Positions 1 to 64,000 of a stretch of 64,000 nucleotides of DNA are shown here, one piece after another (the stretch's first letter is position 1; every line of letters starts with the position of its first letter). The position numbers and the translations under genes are program-made. The stretch lies in the NCBI GenBank assembly GCA_030704615.1, contig CM060733.1, positions 50,282,001 to 50,346,000 on the forward strand, written 5' to 3'. Source of the stretch: Takakia lepidozioides (Eukaryota > Plantae > Bryophyta). The notes under the pieces were generated by a model, which was not told where the DNA came from, made no database searches, and saw only the letters and a program-made list of their open reading frames with translations.

Positions 1-249
1 CGTTAAGGGTTGAGGTAGCAATTTTTTTCCTCTTCAAAGATGTTATTTAAAATACACTTAAGTTTCAGTAAGAATTGAAGATATGAGGAGTAGATGGTCA
101 AGAGCTAACTAAAGAACTACATAGTTAAATGTAGCTAAAGACAATCGAATGATATTCTCAGATCTAAGGATGGATTGACAGTAGTCCTACAACATGATTT
201 TGTTACATTGTTACACCAGAGCAAAATTTGCAACCATGCAAGAACCTAC

Positions 250-1958
250 CTGTGAGGTTGTTGTTGTTAAGCCATACACCCAAAAGAGACGTGCAATTCG
301 TGAAAGAAGGCGGTATATTGCCCGTGAGATTGTTTCGGCTCAAGTCCATATAGGTTAAATTTTGCAGTTGACCAATTTCTTTGGGTATATACCCTGATAG
401 TTGGTTGTTGTGCAGCCACAGACCCACAAGGGAAGTACAACTCGCCAATGAAGATGGGATGTTGTCTATGAGATTGTTAAAACTCATATTCAAATATTTC
501 AATTTCTTCATTGTTCCCAATACATCAGGTATACCACCTGATCAGCAACAACCATCACATATTAGAATTGCGCTCCATATATATTCATCATAATGCACAT
601 TCAAAAATTGAGTTCAATACAGATTGCAACATGACTACACCGGGAGAAGGTTACATGTGAGGGGGAGGAGATAATCTCACCCATAAGTTTGTTTGAGGAA
701 AGATAAATGGTACTTAGATTTTGCAGTTGTCCAATTTCTTTGGGTATAGACCCTGATAGTTGGTTGTTGTTTAGCCACACACCCACAAGAGACGTGCAAT
801 TCGTGAAAGAAGGCGGTATATTGCCCGTGAGATTGTTTCGACTCAAGTCTATATAGGATAAATTTTGCAGCTGACCAATTTCTTTGGGTATATACCCTGA
901 TAGTTGGTTGTTGTTCAGCCACAGACCCACAAGGGAAGTACAACTCGCCAATGAAGATGGGATGTTGTCTATGAGATTGTTAAAACTCATATCCAAATAT
1001 TTCAATTTCTTCATTGTTCCCAATACATCAGGTATACCACCTGATCAGCAGCAACCATCACATATTAGAATTGCGCTCCATATTCATCAATGCACATTCA
1101 AAAATTGAGTTCAATACAGATTGTAACATGACGACACCGGGAGAAGGTTATATGTAAGGGGGAGGAGATAGTCTCACCCGTAAGTTTGTTTGAAGAAAGA
1201 TAAATGGTACTTAGATTTTGCAGCTGTCCAATTTCTTTGGGTATAGACCCTGATAGTTGGTTGTTGTTTAGCCACACACCCACAAGGGAACTACAATTCG
1301 CCAACGAAGATGGGATGTTGTCTGTGAGATTGTTCCTACTCAAATCCAAAAGCTCCAATGTCTTCATTGTTCCCAATGCAGTTGGTATACCACCTGAACA
1401 ACAACCATCACATATTGTTAGAATTGCACATGTAATTTTAATGTACATTAAAAGATTGAGTAATATAGATTTCAACCCAAGTGTTTATGCCTGAGAGAGA
1501 ATCCATGACCTAAATGCACATGGGAGCCTACCTGTGAATTGGTTGTTGTTTAGCCACACACCCACAAGGGAACTACAATTCGCCAACGAAGATGGGATGT
1601 TGTATGTGAGATTGTTCCTACTCAAATCCAAAAGCTCCAATGTCTTCATTGTTCCCAATGCAGTAGGTATACCACCTGATCAACAACAGCCATCACATAT
1701 TGTTAGAATTGCACATGTAATTTTAATGTACATTAAAAGATTGAGTCATATAGATTTCAACCCAAGTGTTTATGCCTTAGAGAGAATCCATGACCTAAAT
1801 GCACGTGAGCCCACCTGTGAATTGGTTGCTGTTAAGCCTCAATACCACAAGGGATGTGCAATTCGCTAAAGAAGAGGGTATAGTGCCCGTGAGAGTGTTC
1901 TCACTCAGATCGATATGCGAGAGCTTGGTCAACTTTCCCAAATTTGGCGGTATGCCAC
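250..1958. repeat. Tandem duplications of LRR exon+intron units
   Basis: Intron 538-680 is near-identical to 1041-1177, intron 1394-1531 to 1676-1814, and the flanking exons are near-identical. Confidence 0.9.
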
Positions 1959-3264
1959 CTACGAATCCAACAGTAATTGCTCGTTAGTTCGAACAATTCA
2001 AGTCTAAATTGTGTCCTCGAAAAGATTGCATACACATCCCCGACGTGGACGTGGAGGTTGAGAGTGCAACCCACAAGATTGTCACATTGTAAGTGAACAA
2101 AGATCAACCAACATCGTGTACAGCACGATACCCGCACCAAGATAAGCTTGTACAATAATTGGGACTTCCAAGAAACACTTTGGCACTTGTATCATTCTTC
2201 TGTCTTCAAGATCTCAAGAAAATAATCCCAATATCAGCTCCTGCAGTGGCTTCAACGGTCCAAATTCAAATGGTATTAAGGTCTCATCACGAGTAATAAA
2301 TATTAAAGGACCACTCCAAGGAATAAAATCCCACCATACAAGAAGAAACTAGAATCAGCAAGTTGAGTATCGATGATGCAAATCAAGCAGAAATACTCTC
2401 ACCTGAAAGGAGATTTTGTTTCAAGGTCAGACTCTTCACAAGTGATGTACAATTCCCCAAAGTAGTGGGAATGCCGCCACTGAGGCTGTTATTACTCAGT
2501 TGTAGGTCTTGCAAATTGTGTAACAAGCCTATTTCCACGGGGATGGGGCCGGACAAGTTGTTTGAAAAAAGCCAAAGTGTCCTTAGGTTTTGCAACTGTC
2601 CAATTTCCTGAGGTATATACCCCGATAAGGAGTTATTTGTAAGATCGAGGACGGAAAGGTTTCTGCAATTTCGAAGTCGACGGGGGATCCGTCCATAGAG
2701 ATTGTTGGACGTGAGGTTGAGAGTGGAAAGAGCGGTGAGGTTCCCAATGAAATGTGTGATTTTCCCTTGAAGGTTCATGCCCGGAAGTTCTAGCCCCACA
2801 ACGCGCTGCCCTTGGCAAGTCACCCCGACCCACGTACAAGGATCAGACTGATTTGTAGTAGTCCAATTCGCCATAGCTGCGGAATTGCTTTTGCGCATGC
2901 TGTACTTGAAGGCCAGTAAGGCTTGTTCATCATAGGGAGACAAATGTGATAAGTTAGTACTCGTCAAGTGCCTACTGTTGGAAACTATATCTCTGCCTCT
3001 GTTGTGAAAACGGCCTGCATTGGCCAAGGTATCTGCTATCTCCTTTCGTTGATGCTTAGGGGTTGTAACATGCTTGGAACTTGTAGCCTTTGCTTCCTGC
3101 TTGATCCACGTATGATCCATGTTCATTAAAGCCGGTCTGTAATTGCGAGCATAACTTTGGACGACTGAAGTTGTGCACCATCTTCGTGGGTCTATGCAAT
3201 GTTGTGCTATAGTGTCAGGTAACATTTGCATGGTTAAAAGCATTAGAAAAAGCATTGCCCTCAT
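250..3264 (-). CDS. LRR receptor-like kinase/protein, 5' part (signal peptide, LRRNT, plant-type LRRs); presumably continues beyond the left edge
   Basis: Exons read with GT-AG boundaries: 3264-2403 (MRAMLFLMLL... DEQALLAFK...DPCTWVGVTC plus LRRs), 1958-1815, 1675-1532, 1393-1178, 1040-681, 537-250. All join in frame at the Gly of the LxGxIP motif. No TM or kinase domain is in the window. Confidence 0.9.
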
Positions 3265-5975
3265 AGCGCCCAGCTCTACGTTGCCAACCGTCTTTGCCGT
3301 GAAGGGGTCGTGAAATGACCTCGATTTGATCCAAACAGTTGGACTGAACTGAAGAGAGATCTGATCCAGCAAACGATGATCTATTTCTCTCCAGGCCCAT
3401 ATGGTCTCTACACTCACCCTTCTGCATGTGCGTTATTCTGTGTACAACCGTTCTGATAACGGATTCAAACATTCGAATGAAGAGTGTGGAACGTAGGACG
3501 GCTGTTGTTTGCCCACCTGATGGGACGTATATGAAGGCTTGTCACTCACAGATCATTTGTGAGATCTGCACACGCTGCTCAGGAAGGTCACCAATGTCTA
3601 CCTAGGCTAACTGACAAATTCGATATGCCTTTTAGAGTTTATGCATGCAGCTTGAATTTCTTTTAAAGCTAGATCGAATATTATTGTCCTCTTAGGATCA
3701 CATTGGATTTTTCTGAATTTGTTTGTGGGGGTAGCTATTGAAGGTATTGCAGCTGTCAGTTCCAATCCAACGGTCACATGTAGTAAATCCTTAGATGTGG
3801 CGTCAGACTATGTGAAGCAGTGGTGGGCCCAAATTCTTTAGAAACAGTTCGGGGAGTGGTTGAAAGCATAAATCGCATGGAATGATTGTTTATGGAGCAT
3901 GCGGATGGTGATAGTGTACATAGCTTCAAAGAGGACAATCTCCAAATAAAACAGAAGACTTTCAATAGAAACCTAAATATGAAAATGTAGAATCAAACAC
4001 GTCTGAGTCCCTGGCATGATCGAGTTAGAGGTAGGTAGCCTCCACAGCTTGGAAGCCTCTTCAACAGGACGACAACACCTGGATTCTAGGTTCTAGATTC
4101 TAATCCTCTCTCAACGCTTGTCTCCCTCTTTAGCAGGTCCTCCATCCCAGCGCCAACATTCCCACGTACCGAAGCTCTTCACAATCTACAACTTTCCAAC
4201 CGCCGCCCATTGTCCGCTTATGTATAGGTAGTAGTTTTTTTTTGTATTTGCCTGCATAAAAGCATAATCACCTTTATAAAGGTAGCGAAAGAGGTTATTT
4301 TCTCCTCTCACTATAATTAAGGGGGAAAACTAACTAAGAAAAATTTAAAAAAAAAATTAAGGGGCCTGATTTCTGAGCTGGTGTCTCCCAGGTATTTCCA
4401 AAAAATTAAAAATTAAAATAAAATAAACGTGGTTATGAGTCTTTTGTTCACACTGCCCACATAGCTATAGAAAGATAACTTCCCACTTTGCTCTCATGTA
4501 AGCACAATCATGAAGGTAATTCTGTACAAAGTTCATCCATCTCATTTATCCTCCCAAAAATATAACATATTAAAAGATAAATACCTTTGAGATATGCCTT
4601 TCATGTACCTTCGCAATTGCAAAATGGCTGGGTCCTGTGGGCAGGCATAAGATCAGCCTTTTAGAGAGGGATGTGTCTAAATGCACAGGCCGGCAGGATT
4701 CCCTTATGGTGATTATTCTTTTTTTGAAAAAGAAAATGTTAAAAGGGGACAGTGGCCCTTACTTAACTTATATAATAAACAGAAGTGTACAAGAAGAAAA
4801 TAATATTATTCCTTTTTGAAGTTGAGGTAATTTGATTACATGGTGCAATATTTCTATAATTTTTAGTGGATCATTCTGGATTTGTTTTTGTTTTTTCTTA
4901 AGGGAAACATCTGGGAGCGACAGCTCACAAAATCAGTCCCCGTAATTATAGTGAGAGGAGCAAATGATCCTCTTTCACGGTAACCTCGCTTCTGCTCTAT
5001 TACGATTATGCCTTTTTTGAGGCAAATTAGGAAGCATAAGATTGTCATTCCACGGCGCTGGCCTAATCGACTGTTTGACTTTCAGTATAGGGTAAGACCC
5101 AAGGACGGGGCCTTCCTGAAATAAAGGGCCTGCGAAAGAAAGGGCCGGTAGCCGAGTGCGGCCCCGAGTTTCAGGAAGGACCCCGTCCGAGGGCCTTAAC
5201 CGGCGTAAAAGACACAGCCAAGGATTTCCTTTACCATCGACGGCTGGGATCATCTAAATCGGACGGCTCACAAGAGCAGGAAGTGCCAGGCTGACCTGGC
5301 GTGAAAATTCCTCCATGTAAGGCGCCATCCTCTCTAACTACAAAATCCTGGCCGGGTCTTTATGCAGCTCGTAATTGGACATGGGGTCGTATTACAGCTT
5401 CCACCCAACGTTCCGCAGGGTTTGGCCTTTCACTTGTCAAGGGAGTTTGCCACATCGTAGCACGTGGCAAGATTTTTTTGGCTATTGTAGCTCTGATAGC
5501 GACTTCTGGGGTTTGTAGCCCAAGTAATACTCCCCCATTCCAATTACGTTCGATAATGGCCACCGGTTGACCCTGCTCGCAGGTCCGCCCGGTGGCCATT
5601 ATCTAGTACATTATGGCCTACAGCCAATCGCAGGCCTCACATAATCTGCCAAGTACAGCCGCCATGTGGCTACAAACTCGTGAGGTAGAATGTGTAGGTG
5701 GCGAACCAGCTGTTTTCCATGTGGATTGTACGTGGCTACAGCTACGCACCATAGTGTCGCAATATGGCGACCATATATGACCAAGAAGACATTGCAATGG
5801 CGACACATTGTTCAAAGCAGGGCAGATAAACGTGGCTCCAAGGGCCCTTATATTGCAGCAAAGTGGCCATAAAAGGCCAATGTCATTAATTTGGCTCCAT
5901 AGAGTCCACCTAGATAATTGTTATTCCTATAGAGCAGAAAAAATATAACATATCTTTTATTTCTTATCACATATC

Positions 5976-6256
5976 AACCATTATGTTTTTTTGAAAAGAA
6001 AATTTCCTCAACAATAGTTTTTGAGGGAGGTCAAAACAATTGTTGAGGTAATATCCGTTTTCAAAACCATTATGTTTTTTTTTTAAAGAAAATTACCTCA
6101 AAAATAATTTTTGAGGGAGGTCTAAAACAATTGTTGAGGTAATATATGTTTTCAAAATCATTATGTTTTTCTTTAAAAAAATTACCTCAACAATAATTTT
6201 TGAGGGAGGTCAAAAATAATTGTTGAGGTAATATCTATTTTCAGAACCATTATGTT
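5976..6256. repeat. ~90-bp tandem repeat x3, each unit with an internal hairpin
   Basis: Unit AACCATTATGTTTTTT...ATTACCTCAACAATAATTTT-TGAGGGAGGTC-AAAATAATTGTTGAGGTAAT...TTTTCA. Confidence 0.85.
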
Positions 6257-6750
6257 CATGTTATGTTGTTGTTTTCAAGTGTTTTTACAGAGCCAAGATT
6301 TCATAACAGTAAGGGTAGCATAACCAAAAAACATTTAACATTTATTCAGGGTCGACTTAGCCCACTCTGGATGGGACACATGACAATAATGGATTTTTTT
6401 TTAATATTTTTTAATTAAAAAAATGGATGGAGGCCCTTGTTCTCAAATTAAATAAATATATTGCGTCTTGCGCCCAAAAGACACTGGGGAACTAATACTA
6501 CTAAGCTACCAGGTCCAAAACAGACTGTCTAGGCAACATGCCCCATGAAAATTGCCCAAATACCAAATGTCAACGTCGATATTCTCACTACCATCGCGAT
6601 GATGGAAACAAAGGGGCTCTTGAATTTTCCCTCCAGCACAAAAGGAACTTTGTAAATCTAAGCAGAGACATTATAACGACCACGGGGCACCGCTCCACTC
6701 CATTTATCAAAGCATGATTCGTACGGACAATCACGTAGGCCAAAGAATTT

Positions 6751-9700
6751 CTAGCCATACATACCCACCACCACCGCTAGGTGGGGATCAAGGCCAGACC
6801 GCAGCTTGTTCTTAAAAAATGCCAAAAATGAAAAGCATCGTTCATCCTCAACGCTGCCCAAGACATGCACCATCGCGATCTCTGCAAGTTTGACATACTC
6901 CAGGAATGCATGAGTTAGTACGCGAGATGCATGAATAGTTCTCCAGATCTTTGTGAGAGGGTTAGGGGGGTTCCATGGCTGCCAAAGCATTGGATTTCAT
7001 ACTCAACTTGAACATACCAGTGTTGGGCGGTTACCCACCAGGACCCAGGTTAACCGCCGGTTTAGGTTCAGGTTAACCGGAACCGGGGCCCATTCCTGCA
7101 GAACCTGACCCGGAACCGGAACCTGCCAATGGGGATCGGCGCAGAACCGAACCGGTTCCTGTTGGGGTGAAAACCAGAGAACCGGGGCGCATGGGGATAA
7201 AAACAGGTTCCGGTTCTTGAACCCTTGGTGGGCCCTTGGCATAACATGGCATAACCTGGAGAGCTGGTGGGCCCCATGGCAAAACTAGCTCCATGAGATC
7301 TTGGGTTCAATGCTTGAAGGCCATGACATTCTATGTTCAATGCTTCAACGCCATGAGATCTTGGGTTCAATTTCCAGCTCCATGATATCATGGCTAAGTT
7401 CATTAATCAAAATGTTGGAAGATGCCAATACTTGCCAGATAGCTGAATAGTAATTTCAACCCATAAAATCTTACCCATTTTCTTCTACCAGTTTATTTAG
7501 AGTATTTTTGTTTGTTTTTTTTTGTGTTAGTGAAAACTAATAAAATCATTGGATTTTAGTTCAAATATGTGAATACATTGCTATTTAATCTCCCGGACTG
7601 ATAAAATATTTTAAATCTAATTATTTATTTAAATAAAAATAAATAAATAAAAACCAGAACCTAACCGGAACCGGTGGTTTTTATCAGCAACTAACTGGTA
7701 ACTGGAACCGCCCCCATGTTTAAAAGTTGGATCCGGAACCAGACCGGAACCGGCTCAATAAAAAAAAAAACCGGAACCGAATCCAGAACCGTCTCTTGAA
7801 AAGAAATGTGGAGCCGGAACTGAAGGTTCCTTCACAAATGCAAGAACCGCCCAAAACTGGAACATACCTTGCTGGGAGTCCAAGTCCCAACAATTGAGGG
7901 TGGGCTGAATTGTTTTCTGATCAGCCCCCTCGCCAAAAACTCTAGCCTCACCATACCAGCTCTTGAGCACCTCAAGGTGCTTCCTAAAACTATCCTCAGC
8001 CCCTGATTGCAACCAGCACTGTGGGTACACGATTCCCATGGCATCAAACACTGAGTGCTCAGGAAATCTGATATTCAGCTCATCCACAAGTTGCATGGCT
8101 GCAATTGCACACCCACATGCGCTTAAGTTAGAGCAAAAAAGCAAGCCTGAACAGTCACAGCAGAAATGGTAAGTACATTTCCAAGAGCATGGATAGTCAT
8201 AGCAGCAACAATGGTTCCAGATTTCAACTGGGGTAATCAGATTTCAAGGGGCATGGCAGTTAAATATTACCTGAACACTCATTTTTGGCTCTGGCCACGA
8301 GGTTGTTCCATAAGTCCTTGTTCACATAGTTCCGCGGACTCTCCACCTCAGTCCCATCCACACCCTGCCCTACTTGTGCCTCCACTATCACCAAGTCATC
8401 AGCACCAGCCACATGCACAATGGGCATAGATGCAGCAGACACATGGTTAGCCCACACTTGCTCCCCATTCACAATATAAACCAAATGTTATGAGTTGTTG
8501 TTCAGGTCAGCCACCCCCTTGAGGTGGATTGCTCATGGCCTACAATCCAACAAGCTCTTAAAAGACCAGAACTCATCACTTGCAAAGGCAGTTCCCCGAT
8601 CAATGTACAAGGAGTATAACTGCCCCTGACAGATTTTAATCGCAGCAACCATGTCACAAATGAAAACATTTCGGTCTTGTGCAAAGTGCACCAAACAATC
8701 GATGCTCTCAAGGAGGGGGAGAATGCAACACATACCCAACATGGTGTATGGGTCACATAACAAAGCCAGCAAACCCTGCCACACACCACAGCAACACACC
8801 ACATCAGAAATGCCGAATGAACTAGTTAATCATAAACATGCACAACATGATAAAATATGCACACAAGCCAACAAATTCTAATTACCTTTGCAGCTTTGTT
8901 GTCCGTCTTGTCGATCTGCATGTTGGCCAGGATGGGTCTGTACTCGGCCAAAATCCGCTTCATTGGTTCAATGATGGACACCCACCGCGTTTTCACATTC
9001 CGAAGCATTTTCAGACCCTTTGTTTCCATCATGTCTGCAAACTTGGTGAACTCCAAGTATCTTTTGGGGTTGTATGCAAAATAGGCATGGCTGGTCTGAA
9101 GCAAAGTCTCAATGCCACTAACAATGCTCAACTGGGATAGTGTCTTGAAGGCCAAATTGTACATATGTGCCATGCAATGCACCCTCATACAGAAGGGAGC
9201 ATGCTTGGATGCAATTTGTTTTGTGACACCATTCCTCATACCTTGGAAGGTGCTCACACCATCAGCCCCAAAACAAAGCAATTTCTGAGCTACAGAAGAT
9301 TCAGCGAGTCCTCCACCCTTTCACAATGCATCCATTATGACTAGAGTGAGGTTATCAGCCCCACTCCCGTCCACAATTTTTTGGAGAGAGAGATCATCAT
9401 GGGGATTCTTACCCAGTTCTGCACAAAGTATGCATGGACGCTGATCCACGAGCCATTGTCCACAGAGGTTACCTCATCACAAGTCAAGGCAACAAATTTG
9501 GCAGTTCTTACAGAAGTCAGCATAGCCTGTTGAACCTCATTATACATGAATTCTGCCATAATCCAGCCACTTGTAGCACTCCAATGCATTTTGGGGCTGT
9601 TCTGGACCTCCAAATACTCATACAAATCTTGCATTCTCTCATACTCTATCATGGGTCAGCCCCCTCAAAGCAAATGAAGAAGAGTAACAAATTGGACTTT

Positions 9701-10372
9701 CTTTCTAGCCCTCTCACCCGTGTTGTGGACAACAATTTGTTCCAGTACTGTGGCAGGAGCACGGGCATTATATAAAGCGGCATTCTTCTTGTGCTTGCAA
9801 TCACTTGCTACATACCATTCCCCCTTTTTTACCTTATACTTGGGCATGTCCCTCTGGGCCCTCCTCCTCCCCTCGTGCTTGATGAGTGTGTCCCACTTGG
9901 GGGCCATGAGCATGGGCCTCTTGTTGATGGTGGAGCAGACCTTGCACCTCACAAGATGTAAGCTCCCATCTGTGCCAAGCTCCCCCTCAGCCCATGGCAG
10001 CTTTGCTACCCACTCCAACTGGAATTTCCTTGTCAGATCATAGTTAGGCTTAGCTTTTTTGGCAGGCACAGCGTCCTCATGTGCATCATCTGAATCCTCA
10101 TTGTCATGTGTGTCAGCAGACACCACAATAGTCCCATGAGAAGTTTGGGATGACTCTGGGGGTGAGGGGATAGAGTCACTGGACTCATTTGATGTGCCTT
10201 CAGCATCAGAGGGTGGTGGCATTCTATCACAAACTACGCTAAGAGGCTGGGAATTTCCCCAATTCCGCGAGCTCGCTAAGTACTTGTCAAGAAAAGAGAA
10301 GGAACTCATGCGTTTGGATGCGGCAAGGGGCCTGGATTTGAGACTCATCCTTGTGTTGGGACTCCAAATCAA
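6751..10372 (-). pseudogene. hAT transposase, ZNF862-like (TTF-type Zn finger, DDE core, C-terminal dimerisation domain)
   Basis: LPWAEG...VRCKVCS...LIKHEG; ALTCDEVTSVDN; FGADGVSTFQG...HCMAH; TRWVS; LGSVEDERCFSFLAFFKNKLR. Broken by stops, frameshifts and a MITE. Confidence 0.88.
7018..7859. mobile_element. Non-autonomous hAT-type MITE (842 bp) nested in the transposase
   Basis: TIRs CAGTGTTGGGCGGTT / AACCGCCCAAAACTG. Perfect 8-bp TSD GAACATAC (7010-7017, 7860-7867). GAACCG-rich subterminal repeats. Removing it restores ...QQGMFKLSMK. Confidence 0.93.
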
Positions 10373-12759
10373 TCCAACCTTAACACTATAACATGCAAAG
10401 AGGACAAGATAGGAGAAAAAAAGATATAAACAAGACTAGTTCTCCCTGAACTAAAGAAGATAGAAAGCAAGGCATGGCGGGGACTCGACAATGGAGACTC
10501 CACATACAACTACAGTGCAAAGAATGTAAGAATGCAAGAACATATGAGGCAAGGGGTCGGGGGTCAAGGGTGTACCTCACTTTGTTACATGTCTCCCTCC
10601 TGCTTCAGCCTATGCCGCCACGATCCTAATGCGATCCAGCAGCCGCCTCCGCACAAAAAAGCTCCCCCCGCATCCTTCAAGTCCCTCCCAATAAAGAAGC
10701 GCACACTAAACAAACCTGGCGATGCACATGAACTCAAGGCACAACATAGTAGGCGATGAACTCAGAGTGACAGCTGCCGCGCCGTGGTGGCGATGGCCAC
10801 CCCCTCCAGCCCTAAAATGCTTGGCAAACGGACGGCCTAGGGCGGAGCACATGGCGAGATCCCCTACGGCTACCACGCCAACAGGCGCCGGCCTTGGATG
10901 GCGGGTCAGGATCCGGTTCCCAGGCGCCAAGGGGTGGTTCCATTGTTGCTTTATGGTGACACTCCGCCAGGGAACGCATGCTTTCTGGTTTTTTTTTTGT
11001 TTTTTCCCATGTTTTTTTCAAGGATGTGTCGTAGCCCACAAAGTTTGAGTGCTTTCTGGCTTTATTTCGCCTAAAAAATATGGGTTGCACCTACTTCGTT
11101 GGGTCTCCGGCCTCGCCCTAGTGACTCACTAGGAGCCATAATGCGCCCTAGGGGGCGCAAGATACATGCATGAAGGTGGGAGCTCCGATTCCATATCCTG
11201 TATGTATGACAATGATGGCCATTTCGGCGAGGAAATAACATCTCTTGACAGTTTTTCGTAAGGGTGGATCCAGCAATATTCTCGATGCGGACATGAACAT
11301 TCGCACTGACAAGTGCCAGGACTATTAGTTAAAACGGTTAGACAACCAAGTTGTGCTCATTAACACAGGCCGCAATTGTGTTGTTTCGGAACAATGCATC
11401 CCATTGCACATGACGGAACGCAAACGGAAATGCGGCACCGCATTTCCGTCCAACAAGCATGGAATGAAAGTGGAGAAATGATATCGAATAATACCGATGT
11501 CGCCTTATTGGAAACTCTCGTTGGCGGGCTTGGCATCCCAACAGACATGTTTTGACGAGACCTCGGTACGTCCGAGGTATTCATTTTCTTCCTCGAGTCT
11601 GCTTTGTCTCTAACGAAGGACTTCTCTCCGGTGGAACCGATTTGTAGAAGAGATTGAAATGGTTTGGGAGCCCTATTCCGCTTCCTCGGTGCAGAACATT
11701 GCACCAACACTGCAGGGTCGGGAAGCCGAGAAGTTGCAATTGAAGTTTCGTCCTTGTCCTCGTCCAAAGGGTTGCGGAGAAGGGGAACGGAATGGAAATT
11801 GTTCCTTGAGCACTCACATCCTGAATGGAATTCACACGTAATGAAGGATTACCTCGGAACAGATTTTCAATGAAGACGTCGTTTGACAGGAATGTCACAA
11901 TCCGCAGATTTTCTGGCCTGGAGTAAAACAAGAACATCAAACCCAATACTAGTCTAAGGAAAACAAAAGGACGAGTTAGAATTCAGATATAAGTAATTTT
12001 ACCTGACTCCTTCTGATTTGGGCTGTCCAACCTTCGTGCTGGGGAGAGAAGGAGGGAAGATAGACAACAGTGTGACGCGGAGCCGCATCCTCAGCCGCAT
12101 CCTTAATGGCTGACATTCTCAAGGTACATTTCAGACCCTTGACACTTAAAAGGGAGGGTGAGGAAGACCGTAGATTGAGGTCCACGAAATCCCCTACAGA
12201 TTTGTCAGGTTGGCTTCCACCTTCGACATTCAATGCTAAACAATCCTGCGACGGAACATCCTTCTCAGGAATGGACTGAAGAGGATGGTCGTGCAATTGA
12301 AATGAAGCCAAGTGCCTGGATGATTCTTCACTGTCGTTGACAGAAATCTCAACAGTAGTGTGAATGTTGTCCCTCTGTCGACGAATTTCTGATATGGAGG
12401 ATTCCAATGGAGGTCCCGACAAGAAGTTGGCATCAGCAGGATCTCCATGAACCTACAGAAATGAACTTACATGGTCAATGTACAGACACAGGATAACCTC
12501 CACTGCACAGTGGGAGTTGTCGGATATGAAAAAGCCCCCGAGACGAGTTTCGGGGAAGGCTTGAATCCCAGAGGATCGGGATGGTATAGGGTGGAGAAAT
12601 GCATGGATGAGACTAGGAGATAGCAAACAATTCCATGTCAATTCACATTGAAACGGAAATCACAGTAGACAACAGTTTTTATAGAAAAACAATACAACCT
12701 ATAGAAAAACCAATCAAAAATATACATTGAATCACAGACGTGGTTGATCAATAAAATCT

Positions 12760-13492
12760 TTATTTTGAAGCATCATATCGGAGATTCCCGTAATTAGAAT
12801 CATCAATATAATCCAAGAGAGGCTTAAACTTGGGATCGGTTGAAACATTCTGGTAAGGCTTAAGTCCTATCCTCTTTTCCCTGAGATAACTGGAAACGGT
12901 GCGAGATTTCTTCATTTCAAGCAAATATTTATGGAGAACCTTCTGGAGATAGCAAGAGTCCGTCTCAACGGATTCAAACGATTTTAGAATCAGACATGAT
13001 TCAGGCGGGTTCAACACACACTTAATAGCATAATTGTCAATGAGTAGAGTGTTACTCCTGTTGTACTGACCACCAAATCTTTGCCAGACCGTCATCAATG
13101 GCTTCAAGAACAGACTCGGTGGGTCATATCCTGATATAAATTGAGGGTGGACAGAAGTAGGACAGGAGATACAATCTTCTTGAGACATAACAAATGTCGG
13201 CTGAGGAAGACCCCAAAGCATAAAGTCTAGGATAGGCTGCAAGTTCTTGTACATCATGCAGCTCCATATATCTAGACGGAAATGTTTGTTCAACTCTGTC
13301 CACATCTCACGATATTTTTCCCGCCTATAGACAAGTCGAAATCCAACAAGAGCTGGTATCTTTTAGTCTGTCTCAGACATTCGGGGGACATTGTAGCTCT
13401 TCTGGTGCTTCAAGACTTTGCACAAAACTCCATTCAGGTAAAAAATTATCAAGCGCAATCCTTTCGCAACTGGAGAAACTGGTGCTGCAATC
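12760..13492 (-). pseudogene. FCP1/NIF-like HAD phosphatase-fold domain 2 (degenerate catalytic motif, disrupted)
   Basis: RLIIFYLNGVLC (motif-I position) ... FRLDIWSC ... VMSQEDC ... LFLKPL..VW ... SNTLLIDN...KCVLNP. Confidence 0.75.
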
Positions 13493-13607
13493 TGTGAGAA
13501 ATTCATACATGCACTTAGGTGGTAATCAAGATAAACCAAGGATAGGATTGACATTGGGAGCAACGTCCACTGGACAGTCGAGGTTCAGGAAAATCTCGAG
13601 CAGCCAT

Positions 13608-14402
13608 CTACGTTTCAATCTGTTCCAAGGAAGCGTCAGGAAATTTTTGTTTTCTAAGATAAACCTGCCACTGCAAATCCCATAGCAAGAGGCATTTGAC
13701 CTTTGGGTCATTATACGGTCGACATCCTATGGGTTTTTCCACGTTGAATATATCAGCGTCTTTTCCGGATAACCGCAACTCTTCTAGGTGCAGTTTGAGT
13801 TCATCCAGAAGAAACTTGTCCTTGTATGGGTCGACGAGCGCTTTATATTTTGGAAGGAAGATACCGATCGACTTTGGGTTCAAGTAGGACTTATACATAT
13901 TTTCTACAGTGTCGATAAGAAGTGTGTTTGATTTGTACGCTACAGTGTCGTCTACAGTGAAAAGGTCGTAGAGACGTTTGAGATATATTGGCGCTCTCGG
14001 ATATTTGGGCCATTTGTCACTGAAAGTCTGTCTGTGCTTCACGCAGTTCTCATTGCTGAATTCACTGACCTTGTAAAACCTTCTTCCAAACAAAGCCAGC
14101 CCTATATCCAGGACATTTTCTAACGGTCCAGTGTTCCAAAAGTAGACCTTAAAATGCTTAAGGACCCATTTCAGGTAGTCGTCCAACCCATTTCGGACTG
14201 CAAGCTTGAATTTTCCAGCGCACACACAAGGATGGGTTGCGGGAGGGGATCTCGGGCCATCTCGGAGGTAAACCTCACCAAGGTAACCGACGTCAAGAAC
14301 CAGGATGTAATATCCTGGTCGACATCCTTTCGGTTCCTCAGAGAGGCGATACCAATCCTGTGGGTTCACAGATTTGTGATAGTCGATTGGAGGGTGAATC
14401 AT
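13608..14402 (-). CDS. FCP1/NIF-like HAD phosphatase-fold domain 1 (degenerate catalytic motif), probably an exon
   Basis: YILVLDVGYL ... VRNGLDDYLKWVLKHFKVYFWNTG ... IYLKRLYDLF ... SNTLLIDT..KSYLNP. Splice acceptor TTCCACAG just upstream. Confidence 0.75.
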   Translation of the reverse strand: MIHPPIDYHKSVNPQDWYRLSEEPKGCRPGYYILVLDVGYLGEVYLRDGPRSPPATHPCVCAGKFKLAVRNGLDDYLKWVLKHFKVYFWNTGPLENVLDIGLALFGRRFYKVSEFSNENCVKHRQTFSDKWPKYPRAPIYLKRLYDLFTVDDTVAYKSNTLLIDTVENMYKSYLNPKSIGIFLPKYKALVDPYKDKFLLDELKLHLEELRLSGKDADIFNVEKPIGCRPYNDPKVKCLLLWDLQWQVYLRKQKFPDASLEQIET

Positions 14403-14917
14403 ATCATCCTGTGGAATAACAGAACAATTAATTTATTTTGAAAACTAGAAGAAGGAAAAAGAAGAACATAGCTAAGATGGTTATGAAGTGTATACCCGTT
14501 TCGGGGAGGGATTCCGAATTTGTTGTTGTGGCTGCTCGCTCTCTTTTCCTTCGTGCTGAGCAACGACCATCTCCGACTCATCTCCTCCATCTCGCAACGT
14601 CGACTGGGCAGTGGAGGTTGCTCGTATGACCGGATCAGGTGGGCTGACCCTTATTGTTAAGTCCACCTGTCTCCTCACTGTTTGAGTCGAGATGGACTCT
14701 GTCCGGGTTTGTGTGATTTCCTCCAATTTCTGTTCATGGATCTATACGAGTTTTCGTAACCGTCAGTCACATGTAAAGTTGAAGAAGGTTTGAAATATCA
14801 AGATACACATTAGATATTGGCAAAAACACAACCAAAACACAACCAGATGCAATACACACAATTTGTTCCATTTATAATACTTAAAGACACCATAAATCTT
14901 CAGGTGTCATTCATTAC

Positions 14918-17900
14918 CTACATCCAAATTACATGCTGGGAGACACTTTGAGAGTAAGTTGGGCTCTGAGTTCGGCCTCTGCCTCCGCTGTTTTTTCCAG
15001 GAGATGGGCTTTTAGTCCTGGCTCTGTCACCACTGTCCCGTTTTGCAGGAGACGGGCTCTTAGTCCTCGCTCTGTGTCCGCTTTCTTTTTTGAGACACGG
15101 GCTCTTTGTCCTCGCTCTCTCTACCCTCTCTTTGGCGGGAGACGGAGACATTGGCGCCGGCTCGTCCCCTTCTACAGGTTTGAACCAGTCTTCTGAACTC
15201 CGAACAAGATTGTCGGCCACCTCGATTGAGCTGGCCTCGGCACCCCTTGAGGGTGAAGGAGGATTACTCTTAGTTCTCTCGCTTGAACTCGACGAATCCC
15301 CATCAAGAATCACAACCTTGTGGACCGCAACATCTTGCGTGGTGTTCTCAAGTCCATCCAGTGACCGAGTTCTGAAGTCCTGAATCACATCTAGGTGTCC
15401 AGCCTCCCAACGGTCTGCATTGTCTCCATCGTGGCCCTCGGTGTCCTCATTACAATCGATGCCCTCGTCCTCCTCTCTGTGTTCGGAATGTCCACCTCCT
15501 TCTTCCAAGTCTTCATCTTCCTCCTCATCCTCATCATCGTCTCCTCCGTCAACCTCTTCAGCAACATTATCATTCTCAATTTGAAGCTTCTTAAAATTTG
15601 CTTCTACTTTTCCTTTGCAATTTTTTTTTTTGGTTGAGTGGTTGATGTCAAGCACTCGAATGTTTCTTGCCTGCAGATAAACCCAGTCAATAAAACAGAG
15701 GACGTGTTCGATCAAAAATATAAAAATCGTATTTAAAATGCCAAAAGGTTTTACACTTACATGAAGGGCGTACGTCAACATCACGCCTCCGAAGATGTTG
15801 ACAGCGGACATCCCATCTCGACAAAACAGGGAGGCCAAATAATCGTATGTGTCAACTCGTAGCTCATGATTATAAGTCCTGCACTCTTCTTCAAAAGCTG
15901 ATGGCTTCTCAGAAGGCCCTTCCAGAATCGGCTGTATTGGCTCGATTAAGAGTACGGTGACGATGTGCTCGTCCAGATTCTGCATCTTCTCGGGTGTCGC
16001 TGGAAAAACATAGTCCAGGCACATTACAGTCCAAGAGAAAGTCTTCGTGCTATTTTTATAAACATTTTCATACTCCCCCGGAACATAAAATCCATGTCGG
16101 ACAAGATACGATGTTCTTCCGGGACCATTTTGGATGTAGGAGACCAGATTGGCCGAGGATGGTTGCGTCGAGAAGAAAACAAAAGCACTCATGTTCATTT
16201 TCTGAGCCACAAAAGCCTCCAGTATGTTCACATAATCCTTGGACTCAAATACCACAGAGTCATCTTCAGAAATTATATTGACGAACACCATCACTATGTT
16301 GTCAAACTGTTTCTCGGTGCGAGTCGCAGACGGGACTTGACATCGGCGAATTTTGTTTCCCCCCCCATGAGAACGTAATGAGACTTGAAACTCGCTGAAA
16401 TAATCGCCATGGCATCTTCTCTATCCTCATAAGCTTTCTTGATGGAGGAGACATACTTAACAAAAGTGGCCGTCAGTGGTTTTGTCTCCATGTTTATCTT
16501 GATCTTGCTTTGGATGTAATCCGTCCCTAGTTTGTCTTTAAATGTTGAGAACTTTGCCTTATTGCAGTGGTACTTTTTCTTCACTTCACGCCACTTGTCC
16601 TTAGTGTACGGTTCCGTGCACTGTTTGTCCTCCAAGGCCACCCCAACACTTCCATAACATCGTCGACAATAAATCGGCGCATTTTCATGTCGTCTATGTA
16701 CTTGTTCATGCCTTAAATTGATTTGTCTTGTCCTTTGTAATCTTGAATGGTCAATTTCAGGTCCAGGATTTTCTGCGCAACTTTTATCAGCTGCCATCTG
16801 TTCAACCCTTGCAACTTTGCGATAGCAGATTTCGTGAGCTATTGCCGTTCACCCTTGTACTGTATCCCAAGCGGGTCGAGTAGCTTTCCCTGCTCCCAGT
16901 TTTTTTAAACATCTTCCCAGATCTTCCAAACGTCATTGTCGCAAAGTACCATGACCATTGCCTCCTTAATGCTACCCATTTCAAATATCAAATGACAGGC
17001 AAACATGAACTCCTGCACATTCAGGAAAAATTAGGTGTCATTCCGACAACAGAAGTATTCTTTAGCATAAAATGAATGTGAATAATAGTTTTTCATTCCA
17101 TAAATGCATACCTTCCATCGTTTCGTCTCGGACTTGGTGGTGTGATCGTTGTATTTCTTTGGCTTCCCCCTCAGGTTGAATAACATTCGCGCGTGCGCAA
17201 CTTTCTCCGGTATTGTTGTATCAAACTTTTGTGCCATATTGGGATCGTTGAGGAGCTTTGACAACTTTAGGAGCCTTTGTTCATCGGTAGACCATACAAT
17301 CTTCGCAGGCCACTCCCGGTAAGACTCCTTCAGTTCGCTGTCGGCAAGATCCTCGAGAAGTTCCTACTACAGTTAATATAAAATGGGTGAGAGAGTTGAA
17401 AGTGTAGGGACATATCCAATTTTGTTGTTCAACACCAACCTCCACTGCCCAGTGGAGGTTCGTTAAAAGAGAGGTCTGGGTGGAAGTGAAGTCCATTACC
17501 TTTGCTGCCACGATGGTGTGTTATCCACCAATGACGAAGAACCTGGATACGTCCATTTCCTTCCATTGCTTCGGTCGCGATGAAGCAATCTTCTCGAGAT
17601 TGGAAGGGTTGATTGGCGCAAGATACACCGGATGTTTGGAGTCGAACAAATGAAGCTGGAAGAGTCGCGGTTTCACTTCGTCCTTATGCTTGATATTTAA
17701 CGGCCTGTAAACCATGCTCCTTGGAGCTAGTTCCATCATGGAAACCTTAACAAGGAAGGTACTCTCGAATCCGAATGGAAATACGTCATTGTATTCCTTC
17801 GTGAGCCTCTCCTCCATCTTCTCGCATTTTTCCTTGTCGAAAATCTCCCCAGCTTTAGGTCTCTTGTTATCTGACATCAATGTTGGATCTTGATCCTCCT

Positions 17901-18636
17901 TCTGTTTCTTCTTTCCTGCGGAAGTCCCGGCCTCATTGTCATCATTGCCGGCTGTCGACGACTTGCGTTTTCCCTTCTTCGGCTTTGATGCTTCCTGTAG
18001 TGCTTGCTTCTTGCGAATGTCGTTCCCCATTGCGTGCAGAAGATCCAGAAAAATACTCCAGGCCCTCGATAAACCTACGTCAGTAAATACTGAGCCCTCG
18101 TCTAGAAATCTAAAACCTAGTGCAATGCATTCACTCATCAACGACTTGTTCAGACGACCCACCTCCACTTCGAAACCTAACATCCCGGGGGTTCTCGCAT
18201 CCTCATGCAGGAACAAAACCAACATTGGGTTTTCTTCTTCAGATTCAAGCTCTATATCGAGAGCTTCTGCGTATTTTAAGTCTGTTATTACTCCAAGACT
18301 TCTGTAATGAAAAGACAGTTTGTGATCAGGAGGTGTACCGACAGGCACGATGCCCCAATCTGTCACCTCTGCGTTATGCTCAAATATTGCGGTATGCTCA
18401 GTTTTGAAATTTGAGGACTTCCGGTATACGAATGTGCCACAAATATCTCCAATCAGTCCCGGGACACAATCTGGTGGTATAGGATGTCTTTTGTTACAAC
18501 CAAACACAAATTCATTAGATAATGAAATAACAAGATCTCTCTTACTAACATCCATCATTCCAGATATAAGAACCTCCACTGGACAGTGGAGGTTCGTATG
18601 TACGAGGCTTTCTACATGAAATGGGAAATCCTCCAT
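14918..18636 (-). pseudogene. Multi-exon gene: ParB/Srx-like domain, helical region, degenerate N6/N4 DNA-methyltransferase-like domain, acidic and RS-rich tail
   Basis: VYRPLN..H...V ... FFVIGG*HTIVAAK (TAA probably from CAA, giving GQH), spliced to ...WPAKIVWSTDEQRLLKLSKLLND...IPEKVAHAR. C-terminal ELRVDTYDYLASLFCRDGMSAVNIFGG..LTYAL/ARNIRVLDI resembles motifs X-I-II of beta-class amino-MTases. Several stops. Confidence 0.55.
14955..15140 (-). repeat. ~48-bp coding tandem repeat (RARTKSPSP, about 4 copies)
   Basis: ERARTKSPCLKKESGHRARTKSPSPAKRDSGDRARTKSPSPGKNSGGRGRTQSPT. Confidence 0.8.
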
Positions 18637-18764
18637 ATTTTACAGATGTAGTAGAAAGAAACTTTAATGAAAATGAGGCTGAGGAGCCATTGAATACATC
18701 ATCCTGAAACAAGACAAATCTACAATAGAAATCTTCAGAAGATTCTAGATTATATACCCAAGAA

Positions 18765-19324
18765 CTACAAAATGCTCCTTCTGATCTCTCTGAGTGTATC
18801 AGGCGAATAGTCTGGAGGGGTATATTTTGGGGATCCGGTGATACTATCAGGAGACGCAGGGGAGTATCCTGGAGATCCGGAGACGTCCAGGAGTTCCAGG
18901 ACTCCCTGTCTCGTTGCAGTGTCCAGGAAAAAGTTTGGAGGGTAATATCCTGCATATCCTGTTGTGGATTCATGAGATGCTGGAAGTAACCCGGAGATGT
19001 GGGATATCCAAAAACGGTCTCTCGTATCGCCGCCAATGTGTCCGGGGAATAGTCTGGAGGGGTGTATCTCGGATAATCTTGGGAGTAGGCAGGAGATCCG
19101 TTGACATCATTGTTTACATGAACGCTTTCTCTTATTTCCGCCAGGGTATCCTTGGAGATGTCTTGAGGTGTATTGTTGGGAGATTCAGATGCGTTTCGCG
19201 GGGATTCTACAGTCACATTTTTGTCAATCCCAGACACTTCGTTCGGCTCGGTAGACCCCCAACTGGATTTTTCATCTGGTTTCGAAACACCATGTTTTTG
19301 ATCTGGATGGTCCGCTTCCATCAC
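18765..19324 (-). pseudogene. Ser/Pro/Tyr-rich repetitive ORF, frameshifted, unknown function
   Basis: Repeats GSPAYSQDYPRYTPPDYSPDTLAAIRE and, in another frame, GSPGYSPASP..GSPKYTPPDYSPDTLREIRR. Confidence 0.45.
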
Positions 19325-19852
19325 GTCTACCGAACACCGTCTCTTGCTCCAATTTAAGCTGACGGTCTTGTACTCATCACCGGTTCCCCACCCTCGCTCC
19401 TCTTTCTCATACTGACATAAAAACTAATCAGAGTGTGTAACTGGCTGACCCAAAGAAATATCAAACTTCCACTAGGTAGTGGAGGTTCCCAATTATCGTA
19501 TTCCAGTCTCGTTGGAAAGTATGTGTCACACTTACAATGTTACACATATGATTCCATCACTTGTTCCCACACTGTCTCACACTGATTTTCATTTTTCCCG
19601 GAATTATCCGATTTCGTCCTAACTTTAAAAAATGTCTTTCAGCTTCCCCTTACAGAATTCACGCAAACCTCCACTGGGCAGTGGAGGTTCCAGTTTTTGG
19701 TTCCTCATGTGCATGACATTGGTCTACGAATAGTCTACTTTGGCCTGCACAAAGCCTAATGTTAGCCTATGTCTAGTGTAGAATACAAGTAGACTAGGCT
19801 ATCGTGGTTTTTTAGAATTGCCAAATTCGACAAAATTGGATAAGAAATGAAA

Positions 19853-20578
19853 TGTCGCGGCCCTTTGCCTTGAGGGCAGGGGGTCGGGACACGAGAGGGG
19901 CTGCCCCTGTGGTGGGGGCAGTGGCAACAATAGATGCGGGGGCTGAAGCACCCCTGAGTGCCCAAGGCACTCAAGGAGGCGGAGGCGCTCACTAGGTGGA
20001 GCCTCGCACACCGGGTTGCGGTGAGGGTGGTTCCACGAGAGGTGGTGGTAGCTTAGTGGGACTTAGTGGGGGTGGCATAGGACTCACCATGGGGGCGGAG
20101 ACCTTGTGGTGGGAGTCGTGGGGAGTCTTGGGACTCATCATGGTCCAATGAGACCGTGGTGGATGGGCCAAGACTCACCGCGACTCATCACCGGGAATCG
20201 AGGGTTTTCGTGGTGGTTCGCCATAAAATGGCATGGTTATTTGTGAAACCCCCGCAGACAGTCACAGAAGTATATATAGGGAGTAGTAACCCCGAGAACG
20301 GTGCAAGCCCGTTGGTGACCAAAAACTAGTGAGTGAGCGAGCGAGCCGGAAAGCGACCAAGGAGTGGGGAGCTATTCCGGACTGCCATCTACCAAAGGGA
20401 ATTTTCACTAGGCCCAAATTGGTGGAGGGTCTGTTGGAGGAGCAAAGGGGGACCGTTATGCCTTGGTGAGCAGCCGAACCTCCGAGTTGGCCCGGCGGCC
20501 AGTTGGGGAGTTAGGCGCGCGCATCAAAGCGAGTAACTATGACTTGAAGGGGAGCTTACCGAAGTGAGGTGCGCGACA
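19853..20578 (+). mobile_element. Solo LTR (726 bp)
   Basis: TGTCGCG...CGCGACA termini. 5-bp TSD TGAAA (19848-19852, 20579-20583). Internal TATATATA at ~20271. Confidence 0.88.
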
Positions 20579-21132
20579 TGAAATTTTCCATTCATAATTG
20601 AATTTGAATGGGAACAAATGCATCAACTATTGACAAGAACAAACTAATGCTGGATTTAAGGATCAAGATAACGGTTGAGAAATAAACATCTGGACATTTC
20701 CGAAACCACTGTCCTAAAAAAACCACCACATTGAACAAACACAAGCAATACAACCAGCACGGTAATCTCCTGCCACCCTAAACCATTACCCTAATCAACC
20801 AGAACAAGCACACACAAACCCTATTGTACACAAAACCACCCTACAAACCATCGATGAATTGAACTACAACAGTGAAGCAATGAAGCATTGCACAGAATGG
20901 AGCAGGAGTGAAATGAATTGACAGAGAATGAAGCAGGAATGAAGCATAAATGAAGCAAACAACAAAGCAGACAATGAAACAGAAACCTAATGTGCACCGA
21001 AGCACGGACTGAAGCACTGAAGTAGAGATGAGAGTTTACTGAAGACAGTGCAGTGCAACATAGAATGAAGCAGGATCCAAACGAATTGAATTGAGAACAG
21101 GCCAACACAAAACATGAAACATAAGACGAAAA

Positions 21133-21810
21133 GCACCGGGTTGAATCTAGGCACATGTGTTGTAGTCGTGGCAGGAGGAGTAGTAGCACCTTTTGAACTG
21201 GTACCACCTGCAGAAGTACTGGCACTACTTGTTTCACTACTAGTGCTGGCCGTGGGAGATATTGGTGCTGATGCCGCTACTGGTCGCGTTGTGCCTCGAG
21301 TAATGGGGACGTAGTCAGATGACCAATATATCCTCCACTCCTCAATCTCTGCTTCATGTCCTCGCCTGAACTCGTGGTAATCGTCCATAGGCGGGCCTTC
21401 CAAATGCTGGAACAATCCCTTCCACGCCATGAATGGGGTGAACAGCTGTGGATTGCGCATCTGCTGCAAATCACACCAGCTGTCGAACTCCTGGATAAAG
21501 TCATCCAGCTCGATTGTGCCCACAGCTCCAGAGTACCTACGAGGCCCCTTGGTAGCTCCATACATCTCCTCCATGTCGTCCCACAATAATGGCGAATAAA
21601 ACTGCACACATGTTGATGAAGCCTCTGGGTCTGTGTCATACTCTACAATAGTCGAGGGTGGAGGTGAAGGTGAACCGAATACCTCGTCTTGTGAACCCAC
21701 TCTCACTGCTACTGCCTGTAGCCGTACTCCCCTCAAAACCCTTGGGTAACTCCGTGATGACACTCACAACGTGCACCTCCCCTACGTGACACTATAAGGC
21801 TCTAGTACTA
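21133..21810 (-). mobile_element. Gypsy 5' internal fragment: degenerate Met-PBS and gag N-terminus, inverted relative to the gag-pol at 26994
   Basis: TAGTACTAGAGCC (21810-21798) resembles TGGTATCAGAGCC. Gag-like GPRRYSG...LDDFIQEFDSWCDLQ...FQHLEG ending at VPRFNPV. Confidence 0.7.
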
Positions 21811-23889
21811 ATTCTAATAGTGACACGGGTGGGCACCTGTTGCAATTTAAGGGTCATATCCCAGTGGCTCGGGGCACCTGCACCTGCATCCACCGCAAGA
21901 ACTCCTATGGTTGGCTGGTCATCAACCCAGTCTCACCATAGAAGAAACATTGGTGGTCTTGCTGGTCATCACTCCAGCCTCACCACCGACAGCATACTCT
22001 AGGATTGACCGGTGATCAAATCCGGCCTAATCCCTATGAAAGCAAACGCCCACACAAAACCAACATGGCGCACAGTCAAGCATGCAGGCGTTGGGGGGGA
22101 TCCAAACACAAGAAATCAAAACATCAACACCCCCACACCAAAATCCATCTGTAGTGCTGATCCTGCAGAACATCCCAGCCCAAAACCCTGGACTGACTGG
22201 CCTCCACCAAGAGAGGCTTTGGCAACTACAAGTACAAAGTAATGAAAATAGTAAAAAGAGGGAGGGGAAGAATAGAGGCCCGACCAAGCAAGATCTAATC
22301 CTGATCTATGCTATCAACTGCCAGACTTCTCTCAAAGTGCCTCGCTTTGCATGATGGTAAGGTGTAGGAGGTATATCTATGTCCAGAAACCTATTACTAA
22401 CCTTATCCCAAGCTACAGTAGCTCGCTCTAACCAACCCTCCTCCTCTCTCTGCCAGGTAGAGACAAAGCAATACTCCCCTATCTCCCGCTCACTGAACAC
22501 TAAAGAAAATAAAGGTAGGGTCTGACAGTCTCTCAACTCGAAAGCTTTGAGATGGTTGCGGGTGTCCTCATTGCGAATGATTGCATCTCCTTCAAGCAGA
22601 ACGAACTTTTCATTGCTAATGAACCCCCGCTCGTGGTTGCCTCGTGTAGAACGTGTCCGGCTGCAACCATGTCTGATTGCAAAAATTTGTGTAGCTCCTG
22701 CTCCTCTGCTCCAGTACACCACGGCCTTGTGGCTGAACACCTTGGTCCCCGGGGCTGTCTTTGGCTGTATTCCAAGCCTAGCTTCCACCCACTTTGGTAT
22801 TTCAAATTGCTGCAGAACTGCTTGCTCCAACAGAGTTCTTACTGTCCAAAGCAATATTGAGGCCCTCAACGCCAACTACAACTATTTGTTGTCTATTACT
22901 AATGCCTGACTCCCAGTATGCAATCAACTCGTCCAACTGCTCTCCACTCAAATTAGTCTGAGTACCTTGAGAAACATAAATCTAGTCCCCTTGTGTGCAC
23001 AGGCTAAGAGAAGAGATCTGCCCTTCAATTACGTCCTTATTTCCCCCAACCATATAAGGAGAACATCCCCAGATTTGTCTCTCATGTAGACCACAACAGG
23101 TTCTAGAAATAGAATTGTGGATCTTTCATAGCGTTGGCTGCATGGGAGGGATCATTACGAATTTTAATCCAAGGTGGGCCATGGACTTGAGCAGCCAGCT
23201 TGTGAGATGCAGAGCAGTTCACCAGTGTATGTTTGAAACACCTGTAGGTGAAATCCAGGGAATCTGTGAGAACTACATGGACGTGTTGGGAACTCGTAGA
23301 TGACTTGGGAGCAGTTTTTAATGGCGAGACGTTTTGGTGTTAAAAAAAAAAACCCCTTTTGATCTAATTTAAATGGTTTAGAGCCTAATTGGTCATATCT
23401 TTGTCAAATGGACTCCGTTTGACTCAGTTTTTGGGGGGATAGCTGTAGAAAGGGGAAATCTACCTATCTAGTAGTTTTGGATTTAGGTTTTAGTTTTTTG
23501 GACTCTGCTAAAAATCTATGGAATTTTTTGAGTGTATCCCGAAGAGGAAGATGCCGACGTCAGCGATATGCATCTGTCTGACAAGCAGTTCTTTGCAACA
23601 GAATAGGCATACCAAACCCGCTCGACATAGAATATGGCAATGGACAGGGTGGGCCACGACCCAAACACTCCTGCCGCACAATCTCCATCGGCGTCCAATC
23701 TGCACGTTCACCGGATGACCCTCCGCAATACCACGACCACACCACCTGCTGTCTGTTCGTCTGCACCCCAACTCCCCAATAATGACAACGTCCACTGGGC
23801 AGTGGAGGTTCTACAAAGTGGAAGAACAAGAAAGCATGATGGCATCAACAAGAATAAAATCAGCCAGAGTATTTTGAAAAAGGAAAAGG

Positions 23890-25150
23890 GGACGTTGGAC
23901 TCCTCTCGAATTCTCTTCCAGTTCATTTTGGGTGGCAAAATTATCAAAGTATCCCGACGTCCCTCTCCAATGCAAAGTGTTTTGTGAGGCATAAGGTCAG
24001 TATTGGCATTGATAATGGACATAATGTTCCCCGCCGCGATTTCCGTGGAAAGATGACAAACAACCCTCTTTACTGAGCTTTTTGTACTCCATGTACGTTG
24101 ACCTTCCAATTCCGTGTATTATCCACCATGCTTTCTCACAAACATCAACACCTTCTATCATAACATACGACTTGCACGATGATCCATCCATTATGTGAAG
24201 TCATTTTGAAACATTCAATCCAAGTTCTCTCCTCTCATCGAATGACGAACCCCAAAATGAAGTACGAATTGCCAAGGTTTTTCTCCAATCAAAATACTGG
24301 CAGCCATTGAAGCTTGCAGCAAGGTTTGTTGCTCACCGACCTCCCTTCATCCAAAGTAAGATTTTTCTTGCACTTTTTTTAGTCCTCCATATTGGATGGT
24401 TTCTTCTTCCAAGTAAAATGCCTGTATGCTGATTTCTTTACGCCCGTACCATGGTCATTATTCTCTATGTCACTGCATGATCGTAGGAAATTTTCGAGAT
24501 CAACGGAGAGTATCTGGCCATTTTCAAGAAGTCTTGTTTTTGTTAACGGCCATTTTACAATGGACATCAGTGAACCGGATTCTCCTGAGATTGTTCTGGT
24601 GACCAGAACCCCAACATCGTCCTCTCCGAATTTGTCATTCAGAATGATCTCGTTAGGAATGCACGCCTGAATTCGGCCTTCGAATAGGGCGTTTCCGTCA
24701 TCCCCAAGAAGAAGACACTGCAAGTTTCTCCAACAATCTCTCCCCAGACCTACAGCCAGATCCCCTTCAATCTCACCGTTGGACGGAATTTCATTGCTTT
24801 CAGTGCTTTGTCCTTGATAATCACTATCTTCTGTGATAGAATGACATCCTGGGTCTCTCTAGGATGCTGAATCCACAGTTTCATGAGTGCGAACACATGA
24901 CACGTCCCACACAACTGGAGTCCCAATCGCCTCCTTCAATGTGTCAGCATCCATGTGTCGATAAGGCAGAGGACATGAGCCGAATGCGTCATCACAAAAG
25001 ATCAGGGTAACTAAAATCGTAGACGAACACAAGTGGTGTCCGTGGCAAGTTCCTTCCCCATAAACATTCAGGCAATCTCTTGAGGCAACCATTGAAGGAG
25101 ATCCAGGAAGCGACAGAAACACCCTTTGGCCTACTTGGAACCCCATGAAG
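23890..25150 (-). pseudogene. DNA-transposon protein fragment: two Tnp1/En-Spm-like modules plus the Cys-rich N-terminal part of a DUF7869/Sola-like transposase
   Basis: VGQRVFL...VAS...GTCHGHHL...PLPY...TLKEAIGTPVVWD; LFEGRI...VGVLV...VKWP; CCQYFDW..IRTSFW...IEGVDVCEKAWWIIHGIGRSTY...HGNRG...DLMPH. Truncated before any DDE core. Confidence 0.55.
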
Positions 25151-26993
25151 TTAGTAACCTCCATTGGGCAATGGAGGTTCAGTAAAATCCTATTACATGA
25201 TGGAAGATTAACTGAAGGAAAGAACGTCGTGCCACCGAAAGGAGAAACTTTAAGTATAACTTTTTCGACGGTTTTGAATGAGAAAAACAATATGGTTTGA
25301 AAAAGTAAAGTCAATGATTGGATCTACACTGGGACTGATGAAAAACAATTGGAATTAAAGTGGAGTATGAGGGCGGAGTATAGACTACATCTATCTGAAC
25401 TGTCAGATGAAGTCACAAATGCAACCTCCACTGGACAGTGGAGGTTGGATGATATCAGTTGATGAAATCAACCACATGGATGAATAATGGATAATGAAGA
25501 AGCCCTTTGTAGATGAAAAATTGATTCTATGGATGGATGAATAATAATGTGGCAACTGCCCAGTGGAGGTTTGGGAGTAACTTTAGACAAACAAAAGCAA
25601 GTTTAGTTGGTGCACATGGAGAGTACACAAAAAAATGAGTATCATACCATCCTACGTGAGAAATTTGCAGTTGACACCTAAGACTAAGGAAGCAGGGAGA
25701 GACTCAGAGGCTGCTTCAAAAGTACCCTATGGGCAGAGTGGTGCAGGACAGGCAAAGAGGTACACGTTGTCCAGAGAGGTGCAGGATGTCCAGAGAGGTG
25801 CATGAGAGAAAAGAAGCAAGTGAGAGGTTCACAGTGGGAAGTTGGTGTTGTGTGGAGTCGGACGTTATATAGAGGTGACAAGTAACTTTATCTTTGAATC
25901 GCTCCAATGGCAGTGTGGTATGCTTTCTCTCCCGGATCGATTGTGGCCACCGTGGATTAAGGCGGAATCGAACGGCTTATTTCAACTCGCGAAATCACGG
26001 CTTCATTGAAAGTGTGCACAATTTTCCATTTATTGACAGCAGCCATTGTCACATTAATTATGGAACAAATGATAACGGCCGTGATCATACTGAATTCTAT
26101 CGTACTTGTACGTTAGTAGGACTACATGTTTGGCATCATTATCGTGCGGCTCTGACAGCAGACTCTGGAATAAGCGTGAAGGATGTCGATTCTGACAAGT
26201 GGCCTGGAGAAATGAAGTCGGGCGGCTAATCGCCACAACTAATTCTGGACTGCACATTAACAATCGATCATTATAATTAGCTGGGAGGAATCCGGAGGTG
26301 AACCATAAAGCACTTTGAGATTGTTCTGTTTATATTTATCGTGCTGTTATAGTGAATAAAACACTTGGGCAGGGCGGGGCATCACATACCGGTGCATTGC
26401 ATTGGACAACGAGGGCGGTGCATTACAGGTGTGCGGAATGCTCTGTCGTGCCTTGCTTGCTTGCACATGTTTAATGTAGGGATGGACCCCTCGTGTCGGG
26501 TATCCCTCGATAAAATGGGCAGTCCCTATGGTGGCTCTGGATCTTGAATCGAGGAATGCCCGACACGAGGGGCCATCTACTATCCTTAAAACCGTATGTC
26601 ACATGGCACTTGCGGGTGTTGTCAGGGAATATTGACGCCTGGCGGCTAACAGCCGAAAGTGATTGTGGACGGCTCATAATGAGACAATGATTATAGAATG
26701 TGACGAATCCGTAGGTACAACGTTGTGTCCTTTGGCAGATTGAGTTCGAAACGACTGCTTAGGCATATCACGTGGGTGGTCACATGGGCGTTTGGGGCGT
26801 GGGTTAAGCTTTGGCGGCTTCGAATCTATTTTAAGATTTTTGTAAGCGTGAGGGTTGCAGAGTCTGACCAATGGCATCATTACAGTCATTTCGTCCTTTT
26901 TTCATTCGTTTGTCCGGTCGTCTGTCCCAACGTGTGTGCATTCGTCATTCAATTTGGAACAAAAGTTGAACTAATTTCATCTGTGTGGATGGA

Positions 26994-28920
26994 CAGCAGT
27001 TCTTCCAGGAGTTGCGGACGAACTACCAAGGCGTATGGACAGAGAAGCTGCGAAGTTTGCAAGACTTCCAGCGCAAATCCAGTGAGAGCTTGCGAGAGGC
27101 CTACACTCGTATGAGGCGCTTGATAAGTGTGACCCAAGGGGTTACTGAAGCTCAGGCAGTCCAGTTCTGGTATGAAATTTTGGTCAAGGAGCTCAAGAGA
27201 AGGGTGCGGGATGCAACCCTGTTACAAGTGGCCCAACCCACATTAGCAGATGTGTTTCTGCTGGCTGAGCCGACTGAGCTCAACATGGTGGAGGATCGAG
27301 TTGTTACCATTGGATTTGGCAAGGACATGCCTGCATGAGGTGCAGCTGCCAGCCAACAGGTACAAGGGACTGCCCAACAGCGTGGTCAGGGGGGCAAGGT
27401 GGCCCAACCCAAATTCCATGGAGCTTACAGGGGACCTCAGGTGCAGAGGCCAGTAGCATCTTTTGCAACCCAACAGCAACCAGGGGTGATATGTTGGACA
27501 CGTGGAAGACCTCATGTCAAGAAAGATTGCCCAGAGAGTGTCAAAAGGCCGGCACAAGCACAGCCTTCACAGTTGCAGTGTGGGCATTGTGGCAAGTATG
27601 GGCATGGAGATGCCCAGTGTTATGACTTGCACCCTGAGTTGCGGCAAGGCCAGTTCCAAGGGAACTATGGTACCCGAGGGCGAGGTGGAGCACCTTTGGA
27701 GTTGGTACCACCTGAGCTATGGCCATGGCAGCAAGCCTTTGCTCTAGCTGCTGAAGCCGGTTGGCCATACCTTGGTCAATGCCCTGACCTCCACGTCCTT
27801 GGCCATACTGTGCTTGCCCTCGTCCCACACCTCGTGCCTGACCACCTCGGGGTCCACCTCCTGTTCCTCCTCAGCAGCGTCATCCTGACGAAGGAGACAT
27901 GGGAGACATGGGATTTATGTGTGGGGCAACACTACCACTAGTGCAGGTGGAGTCTGCTGCAGCCGTCACTCGAGGAGCAGCACGAGTTCCTGAGCCACGA
28001 GGTGCAGAGGTGGAGTTGGATTCAGAACATGGGGAGGCAAGCCGTCAGGCTAGGTTGCCTCAATCATTCATCTTGGCGGAGACAGTGTCGATGACATCCA
28101 TGGCACCTAATTCTCGACCCACGGATACCGAGGCGGAGGTTATTGTGCCATTGGGAAGATCTACACGTGCAGCACTGACACCTGCTAACAAGGCTAGTGC
28201 AGCCAGTGTGTTGTTGGGGGCGGCCACCTCTGTGTGTCAGGCCCCACTGTTCTTGGCAACCATGATTGCAACGCCGGGGGTAAGACCAGCTGCAGTGTTC
28301 AGACTAGCAGCAATACTCTGTGAGAGTGGGGAGGTCACTTCATCTTCTGCGGAGTTAGTGGAAGGTGTAGTGGCAAAGGGATCCTTGGATTTGAGGGTCA
28401 AGACTGCCACGGCTACGCCATGACAAGCTGCAGCTGCCAGGTTGACGAAGCTGCCAGCTAGGCTAGCCTTTGAGCGCACCATGGTGACACCTAGAGTTGT
28501 CTTGTTAGACAACTAGGATGACATTTCTCTTTGAGTGGACCAGCAGGCAAGAGGTACCGGCCACTGCGGGTCTTGTTGGACTCGGGAGCTCAGCCACTAA
28601 TGTTGGGCAAAGCCACTATTGCAGGTTTGGGCCTCATGGAGGCGGATATGGAACCTTGTTCTTTCCAGATACAGACATCTCTGGGAGGATCAGAGCAGGC
28701 TCGGGGCATGACACGGCGTGAGTTGGCCATTAGACTACAGCCGGATCATCCTATAGATGGCTCAGTGATGCGAGCCAAGGTCATTATGACAGACGCGGTC
28801 TCTTTCGATGTCCTCGTTGGTGGGGAAGTGTTGTATCCCATGGGCTTCACCCTGGATTTTTGGGAGGAGTCAGCATCCTACAGGCCTGGATGGCAGTCAG
28901 GGGATGGTCGTCGTGTATAG
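26994..28920 (+). pseudogene. gag (Zn knuckles) plus aspartic protease
   Basis: FQRKSSESLREAYTRM; CGHCGKYGHGDAQC; RVLLDSGAQPLMLG...FDVLVG. Confidence 0.85.
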
Positions 28921-29289
28921 CTCTCTATGACGTTCATTGGGGGTGTTGTTGCTACCCAACGAGGCAAGATGCCAACACTAGCAGCCTTTACAGCTGCAGT
29001 TAGTTGGCCTGGAGAGTTGCTGGAGGGCAATGCCCATGCAGAGGATGTGCCACCTCCAGCAGAGCAGGATGACATGCATGGTACGGCAGAGTTGCCTGCC
29101 ATGGTTGCTCACACTTCATTGTGGGGTACGAGCAAGGATTTGCAGCAGGCTGCTGATAGACGGGTGCAACAATCCTGGGTAGAGGCCTTTGTACCATCAG
29201 GAGAGGAGGAGAGTGCGGTGATTGCACCAGGACCACCTCAATTGTCGCCATTGGACACCACACCTCTTGTGTGGCAGTGCCCGGATGAA

Positions 29290-30230
29290 GACATATGCCT
29301 TCTGGACTTGTTTGGCGGGATTAGCACTGGATTGGCTGCAGTGCTGCAGGCAGGTGTACGAGTTCAACGTTACCTATATGTGGAGAGGGATGAGACTGCA
29401 CGATGCATCTCACTGCGCCATGTTGCTTAGTTGGTGCAGCAGTACCCTGATTTGTTGCCAGTGTCTGCAGTTCGTGGATACCAACAAGCCTTGCCAGCAG
29501 ACATCTCCTTGCTGGAGGCGCTTGATTTGGAGCGGGTTGGCCCTATTCACTTAGTAGTGGCAGGTTGGCCCTGCCAGGGGCTTTCATCAGCTAGGTATGG
29601 CAATGGGTTACAAGACTCAAGGTCACGCCTGTTTTGGGAGATGTTGAGGGTCCTGGCTATTTATAGCTTCAGCAGACAGACTCTCCGGCATATATCTTGG
29701 AGAATGTGCCATTGATGGGTGATTCTCGGGCCAAGGTGATGGCCAGTGTACATCAAGTGCGGTCTTGGCTTGGGTGGATGCAGCTGCAGTGGGGTCACGG
29801 GCTCATCGCCCACGACTATGGTGGACCAACTTGATGCCACCTGCATTGTTCAAGCGTGCATTTGATGGGGTGCAGCGGCCACCAAACCTGACGATGGATA
29901 GCATTTTGGACATAGGGAGGCAGTCTCAGCGTGTGAGACACGATGACCGATCACCTTTGGCAGTGGTCAATAAGGTGGGTCACCCACGAGCAGCATTGCC
30001 TACACTGCTCAGCTTTCCAGGATCTCATGCTTTCCGGGATGGTGGACCTGGCCTCTTGTGGGATAGCCAGTTGCAGCAGTTAGTGGAGCCCAATGCTGAC
30101 GAGCGCGAGCAGGCAATGGGTTTTACCACTGGTACCACGGCGGTGCCATCTCTTTCTGAGGCATCACGTCATCAGGTGTTGGGGCAAGCCATGGATCTCA
30201 ATTGCTTGACCTGGATTATCAGCTTGGCTA
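29290..30230 (+). pseudogene. DNMT3-like cytosine-5 DNA methyltransferase domain within the retrotransposon polyprotein
   Basis: Motif I LLDLFGGISTG, II RYLYVE, IV LVVAGWPCQGLS, VI AYILENVP (~29690-29710, shifted frame), VIII VDAAAVGSRAHRPRLWWTN, IX EREQAMGF, X RHQVLGQAMD. One stop (29428) and frameshifts. Confidence 0.92.
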
Positions 30231-30619
30231 TGGTTGAGCAGCGCAGAGTATGCAGTATACTTCCCTTGATAGTCTCTCTGCCTACCGAGATGGTACAGGC
30301 AGCGAGTGGGGGCGAACAGGTGAGGACCACAAGGTGAAGGCCGCATCCATAGCACATGTGGGAGGTGCTCGAGGTTCTGAAGGAGTTGGCAGCCAAGGCG
30401 GCGGTGATGGATGAGGTTGGGGAGTTTCTCGGGTTGAGGAAGTCCTTAAGGATGGGATGATGGGGCAGGATGAGACATTGTCACTGACAGAGCAGGTAGT
30501 GGTCACTGCTCAAGAGGTTGCAGCATAGCAACCACGGGACGCGTCTTCCACCTCTAAGCCTGCTGGACTCAAGGTTGCAGTCACAGAGGACAACTGGGAG
30601 CCTGATGTTGGACCCATAG

Positions 30620-32990
30620 TCACCAGAGAGACGACGTATACGGCGGTTCTTGAGGGCTTACAGGAATTGCTTTGTCTTCAGTTTGAAGGACTTGGGAGCA
30701 CTGAAGGGTCAAGAGATTCGCATTGAATTGGCCACTGACACGCCAATCTTTCGGAGACCCTATAGATAAAGTGACATGGAGAGGTCCTTGATTCAGATGA
30801 GGACTCAGGACCTCTGGGAGGCTGGTTTGGTGGAGCTATCTGGTGGAGAGTATGCTTCAGCCACAGTGACACCAGCCAAGAAGGATGTCTATGGCAATTG
30901 GACGCAGAGACGTATGTGCGGTGATTACCGGCCTGTAAATTGTCAGACCAAGTCCGATAGATATGCCATGCCAACACCAGATGAGATCTTTGATGCCATT
31001 GGGCATGCCAAGGTCTTTAGCACTTTGGATTTACGATCCGGATATCACCAGTTGCCAATCAAGGAGGCGGATAAGCAGAAGACGACATTTTGGGGGATCA
31101 ATGAGCACGGGAAGGATTGCCTATACCAGTGGCGGTTCTTACCATTTGGGCTTAAGAACGCTCCTGTAGAGTTTCAGAGAGTCATGGACAGGATTCTAGC
31201 AGGATTGGAGTTTGCTCGGTGCTACATAGATGACATCATCATCTTTAGTGCTACGGTGGAGGAGCATGAGAGACACCTTGAGGTGGTATTTGAGTGCTTT
31301 AGAGCGCACGGATTGAAGTTACATCCGGGGAAGTGCAAGTTTTTCCACAACCAGATTGAGTATATGGGTCACATGATATATCCTGGAGGATTGGGGGTAC
31401 AGCAGACTAAAGTAGAGGCCATTGCACAGATTCCACGCCCCACGGATGTGAGCCGAGTTCGAGCTTTCATGGGGTTGGCAAACTATTATAGACGGTTTGT
31501 CAAGGGATTTAGTGCCATTGCAAAGGCTCTAACCAAGCTGACCAAGGTGGACCAGGAGTGGCAGTGGGAAGATGAGGTGGAACGAGCTTTCCAAGAGCTC
31601 AAGGCGAGGTTGACCTCAGCGCCCATCTTGAGATGACCTATCAGGGGGCGTCCTTTTCAGGTGCATACAGATTGGAGCATGTTGGGGCTTGGAGCAGTGC
31701 TCACACAGGTGGATGATGAGGGAAGAGAGTTCGTAGTGGCTTATCCCAGTCGCTCGAACAACGCTGCAGAGGCTAAGTATAGCTCATATGAGGGAGAGTG
31801 CTTAGCTACAGTGTGGGCTGTGGCACACTTCAGGTGTTATCTATATGGCAATCTCTTCACCCTGGTCACGGATCACCAACCACTCAAGTGGTTGATGGAG
31901 TCAGACAAGCTTACGGGGAAGCTTGCACGGTGGGCACTCATACTTCAAATCTATCAAGGGAATTGTGCCTGTACTTCTGTTTACCAACTTTGAAAGTCTC
32001 GAGGCTGAGCCAAAAGCCCAGGCCCTCCTAAGGCCTAGTTTGGGCAAATCACACACAACAGATTGATGCTTGTGTGAAGGGATTTCTAGAGGATATCTGG
32101 AAAACCCGGATTAATTCTATATATGAAGGTAAGTCTTACTACCAACGTCAACCCCTGACAGAGGTAGGTTCTGTCCCTTTTGTTTCCGCTCAAATTGGGC
32201 GCGGGTCAATGGCCACAAGGCTACGGCAAACAACGTCTTATGAGTACAATCTCTCTCTCTCTCTCTACGGCAAACAACATCCTATGAGTACAGTCTCTTC
32301 TTTGGCCACAAGGCTATGGCGAACATCTTATGTGTACACTCTTTTGTCTCTCTTTGTTCTTTGGCTGTTGTGGTTGTGCTGTGCTCCCTCCACTTGTGTC
32401 CCTAGGGGCCATTGGTCTTCCTGTGGGCACTAAATTTCCTTCCGTCATCTTTCTTTTGTCCTTTCTTCCTTTCTGTGTCAGAGAGTACGTGATACTTTTT
32501 TCTCTTTATGAATGTTTAGGCAGGAACTTACCAAGCCCATCAGAGCTCTAGTATTTGGAAGTATAGGCTTCTAGACTTGCTTCTTGAACTTCCATTGATA
32601 CTTTCCGGGTTTCAGTAGGTTGTCTATTTCTATTCCATTTGTTGAATAGAGTAATTCAGCTCAGAAGTGGTTAGTTGCTTTAGTTAGCAATTAACAAGGC
32701 TGGTTAGGAGTTTTGTTAGCAGTAAAACAAGGAAGGTTTTTGACCACCGAGAGATGTCTTCTCGGTTATATATGTGTGTGTGTGACAATTTAGGTCTGCA
32801 CGTAATGAAGTGTTCGTTTGTCTTCATTCTATGTTCCTGTGTCCTGGTCTGAGAGAGGTCTAAGCAAAGAGAGACTGAGCTTAGAGAGGAGAGGAACCTT
32901 GAAGGTTCAACTTCAAGGAGTATGACTTTCAGGTTGTGCATCGACCGGGTTTGGTCAATCGGGATGCGGATGGGTTGAGTCGCAATCCAT
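30620..32990 (+). pseudogene. Reverse transcriptase plus RNase H (interrupted by a ~960-bp insertion)
   Basis: RMCGDYRPVN, LDLRSGYHQ, PFGLKNAP, YIDD; HTDWS..GLGAVL, YEGECLA, TDHQPL; RWALILQ|EYDFQVVHRPG...ADGLSR. Confidence 0.93.
31949..32909. mobile_element. Unclassified insertion inside RNase H
   Basis: Splits WALILQ from EYDFQV. Flanked by the direct repeat ACTTCAA (31942-31948, 32910-32916). Confidence 0.7.
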
Positions 32991-33339
32991 GCACGAGCCA
33001 GCAGGATGACACTAGAGCTCGGTGGCATGGTGAGACGGACAAGGAGATGGTGTCTGGATGGCATGCATCTGCATTTCTTTGTATCTTGGCAGCGGAAGCC
33101 CAGGTTGGACCTACAACAGGGATGACTGTAGACCGAGTGTTTGAGGACCCTGAGGCCAGCCATGAGCAAGGTGGTACCAAAGATATACATGAGGATTCAG
33201 CTGTGTTGGACTATCTCCGCACTGGGGGCACGGCAGCCACTGTGACTGCCAAGGAGAGGGATCGGATCCTACAACGAGCCAAGAGGTTCAAGTGGGAGGG
33301 GACACAGCTGCTCCGAGTGTGGGAAGATGGTCGAGTGAG

Positions 33340-34626
33340 GATTGTGCCTCAACCAACCCAACGGGCACGGTTAGTGCGGCATGCCCATGAGGACTTGGGG
33401 CATTTTGGGGTGCGACGCACTCATAGTCTACTGCAGGGGCAGTATTGGTGGCGTGGTATGCACACAGAGGTGCAACAATTTGTGACTAGGTACATGGTGT
33501 GTGACAGGGTGCGTGCTTCATTCAACGCCCTTACTCCACAATTGCACCCGCTTCCAATCATGGGATTGGGCTACAGGTGGAGTCTTGACTTCGCAGGGCC
33601 GTTGCCACTGACCATGCACCACAACAAGTACGTGTTGGTGATGGTGGAGCACTTCTCCAAGTGGATCGAGTTGGTTCCATTGCCTGATAAGGCTAGTGAG
33701 AGAGCTGCGTATGCATTCTTGGATTGTGTACTTAGCCGATTCGGTGCTCCAGTTGAGGTACTCATGGACCAAGGGAGAGAGTTCTTGGGGGAGTTTCAAG
33801 CGTTGTGTGACAAGGCCTTGGTAGACCACCGCACCACTTCTCGGGATCATCCTGAGGCCGATGGCTTGGCAAAGAGGGTTGTTCAGACAGTGAAGAGGGG
33901 TTTGCGCAAGTATGGCTTGTAGAAGGGACACCTAGGAGATTGGGACCTTCAGTTACCTTGGTTAGCCATGGGCTACAGGTTCAGCGAGCAAGCATCACTT
34001 GCCTCCTTCTCACATACTTTCTTCTCTTTGGCCGAGAGCCGGATTTGCCTGCATCCATTCGTAGAGAAGCTGCTACAGTTCTCAACCTTGACGATCCGGA
34101 CATGTGAGCACGTGCATGTGATCAACGTGCACAGTTGTTCAAGAAAGTCATGTCCATGGCTTTCGAGAACCTTGCCATTGCACAACATCATGATACGTTG
34201 AGGTATGCTACCATACGTGGTGGGGGCTATCGTCCTGGGGTTCGGAGATTTAACCCTGGTGACTATGTTTATTTGCAGCAGACTGCTCCTACAACCTTGG
34301 ATGTGACTGCAAGACGTACTATTTTGAGGGTTCGAGAGGTGTTGCTATCAGGAGTCCTGATCTTGGAGGGTCGGGATGGCATGATTTGGAAGGACCATGT
34401 GCGTAATTGCGTGCCATATCACCTTCCAAATGTTGATGGAAGGGTTGACCCAAACTTGGCAGTGGTACCTGCAAGTTTGAGGTGCATGTTGTGTGGGTTT
34501 GCTAGAGGGGCAGCCACCATGCTGGTGTGTGATCAATGCTCTAGAGGTTGGCATATGGGATGCTTGAGTCCACCTCTTGAGATGGTTCCTGATGGGAATT
34601 GGTTATGTCTGCATTGCATTGAATAG
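33340..34626 (+). pseudogene. Integrase with C-terminal PHD finger
   Basis: HAHEDLGHFG...VCDR; WSLDFAGPL, MDQGREF, ADGLAKR. PHD CMLC...MLVCDQCSRGWHMGCLSPPL..VPDGNWLCLHC at ~34480-34620. Confidence 0.92.
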
Positions 34627-35065
34627 TAGGAGTGGATACAACCATGGAAGGCTAACAAGAAATGCAAGGCCAAGCTACTAGGAGACCAACACACGAGATC
34701 CTGACTCAAGTTCATAGATTGCAAGACGACGACTAACGATGGGGTTGCTCTTGTACCCGGCCTCTTGGTCTATAGAGTTTGAGTACAATAGGGACAGTGA
34801 TAGAGGACTTAGTACGGCTGTGGCTATTACATCTTGTAGCTATCTAGAGTTAGAGGGACCTAACCACCAGCTAGGGGGGCGATTGTGGCAGACTACTTTA
34901 TTGTGCATATATGTGTGGTGTGGTTTGGACAACGATGTAGTTGTGTAGCGATACATATGCACGCGATAGAAATGCCAATGGCTTGTGAAGATGACGACCA
35001 ATCGCAGTGCCTAAAGCTCCCTGGCAAATCACTTGGGAAATGATCCCCACACACTTCAATCATTC

Positions 35066-35878
35066 TCATCCAACAAAAACATTGGTCCCTTGAAAAGTTG
35101 GTCCTGCGACAAGCGGGAAAAACCAATTGCGTAGTCTCTGCCTAAGGGCATGGCCAACAAAGCTAGAAATGACCAATGTGTACACCATGGCCCAACCATA
35201 ATCAGAGGGAAGAACTTCCATGATATCTATCACCTGCATGACTTGACGAATCCTTGCTGACTCCACTTTATTATCGTGAAAGGCACATGGCGCACCGTAA
35301 TTGGCCCCGGTAGGAGGCTCTCTAGCAACATAAGAGAAATTGGTGCCTAGGTCAGGTCTAGGAAGTAGTGGAGAATGTGCAAGACGAAAGCCAATGTCCT
35401 CCAACTTGCCAATCTTCTGCACGCAAATGAGAAAGAGGTTTTCGCCTTCACTAGTCAAACGTTAGGTGGGAGCGGCTTCATTATTACAGAGTCACGGACC
35501 ATTCCATTCAAATATCAAGCAACATCACCTACACAGAACCAAAATTTGTGAACCCGACTCTCTTGTCCCATATGATCGAAACAATCATGTGAACGTAGGA
35601 GCATTAATAGTGCCACCAGAGACTTTGATTATCTTCGAGGTATGTTTGACAAAAGTATTTGCGTGGATTGCTATACATTCCATTGATCTAGACCCAATTG
35701 TTGTGCACTCTATGTGCCATTCATAGTCACTACATACAGACTCTTGCACAGCCGCCACCATGTCATCCACACGACATGGAACTGCAATGGTGAGAGATGG
35801 CGAAGAAAAGGGTTGGCTACAAGAGGATCCAGCAGCAAATGTACTAGCACTAGATGACACTGTGTGGAGTGGTGACAT
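35066..35878 (-). pseudogene. Degraded ORF fragments of unknown, probably TE-associated, protein
   Basis: Protein-like stretches (YEWHIE...CIAIHA...KII...APTFT; PRPDLGTNFS) in the same orientation. Family not recognised. Confidence 0.3.
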
Positions 35879-35989
35879 TCGAGGAACAGAGAAGTTGTCT
35901 CTGTCAGGACGATGAGAATGTCATCTGAACTTGGAGTGGCATTGAGCTTCTGTTTGCATGAACAAAACATCTCTTCACCTTCTAGACCG

Positions 35990-36700
35990 CACTAGTACAA
36001 AAAACGGGTTTCATGACACTTTTTTTGACTGTTTTCATGACTCTTTTGGTCATTTTGACTCATTTTTTACTCTTTTGCAAAGACTCATGCAGACCGTGTC
36101 ATTACGATGACTCTAATATCCGCGTCGTGAATATGACTCTGGGTGATATCCCCTTGTGAGCAAGATACATGACCCTGGATTTCGTCACGTCCGTGACTAT
36201 TTTCTAGCAACACGCGGCTCTCCCCGGATTGCGACGTGTCAATTTCAGATGATGATAGGTGTAGGGACGACGTTATCTTGCACGCATGCCACAACGGGCC
36301 ACGTGTTCACGTTGAGCGATACCACGTGTTGAAATCTAGCAACCTGACTGTGGATACGTTCGTGCCTAGACACGTGGCGCTCTTTGTATGGTATCAGGTA
36401 AGAGTGGGAAATTATCCTGGTCACACTAAAAGAGAAACCGGCTTTTTCCACGGCTCTGCCATCTCACACCTGGCACATTCCATGGGTTTTATCACGGGTC
36501 TGTACACTGAGCCAAGGTGTGGGTCTAAATATGCCCTAACTGTGGGGTGTCTCACATGTGGTCCACACCCCAGGCAGGAACGGTGTGAAAACAGCCTTGA
36601 GCGTGGCAGGGGTTTGGCTTGGTTTACATGGCATGTTACACACCTGTGTGAAATGGGAACATACAATTATTTCCACTGATTGTGGTGTATGGGGAGTTTG
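35990..36700 (+). mobile_element. CACTA element left end (partner end not found)
   Basis: CACTAGTACAAAAAA at 35990, followed by TCATGAC/TTTGAC subterminal repeats. Confidence 0.6.
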
Positions 36701-37354
36701 AGAATGATGCCCTTAGAAAATGATTATGAACTTCATGTTCATGTTTAGAAATCTACACGATGGGCTACTAGCAAGTGAAGAATCACCCCCTGCTACACCC
36801 CATTTTCAATCTCTACATTATGAAGTCTATAATGCCCTTGGTGAAATGAGCATAGGGATCGCATTCAAAGGTGGCCCCGTTCCGTTGCAACTATGACACA
36901 ACTAGGACAAATAGGCATAGGCATGATTTACACTTTTTGCCACAAATCACTTGCATCATCCTTACGTTGAACTCCTTGTTTATGTGACATGCTTGGACTT
37001 TGTCATCTCACACATCAAAGAAAAAACCAGAATATTTCGAAAAAATCCTAACCTAAATTTACTAACAAGTGTTCAAACCAGCCCAATGGTAATATATTTT
37101 ATTACCATTATCAAATGTTTGTCTACGTGGTGTTTTGGTTTTCTAGATAAGTCTGGTAGCAGGATTTTAGCCTCTGACCTAGAATGAATCAAAGTGCAAA
37201 AGGTTAAAAAGTCAAAAAGTTGCTAATAAGGTTGCCCATTAGGTTTAAAAAAGTTAAAAAATTGCTAATAAGGTTGCCTATTAGGGTAATCGTGAACACA
37301 GAGGAGGGTTGGGACTTGGCGTTTTTTTTTACTCCTGTGCCACACCATGTAGCC

Positions 37355-38010
37355 GAGGGATGGAACGCGATGATCGCAGGATATGCAGGGATGTGGGATG
37401 GAGGCGTTGAGCAAATGATGCAGGAAGGAGGAGAGGAAGAGGAGATGGGACGAGGAGAAGCTCGCAACATTCTTGCGAGCTCGCCGTTCTTGGGAGAGTT
37501 AGCTTGGTCTTAGCAGGGCGTGTTTTCAATCTCTGCCTACTCAGCTGCACCATGGTGGTTCGATCTCACAGACCAATCCGACATTACCTGACTACAGACA
37601 CAAGCAGCACACACAAGAGGTCCTTTTGGGTTGATGGTCGGTCAAGTCAGGACACAAGCTCAAGGACAATGTGGTGAGGGCATCTTCTTCTTTGACCTAT
37701 TTCAGCCTGTTTTGCCCTCTCACATCATGTTTGTGTGCATTGCAATGCTTGTGCAAGCCTGGCAGCCCTTGACAAGGGCAAAGAGGTGCATGGGGATATC
37801 ATCAAAGCTGGAATTGTACCTAATGTCATTCTAAACACTGCCCTGGCAGCTCTGGAAAAGGGGAATGAGGTCCGTGGTGACATCTTCAGAGCTGGAATTG
37901 TACCAAATGTCATTCTGAACAATACCCTAGTGGACATGTATGCAAAATGTGGGTGCATCGAGGATGCAAAGGGAGTGTTCAACACTATGGCTGAACGAGA
38001 TGTGGTGTGT
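37355..38010 (+). pseudogene. PLS-type PPR fragments
   Basis: WNAMIAGYA; NACASLAALDKGKEVHGDIIKAG; LNNTLVDMYAKCGCIEDAKGVFNTMAERDVV. Confidence 0.85.
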
Positions 38011-39293
38011 CAACCATTAATGCACCCCATTAACAGTTGCATACTTAATTTAGGGTTCGTGTTAGACAGAGCTAGGTTAGGTCCCGAAGGCGCCGCCTAG
38101 CCCCGAGGGTGCTGCTAGTGTGGATTATAATTTTTCTATGTTATAGGTGTTTTGCGTTTGTAATTTGTAACCAACAGTTAGTACTAACTCACTGACGTAT
38201 TTACGAAAACAATAGTCCAGGAATAAGCAATGGGAATGTATAATTACCCTTGGTATAAGGGTTATGGTTATTTTAGATGAGAGATATCTAGTGTAAATAT
38301 TAATTATTCAGTAAACAACAACAAATTAATTTCAATTAATCAACTTTAGTATTTCTTTTCTTTTTGAATAACTTTATGTATATGTTCAAAGGGTAGAGGT
38401 ACTGATTTATCTAGTTTTTACTAGTACCCATTAATCTAGGTGAGTCAAGAATATATAATTAATTAGACCATTCTGAGGAAAGGTCCAACTTATTATAACC
38501 AAAAATAAAAGAAGATAGTCAAAACTAACTATAGGAAGTAGTGTGGCTGGCAGCTATTGGGAATTGAAACCCCAACCTCAAATGTGCAAACGCAATCTCT
38601 AACCAATAAGTCCCTCAAGTTATATTCAATAATGACTCGTCTATCTAAGTACTTATAGGGCTATTACAAAGGTTTTGAACAGATGAACTAAAATATATAA
38701 ATTACGGCCTGCAGGAGTTGAACCCCCAAACCACGAGGGTGTAGACTACCGGACTAACCATCAAACTAATATAGAGATGTTGTGTGGTTGCTTTTAGTTA
38801 CTAGGGCTTCGCGTTGCTCCACACTACTAGCGACGAATTCTGAGAACTACGTTCAATTTTTCAGAAAAAAGGGGTGGGTCATCCCCACTGTGTTACATGC
38901 ATAGATCCTGTGTTTTGTTTTTCTCTGGAAAAAAAATGGCGGATCTGCATTTGAATGTTCAATTTTCACAAGTCGCATCAATCAATAACAACATACCCAA
39001 ATACCCTTACATTCACTATATGAACTTTCAAGCATCCACCGTGGGATTGGATCTTGGTGGCTTAACGCTAGCTTTTGACAATAATCATGTATGTTCATCA
39101 AGGGCTCCATCCAAAGCCACACCACGAGAAACAAACAAACATCTCTAAATTTAGGATGCTGAACAAACTCGTGCACAGGGCTGCCCTTCTCATCAAGCTC
39201 ATTAAAATTCGTATTCACTTCCATCTTCAAGCTTTGGAGAAGCTCCACCACCCAAACCCAGAATTAGGACAACACTCTGATTTCCATCCACTG

Positions 39294-39690
39294 TCACCAG
39301 ACACTAGCATCTTTCCAAGAAAACATCCTATCACCACAAGAACAAATCCCATCTTCAAAGTGGTGGAAAGCAGGATCTGAGATTGTAGTGCACCCTGCAT
39401 TAGAGTATCCATATTTATTTTCTGAAGCACTAAGTATATCATGAGGAGCCTCAGGTGGTCCAGTGGTCTCTCTTTTATTTCTCCTTCCCAAGTTTGGTCT
39501 TTCTGCTTTCTCTATGCACTTCATAGTTGCCAGTATCACAGTCCAGTGCTGGAATCACCATTACATTGTCCATACAGACTCTACATTGCAGACTACATTC
39601 TTGCAATACATTCTCAGATCAGTTGCACTCCATCCGTTCAACAAGGGAAAAAGAAGCAGCCGACCAAGGCTTTTCACTGCAGAATATAAT
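39294..39690 (-). pseudogene. Very degenerate DYW deaminase-domain remnant
   Basis: SEK...RVCMD...FHHFEDGICSCGD across frames. Confidence 0.5.
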
Positions 39691-39828
39691 ACACATTAGG
39701 TGCCAATGACAGAATTTGTGTAGCAATAAATTATGTACCTAGAAGTAATGGTTGTTGCTATGATTGAGGCATGACAAGTAACTGCCACCTTTATCGCTTC
39801 ATTAATCTCTGGATTCCCCACTGATAGA

Positions 39829-40710
39829 TGTTAGAGGACTATCTAGGACTTAGGCACTTTTACAGGATCTGTGGGGTACCCTTAATTTTTCCACATACTG
39901 AGACCAACAGGAGCCTTAGGGGTGACAACAGCGCACTTTAGGAGGGGGTTACACAGCCCGTCACAATCGCACAGCCAGTCACAGCCCGACACAGCCGGTC
40001 AGAGCCGGTCACAGTTTCACACGGCCAGTCACAGCTTGACACAGCTGTCACGACCATAGGGAACGGATAGCAGGACAGGGAACGACTGTGGGGAACAACA
40101 TCTGCGAATGGAACATGTTAGTTCACGGATGACGGTTAGTGAGGGAAACGGTTAGAACAACGGCTAGGAAGATAAAGCCAGGAGCAAAGACTGGAAAGGG
40201 ATCAATTCTGGGGGAGCACTTCTGGGGGGGACTTCGGACATCACTGGGGGGAAATGAGGCAGAGAGCACATCTCTGAGCAGAAAGAGGGAGAGCACGGAG
40301 TAGGAGGATGACGATCTGTTGATGCTTGATGAATGCAAGCAGTAGAGTTGTAATGTAGAGCAGATTAGAGACTCCATGGCTTCAGCCTGATACTTGATAG
40401 ATATTAATTTGATACATACTTCATACTCACACTGTGTAGAGAGATCTGAGTGAAGCTGTGGAATGAATGGATGAGTTGATGGAATCCGATAGATTGACGA
40501 AGCAAACTGATACTTAATTACCAACAGTAAGGTAACTAGCAAACATGAATGCGGGAAGGAAAACAAATAGGAAACACCCCCATGATACACTAGCTGTAGG
40601 TCATGACTGATTGTTCTGAGCGGGCTGAGTGCTTAGAGATTTCCAACTCTTCTATCTTGGAGTTTCTGCCTCGGATAGCGAAGGGATGGGTGAGTAAAAG
40701 CTGCGCGACA
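39829..40710 (+). repeat. 5' LTR (882 bp)
   Basis: TGTTAGAGG...GCGCGACA; highly similar to 52006-52981. Confidence 0.95.
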
Positions 40711-40739
40711 TTTGGCGACCATACTGGGGAACTGAGTCA

Positions 40740-41680
40740 TGAACAATCAGATGTGACAGGCATCTGGTGGGATCATGGTGGTTGGAGAATTAAAGAATTT
40801 GATGTGAATCAAATTCCTTGTGAAAATGAGAAGGAAAGATTGTCCAAACGATTCTTTCAGAGGTTCTTGGAATTGCCAGACGGTTGTAAAGAAAACATTC
40901 TTAAGAAAGTGCATGATGCTGACCCTGAATGGGGTCTGGAGAAAGGAGTGATAAAGATTTATCAGGTGGCCTGTAGAGGAACAGCACGTTGGTTACCAAC
41001 AGTGGTTTATGTGATAGCATTGCTATCCATTAAGCGAGTAGAGTTTGAAGGCTGGGAGGAAAGAAAGGTGAATGTTTTTACTCATATGCATGAAGAGCTT
41101 GTACTGGTAAAGAATTGGATTCCAAAGGATATTTTGTGGATCAAACTCACACCAAGAACAGCTTTCCAGACTTGTTTGCCATATGGTTATATTGTAACGG
41201 AGACTTCTAGTATAGCCAAGGGTGCATTGAAGCTTGAAAGAAACCCAGGCATATACGAGAGATATTACAGAAGAGAGTTTTGGTTATTGCCACATTAAAA
41301 AGAAATGAAAGACATGGGACTTGAGTGATGAAAGAGAAGCTAGACGCCAGAGATATTCAGCAAAAAGAGAAAGCTATCTGAAAGCTAATTATCCATATCT
41401 TTGGGAGATAGGAATAGACATAGGGGAATCATCTGGACCTCTCACACCATTAAGATCAGAGAGTACATCACCCATACCGGAAGAACTAGAGTTGGATGCC
41501 ACTCCTTCTTTTTCTTTGCAAGAAAGATTAAGGGAATTGGTACGGGAAGAAGATCAATCACAAGGTGAAAGATCTGAGGTACATCCCTGGATAAAAGATT
41601 TGACAGAAATCTTTGATAAGAGTTGGCATGGAACACCAAAAGCAGGAACTCCAGTTTCTGAAGCGGAAGGTGAAGAATGA
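40740..41680 (+). CDS. Extra ORF(s) upstream of gag, unknown function
   Basis: ORFs 40603-41298 and 41321-41680 lie between the LTR/PBS and gag. Confidence 0.45.
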
Positions 41681-41689
41681 GAAGAGGAT

Positions 41690-43650
41690 GTGGCAGTGCC
41701 AACGGAGAGTTCAGACTCTCCAACACCATTGCAATTGAGTTACATGAGTGAAGAAGAAACCCAAGGGCAGAACTTGGAGGATGAAAATAGAGAGAAGAAA
41801 TTGGAAGAGGAAGAGTATGAAGAAGTAGACCCAACAGCTGAGGTTGAGACTACAACCAGGACATCCCAACCCGTTGGACCTGGATCAAGTGGAGCACTTG
41901 GATCACAGGCCAACGAAGGTGTCGGCTCAGGGGGATCAGGCGGGCTGCCTGGATCTGGCTCTAGGGGGACAGGGAGTGTGGAAAGTAGTGCAACTGGAGC
42001 TGGGAATACTGTAAATATCGTGGGGCCAGTAGCAGGGAGTGCTCAAGGGCCACCACTTGGTGGAAGATCCACCACAACAACAACAGGTCCTGAAGGACCA
42101 GCACCAGCAAGGGTGCCAGCACCTGTCAGTGGGCAGAAAGTAGGGCCACAAATGGCGTTAGAACCAACACGGGCAAAACCACATTTTCCAATATATTCAG
42201 GAAAAGGGGATCCCGATGTACACATTAGCCAATTTGAGCACATGTGTATAGTGAACAATGAGAATGGCGATGATGCCAAGATGAGATTGTTTCCTTGTTC
42301 ACTTATCAAGAAAGCAAGTGAATGGTATGCAAGATTCCCAGATAATCATTTCCTAACCTGGAATGGCTTGAATACAACATTCCGAAATAGGTTCAGGACA
42401 AGTAAACTGAGGATGAAGTGTATGGAAGTTTACAACAGTTAAAGCAAAGGAAGCATGAAATTGTTGAGGAGTATATGGAAAAGATGGAATTGATGATGAA
42501 AAAGCTGGCTGCAGTACCAGCACCAGGTTTACAGAAGACTTGGTTTGTGAGTGGACTAAGACCAGAGTTGCAAAAGAAAGTGGATATGTTACCCCATAAT
42601 ACGGTGGATGAGGCATTTGAAACTGCAAACAGAATTGAGCAATTGGGAATGCTCAGGAGAGAGAAAATGGATGATGAGGACTCTGAGGATGAGTCAGATG
42701 AAGAAGAAGAGCAAGAACTGAAAAGGAAGAGAAAGAGAAAGGAGAAGTTGAAGAGGGATAACTATGAGAAAAGATTAGAAGAAATCTTGAAGAAGTATAC
42801 CACAGAGGCTGCAATACATTGGAGGAAGGGTGTTTGGTGTGCAAAGTGCCAGAATGAAGGCCATACCACCACTGAATGCCACATGAAGGAGAAACACTTT
42901 ACTATCTGTAAAATGGATAACCATTCTACTGAGAATTGTTACTACAACAGAAGGACAGCAGCTAGAGAACCTAGGCAAGTAAGGGTGCATCAAGTGCAGC
43001 CCCAGCCAAGAAGAAACAGTGATCAGGACCACTATGGTAGGCCTGGTGATTATAACAATGGCATGGATTGGAGAGGTAATTCAAGAGGGAATTACCAAGG
43101 AAATTCCAGAGGCAACTATCAAGGTAATCCAAGGGGGAATTACCAGCCCGGGAATGAGGATTACAGAAATAATCCAAGAACAGACCAAGGGCGAGGACCC
43201 AATGGTGAAGAACTCTGTTACTATTGTAATCAGCCAGGACATCGCAAGGCAGCCTCTTCATTCTGGATTAGACACCAGAATGAGATGAGAGCTCCTGTGA
43301 ATGAGGGCCCAGTGGTGGCAGCTCACATGGTTAGGCCATGTGTTGTACCAGAAGTAAGTACAATGATAGTAACAAGAAGCAAAGCCAAACTAATACCTCC
43401 AGTAGTTGAGGAAGAAGATGATAATGAAGGTGGCAGTGATATGCCTGAAGATAATGAGGCTTGGAGAGATGAGAAGGAACTGCACAAGGAAGTGGCAGAT
43501 ACCATAAGGGAAATGCAGAAGAGTACTGATATTCCTGTGGCAGATTCCTCTGATTCTGATGGAGAAGAAGAAGGGAGTGAGGATGAAAGGAAGAAAGAAG
43601 ATGCAGACATGCAAAGTAATGAAGGGACTTTGGCTGAAGTAATATGCTAG
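41690..43650 (+). pseudogene. gag (frameshifted; CCHC knuckles)
   Basis: FPIYSGKGDPDVHISQF...LFPCSL..ASEWY; LKQRKHE; CAKCQNEGHTTTEC; CYYCNQPGH. Confidence 0.9.
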
Positions 43651-43680
43651 ACCAAAGCGGAGATTACCATTGGACAGCTA

Positions 43681-46600
43681 TTGGCTGTGGCACCTTATTG
43701 TAGACACAGGCTGTATCAAGCAATCAATCGAATTGCCCTGGAGACAGGAAACACAGACCTGAATAGGAAGGTGACCAGTTATAATGTGAAGCCGGAAGGG
43801 CGAGAAACAGTCATGGAGTTTGATGATTCTATGCCAGTAATCCAATTGAGAATTGGAAGCACAGAACTAACTGATGTTCTTATAGATGGAGGCTCTGGAG
43901 TAAACATCATGACAGACCAATTAAGAAAGAAGCTTGGTCTAAGTAACATGAAACCAGCCCCATTTACAGTAACAATGGCAGATCAAAGGAGTGTACAGCC
44001 ATTGGGATTAATAAGAGGAGTTAAGATACAGATACAGAAGATGATCTTTATGATCACAGTAATTGTGTTGAAGATGGATGAAGTCATGGAGGCTTACTCC
44101 TTAATATTGGGACGTCCGTGGCTGAAACAGGCCAGGGTATTCCATGACTGGAATTCTCAGTTACTAACCGTGCATAATGGGATGCACGAGATACAAATTA
44201 CCACAAAGAAATCTAGTAGATTACCTGCTACGAGAAGACCTCGAGGGGTCAAAGAGTATGACTGGAGAGCAGGACTGGATGAGGAGCAGGAAGCTACCCT
44301 GTTTGCTGCACACCCAGAGTGGGAGCAGGTTGCAGAGATGCGGCTGGAATGCCTAAGTTGTTTAAGAGGTATCTGCTGTGGTGTAGTGTCAGCAACACCA
44401 ATTGAAGAGGAAACCAGCAGTTACCCATCACATTTCTATGAAGAAAGAGAAGGAGAAATGGAAATCCTAGAAGAACCAGCCACTGTGAGTTTACAGGATG
44501 AAGTGGTGACTGGTTGGACAATCACAGCTGATGAGCAGGTGAGGGAAGTGAATGTGGGAACTCAAGAGGAACCGAGGATGGTGAAGGTAGGAGCTGATTT
44601 GGAGCCAGAATTCTTTGAAGAAGCTAAGAGTTTGTTCATCAAATACAGAGATGTATTTGCTTGGAGCTATGAGGATCTAAAAGGGATACCACCTGAAATC
44701 TGTCAGCATAAGATTGAACTGGAACCAGGGTCAGTACCCATCAAGCAGGCAAGGTACAGAATGAATCCCAACTACGCACAGAAGGTTGGAGAAGAGATCA
44801 AGAAGTTGGCTGAGGCTAAGTTTATATACCCAATAGAGTATACAACTTGGTTGTCACCCATTGTGATAGTTCCCAAGAAGAATGGTAAACTAAGAGTTTG
44901 TGTGAACTACAAGAAGCTGAATGCTTGTACGAAGAAAGATCCTTTCCCTTTGCCATTCACAGAAGCAGTATTGGACACTGTGGCAGGCCATGAGATATAC
45001 TCATTCATGGATGGCTTCAGTGGTTATAATCAAGTGCAAGTGGCAGAAGAAGACCAAGGAAAGACAACTTTCATCACAGACTGGGGTGCTTATGCATACA
45101 AAGTCATGGCCTTTGGACTTTGTAATGCACCAACAACCTTTCAGAGAGTGATAAGTGAATCTTTTCATGAGTATCTGGATGATTTCATGCAGGTGTTCTT
45201 GGATGATTTCAGTGTGTACAGCTCTAAGAATGAGCACTTGCATAAATTGGAGTTATGTCTGGCCAGATGCAGGATGAGAGGTCTGGGCCTGAATCCAGAG
45301 AAGTGTACTTTCTATGTGAACTCAGGGGTGCTTCTGGGACACATTGTGTGTAGAGGGGACTTCTTGTGGATCCCACTAAAACAGAGGCCATTAAAGCCTC
45401 TCCACCACCAGTGAATGTTAAGAGTCTAAGGAGATTCCTTGGACAAACCAGCTATTACAGAAGATTTGTCAGACGGTATGCACAGATAGCAACACCATTG
45501 AGCAAACTTCTGAAGAAAGATGCAATGTTTGCATGGACACCTGAATGTCAACAGGCTTTTGAGGAACTTACATTGTCAGTAACAACTACACCTGTGCTGA
45601 TTAATCCTCACTGGCAGGAAATATTTCATGTTCACTGTGATGCTTCTGGAGAAGCACTAGGAGCAGTGTTAGCCCAAATGTTACAGGAAGGATAGATTCA
45701 CCTGTGTGCTATGCTAGCCGATTGATGAACAATGCCGAAAGAAATTATAGCACAACGGAAAGAGAAGCATTGGCAATGATCTATGCAGTGAAGAAATTCG
45801 GGCATTACCTGTTGGGCAAGAAGCTTATGTTCTATGTGGATCACCAGGCTCTGATATACTTGGTAAACAAACCTCTGATAAGCGGAAGAATAGCAAGATG
45901 GTTGATAATCTTGCACGAGTTTGAGTTCGAGGTTGTTTACAAGCCTGGGAGGCTGCATCTTGTGGCGGATCACTTGTCAAGGTTATCAACAGGAGAACCA
46001 GCCACGGGAGTAGATGATCAATTACCAGATGCGAGTCTATTTGCAGTGGAGGTGCAGGGAAGTGCAGATGACTGGTTAGATTGGCAGTGGCCAATCAGAT
46101 ACTACCTTGTTCATGGTCAGTGCCCACCAAGTTATGGAAAGGAGCAGAGAAAGAGAATTGCTATCAAGGCTCTACCTTACACTATGGTAGGGAGTAGAAT
46201 GTATAAGCTAGGACCAGATGGAGTGCTGAAACGATGCTTATACCACCATGAAGTTAATAAAGTTTTGGAGGAAGTTCATAAAGGAGTGGCAGGAGGTCAT
46301 TTTGGAGAAGAGACTACCAGCAGGAAGATACTACAAGCAGGTTACTGGTGGCCTACTTTGTTCAAAGATGTACACAAGTATTGTCAGAGTTGTGATGAAT
46401 GTCAGAGGCTAGGACCTTTGCAGAGATCTAGGAAGATGGCTTTGCATCCTACAATGCCTACGGAACCATTTCAGAAATGGGGACTAGACTTTGTTGGACG
46501 AATTAACCCACCAGCCAAGAATACACGGAACAGGTACATAATTACAGCCACTGATTATACTACAAAGTGGGTGGAAGCTAAAGCTTTGAGGGACAACACA

Positions 46601-47320
46601 GCCAAGTCCACAGCAAGGTTCCTGTATGAGAACATACTTACACGATTTGGCTGTCCCTTGGAATTTATCAGTGATCAGGGAAGTCACTTCATTAATGAGA
46701 CCATTGAATTATTGACTAAAGAGTTCATGATTGTGCATAGGAAAAGTACAACATATTACCCACAGGGTAATGGACAGGCAAAGGCTACCAACAAAATACT
46801 ATGTACTATCTTGGCTAAGATAGTCAATGCAAACAGAACGAATTGGGATACAAAGCTGCTGACAGCTTTGTGGTCATACAGGACTTCGTATAAAGTCACC
46901 ACTAAGTATACACCATTCCAATTAGTTTATGGTATGGAAGCTTTACTTCCAGTGGAATTCCTGTTACCTACCATGAGAACGGAATGGGGAAAAAGAATGG
47001 AATTGCAAGATTCAATTAAGGTCAGGAAACATGAATTATACCATGTGGAAGAAGTACGTGCTGATGCAGCTGATAACATGACCAGAATTCAGATGAAGAG
47101 AAAGGAATAGTTCGATGAAGGCAAGATAAAGAATTTTAAGACGGGAGATTTGGTTCTCTGGTTGCAGAAGAAGGGAAAGATTAAAGCTTCTAAGTTTAAA
47201 TCACCATGGAAAGGACCTTACGTCATACAGCAGACAATGATAACAACACCGCCATGTTACAAACCATTAACAAAGAGATGCTGGGAAGAGTCAATGCCAA
47301 TAAGTTGAAGGGGTACAGTG
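43681..47320 (+). pseudogene. pol: protease-RT-RNase H-integrase (frameshift and stops)
   Basis: VLIDGGSGVN; MDGFSGYNQ, FLDD; HCDASG, TEREALA; GGHFG...CDEC, WGLDFVG, SDQGSHF, YPQGNGQA. Confidence 0.95.
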
Positions 47321-47460
47321 GTATCCATGACAAACCATTGCAGCATGATTTGCATGTTGAAACGCAAAAGCAGTCACGGGCTGCGCCGGTGATACCAACG
47401 GAGTATGGAGCACTTGTCGCTAAGCCGAGCATATATGACCAGGGCGGGCAGAACAATAGC

Positions 47461-47730
47461 GACACAGCCTATCACAGCCCATCACGGCGTGACACAGCCT
47501 ATCACAGCCCAGCACGACGCGACACAGCCTATCACAGCCCAGCACGGCGCGACACAGCCTATCACAGCCCAGCAAGGCGCGACACAGCCTATCACAGCCC
47601 GGCACGGCGCGACACAGCCTATCACAAACTATCACAACGTGTCACAGCCTATCACATCTTACCATAGTGCAACACAGCCTATCACATCGTACCATAGTAT
47701 TACACAGCCTGTCACAGCTCAACACAGCCT
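47461..47730 (+). repeat. 30-bp tandem repeat, about 9 copies, degenerating at the 3' end
   Basis: GACACAGCCTATCACAGCCCAGCACGGCGC. Confidence 0.9.
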
Positions 47731-48440
47731 ACTAGGGTTACACAATCCATAGAATCAGTGACAGGTGGACGCATGATAACTTCAGGGAAATGGCCGGCGG
47801 AAGAAAGGACGGAAGCCAGTTTAGAAATGGACACGTGGAAGTCAGGGCGCAACACACAGCTGAGAATGAAGTGCAAGAACAGGTGTCATCAAGAAAGAGG
47901 ACAAGAATGGCCGTCAAAATACCTACTTAGCACGTCAATTCGGATGAATGGCGGGCCCATTAATGAATACGGAAAAGGGCAACAGAACAGACGGCAAGTA
48001 CAGAAAAGCAAAATTCTTGTCACATGTGTTATCCTAGTGGACAGTCCAACAGGGAAAGTCCACTAAAGAAAATTAAATCTAAAATCCAGTCACAGCGGTT
48101 ACAGCCAATCGAAAGCCAGAAAAGGGATCAAGAAATTAGAGGGAATTTAAGCGCAAGAGTCGGCGTCGTTCTAAGTAACGGGCGTCTCGACGGGACAAAC
48201 CATCAATGCTATAGCTTTGAAGCTATGGAGGAACTAACAAACTATACGCTCGCAATATTACTTACGCAGTGGCATAGGGACAGAAGAATAGAGCGAATCT
48301 TTTCTCTTAATCGATGCTTGCAAGCCCCGCAGGCTTACAAGAAATTACCCATAGCTTTTTGTGGCAACCATACGTTTATGCTTTGTGCCCTGCAGGCATT
48401 TCTTCAATTGTTACAGCCAAAACCTTTCTGTGGGTCTAGA

Positions 48441-51400
48441 ATGAAGAGAGTGAGAGGAATGGAAGAAATCAGGATGAAGAGCACCACAATCCTGCAGAAA
48501 CAAATGATTGCTACTCCACAGGCGGTAAAGTTACTGAAGGAGCTGCGATTGGAAGGATTGCAAAGCAAAGATTGGACATTGCACCATAGACAGTACATGT
48601 TACAATTCTTGCAAAACTTTGAGCCTAGGACAGGAGCAACAACGGTGAAGGGAGTTGAATTAGAAATTACTCCCCTATACCTACAGCAATTGTTTCGAGG
48701 AGCACAGGGCAAGACTGCAAATAGGGGACTTATTCCAAGAAGGGAGTTTCTTTAAAACTCAGGGTTATGCTTGTACCAAGACCGTGTACCAAGGCCTAAG
48801 GGAGGTAGGCCAAGTATTGAACGTTCTGTTTGCCATGAAACAAAACCAACAATATTTGAGCAGATCCTTCACAGAGGAAATACTCAAAGCCCTGAGAGGA
48901 GAAGAGGTAGAATGGGCGGACATAATGTACAACGCACTGGTAGAGGAGATGAAAAGATTACAGGGCACTGCCGCAAAGTCTCCTATCATAGTGTCTGGCC
49001 CAATCATTGCTCAAATAATTCTTGATTCTGGCATACTTGATGCTCGAGAAAAAAAGGAGATGGGAGTGTTTGAGATTGAAACCATTGCAATGGAAGAGCA
49101 AGGCTCTTCACACAGTGAGGGTGGACTGGCAGGGCAACCCCAGACTAAGAGACCGAGACGGGGAAAGACTGTAGTGGCGGATCCACTGGCTTCACGGAAA
49201 CCGCATGATAATGTTTCCTAAGCTCTTGTGCAGGAAGGGGCACAGCAGCACAGAGAACTGCTATTATTAGAAGCGGGACCTTCAGAGAGGGAAGAGGAAG
49301 TTACTTCACTATCACAGCCATCACAGCCAGATGATCGGCTTGTCACAGAGTTACCACAAGTTGTCCATGCAGTTCCACCAGAAATAATTGATTTGGAGAA
49401 AGAAGGGTTAGATATTCCCACTACAGAACAGGTGGTGGCAGAAATTGAGAAGGGGGACCTTCTCTATGAATATTCTGGTCTGGTCAAGGACACAGTGATT
49501 CCGGAGGTGCAATGGTTGTACAAGGGAAACCCTGCGGTGCAAATAATACACACACCTGTGACAGAGGTACCACAGGTAGAATGTCAAGACACTGCAGCAC
49601 CGGAGACGGATGTAATGGTTCAGGAAGAAAATCTGGTAGGGCAATGGCCTGAGTGGTTCGTGAGGCATCACACTGTTGAGGATCAGGGAGAACAGCAGCA
49701 AGCTCACCATGATGACCCTCAACAGGCCATGCTTATGAGTTCCATAAGCAGGACACTTAATTTGTTGGGTACTTATGTCAAATCCCATGTTCCAACTACC
49801 CAATTGGCAGCTTTGAGGGAGGAACTCAGGAAGGAGTTTGAGGCTCGACTTGCCACTGAGTGTGCAAACAAGGTCGATGAAGAGGTCACTCTCAAGATGC
49901 AGCAAGACTTAGAGAGTACAGAAGCGGCTTTGCAATTGGCCAAGGAACAATTGATTGAGGCAGGCCTCGCGCAAGACCAGTTGCACGAAGCACATAAGCA
50001 ACAACTATACCAAATGCAGGTGAAACATGAAAGCAAGTTGCAAGAAGTGAATGCACTACATACGGAGTTGCAGATAGTGCATGACAGGATGGCCATACAA
50101 TGTGCTACACTCACAACTATGCTTGACCAAGCTACAATAGAAATAAACAGTCAAGCGGAAAGATGTACAAAGGCAGAGACAGAGAATGTTGAGCAAGCGA
50201 AACTCATTGTCGGTATGAAGAATACAATCTGTCGCAATGAGAATACCTTCAAGCAATACAGGCAGGTTGAAGCTGACCAAGAGAGGTACATCCTGGAATT
50301 GCAACAAACGCTCATGTCCAATAGAAATGAACTCTCTGTGGCTAACAAGGCTTGGAAGGAAGCCAATAATCTGGCTGCTGCATATGCGAATTTGGTTGAA
50401 CCTCATGCGAAGCGCATGGAGGCTTTACAGCAGCAGATAGATGTGTACAGGCTCACAGAGGAGCAGACTCTCAGGGGTGCCACAAGCAACTTGGTGGATA
50501 ACCACCTTATGCAGGTCTGGTTAGCACAAGGGGGAGGGCAAAGCACTACGAAAGCTCACCCAAAGCGAGATGAATGAGCTCAGACTGCAAGTGCAGAACA
50601 TTGCCACAACTACTATAGACAATGTCTATAGTAGAATAGCGGAGCTACAAGAGGATGTAGACGGCCTGCAGACTCAGGTAGAGGACCTGACATCAAATAC
50701 TGACAAGAGAGTCTTTGTACCTGAGGAGCAACTGATGGCTTCTTATTTACAAGCGAGAACTTTGGCTTTTCAGTCTTCTTCACAGGGGGTGCAGGAGATG
50801 CCAATGGTACAAGAGCCAGTGCCACCAACACCACAATAAGTCACTGTGCCAGTAGCTGACCCTGTTGTTACTATAGCCACACCACAGCCACCACAACCTG
50901 AGGTATGGGGGAATGCTGCTTTTAACCCACCTAAAACTCCAGCTGCAAGGGAGTACAGTCGGGCTATGATTATGCCCTTCAACCAAATTCCCATTGTGTT
51001 GGATTTAGCTTGGAAAGAATTTAGTCCTCCACAGTCATTGGCACATTACTATCAAATCATGCGCATTTGGCTGCCAGTGGCCACTAAGACTAAAGTTCTT
51101 CCAAACAATCGACCAATTGAGGATCATCACTTTGCGCAGTACTGGCATGAGGCAAGTACCATGTTGAAGGAATTAATTACCTTCCAAGTTGTACATGGAT
51201 TCATTTATACCAAGACCAAAGAGATAGCAAGTATTGTCATGGGCTGCGGGTTATACTACGCTACTTGTTTTCTGGTACGTTATCACATTGAGCAACAGAA
51301 GATGCAAACGCGCTTTCTGAATTATTCCAGTGGGGATCATTGGGTCTTACCTTCAGTGCCACCTCATATGTACCTATATGAGGCAAAAGTTATGATGCAA

Positions 51401-51967
51401 AAGGATTCTCAGATTCGTTCATGGTTTCATGTGGCCTGGAACAATTTGTCAACACAGAAATTCGGGCCTGACGATATTTTCTTTAAGGGACATGAGGCAT
51501 GGAAATATTTGCACAATTCACAAGTCATTGGTACACCACTCACCTGGACAGACAAGGAGCTCAGGGTCTTCACCAATTTTGCAATTCAGCGCTTACAACA
51601 AGTTTTACAATTTAAACTTGCAGACATGGTGGGACAACATTGTATGCCCCAGAGAATTCCAGTTAAAGTTCAACAGTTAAAACACCTCAGGGGGGATGAG
51701 GATTCTGATACAACTGTTTCTTCAACGGACTCTTTTGACATGGCAGAGGACTATGCAATTCAGATGGCAGAGAAGAAGCAAAGGGGGTCTCCTATGCCTG
51801 AAAGATTACCTCGATATCAGCCTCCAGAGGGACTGACATATCCAGGTAGTGTTCAATCATCTCCCTCAACCAGTGACAGAACACGGGCTCGCACACGGAG
51901 TCCTTCACGAGACTCTCAACGTCACAAGGGTGCTTGCTCACAAAGGTTTACAAATCCCAAACAGTAA
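48441..51967 (+). pseudogene. Long extra 3' ORF (~1170 codons when repaired) with coiled-coil
   Basis: ORFs 48024-48755, 48784-49221, 49228-50577, 50570-50839 and 50846-51967 abut through two in-frame TAA stops and two frameshifts. Confidence 0.7.
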
Positions 51968-52005
51968 ACCGTGAGGACACGACTTTTTGAGAGGGAAAGG
52001 GGTAA

Positions 52006-52981
52006 TGTTAGAGGACTGTCTGGGACTTAGGCACTTTTACGGGATCTGTGGGGTACCCTTAATTTTTCCAAAGACTGAGACCAACAGGAGCCTTAGGGGT
52101 GACAACAGCGCACTTTAGGAGGGGGTTACACAGCCCGTCACAGTCCGACACAGCCAGACACAGCCGACACAGCCAGTCATAGTCAACACATCCCGTCACA
52201 GCCACACAGCCAGTCATAGCCCGACACAGCCCAACACAGTCGCACAGCCAGTCACAGCCCGACACAGCTGGTCACAGCCGGTCACAGTTTCACACAGCCA
52301 GTCACAGCTTGACACAGCTGTCACGACCATAGGGAACGGATAGCAGGACAGGGAATGACTGTGGGGAACAACATCTGCGAATGGAACATGTTAGTTCACG
52401 GATGACGGTTAGTGAGGGAAACGGTTAGAACAACGGGTAGGAAGATAAAGCCAGGAGCAAAGACTGGAAAGGGATCAATTCTGGGGGAGCACTTCTGGGG
52501 GGACTTCGGACATCACTGGGGGAAATGAGGCAGAGAGCGCATCTCTGAGCAGAAAGAGGGAGAGCACGGAGTAGGAGGAGGATGATCTGTTGATGCTTGA
52601 TGAATGCAAGCAGTAGAGTTGTAATGTAGAGCAGATTAGAGACTCCATGGCTTCAGCCTGATACTTGATAGATATTAATCTGATACATACTTCATACTCA
52701 CACTGTGTAGAGAGATTTGAGTGAAGCTGTGGAATGAATGGATGAGTTGATGGAATCCGATAGATTGACGAAGCAAACTGATACTTAATTACCAACAGTA
52801 AGGTAACTAGCAAACATGAATGCGGGAAGGAAAACAAATAGGAAACACCCCCATGATACACTAGCTGTAGGTCATGACTGATTGTTCTGAGCGGGCTGAG
52901 TGCTTAGAGATTTCCAACTCTTCTATCTTGGAGTTTCCGCCTCGGATAGCGAAGGGATGGGTGAGTAAAAGCCGCGCAACA
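52006..52981 (+). repeat. 3' LTR (976 bp)
   Basis: TGTTAGAGG...GCGCAACA; longer CACAGCC-type array than the 5' LTR. Confidence 0.95.
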
Positions 52982-53279
52982 ATAGACTAGAATAATTACC
53001 TCACATTTCTGTATCAGACTCTTGTGGCACCAGCTCTCTCTACAACTGAGCTAACCAAAAGCAAAGAAAACAATATTCTCAGCTAGAGGCTTTGTTATTG
53101 CAAATTCCCACCAGTGAATGGGATCCAGATGAATTTTCCAGTACCGCTAGAAGTGTTAACCATCAATCACCCTCTTTCATGCATTACCATTGCTGCCGTA
53201 TCATGTTCACAATAGCACTGTTGGCGCAGTTGTTAGATTACCTAAGATAGTGACAGGTACTTTTTCCTCGTTGTAAGAA

Positions 53280-53665
53280 TCAGCATGGGGACGCACCAAA
53301 TCGCTTGCCTGTGGAATACCGCAGCGGAGCAGCATCATGGACAGGGGATGGTGTCATAGAGAGGGGTCGAATTGTGTTCTGGACAGCCAAATTTTTCCGT
53401 GTCAGGCAGCCCTGGGCAGGCTTGGCAAGGAGTGAGCGGAGGATTGGGCTCACATCCTCAGTAAACTTTATCATGAGGAAGAAGATAAGTCTGTAGCCAA
53501 TGACCATGCCAAAGACAACTGCCAAATTTTCCCACTTGCTTCGGTTGGTATCGATCTGATAGAGCATACATATGGAAGCCTATGTAAGACATACGGTAGC
53601 GCCAGACGGCCTTAGGCAGATATTTGGGGGGTCGGGAAAATCCCGCCACCAGCATATATATACCC
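53280..53665 (-). pseudogene. ABCG half-transporter (ABCG11-like) last-exon fragment with internal deletion
   Basis: QGIYMLVAGFSRPPKYLPKAVWRYRMSYIGFH...IDTNRSKWENLAVVFGMVIGYRLIFFLMIK. Confidence 0.8.
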
Positions 53666-53744
53666 TGAGCCACAAACAGGGTAATATTATGCAATGACGA
53701 ATCTCTCTCAAACACTCCCTCTACTTTATGCTGTCTACAACATG

Positions 53745-55322
53745 AATAATTGTGCCTAGGGCTGCCAGGCTTGCACACACATTGCAAATGCACAAGAACA
53801 TGATGTGATTTGGCTTCACCCCTTTCCTGCATCATTTGCTCATAGGTCTCCATAGCCTCCATCCCACACCCATGCTGCTGTCATGGCACTCCAAGACACC
53901 ACATTTTGTTTAGCCATATTGTCGAACACTCCCTTCGCGTCGTCAATGCACCCACATTTGGCATACATATCCACCAGGGCACTGTTCGAAATGACATCTG
54001 GTACAATTCCAGCTTTGACAATGTCGCTATGAACCTCTCTGCCCTTCTCTAGGGCTACAAGGCTTGCACACACGTTGCAAACACCAACACACGTGATGTG
54101 GTCAGGCTTCACCCCTTCCCACATCATTTGCTTGTAGGTCTCTATAGCCTCCATCCCGTGCCCCTGCTGTGCATATCCTGCGATCATGGCACTCCAAGCC
54201 TACCACACTCATTTGGCCATATGGTCAAACACTCCCTCCACATCCTCGATGCACCCACATTTGGCATACATGTCCACAAGGGTGTTGTTCAGAACCACAG
54301 CTGGAATTTGTTGAATGCTTCCACATCTTTTGCTCATAGGTCCCCAGAGCCTCCATCCCACACCCATGTTGGGCATATCCTGTGATCATCGCATTCCACG
54401 ACACCACATCCCGTTCAGGACAAATACTCTCTTTGCAACCTTCATGCTCCCGCATTTTGCATACATGTCAACAACGCTATTGTTCAAAATCAGATTTGGT
54501 ACAAGTCCAGCTTTCATATGTCAGCATGGACCTCTTTGCCGTTTTCCAGGGCTGCCAGTCTCGCACAAGTTTTGAGAATGCAAACAAATGTGACCTGATA
54601 GGGCATCACCCCTTGTTGTATCAGTTGATCATATGTCTCGAAGGCATTCCTACCACAACCATGCTTGGTATATCCTACCACCATATTGTTGAACACTAGA
54701 CATGCCTCCCTTACACTCCCATATTTGGCATACATGTTAACAAGGGAAGTCTCCCAATTAATGTATGACGAAATTCCAGCTTTGATAATGTCAGCATGGA
54801 TATCTTTGCCCTTCTCCAGGGCCACCATGCTGGCACCAACATTGAGAACACAAATGAATGTGGCTTGCACAAGCATTACAAATGCACACAAACATGATGT
54901 GGTCGGGCTTCCCCCCTTCCCCCATCATGGACCTCTTTGCCCTTTTCCAGGGCTGCCAGGCTTGCACAAGCATTGCAAACGCTCACAAACATGATGTGGT
55001 TGCATTTCACCCCTTCCCCCATCATTTGCTCATAGGTCTGATCCAAGGCCTCCATCCCGCGCCCCTGCAAGCATACCCTGCAAGCATGGCGTTCCATGAC
55101 ACCAAATCTCGTTCAGCCATATTGTTGAACACTCCCTCCGCATCCTCAATGCTCCCACATTTGGTATACATGTCCACGAGGGTATTGTTCAGAATCACAT
55201 CTGTACAGCTTTGGCGATGCAATCATGCACCTCTTTGCCCTTTTCTAGGGCTGCCAGGCTTGCACACGCACACAAACGTGATGTGGTCGCGCTTCACCCC
55301 TTCCCCCATCATTTGCTCATAG
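53745..55322 (-). pseudogene. PLS-type PPR array, heavily frameshifted
   Basis: Repeated VSWNAMIxGYAQHG.GMEA / GVKPDHITFV...NACASLAALEKG.EVH / NTLVDMYAKCG.IEDA. Confidence 0.9.
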
Positions 55323-55786
55323 GGGGGGCTGCTATTTCATGAGCCATGAGCCATGAGCGGCATGAGCCATGAGCAGAGTCGTAAGTGTGGAAAAAAACAT
55401 GAGCAACACTATTTTCCGGAAATGAGTGTCCGCGGGAATAGGGTTTAGGGTGCCACGGTCATAGGGGGAGAAGGACCTCCCGATGAAGGAGGTTCGGCAA
55501 TGTTATTTAGAATTATATATTGAAAGGCAATGTTTCGCGAATGGAAGGGTGGTACTGCTCTGTACAATGGGGGCCCATTTCAGCCTACCAGCCACTTGCA
55601 AAATCCACCCACACTCCCAATCCCAAACGAAATGAGCAATGACGCATTCTTGGAACGATGGACACAAAATAGAATAAAAAGAGGGCACAATGAGGTTTTT
55701 ATTGATCCACATGAATTGCATTTGAAGCACGTCTACTGTGCTCATTGTGCAATCAAATCTTTAGCCCTGTGCTTACTGAATACAAG

Positions 55787-56350
55787 TCACGTTGTCAATG
55801 GGACTTCGACTGCTCTCAGAACTAGCTCATGAGTCATGGGGCTCCTCCAGGTAAAGTCGATTGCAGCCGTTGTACCGCCCCTAGTGATGTTCACCACAAT
55901 GTCCTGCCCTTCAATCATACCACCATCGAATATGGAAATCTTCACGTTTTCGTCGTCCACACCAATGCGAATGTCCCCATACAATGGAGAAGAGGAGCGC
56001 ACTCCTTCAGGAGAATAGGTCTCTCCGATGGAGTCCACCCACGTCCAGTGGCAGCAGTTGCACCGCAACAGCATAGCAGTGCGCCTTCTTCTGCATGGGT
56101 GACCGTCGTAGCTGGGAAAATCGGAATCGAGGATGCGCAGGAGCCACAGACTCCTCAGACCAAGATCGTCACCCCGCTTGAAGGCGTAGTGGCCTAGGAT
56201 ATACTCAAAAGCCACCAATGTTTCCACAATCGAACCAGTATCTTCTCTGTAATCTGTGTACCAGATAACAATGTCTCCCGATGTGGCCGAATACATTGCA
56301 TAATCGATGCCTCCAAATGGGCAGTCGTCCCGGTTCCGGAAGCACGGCAT
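55787..56350 (-). CDS. Orphan 187-aa protein, paralog A
   Basis: Uninterrupted ORF from MPCFRNRDD; aligns end to end with 56903-57481. Confidence 0.65.
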   Translation of the reverse strand: MPCFRNRDDCPFGGIDYAMYSATSGDIVIWYTDYREDTGSIVETLVAFEYILGHYAFKRGDDLGLRSLWLLRILDSDFPSYDGHPCRRRRTAMLLRCNCCHWTWVDSIGETYSPEGVRSSSPLYGDIRIGVDDENVKISIFDGGMIEGQDIVVNITRGGTTAAIDFTWRSPMTHELVLRAVEVPLTT

Positions 56351-56902
56351 CCTTGCAAAGGAGGACCTGAGGACGACTTGGATGCCGATGACAATGACCT
56401 TGCGGACAGCTACGAAGCCCTTAGATTTTGGAAATGATGCGAAGCGGAAGAGCAGTCCGGCCTCCAATAATGGAGCATCTGGGTCCCACGTACCCACCGA
56501 CGGAGGTGGAACGTGTTCATCACGCCAGCGGTGGATGAACCCATACATCTTTCTCATCAACAAGTTATAGTTTGAGATCTGCCACCGAAGTCCATCCCCC
56601 CGGATGGAAATTCGGCGCCGCATTTACATCGAAGAGGGGATGGACTTCGTCGTGTCCAGTGGCTATCGGCCCACCTGGCAGTGACTGCCCATAGTTTGCA
56701 TGGCAGGGTAGGAAACTGAAACGGCTACATTCATGTAGCAGCCAATCTTCATCGGTCCAGGAGTAGGGGGGAAATTTAAATGTGCCCTGGAGTGTTTGTG
56801 AGGAATTGCAGCGTTAGCTTGAACTTTTTCCAGCCACCGCGCTGCTCCTCCTCCATCCGGGAGCTGCTGTCATTGAGCGTACTCCGCTACTCTTTTTCAA
56901 GG

Positions 56903-57481
56903 ATGCCGTGCCGCCGAAATCCAGCCGACTACCCTTATCATGGCCACGATTATGCTATGTTCAAACCAGAATCAGGAGACATCATTGTCTGGCTCTCTGT
57001 TTTCACAGACGCTGCTGGAATCAAGCAAGAGTCTTTGCGCGCAATGGAGTATCTGGAGGGCTATTACCGCTTTGAGCGAGGTGAGGGCGAGGGTCAATGC
57101 GGTCCGTGGGTTCTGAAAATTGTTGACCTCGATATACCAAGCTGGAAAGGGATGCCGGACAGATCATGCACGGCCTCGCTTTGGCGCTGGAACTGCTGCC
57201 AGTGGACCAGGGAGGACGGCACCGGGGAAAACTATATATGTGCATATCACTCCGCTCTTCCAGTGTATGGAGACATTCGGCTGAGTTGCGAAGACGAATC
57301 GCACGGGCACATGAGGCCCACAGTGACCTTGTCAATGTATGATGGTGGTATCATTGATGGACATGACATTGTCGTCGGCTCCAGCAAGGGCAGCAGAACG
57401 ACCGAATTGCAGTTGACCTCGAGGTGCCGCAGCAGTAATGAGCTTGTTTTGAGGGGTATCGAAGTTCCGTCGACTTGGTGA
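56903..57481 (+). CDS. Orphan 192-aa protein, paralog B
   Basis: Uninterrupted ORF from MPCRRNPAD; shares DYAM..SGDI.W, EY..G.Y.F.RG, NCC.W, YGDIR, DGG.I.G.DIVV, ELVLR..EVP with paralog A. Confidence 0.65.
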   Translation: MPCRRNPADYPYHGHDYAMFKPESGDIIVWLSVFTDAAGIKQESLRAMEYLEGYYRFERGEGEGQCGPWVLKIVDLDIPSWKGMPDRSCTASLWRWNCCQWTREDGTGENYICAYHSALPVYGDIRLSCEDESHGHMRPTVTLSMYDGGIIDGHDIVVGSSKGSRTTELQLTSRCRSSNELVLRGIEVPSTW

Positions 57482-57723
57482 AGCCCATGTAGAAGGAGGA
57501 AGGGCTTAGTTTTGTCTGCAGTTGGTAAATGTGAGACATCGTGTCCGATCAATAAACCCATCGTACCTCACTTCTGTATGATTGTGTTTCATCTGTTGAA
57601 TAACTGTCGGAATTGGCCCACTGTTTACAATTTGATGTCTCATTTCTACAATTTGTCTGTTCGGATGAATATACCAGAGTAACCGGTATGAGAGTCATGT
57701 GTCAAGAATATACCAGAGTAACG

Positions 57724-58427
57724 CCATGTCGGCATTGAAATGCGGCACCCCATTTCCATGTCGGCATTGAAATGCGGTGCCGCATTTCAATGCCGACATG
57801 GAAATATATGAACCGCATTTCAGTGTCGGACAATGGAATGCGGTGCATCATTTCCGTCCAGGTACACGAAATACCAACACGGGTCTATAAATTGGACAGA
57901 CAACGAGGTTGGCATTGCAAATGCGGCGACGCATTTCCAGCTTGGCAATGGAAACTTCTTTTTGGACAAGGGAATGCGGTGCCGCATTTCCGTCCAACAC
58001 TTCGAAAAGTGTGATATTTCCGACCAGCGCGATGGAATGCGTTACCGCATTTCCGTGAGAGGGTTTGCAAATGGACAAATTGCGATGTCCGTTCTTCAAA
58101 TGCGGCGCCGCATTTCCATGTCCGTCATCGACCTTTTTTTGACAATGGAATGCCGTGCCAATTTTTGCTGATGGGCCTGCAGTTCGAACAACGACCATCC
58201 CCAATATGGAAATGCGGCACCGCATTTCCAATTCCGCCATATTGACCTCCTTGTTCGACCTCCTTGTTCGACCTCTGTAAGCGGGGTGGCATCCATGCAA
58301 TGAGCGGGAGAGGCCAAAACTGGCGTGTGGACAAAGGAAATTTTGGAAATGCGGCACCGCATTTCCAATCGGCCGATTACTTTTTACTATGCCAACATTG
58401 AAATGGAAAATTTAGTCCCTTGTAGTG
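57724..58427. mobile_element. CACTA element right end with palindromic subterminal repeats
   Basis: About 10 copies of GGAAATGCGG-NN-CCGCATTTCC, ending in CCCTTGTAGTG (reverse complement CACTACAAGGG) at 58427. Confidence 0.75.
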
Positions 58428-60738
58428 TGAATGCAGGGAGTAAAAATCTCAAGTTTGTGTTTGGCATCAGGTTTCGGCACTACTACAAAGGGAGTACCCT
58501 TCGTGCTAATGAAGGGGAGGAATTGACCATAACTTGAGGTAATTCCATGGAAGGACTATGCTATTTATCTGCCAAGAACAAAATATGGCTAAGTTATGAC
58601 ATGCACCTTTTTCATCCCTAGGATGAATGATTTTCATCCATGATGTTGAACCCTAGAAGCGGGATGTGAAATTCGAAGGGGAAGAGTGCGTGGATCTTTT
58701 CGCAGCTGCTGCAGTGGTGTTGGCAGCACAGGATATCTGAGAAGGTTCCACCTACGCAAAGGGTATCAGCTTGCTTTTAAGAGAAATGTTAAGAGCTCCT
58801 GCTTGGCTTTCTGTGCAAGAAGAAGCGGTGCCGCCTTCTTCGTAAGCAATGATCAAACCTGAGGGATCGGGTTTGTGATAAGGGCGGTGCACCACTGCTG
58901 TCGCCATGGTATTTGTGAGCACATTAATGAGGAGATGGAGTGGCTCAGCAGGTGTTGGGGGATGAGAAATGCAGGCTGGTGTGTATTATCGCCTCAGGTT
59001 GTCAGTGATCAAATCTTGTAGCTGCTGTCTGTTTTTGAGCTGTAGGACCAGATCACTTTGTAAGGGAATCAGCTTGCCTTAAAGAGTGACGTTGAGGGAT
59101 CTGGCTTGGCTTTCTGTGCAAGAGGAAGCGGTGCCGCCTTCTGGTGTGTATGGCGCTTAAGCTATCTATAAATAAGTTATGTATCTGCTCTCTGTCTTAA
59201 GGGCTGTAGGACCAGATCACCTCATAGGGAGGAAATGCACATGTAGAAGGATAGGGTAGAGGTTGGCAGGCACAAGGATGTGCCAGCAGCTGAAGCAGAG
59301 CCGTCATGCCTTAATGAGGACTGGAATCACGATAAGAAGAAACGTCGGAGATGGCTGACGAGGGAGAGGATAAGGTGCCTTCTTGACAGGCAGACCCACC
59401 ACTTCAAGGAGTATAAGACAGATAAGTTTGAGGAGTGTTGGCCCCCTTTTTTGGGTTTTTGGTTGCTTAGAAATCGCTTTGTGAAGTTTGAACTGTCTCT
59501 TGTATGTAGTAAGAGACACTGACATGTGAGGAAGAAAAAGAGCTTTGTAAATGGAATGAAGACACTGGACTTCAAATCAGGATGGGCTGGAGATGGATGC
59601 ACCTGCTATTACATTGTACAGTAGGAAAATGAATGGAAACAGGGTAGACTCGTTGCTGGGACAGAATGGTTACTGTTGTTGTATTCTTGTTCCTTGTTTC
59701 AACGTCATGAGCTTGTACAAACAATCTAGCCTGGGATGTTGACACATTGCAGCCAATGTGGAACTAGCTTAGTAGGTAGAGGAAACCAGAGAGGGTTAGA
59801 TAGAACTGTTTGGAAACAACAAGAAGGGATGATGTGGATGGGGCAGAAAAACCAGCATCTGTTTGGGTTTGGATCTGATTCTCAGAGTGCTCTCAGCCCA
59901 TGAACCACTGAGGTTCACAGCTGATGGGAAAAAGAGAGCTGTCAGGGTGTGTAAATTGAGACCTGTAGAAGGGTTGAGAGCTGTCTTGGGCAATGGTTAT
60001 ACCTGGGAAAAGTGGAGTGTGAAGCATCTGTCATTGGCAAGAGAGGGACTGATAAAAGGGCTGATTATATCTTGTGTGACCAAGGTTGATTTCAATGCTG
60101 GGTGCACTGGATGCTTGGCTGAATGCGCATTGCATTGCATCATAGGCATGTTACAGTGGAAAGAGTGAGGAACCCACTTATCCTGAAAGAAAGAGAGAGG
60201 GAGAGAGAAAAGGACACAAGGGAGAGAGTTGACCAGCAAGAGGTTATGATGAGGAATGGATGATTGGGGAGGTAAGATAAAGAAAGCATGAAACCATGAA
60301 GGGCCAAACTGGTGGGCCTGCAAACTCATGGCAGATCTGCGTTGCCGCCTTCCAAATCGTGATCTTGTTACAAAGGGGATTCCACGTATTGTTGACCAAG
60401 AGAGCTGCCCACAAGGGCAGTGGTCATCACTGACGTAGGGCTGGTTGCATCACTGAAGACCGCATGGTAACATGGCTGGTGCAGTGTATCAGGGAAAGGA
60501 TGTCGTGTAGAAGTAGAACCACGGGTGAAAACAATACAGACTCCCCATCCATGTCTTCTCTTCCGCTGCGGCGTGGATGAGGATTGTGCGAACTCTGATC
60601 ACGAAGGACCTGATGGAAACCCACACCGAGTGACGATGGTTGGATCAGCTGAGAGGGAGAGCTCCTTTCCTTCCCTCCGATTGACCTAGGGAAGAGCACA
60701 ACTAGACTTGCACAGAAGGGGATTCACGCCCCTTCTTT

Positions 60739-60750
60739 TGGTATCAGAGC
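60739..60750 (+). promoter_or_regulatory. Primer-binding site (initiator tRNA-Met)
   Basis: TGGTATCAGAGC upstream of gag. The sequence upstream is probably the LTR; its start was not resolved. Confidence 0.85.
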
Positions 60751-61194
60751 TTTAGGATGTTAAATCTTGATTTCTACTAGCTAGGGATCTTGACTGGTAT
60801 TGGATGGTTTGATGGCAGGAAGAGACCACACACTGATTCCTGATGAACCAAGCATTGGAGATGTGCTGATTTGCTTCAGCAGACGCACACCAAATGCACA
60901 CGCAGACCCTTGTTTGTACTTCTTCAACCCTGCTTGGAGAATAGCCAATGGTGATTTATGTCTTAGAGTGATTCATACTGGTGGAAGAACAACCATAGCA
61001 CTTTGGATAAGAGAGTTAGGAAGGTGGGTGAAGATAAATACCATGGCACGAGAGGTGACATGGGGAGGTAGAGTAGAGATGTTGCGAAATGGACAGTGGG
61101 AGTGGTATAGAGGTCAACATTAAGGGAGTTGCGGAAAAATTAGAGTCAGAATTAGGTGTTGAAACAGTTTGAACTTTGATTAGAGAATAGAAGG

Positions 61195-64000
61195 ATGACC
61201 AGTCCAACCAGCATAGATGCGCCTTATCATGGTAGGAATAGTGAGGATGTAAATGACTGGCTGGAGAGAATTCAGATGGAGGCAGATGTCAGGGATTTGA
61301 ATGAGGACAAGACTTTCAAGGTAGCAAGGCTCAACCTGAGAGCCAAGGCTGATGAATGGTACCGTAAACAAAACCCTAGACCAAACAACTGGGTGGACTT
61401 CAGGGCAGCAATTTCAGCCAAGTTTGGTATCGTTGACTTGGCAGAAATTAGGCTAAGAATGGATACCATTAAACAGGAGAGTAGACAAAGGGTTCAAACA
61501 TACTTCGATAGGTTGAACCGGTTATTTATAAGAAGTGGGGCGTCTGATTTGGAACAGAGACGTAGATTTGCAGCAGGTTTGAGACCAGAAATAGCAAGAG
61601 TAATGCTGGGCAGGCGCTTCCTTGATGTAGAGGAAGCACTTGACACAGCCATTGAGATTGAAAGGGGCCTGGGAAAGTTAGGGGAAATACCTCTAGAACC
61701 ATTGGAAGGAGATGATACAGATGAGTCAGTTGTGTTTGTCAACCCTGTGGACAGAAGACTTGATCAGCTGAACACTACCCTACAGAAGTACTTTGATAGG
61801 GGACCAGTCATAGGAGAAAGCTCGGGATCTAGAACACCACCTCGTGTTCGCCTTTGTAATGTTTGTCACAAAGAAGGTCACATAGCTGCATATTGTCCTG
61901 AAGGAAGAACCCCAGCTAAGTGTGACAAATGTCACCGGTTCGGGCATTCCACGGAAATGTGTGGTGTGAGATGCAACTTTTGCAAGCTACTCGGGCATAC
62001 GGAGAGTGAGTGCAGTAGAAAACTCGACCAAACTATGATGGGAACTCCGGGAACTAACTTTGTAGACGTGTTCTATGATGATGAGGATGATGTACTCGCA
62101 GAGATGACAGATCTGATGTCACGAAATAGTATCAATGAAGTCAGACTTCCAAGGACACGCATACCTGTCCAGAGTCCGATTGTTGAACCTACAGGGTCAC
62201 CAGAAAGGAATAGTGAGAGCAGTGAACAGCCAAGCAAGACCAAGAGTGAAATCTACCCAAAGAACAATTTCAAGAATGCTATAGAAGGAGGTACGAAATC
62301 CAGAATCTTGAACCACTTCTACAAAGGGAGAATATCGTTGTCGCCCATGGACCTGATCATGACTGTGCCCGGAGAGCTAGACAAATTGAAAGGGCTGGTC
62401 AAAGTGGTGGAAAGAGCAATGGTACAACAAAGGGAGACAACTCACAGTGTAGAAGTTGTGAAGGATGTACCAAGGCCTTTGTACTCAGCACACGCTGAGC
62501 CCACGATCTCGTATGCTTATACTGGTAAGGTTAAAGCGCTTCATGTAATGATTACAATGGGAGATTACCAAGTATTAGGCCAGATTGACACTGGTGCCAT
62601 GCTTTCTGTAATATCAGCTAGTACAGTCAGGGATCTGGGTTTGATGGGATCTGTCATTACTAGTAAGGATGTGAATTACAGAGTAGCCTCAGGTGCTCTT
62701 GAGACTGCAATGGGCAGACTTGAGGACATCAAGGTCAAAGTAGGAGAACTAACCAATCGTTTGTCCTTTATGGTGGTGAACACGGATACATATCACATGC
62801 TGCTAGGATTGGACTTTCTCAAAAAGTTTGGCGCTGTAGTGGACACCGAAGCTGAAACAATTCGCGTACGCTATGGGCCAGGAAAGGATTTTGCTCACTT
62901 CCCTTTGCACACCATCAATTATAATGAGCCTGCAGTTACCAAAACAGCCTACCATAGAGGGGTCGAGAGTAGAATGAGATATGCAAGCAGTACGTCAGCA
63001 GGTAATGTCCTAACCCTGACGTCAGATGAACAGTACCTAGGCTTGTGGGAGAAGAAAAGAAAACCAGAGGAAGAATATGAGGACACGGAGGAAGCATCCT
63101 CAGGTTCTGACACCTCTAAATCTGATAAAGATGAGGAGATGGGAGGCTCTGAGGAGAGTAAGGAGGTAGAAACAGCACTGAGGGATGTTGAGGAAATAAT
63201 AGACGATGTCAACCTAGGGGAGGACTTGTTCGAGGACCAAGGGATGTCTGAACTCCTTCAGGAAGAGACCCATAAGAGCATGGCTGCTGCCATAATACAG
63301 GAAGCTTATCAGAAAGCTTGGAATGGTGAACTAGGGAACAACAACCTAGAAATAGAGGATGACTTCCATGATTGGAATCAGGTTGTCACACAAGAGGAAC
63401 GACAGAGAATGGCTAACTCTGTAAGCCAGGTGGAGGGAAAGAATTGGGAACCCAGTCAAGAGGAAGAAATGGAGAGTCGTTGGAGAAGTCTGAAATCCAG
63501 ACTGCACATCAACCCAGAACTGGCCCCAGAACATAGGATAGAGCTTGAGCAAGAGCTGAAAGCAAACCAGGAATGCTTTGCTCTTAGCAAGGCTGACTTG
63601 GGATACTGCAGTGAGGTAGAACACACAATTGACACACAAGGTTTTCCCCCTTGCAGAAGTCGTCCCAGCCGCCTATCAGAATGGGAGGAAGACGAGGTCC
63701 AAGGACAAATTGAGACTTTGATCTCACAAGGCAAGATGAGAGAGAGTAGTTCAGAATGGTCGTGTCCAGTTACCCTTCCACCAAAAAAGGATGGATCCAA
63801 GCGGTTTTGTGGTGATTTTAGGCCAGTAAACCGTTTGACCAGAAGGGACTCTTACCCTATGCCATTAATTCAGGATGTTTTAAACCAGTTGGGGAAAGCC
63901 AAGTGGTTTTCTGCGCTGGATTTACAATCTGGTTTTTGGCAGATCAAAATGGACGACCGAGACATAGGCAAAACAGCGGTGATCACAAAGAAGGGATTGT
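61195..64000 (+). CDS. Uninterrupted Ty3/Gypsy gag-pol (gag, 3 CCHC, protease, start of RT); runs off the window
   Basis: Hand translation from ATG 61195 gives 935 codons without a stop: VNDWLER...ADEWY; three CX2CX4HX4C; QIDTGA; KKDGSKRFCGDFRPVN; ALDLQSGFWQ. Confidence 0.93.
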   Translation, partial: MTSPTSIDAPYHGRNSEDVNDWLERIQMEADVRDLNEDKTFKVARLNLRAKADEWYRKQNPRPNNWVDFRAAISAKFGIVDLAEIRLRMDTIKQESRQRVQTYFDRLNRLFIRSGASDLEQRRRFAAGLRPEIARVMLGRRFLDVEEALDTAIEIERGLGKLGEIPLEPLEGDDTDESVVFVNPVDRRLDQLNTTLQKYFDRGPVIGESSGSRTPPRVRLCNVCHKEGHIAAYCPEGRTPAKCDKCHRFGHSTEMCGVRCNFCKLLGHTESECSRKLDQTMMGTPGTNFVDVFYDDEDDVLAEMTDLMSRNSINEVRLPRTRIPVQSPIVEPTGSPERNSESSEQPSKTKSEIYPKNNFKNAIEGGTKSRILNHFYKGRISLSPMDLIMTVPGELDKLKGLVKVVERAMVQQRETTHSVEVVKDVPRPLYSAHAEPTISYAYTGKVKALHVMITMGDYQVLGQIDTGAMLSVISASTVRDLGLMGSVITSKDVNYRVASGALETAMGRLEDIKVKVGELTNRLSFMVVNTDTYHMLLGLDFLKKFGAVVDTEAETIRVRYGPGKDFAHFPLHTINYNEPAVTKTAYHRGVESRMRYASSTSAGNVLTLTSDEQYLGLWEKKRKPEEEYEDTEEASSGSDTSKSDKDEEMGGSEESKEVETALRDVEEIIDDVNLGEDLFEDQGMSELLQEETHKSMAAAIIQEAYQKAWNGELGNNNLEIEDDFHDWNQVVTQEERQRMANSVSQVEGKNWEPSQEEEMESRWRSLKSRLHINPELAPEHRIELEQELKANQECFALSKADLGYCSEVEHTIDTQGFPPCRSRPSRLSEWEEDEVQGQIETLISQGKMRESSSEWSCPVTLPPKKDGSKRFCGDFRPVNRLTRRDSYPMPLIQDVLNQLGKAKWFSALDLQSGFWQIKMDDRDIGKTAVITKKGL

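Follow-up and report, generated by a model that had tools for sequence, protein, structure and literature searches.

A recurrent palindrome in a decayed Sola1-type transposon of Takakia lepidozioides and its candidate readers

The element and its genes

The window analysed here, a 64-kb stretch of the T. lepidozioides genome, contains one decayed copy, ~15 kb long, of a repeated DNA transposon of Sola1 type, and all eleven palindromes described below lie within it (Table 1). The element represents an interspersed multi-copy family, as indicated by many distinct contigs and by flat, high depth throughout. In run X1 the summed contig depth stays at ~4,000-8,600 over 11.5-19.4 and 23.9-26.7 kb, compared with ~55-125 per single contig among the contigs listed; our rough estimate for the family is tens of copies, the depth itself not being a copy number. 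Comparison of 10.9-11.9 kb with 25.6-27.15 kb and with 34.6-36.3 kb gave no TIRs; other repeats flank the element, and neither its termini nor a TSD were found in the window.

Table 1. Features of the element and its palindromes (window coordinates)
Feature	Position	Strand	Remarks
Repeated element, minimum extent	11584..26676	-	Flat depth; contigs matching full-length to 11584 and 26676
158-codon frame	11979..12452	-	No family match
Palindrome, 2 mismatches	12495..12518		Upstream of ORF 12452-11979
FCP1/NIF-like ORF 2	12763..13554	-	One in-frame stop near 13364
Palindrome	13562..13585		8 nt before likely start codon of second FCP1-like gene
FCP1/NIF-like ORF 1, HAD phosphatase fold	13611..14432	-	Pfam NIF E=6.4e-5, above cut-off
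Palindrome	14596..14619		Between first FCP1-like gene and ParB-like gene
Predicted four-exon ParB/methylase-like gene, ~1,100 codons	14921..18558	-	Several stops and frameshifts
Perfect palindrome	17437..17460		Predicted intron 1 of ParB-like gene
Low-complexity 292-codon frame	18548..19423	-	No family match
Perfect palindrome	18571..18594		13 nt before likely start codon of ParB-like gene
Palindrome with substitutions	19464..19487		Scan of window; other family copies compared
Perfect palindrome	19666..19689		Upstream of ORF 19423-18548
Nested high-copy retroelement pieces	~19760..23540		In place of transposase 3' part; boundaries approximate
Solo LTR with 5-bp TGAAA duplication	19853-20578		Within nested pieces
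DUF7869/Sola1-type transposase gene, 5' part	23540..25146	-	Stops and frameshifts
Palindrome	23787..23810		Transposase intron; intron position common to homologues
Palindrome with symmetric C>T / G>A pair	25156..25179		10 nt before likely transposase start codon
Perfect palindrome	25423..25446		Upstream of transposase
Half-site, right arm perfect, left arm 6 mismatches	25548..25571		Looser scan
Imperfect 97-bp inverted repeat	26481..26577		5' non-coding arm of element

The transposase gene encodes two tandem beta-barrel repeats followed by a cysteine-rich region; its catalytic core is missing from this copy, where the nested pieces take its place. A homology search with the transposase gave 26 matches. 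The transposase profile retrieves a Physcomitrium patens DUF7869 protein (E=1.9e-66), and the fragments are 41-44% identical to P. patens A0A2K1KXP1 over residues 295-442. The equation of this clade with Sola1 is taken from a supplement row of PMC12477816 and a table of PMC9033089. In four relatives (L001, L008, L009 and P0050) the DDD/E catalytic core scores above the Pfam cut-off. The fold of the N-terminal repeats is a Tudor/KOW-like barrel, for which the matches are middling (Foldseek E=0.004 at best, VIA Z no higher than 6.7); none in the fold search reached E<=0.001 or Z>=8. A CACTA/En-Spm identity was rejected, the transposase being of DUF7869 type and no CACTA termini tied to the element having been found. 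Neither a MULE transposase nor a VANC protein was found in the element.

By eye, the product of the predicted four-exon gene shows ParB/Srx-like and then methylase-like motifs, followed by an acidic, SP-rich tail. No library or fold search bore out the ParB-like label of the preliminary description: this decayed, intron-split copy gave no match to a ParB/Srx domain in Pfam, PHROGs, NCBIfam, PDB, the atlas, the plasmids or the protein collection, and the motif seen by eye is without CTP-clamp arginines. The consensus CTP-binding motif of ParB is GxxRxxA; the single decayed copy reads IGG-stop-HTIVAA. For an N4/N6 methylase there was likewise no library match, the motifs seen by eye are degenerate, and the single-sequence structure model used in the methylase search reached a pLDDT of 34.5. 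Atlas matches to arthropod receptor clusters, which arose in the ParB/methylase search, were taken as noise. Among the element frames scanned there is no ORF for a ParA/Walker ATPase. The second FCP1/NIF-like ORF matches Pfam NIF over 12763-13362 (E=7.9e-7) and HAD-IIID (E=4.2e-5).

The palindrome and its variation

A scan of the 64 kb that allowed up to 3 mismatches returned ten full copies of the palindrome, with 0-3 mismatches each, and dinucleotide shuffles of the window gave 0 matches in each of 100. The eleventh copy, at 25548-25571, is a half-site with 6 mismatches overall, so that the eleven occurrences reported in the preliminary description are accounted for. Inside the element there are ten full copies, versus none in the remaining 48.8 kb of the window. 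The earlier statement that the palindrome is absent from the nested LTR pieces and from the rest of the window also stands, there being no extra copy at up to 6 mismatches in the 64 kb. The irregularly placed copies do lie in otherwise unique sequence; an origin by tandem repetition in this window was rejected, the flanks being unique. Head-to-tail Tc1-type end junctions, which have a 2-bp spacer, were also rejected: the spacer is never TA here, and the arms in relatives do not have such ends.

The spacer is 2 nt long in all ten full copies, as had been claimed, and its letters are non-random (GG in five, GA in three, CC and CA in one each). Across the 20 arms compared, seven of the 11 positions show either no variation or a single change. 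The family word is in fact 26 bp long at 19464 and 19666, because other copies have a G before both sites and a C follows both. Conserved coding exons are free of palindromes. The sites are found upstream of genes, four of them 6-13 nt ahead of an ATG, and in introns; 17437 and 23787 had been assigned to introns, and both fall in predicted ones, the second fitting an exon end that is common to homologues. Site 18571 also falls inside the stop-to-stop frame 19423-18548, at its 3' end.

At 25156 and 19464 both arms are changed symmetrically. The changes are present as first described; co-evolution of the arms as their cause is not supported. The pair at 25156 is private to this copy, contigs of other runs keeping the consensus at 25164 and 25171. 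At 19464, the T at 19477 is seemingly family-wide and 19463, 19467 and 19474 are copy-level transitions; the symmetric pair consists of one inherited change and one copy-level change of C-to-T type. Compensatory evolution of the arms across the family was rejected on these grounds, and for the same reasons deamination, which the preliminary description had offered as an alternative, fits better. The symmetric changes would then be products of decay: C-to-T change where CWG sites are methylated, which may have been copied across a hairpin. CWG depletion was not seen over the whole element (observed/expected 1.07-1.14), and heavy long-term CHG decay is therefore unsupported.

Complementary double changes number 2 in the window versus 0.36 expected from shuffled arms (P=0.04), and 3 versus 0.26 in one related family (P=0.0007); they do not exceed the arm-shuffled expectation in four other sets (P 0.07-1.0). 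Where tested, other family copies hold the consensus bases at the deviations of this copy, and at 12514-12515 they are present in contigs of runs X1, X4 and X5. Between 19430 and 19760 in run X1, 12 positions segregate between the two sites, with none inside and one borderline (Fisher P=0.07), a weak test of conservation with contigs from other sites piling up on the motif.

Palindromes at related transposase loci

Related families had been predicted to carry different palindromes, and this is what was found: loci recovered from metagenomes have their own palindromes, mostly of the form arm-NN-arm, with one word per lineage in six lineages. At least three copies occur in 10 of the 39 related loci, all of which were found via the transposase, and more than one in 0 of 41 shuffled sequences. 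The lineage count leaves out a candidate in L029, present there once or twice, and three further palindromes known from one locus each. When the words were scanned across the six lineages the result was near-diagonal, with four stray single matches and shuffle means of 0-0.6 per 332 kb. The exact window motif had 0 matches in the metagenome contigs, and the transposase profile found no confirmed relative in viral contigs. A strict scan puts a family site into the shared transposase intron in 8 of the 28 sequences, and a looser one does so in more. In one relative two palindromes lie within coding sequence.

The largest related family has five sites at ~113-bp spacing, the last of them ~90 bp from a shared terminus, and another has arrays of 5-8 palindromes upstream of the transposase. 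One related family shows a 3' terminus followed by AT-rich variable flanks. The spacers in two relatives are GC and TA; together with the GG/GA bias in the window, this suggests that sites were copied whole, not selected independently.

No ParB-like or FCP1-like homologue was found in any of the 39 loci, most of which are short. In one related family, represented by decayed copies, coverage extends from several kb upstream as far as the 3' terminus, and no ParB-like or FCP1-like homologue was found there either. A similar-looking stretch in L033 failed to align.

Possible readers of the palindrome

Tentatively, and short of calling it probable, we read the palindromes as operator-like sites for a two-fold symmetric protein encoded by the element, for which the predicted ParB/methylase-like product is the leading candidate. 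A dimer would read the two arms, and binding along the whole element would mark it as self and control its genes. There are two scenarios for such control: the bound protein would keep host methylation from shutting off transcription of the genes, in the manner of VANC and TnpA, or it would tune them, as plasmid KorB does from scattered operators. Word and protein would change together between lineages. This reading is weakened because relatives with palindromes show no ParB-like gene in their sequenced loci. More doubtful is its fullest form, in which a ParB-derived dimer of land-plant Sola1 elements would bind a long palindrome before every gene and in introns, would control or protect the element with FCP1-like help, and would have been switched to a new word in each lineage, giving orthogonal 20-26-bp protein-DNA pairs.

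As the putative binder we rank the ParB-like protein above the transposase, which is a rather unlikely reader. The palindromes would then be subterminal or internal sites for a cut-and-paste complex, possibly with self-activation, and the ParB-like gene would be separate cargo. The word does follow the transposase tree, although this is built in where loci are found through the transposase. Sites occur in relatives in which no ParB-like gene was detected, and both the regularly spaced sites near the shared terminus and the upstream arrays would suit a transposase, whereas the sites in the window are spread gene by gene rather than clustered at ends. The N-terminal barrels are not a recognisable sequence-specific DNA-binding module. 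In the transposase's favour, a relative's N-terminal repeat weakly matches Pfam Transposase_23 (TNP1/En/Spm) at E=0.043, below the cut-off. The preliminary proposal of TnpA-like internal sites survives by analogy alone, the element being Sola1-like and not CACTA. The published accounts state that motifs specific to the family are bound by the AtMu1 transposase and by Spm TnpA, which lower methylation of the elements encoding them (10.64898/2026.08.24.746577), and that the inverted repeats of a red alga accompany a ParB-like gene on an unrelated transposase (10.1101/2025.02.11.637652), the latter counting against the transposase.

It is improbable that the palindromes have no specific reader and are hairpins or cruciforms, either in DNA or in RNA 5' leaders and introns, or by-products of template switching and conversion. 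All four of the hairpins tested are stable as DNA (-6 to -12 kcal/mol), spacers are common to several copies, and the sites close to an ATG and the excess of complementary double changes would fit; however, that excess is small and non-independent, and in the related family it is confined to the outermost base. A hairpin needs symmetry and not a fixed sequence, whereas most arm positions are constant or nearly so, each lineage keeps one word, and the half-site and asymmetric sites persist family-wide (19477).

The least probable reader is a host transcription factor or another gene of the element (either the low-complexity ORF or, together with a partner, the FCP1-like proteins): the sites lie directly ahead of genes and FCP1-like domains, from a family with an established role in RNA polymerase II control, point that way, but lineage-specific words of 24-26 bp greatly exceed host factor sites in length and differ from one related element to another, and neither kind of ORF shows a DNA-binding domain.

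To our knowledge, few transposons bind and regulate their own DNA sequence-specifically, and the combination of ParB with palindromes has been proposed for algae and never tested. Mosses are a genetically tractable host. With one palindrome per lineage, it can be tested directly whether word and protein co-evolve, and orthogonal binders of long DNA sites could come of it. Should the transposase prove to be the binder, the finding would be more ordinary: transposase sites lying internally in elements of a little-studied superfamily.

Bacterial ParB binds palindromic parS as a dimer, and KorB of plasmid RK2 has a dozen scattered operators, some beside genes. The moss element similarly has palindromes spread over a mobile element, some beside genes, with protein binding that is here a prediction. 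It differs in having no ParA and no visible CTP-binding arginines or HTH, and in that the gene is a eukaryotic, intron-containing one on an integrated transposon. Bao and colleagues (2009) reportedly described P. patens Sola1 elements and may have remarked on internal palindromes that recur in the moss elements, in which case the motif as a phenomenon would not be new. No account of palindromes inside moss Sola1 elements turned up in the literature searched, which did not extend to Repbase, Iyer et al. 2011 or Bao et al. 2009.

In Ectocarpus, Sola1-1_Ec32 (21.5 kb) has an accessory gene of 1104 aa, ParB-like and then N4/N6 methylase-like, whose product was suggested to bind the element itself and to modify it, and a transposase whose best match is P. 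patens Sola1 (PMC12477816). It resembles the moss element as a large Sola1 element with a ParB/methylase-like accessory gene of ~1,100 codons, the accessory genes being likened by description and the methylase motifs here looking degenerate; in contrast, its accessory gene is on the opposite strand, and internal palindromes and FCP1-like genes are unmentioned in the text or supplement row (PMC12477816). The giant Plavaka (EnSpm) elements of Bostrychia are also described as having inverted-repeat arrays, proposed as binding sites, adjacent to a ParB-like accessory gene, PAG3, that InterPro did not detect (10.1101/2025.02.11.637652). Their transposase belongs to another superfamily, their ParB is fused to a 2OG oxygenase, and their repeats form tandem arrays beside one gene, whereas here single copies precede each gene.

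Among plant systems, the motifs bound by VANC21 lie within its own element, both in introns and between genes (PMC5735166). VANDAL/VANC and Spm TnpA/AtMu1 share with our preferred reading an element-encoded binder of family-specific non-coding motifs, and motif and protein diverge between families; however, those motifs are 9-10 bp long, not palindromic, and tandem-multiplied or end-clustered, and the proteins are unrelated (PMC5735166, 10.64898/2026.08.24.746577). The TIRs and 4-bp AWWT duplication given for Sola1 were not found here, whereas P. patens Sola1 is like the moss element in transposase sequence (the identity given above), in a size near 15 kb and in its moss-like host (PMC10741241, PMC3845634, PMC9033089).

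The palindromes and the element that carries them

The palindrome observation is real. A mismatch search of the window found ten copies of the 24-bp arm-NN-arm word at ≤3 mismatches, and 100 shuffles of the window gave no match at that tolerance. The preliminary description had counted eleven copies; ten are full copies, whereas the eleventh is a half-site with 6 mismatches, and raising the tolerance to 7 mismatches added only this half-site and three 7-mismatch strays. Other features stood as described: the spacer is 2 nt in all ten full copies (GG in five, GA in three, CC and CA in one each), the flanking sequence is unique, and some sites are intronic, one in the transposase and one in the ParB-like gene. 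Across the 20 arms, positions 1-3, 6, 8 and 10 are invariant, and position 4 is the most variable.

Contigs of public sequencing runs (X1, X2 and X4 from one sample, X5 from a second study) were aligned to window 10400-27200. Summed contig depth in X1 is flat (~4,000-8,600) over 11522-19375 and 23864-26668, compared with ~55-125 for the single contigs listed, and far higher at 19.4-23.9 kb. The palindrome region is therefore a single repeated unit in which high-copy retroelement fragments are nested, including a solo LTR. Copies may number in the tens, a rough reading from depth, which is no copy count. Searches for TIRs between 10.9-11.9 kb and 25.6-27.15 or 34.6-36.3 kb found none.

All genes of the element lie on the minus strand, in the order transposase, low-complexity frame, ParB-like gene, two FCP1/NIF-like ORFs and a short frame. 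The transposase is broken in the window; its 117-residue query retrieved 26 relatives, and a 16-sequence profile recovers the Physcomitrium patens DUF7869 protein A0A2K1KXP1. The window copy aligns to residues 295-442 with 41-44% identity, the catalytic core being absent. The ParB-like gene is predicted to have four exons and ~1,100 codons, with ParB-like and methylase-like motifs recognized by eye; library searches, fold searches and models of the gene product confirmed neither label. Both FCP1/NIF-like ORFs exceed the Pfam cut-off. Besides the intronic sites, three palindromes precede the transposase, two precede the low-complexity frame, and one each precedes the ParB-like gene, the two FCP1-like genes and the last frame; the 18571 site additionally overlaps the low-complexity frame at its end. 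An ATG follows 6-13 nt downstream in 4 of the 11 palindromes, a count within chance by itself; in the transposase and in the second FCP1-like gene, this ATG agrees with the start of the homologous domain.

It had also been claimed that two copies changed both arms symmetrically. The pairs are present, but they do not represent joint changes of the family. At 25164 and 25171 (the 25156 site), the entire contig depth of X1, X4 and X5 carries the consensus base, so this pair is private to the window copy. At the 19464 site, the variant listing for 19430-19760, complete with all 23 rows, gives the consensus base in 92-99% of X1 depth at 19463, 19467 and 19474; the change at 19477 appears to be family-wide. 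Because 19477 has no variant row and its partner reverts, the pair consists of one inherited and one later change. Deamination, named earlier as the alternative, fits better: over the whole element the window copy has A/T against G/C in X1 contigs at 371 places and the opposite at 168, a bias that is the signature of cytosine deamination, and the changes at 25164 and 25171 both fall on the C of a CWG. Since two symmetric pairs are mildly above chance in the window (P about 0.04) and a clear excess is seen in one of the five other motif sets, copying across a hairpin may contribute. Among copies, 12 positions segregate between the 19464 and 19666 sites and none inside them, with one borderline (P=0.07); this conservation test loses strength because contigs belonging to other sites pile up on the motif.

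Palindromes of related loci

Scanning metagenome contigs with a transposase profile yielded 39 related loci. In ten of them a palindrome occurs at least three times, against at most once in each of 41 shuffled sequences. The word GGTTTGGGTCG-NN is found in L006, L007 and L020 (8, 5 and 3 copies), CATCGGGAG-NN in L003 (3 copies), ATTTGGCCA-NN in L009 (5 copies), and CATTTGGTG-NN in 17 of the 28 loci of one clade (1-5 copies). L001 (6 copies) and its sister L002 (1 copy) have a GTCGGC word whose centre is 5 nt long. A cross-scan of words against lineages is near-diagonal, with four single stray matches. The tree has 24 rows, namely 22 of the 39 loci plus the window and the P. patens protein; support for the large clade is 100/99, and the seven word labels need six changes, the minimum. 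Related families do carry different palindromes, as had been envisaged; co-variation with the protein is a different matter, because kin share labels, and the tree shows family specificity rather than co-evolution with a given protein.

Under strict scanning, 8 of 28 sequences have a site of their family in the intron following one shared exon; looser scans add L001 and several further loci. Elements of the large clade end ~1.1 kb past the transposase stop, just beyond a site cluster at ~113-bp spacing, and their shared upstream DNA has no long frame; the copies of this clade are decayed. Ribosomal protein L5 fragments in the shared upstream region of two related elements, overlapping the palindrome site region, are possibly captured host sequence. 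L001 has two sites within its coding sequence. The N-terminus of its transposase has three confident beta-barrels in the predicted fold, resembling Tudor/KOW domains with middling scores in structure comparison; these might be chromatin readers on a DNA transposase.

Possible readers of the palindromes

A fixed 20-26-bp word of two-fold symmetry, maintained within each lineage and found mostly outside conserved exons, would suit a dimeric element-encoded protein as its reader. We tentatively rank the ParB-like protein first, because the pairing of ParB with palindromes recurs in print on unrelated transposases. Sola1-1 of Ectocarpus carries a gene for a 1104-aa protein combining ParB and methylase (PMC12477816), and in Bostrychia, Plavaka elements have arrays of inverted repeats next to a ParB-like gene that InterPro also misses (10.1101/2025.02.11.637652). 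No ParB-like or FCP1-like homologue was found in any of the 39 related loci, which counts against the ParB-like protein. Relatives with palindromes and no visible ParB gene speak instead for the transposase itself, a less probable reader that we rank second; transposases and TnpA have been demonstrated to be able to bind and activate their own elements (10.64898/2026.08.24.746577). Classical CTP-clamp partitioning is unlikely, because neither the arginine motif nor ParA was seen in the element. With the ParB-like protein or the transposase as reader, the likely purpose would be self-regulation, either anti-silencing as for VANC (PMC5735166) or operator-type control.

Sola1 in mosses, Sola1 with a ParB-methylase gene, and giant-transposon ParB genes with inverted repeats are already in print, each separately. 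The founding description of Bao et al. 2009 reportedly may mention internal palindromes in P. patens elements. That paper aside, the literature searches turned up no description, for plant Sola1, of palindromes placed gene by gene, of FCP1-like cargo or of word turnover between lineages.

Neighbouring elements

The window consists of plant DNA, in which LRR and PPR fragments as well as a hAT-like element and Ty3 elements were recognized by eye. A second palindrome family, GGAAATGCGG-NN-CCGCATTTCC, has 11 matches, all outside the Sola1-type element; most are grouped ahead of a CACTA-type end, probably as the subterminal repeats of a different element. Inside this other element, long diverged inverted repeats point to a decayed gene present as two copies, head to head.

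Coordinates of features in the window and in related loci (L handles)
Feature	Position	Remarks
LRR receptor-like repeats	200-3430	decayed, clustered, minus strand
hAT-like element	7000-11000	immediately left of Sola1-type element; GGTTCC/GGAACC subterminal repeats; transposase broken
Second palindrome family	56606-58368; 11424-11449	the latter in one high-copy remnant adjoining left side of Sola1-type element
Sola1-type unit	at least 11584-26676	
Full palindrome copies	12495 to 25446	
Half-site	25548	
Solo LTR	19853-20578	5-bp duplication
Ty3 element	27000-34630	decayed; by eye, cytosine methyltransferase domain between protease and reverse transcriptase, PHD finger past integrase; no LTR pair found
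PPR fragments	37700-38010; 53750-55320	
Ty3 element	39828-52980	full-length; LTRs 97-98% identical; internal 10/30-bp tandem repeats
Inverted repeats, second-family element	55950-57480	56015-56082 with 57168-57235; 56293-56375 with 56878-56960
CACTA-type end	near 58427	
Barrels of moss Sola1-type transposases	L001:244-1422 and homologues	two or three tandem Tudor/KOW-like barrels first, another barrel-like region last
L5 fragments	L028:4023-4355; L035:80-298	
Sister loci	L008:4028; L009:5169	long unbroken transposase frames; identical 18-bp palindrome right after stop codon

Follow-up and report, generated by a model that had tools for sequence, protein, structure and literature searches.

The only descriptions found of retrotransposons that encode their own DNA methyltransferase (DNMT) concern algae and further lineages outside the land plants. 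One of them, KnitGypsy-Dnmt3 of Klebsormidium nitens (de Mendoza et al. 2018, PMC5890265), compared here by description only, shares with the elements reported below the Gypsy domain set, an unpermuted DNMT3-like domain, purifying selection and DIRS-like split repeats; in the parts of that paper used here, its split repeats are given in the Fig. 4c legend, and the arrangement A-coding-B-A-B is spelled out in the Fig. 1e legend and the review file. Its enzyme showed no activity in yeast, a result called inconclusive there, and is encoded in the Pol ORF together with the reverse transcriptase (RT), whereas the present elements, found in land plants at high copy number, have the DNMT at the end of ORF1, in front of a conserved readthrough-type stop; the same parts of the text mention no PHD finger, target site duplication (TSD), self-priming or circle model for it. 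SymbioDIRS-Dnmt3, from the same paper, likewise combines a retrotransposon-borne DNMT with split repeats, and methylates CG de novo in yeast, but it has a tyrosine recombinase. EpiLTR and DAM-LTR elements (bioRxiv 10.64898/2026.05.21.726589) also carry DNA methyltransferases, the EpiLTR DNMTs being sister to DNMT4 and accompanied by DAM and a chromodomain; the part of the preprint consulted names 'streptophytes (Gypsy-DNMT3)' and contains no occurrence of land plant, Marchantia or bryophyte. Finally, the Tf1/Sushi/Tcn1 Gypsy elements (Neumann et al. 2019, PMC6317226) share predicted self-priming, the lack of a tRNA primer-binding site, occurrence in mosses and a chromatin-reading module at the integrase C-terminus, but the present elements have a PHD finger and not a chromodomain, plus a DNMT and permuted LTRs, by a comparison of descriptions; in the main text, as far as covered, PHD, methylase and Marchantia do not occur.

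The original prediction for this locus, made from the sequence alone, had held that retrotransposon DNMTs were not known to be characterised in land plants, and no description of a DNMT-bearing land-plant Gypsy element was found in the literature searched; subscription papers, Repbase and preprint supplements were outside this scope and may hold some. According to a 2019 opinion article (PMC6338049, in the part consulted), land plants such as tracheophytes lack DNA methylases encoded by transposons, a loss on which the article builds a hypothesis. This claim of absence stands against the abundant, conserved DNMT elements that we report from liverworts, mosses and the present genome.

Structure and state of the element copy

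We analysed a 64,000-nucleotide stretch of the Takakia lepidozioides genome (the window). The decayed, dead copy that it contains belongs to an old land-plant Ty3/Gypsy element of high copy number (Table 1). Pfam and motif searches gave the domain order Gag-protease-DNMT3-RT-RNase H-integrase-PHD, and the Ty3/Gypsy order of protease, RT, RNase H and integrase, with an integrase of the DDE type, was present in the window and in its relatives. The copy has been damaged by stops and frameshifts, by an inversion that runs through gag and by an insert of 969 bp, and the third catalytic integrase position is a K. Both rearrangements are private to this copy: contigs of sets X1, X5 and X8 join 21134 to 26998 across opposite strands, and the insert is skipped by other contigs. 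The inverted Gag N-terminus lies outside the interval originally assigned to the element (26994..34626). We rejected an intron as the cause of the break in gag, because its two halves meet codon-to-codon and lie contiguously in other copies.

Table 1. Features of the element copy (window coordinates)
Feature	Position	Strand	Evidence
Gag N-terminus, residues 1-138 of Marchantia P0007	21134..21574	-	tblastn 56-76% identity
Element 5' non-coding region, inverted together with gag N-terminus	21575..23100	-	high summed contig depth to ~23100, lower beyond; ~1.5 kb from element start to gag ATG in relatives
Gag C-terminal part	26994..27941	+	PF03732 weak, E 0.003; tblastn with P0007
Two zinc-knuckle-like motifs in Gag	27492-27530 (degenerate), 27579-27620	+	motif search
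Aspartic protease, LLDSG at 28573	28522..28917	+	weak Pfam aspartyl protease matches, under cut-off; 50-57% identity to relatives
DNMT3-type C5 cytosine methyltransferase	29290..30230	+	motifs, Pfam, PDB profile search, fold of natural homolog P0004
Motif I LDLFGG	29302-29319	+	
Motif II YVERD	29377-29391	+	
Motif IV GWPCQ	29563-29577	+	
Motif VI LENV	29697-29708	+	
Motif VIII RAHRPRLWWTN	29798-29830	+	
Motif IX	30101-30121	+	
Motif X LGQAMD	30179-30196	+	
In-frame UAG then CAA CCA, end of Gag-protease-DNMT ORF	30526..30534	+	alignment with relatives
RT (YIDD 31223) and RNase H	30770..31945	+	PF00078 112 bits, PF17917 118 bits
969-bp foreign repeat at RNase H-integrase junction	31949..32917	.	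contigs of X1, X5, X8, X9 skip 31948-32918
Integrase: HHCC 33386, D 33587, D 33767	32918..34482	+	PF17921, PF00665
PHD finger, integrase C-terminus	34483..34617	+	PF00628 39.3 bits; PDB matches CHD4, DPF3, PHF21A, ATXR5, KDM5, AIRE
Polypurine tract (PPT) and spacer	34873..34883	+	88-95% match to PPT region of relatives
Repeat B, TG...CA-type, end decayed	34884..34968	+	3' end of window copy, B-only form; depth falls to single-copy level past 34968

Summed contig depth, which is a sign of a high-copy repeat and not a copy count, reached ~3-11e5 on the element as against 4e2-6e3 in the unique flanks and ~57-70 for single contigs, and repeat B had about twice the internal element depth. Among the contig sets, X1 perhaps comes from the same sample as the source and hence is not independent; X8 is RNA by guess only, and no conclusion on expression was drawn from it, a search of sequencing runs having listed no RNA set that carries the element; X9 consists of two contigs, ~93-95% alike, which may be trace DNA and were not used as evidence of transfer.

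A DNMT3-type domain under purifying selection

All seven C5 methyltransferase motifs (I, II, IV, VI, VIII, IX and X), predicted to stand in canonical order, were located unpermuted, with PC, ENV and RxR, and spread over three frames. As had been proposed, the copy is broken and keeps its catalytic residues: all catalytic motifs are present in a span of 931 nt (945 in relatives) despite an in-frame stop at 29428 and frameshifts at ~29655 and ~29775. A PF00145 search, the check suggested at that time, returned 31.3 bits (cut-off 22) on the N-terminal piece only, and the C-terminal piece alone gave no Pfam match and no meaningful PDB match. In a PDB profile search the domain matched DNMT3A best (E 2e-26), followed by DRM (4e-16) and DNMT2 (1e-7). 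The AlphaFold model of the natural homolog P0004 (pLDDT 87.8) agreed, with DNMT3A as its best Foldseek match (E 8e-19, TM-target 0.84) and only DNMT3A/B/C among the top matches listed. The ranking of sequence profiles and of this predicted fold, not phylogeny, thus makes the domain closest to DNMT3 among C5 methyltransferases and bears out the assignment to a DNMT3-like enzyme rather than a permuted DRM. Compared with host enzymes (animal DNMT3A/B and plant DRM), the element domain has the catalytic fold and motif order of DNMT3, and differs in its low identity (~20-23%), in having no PWWP, ADD or UBA, in being intronless and in its fusion to Gag-protease; DRM is in addition permuted and the element DNMT is not.

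The family is widespread. We found 79 homologs, up to 75% identical across the full query, with named members in Marchantia polymorpha, Calypogeia fissa, Riccia sorocarpa and four Sphagnum species; none of the matches was named as coming from a tracheophyte or, with 30 of the unnamed ones looked up, from Klebsormidium. A further 80 metagenome loci, peat-moss-type among them, have the same domain order as far as each contig extends, and an IMG/VR scan gave 42 pattern matches with no relative among them. The DNMT occupies the same slot in the Marchantia, Calypogeia, Riccia and Sphagnum proteins and in the peat-moss-type loci. The window sequences fall in one clade with these relatives both for the DNMT (FastTree support 0.998, in a tree of element-borne domains only) and for RT (0.987). 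Closterium also has Gag-protease-DNMT elements, distant from the window and bryophyte elements in the DNMT tree. Judged from the named homologs, the element family is one that occurs in land plants. Marchantia gene models with an unbroken DNMT domain exist (e.g., Mp_4g09160), which makes the role of a retrotransposon's own silencing enzyme testable in a genetic model plant; through such element gene models, bryophyte annotations also count too many DNMTs.

Compared with 58 de-duplicated copies, the window DNMT showed a dN of 0.24 (pS 0.735), against 0.39 for the protease, 0.60 for the linker and 0.20 for RT, and a median omega of 0.10 (maximum 0.14) over 36 unsaturated pairs, with 22/58 pairs saturated and dS near saturation. 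The catalytic Cys is retained in 54/55 copies and the Glu in 53/56, and conservation in the land-plant clade extends to F-x-G, PC, ENV and motif X. In a weak test within the family, DNMT omega was 0.74 for singletons and 0.58 for shared variants, values confounded by recurrent deamination. The substitution pattern argues that the DNMT is a stable component of the element family under purifying selection. Two outcomes named beforehand as fatal to the prediction did not materialise: selection on the domain is evident, with omega ~0.1 against relatives at near-saturated dS, and copies without the DNMT, or a TSD of its own, were not encountered, as the slot is the same across loci and the longest flanking repeat (8 nt) was equalled in 106/300 shuffles. 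One X9 contig covers DNMT through integrase, and no joint skips the DNMT among the 15 of 239 joints listed.

A conserved stop separates the DNMT from RT

The DNMT and RT are in the same frame, parted by an in-frame stop conserved in 47/49 aligned copies, a frequency against which none of 1587 other in-frame codons exceeded 0.46. The predicted slot between protease and RT is correct, but in this lineage the domain, rather than just forming part of a Pol polyprotein, closes the Gag-protease ORF. The codons after the UAG are CAA CCA in the window and in relative L011, CAA CTA in L026 and L027, and mostly CAA CCC in peat-moss-type copies; CAR YYA is the readthrough signal of TMV (PMC2754532, as far as consulted), to which CAA CCC is only a partial match. 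With mononucleotide shuffles, a downstream stimulatory structure had weak support in three relatives and none at the stop of the window. Gene models P0009, P0010, P0016, P0021, P0061 and P0064 continue from DNMT into RT and were probably spliced by predictors, and the distant relatives P0184 and P0238 have a single open frame. RT, RNase H and integrase are likely reached through readthrough of the conserved stop, and the DNMT, lying before it, would therefore likely be made at the level of Gag, an enzyme wanted at the dose of a structural protein.

Split repeats, target duplications and priming

No LTR pair was found within the window, and neither a match to repeat A nor an exact 5' end was found for its copy. 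Relatives are laid out as A-coding-B-A-B or A-coding-B, and not as a coding region between two full direct LTRs: complete B-A-B was present at 8/21 3' ends (7 distinct loci) and B alone at 11/21, with a spacer of 2 nt in 9/9 B|A junctions. They have TG...CA termini and 4-bp TSDs, exact in 4/7 and matching at 3 of 4 positions in the other 3/7; the window has the PPT. The loose ends of other copies of the window's own family run on with the B-end heptamer, followed in X5 by two bases and TGTCA, which hints at a B|A junction there too. A DIRS/Ngaro tyrosine-recombinase element was ruled out by the DDE integrase and the 4-bp TSD.

A 14-bp self-priming helix was seen in relative L002, and a self-priming partner beat shuffles (at most 6% reaching the score) in 6/14 A copies, only 4 of which had it where expected; no such pair was found in the window, which holds no tRNA gene, and Rfam gave no match in 19000-38000. 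Relatives have no long ORF upstream of gag.

Split repeats and TSDs are consistent with a two-LTR circle opened inside the LTR. Foamy-virus integrase cleaves two-LTR circle junctions (PMC1180852, in the part consulted). If circles could be cut at either of the att sites, A-B-A-coding-B would be expected as well; since this form was seen at 0/17 5' ends of relatives, and 11/21 3' ends are B-only, the circle model has to invoke a bias for which there is no explanation. Integration from circles, if it occurs, would be a mechanistic link to DIRS, the other group that has repeatedly captured methyltransferases.

Proposed mechanism and alternatives

The reading we favour, and regard as reasonably probable, is that of a dead copy of an element with a Gag-protease-DNMT3 ORF1, whose DNMT would be made at Gag abundance, released in the particle and methylate the element's own new cDNA. 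Occasional readthrough of the stop seen in the sequence would yield RT and integrase, and every Gag would carry a DNMT. Self-primed and PPT-primed reverse transcription would produce a normal cDNA with an LTR of B+A, whose ends would be joined into a circle; the DDE integrase would then open an inverted CA-nn-TG site (att) inside the LTR, leaving A-coding-B-A-B and a 4-bp target duplication. The B-end arm of att contains a CG. The DNMT would methylate cytosines of the extrachromosomal DNA, most likely in CG, such that the element would already bear host-like marks on entering the genome. The PHD finger of the integrase may read histone H3 with unmethylated K4, a specificity that we take over from properties of its PDB matches, and so steer insertion away from active promoters. 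An extended version, in which a bryophyte-wide ancient Gypsy clade follows a route undescribed for LTR retrotransposons (a DNMT3 on every Gag, a two-LTR circle, DDE integration at att inside the LTR, the element's own methylation choosing the cut site, and PHD delivery of pre-methylated copies to H3K4-unmethylated chromatin), appears to us speculative and quite improbable; if true, a choice by methylation between two identical att sites would explain why A-coding-B-A-B only is formed.

The relatives decay in the way usual for host DNA (CG 0.23, CHG 0.27, CHH 0.07), with no signature of an enzyme of their own, and the CpG ratio of the element (0.34-0.52 vs 0.15-0.51 in a DNMT-free Gypsy element at 40-52 kb of the window) does not single it out. 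An enzyme active in trans, on host chromatin or other elements (limiting itself, or silencing competitors or host defence) and not on its own cDNA, would fit an output at Gag level that, going by the conserved stop, may far exceed the need of one cDNA, and a host-beneficial, rate-limiting role is discussed in parts of PMC5890265; we nonetheless judge it unlikely, as fusion to Gag and protease would carry the DNMT into the particle along the route common to retroelements and the host methylation patterns of relatives look ordinary. Slightly less credit still goes to a non-catalytic or RNA-directed role, such as nucleic-acid binding, particle structure or base flipping at the att junction: the structural-protein stoichiometry, the replacement of the PC motif by GWECQ in many distant relatives and the lack of yeast activity of KnitGypsy-Dnmt3 (PMC5890265) speak for it, but the motifs conserved in the land-plant clade and the match of the P0004 model to active DNMT3A speak against it. 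That the DNMT inserted only once, rides neutrally in an ordinary Gypsy copy or results from a chimeric assembly might be suggested by the broken and rearranged state of the window copy; this is refuted, and we give it next to no probability, since the same slot recurs in many loci and genera, and the chance-level flanking repeat, the DNMT-integrase contig and the low omega also count against it.

Other features of the window

The orphan ORF at 55790-56623 had no homolog found, and the ORF at 22309-22875, without a Pfam, Atlas or relative-locus match, was treated as chance or family-specific. A search with the leucine-rich-repeat (LRR) genes of the window was dominated by generic LRR proteins and gave no lineage-level match. 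By its own content the window reads as land-plant DNA, probably from a non-seed plant; a streptophyte-algal host is very improbable, as the DNMT and RT group with bryophyte elements and the plant gene fragments named next also speak against it. N-termini of plant LRR receptors (LRRNT_2) and PLS-like PPR fragments are also present in the window.

A decayed Gypsy copy carries a DNMT3-type methyltransferase

The element has coding sequence for Gag, protease (PR), a C5 methyltransferase, reverse transcriptase (RT), RNase H, integrase and a PHD finger, in broken frames. As originally predicted from the sequence, the methyltransferase motifs follow the canonical order, and the N-terminal DNMT piece, searched with X in place of its stop, exceeded the PF00145 cut-off (31.3 against 22 bits). 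DNMT3A ranked first in the PDB for this piece (E = 2e-7), and a PDB profile search built on 37 natural homologs bore out the proposed likeness to DNMT3 over DRM (DNMT3A 2e-26, DRM 4e-16, DNMT2 1e-7). For the natural homolog P0004, which shares 71% identity with the C-terminal DNMT piece, the AlphaFold model reached pLDDT 87.8, and its listed Foldseek matches were all DNMT3A/B/C. The label DNMT3 is thereby suggested by profile and fold rankings rather than by a tree of reference families.

Features of the window
Feature	Position	Strand	Remarks
LRR receptor-like gene	206-3432	minus	tandemly duplicated LRR exons
Long-ORF cluster	12760-18639	minus	includes two NIF-like phosphatase domains
Short repeated motifs	17437, 18571, 19666, 25423		bracket the long-ORF cluster
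Solo LTR, different very high-copy retrotransposon	19853-20578		TG...CA; 5-bp target duplication (TSD)
First 138 Gag residues	21574-21134	minus	joins codon-to-codon to 26994
Element, Gag to PHD finger	26994-34626	plus
Methyltransferase motifs	29302-30196	plus
Stop between DNMT and RT	30526	plus	UAG CAA CCA
969-bp insert	near 31949-32917		contigs in each of the four runs (X1, X5, X8, X9) pass over it
3' end of the element copy, at repeat B	34968		polypurine tract (PPT) also present
Inverted copy of PPR fragments	37700-38010		16 kb away from the fragments
Second Gypsy, DNMT-free	39828-52817		LTRs ~98% identical
ORFs 3' of its integrase	47967-51964		several without Pfam matches
PLS-like PPR fragments	53768-55312		decayed, tandem duplicates
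Intronless ORF, first of a divergent pair	55790-56623	minus	paralogous to next, 42% identical
Intronless ORF, second of the divergent pair	56780-57478	plus

The copy is dead, and its reported breakage is extensive, with at least 8 premature stops, several frameshifts and K at the third catalytic position of the integrase. Other copies differ from the window at the first DNMT frameshift site as well. Mismatches mostly pair A or T in the window with G or C in the other copies, the pattern that deamination of methylated cytosine following insertion would leave. We compared the window with contigs from four sequencing runs, of which X1 is possibly the source sample. Because contigs from X1, X5 and X8 join both breakpoints, placing 21134 next to 26994, the 5.85-kb inversion is private to the window copy. 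The 969-bp insert derives from a different high-copy repeat, of which it is a part; it has a 6-bp direct repeat at its bounds and an end near a short palindrome. Summed contig depth, which is not a copy count, was far above the unique flanks across the element and as high in the DNMT as in the protease, and shows a high-copy family.

The methyltransferase is shared and under purifying selection

The C-terminal DNMT piece matched 79 proteins, those named coming from Marchantia polymorpha, Calypogeia fissa, Riccia sorocarpa and four Sphagnum species; several of the 25 scanned carried the DNMT in one protein with RT, RNase H or integrase. The order Gag-PR-DNMT-RT-RH-INT-PHD recurred in the best 80 of 98 metagenome loci, as far as each contig extends and truncated copies aside, so the domain is not a one-off insertion, the alternative that would have undone the original prediction; no repeat beyond chance flanks the DNMT domain of the window.

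From 78 aligned loci we removed 9 short and 10 near-duplicate ones, keeping 59, and compared the window codon by codon with 58 copies. The DNMT (amino-acid identity 0.65, dN 0.24, pS 0.735) gave a median omega of 0.10 over 36 unsaturated pairs, indicating the purifying selection that a functional domain had been predicted to show. With dN at 0.39 in the protease, the DNMT is thus under tighter constraint than the protease; dN was 0.60 in the PR-DNMT linker, 0.20 in RT and 0.15 in integrase. The catalytic Cys is retained in 54/55 copies, as are the motif VI Glu (53/56) and Asn (58/58), and the motif VIII arginines, lost at CG codons, are each kept in 38/59. Within the family, omega was 0.74 for singletons and 0.58 for shared variants, a weak test.

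In a DNMT tree (138 sequences, 319 columns, FastTree, midpoint root), the named Sphagnum proteins clustered with metagenome loci L001, L002 and L004, and the window DNMT fell inside the clade of all these bryophyte sequences (FastTree support 0.998), as did the window RT within its bryophyte-sequence clade (0.987). At the sequence level the window element is distant from peat-moss-type elements (DNMT identity 60-70%, dS saturated). Marchantia and Riccia DNMTs clustered, on short branches, with Sphagnum and not with the liverwort Calypogeia; horizontal transfer may lie behind this, or else an old paralogy.

Distant matches formed 1058 clusters at E 0.001. The 150 listed include a Closterium Gag-PR-DNMT. 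A large group of green-algal type among the matches listed (P0071, P0139, P0154, P0155 and relatives), with Scenedesmus as a named member, places the DNMT between RNase H and integrase, often together with a PHD finger; elements of this kind are thus spread widely across green lineages. Many members of this group have ECQ instead of PCQ, and P0196 has an extra Tudor domain. In P0108 and P0203, one polyprotein contains a Dam adenine methyltransferase as well as a related C5 DNMT. The matches included none named as coming from a fern, lycophyte or seed plant, which is weak evidence of absence. Judged from these sequences, the Gypsy-borne DNMT is real, selected and widespread in bryophytes, its function being putative.

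By its published description (PMC5890265), KnitGypsy-Dnmt3, a Gypsy element of Klebsormidium nitens, has the same domain set, selection and split repeats but a different ORF structure, and the window element may work in a like manner. The supplements of that paper mention neither Marchantia nor Sphagnum. A 2019 paper (PMC6338049) states that land plants such as tracheophytes lack DNA-methylase-bearing transposons, and the consulted part of a 2026 preprint (bioRxiv 10.64898/2026.05.21.726589) gives 'streptophytes (Gypsy-DNMT3)' with land plants not named. Like the original prediction, which knew of no land-plant characterisation, our literature search found no description of land-plant DNMT-bearing Gypsy elements in the parts of the sources consulted; the preprint's supplements may bear on this.

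A conserved stop separates the methyltransferase from RT

The predicted position of the DNMT between protease and RT held, but the DNMT does not simply lie within one polyprotein with RT, since 47 of 49 aligned relatives have an in-frame stop (31 TAG, 16 TAA) about 100 codons past motif X, beyond which RT continues in the same frame; at 1587 other in-frame codons stop frequency was at most 0.46. The window's stop context is identical in metagenome locus L011, is UAG CAA CUA in L026 and L027, and reads CAA CCC in most moss-type copies. UAG followed by CAR YYA is described as the TMV readthrough signal (PMC2754532, PMC4132726). Among 29 hand-picked natural proteins, 21 terminate 78-149 residues past motif X, including proteins of Marchantia, Calypogeia and Closterium, and some distant ones extend into RT; gene models running past the stop probably owe this to predicted introns. 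ORF1 would then be Gag-PR-DNMT, with the enzyme produced at Gag dose, and the PHD finger would be present solely on the readthrough product. This integrase-end finger, conserved in relatives, resembles those of CHD4, DPF3, PHF21A, ATXR5, KDM5 and AIRE, which bind H3 tails with unmethylated K4, and lacks the cage tryptophan typical of H3K4me3 readers.

Split repeats suggest integration of a permuted circle

Relatives start with repeat A (339 bp, TGTCATG...CA) and end as PPT-B-nn-A-nn-B, where B is 112 bp (TG...CACGACA). Of 21 3' ends, 8 were full B-A-B (7 distinct loci), 11 B-only and 2 cut by the contig end; L039 (B-A-B) and L049 (B-only) have a common flank, and therefore the B-only form can come from B-B recombination or assembly collapse. 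A 2-nt spacer occurred at 9/9 B-to-A junctions, while the A-to-B joint held the PPT-side dinucleotide in 5 cases and a decayed form, filler and an unresolved sequence in 1 each. The 4-bp TSD of relatives was exact in 4/7 and matched at 3 of 4 positions in 3/7. In X5, a loose end points to a B-to-A junction in the window copy's own family.

The true LTR of relatives would be B+A, and the integrated form a two-LTR circle, circularly permuted by opening at a CA-nn-TG site within the LTR. The mirror form A-B-A-coding-B was seen at 0/17 5' ends of relatives, for which the circle reading gives no reason. A decamer immediately 3' of A is complementary to a site ~30 nt beyond a TATA-like box, and in L002 both make up a 14-bp helix; similar pairing is described in self-priming elements (PMC6317226), and the partner was clear at the expected place in a minority of 14 copies. 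A bolder mechanism for the element, combining circle and methylation, seems to us quite unlikely.

Other features of the window

Pieces of LRRNT_2-LRR receptors are present; together with the PLS-like PPR fragments and the placement of the element in the trees, they indicate a land-plant host, probably a non-seed one. Neither ORF of the divergent pair has a Pfam family, and the minus-strand one had no homologs among near-length proteins. The solo LTR's end in X9 continues into what we take to be a tRNA-Met-type PBS, and the long-ORF cluster may be a large transposon.
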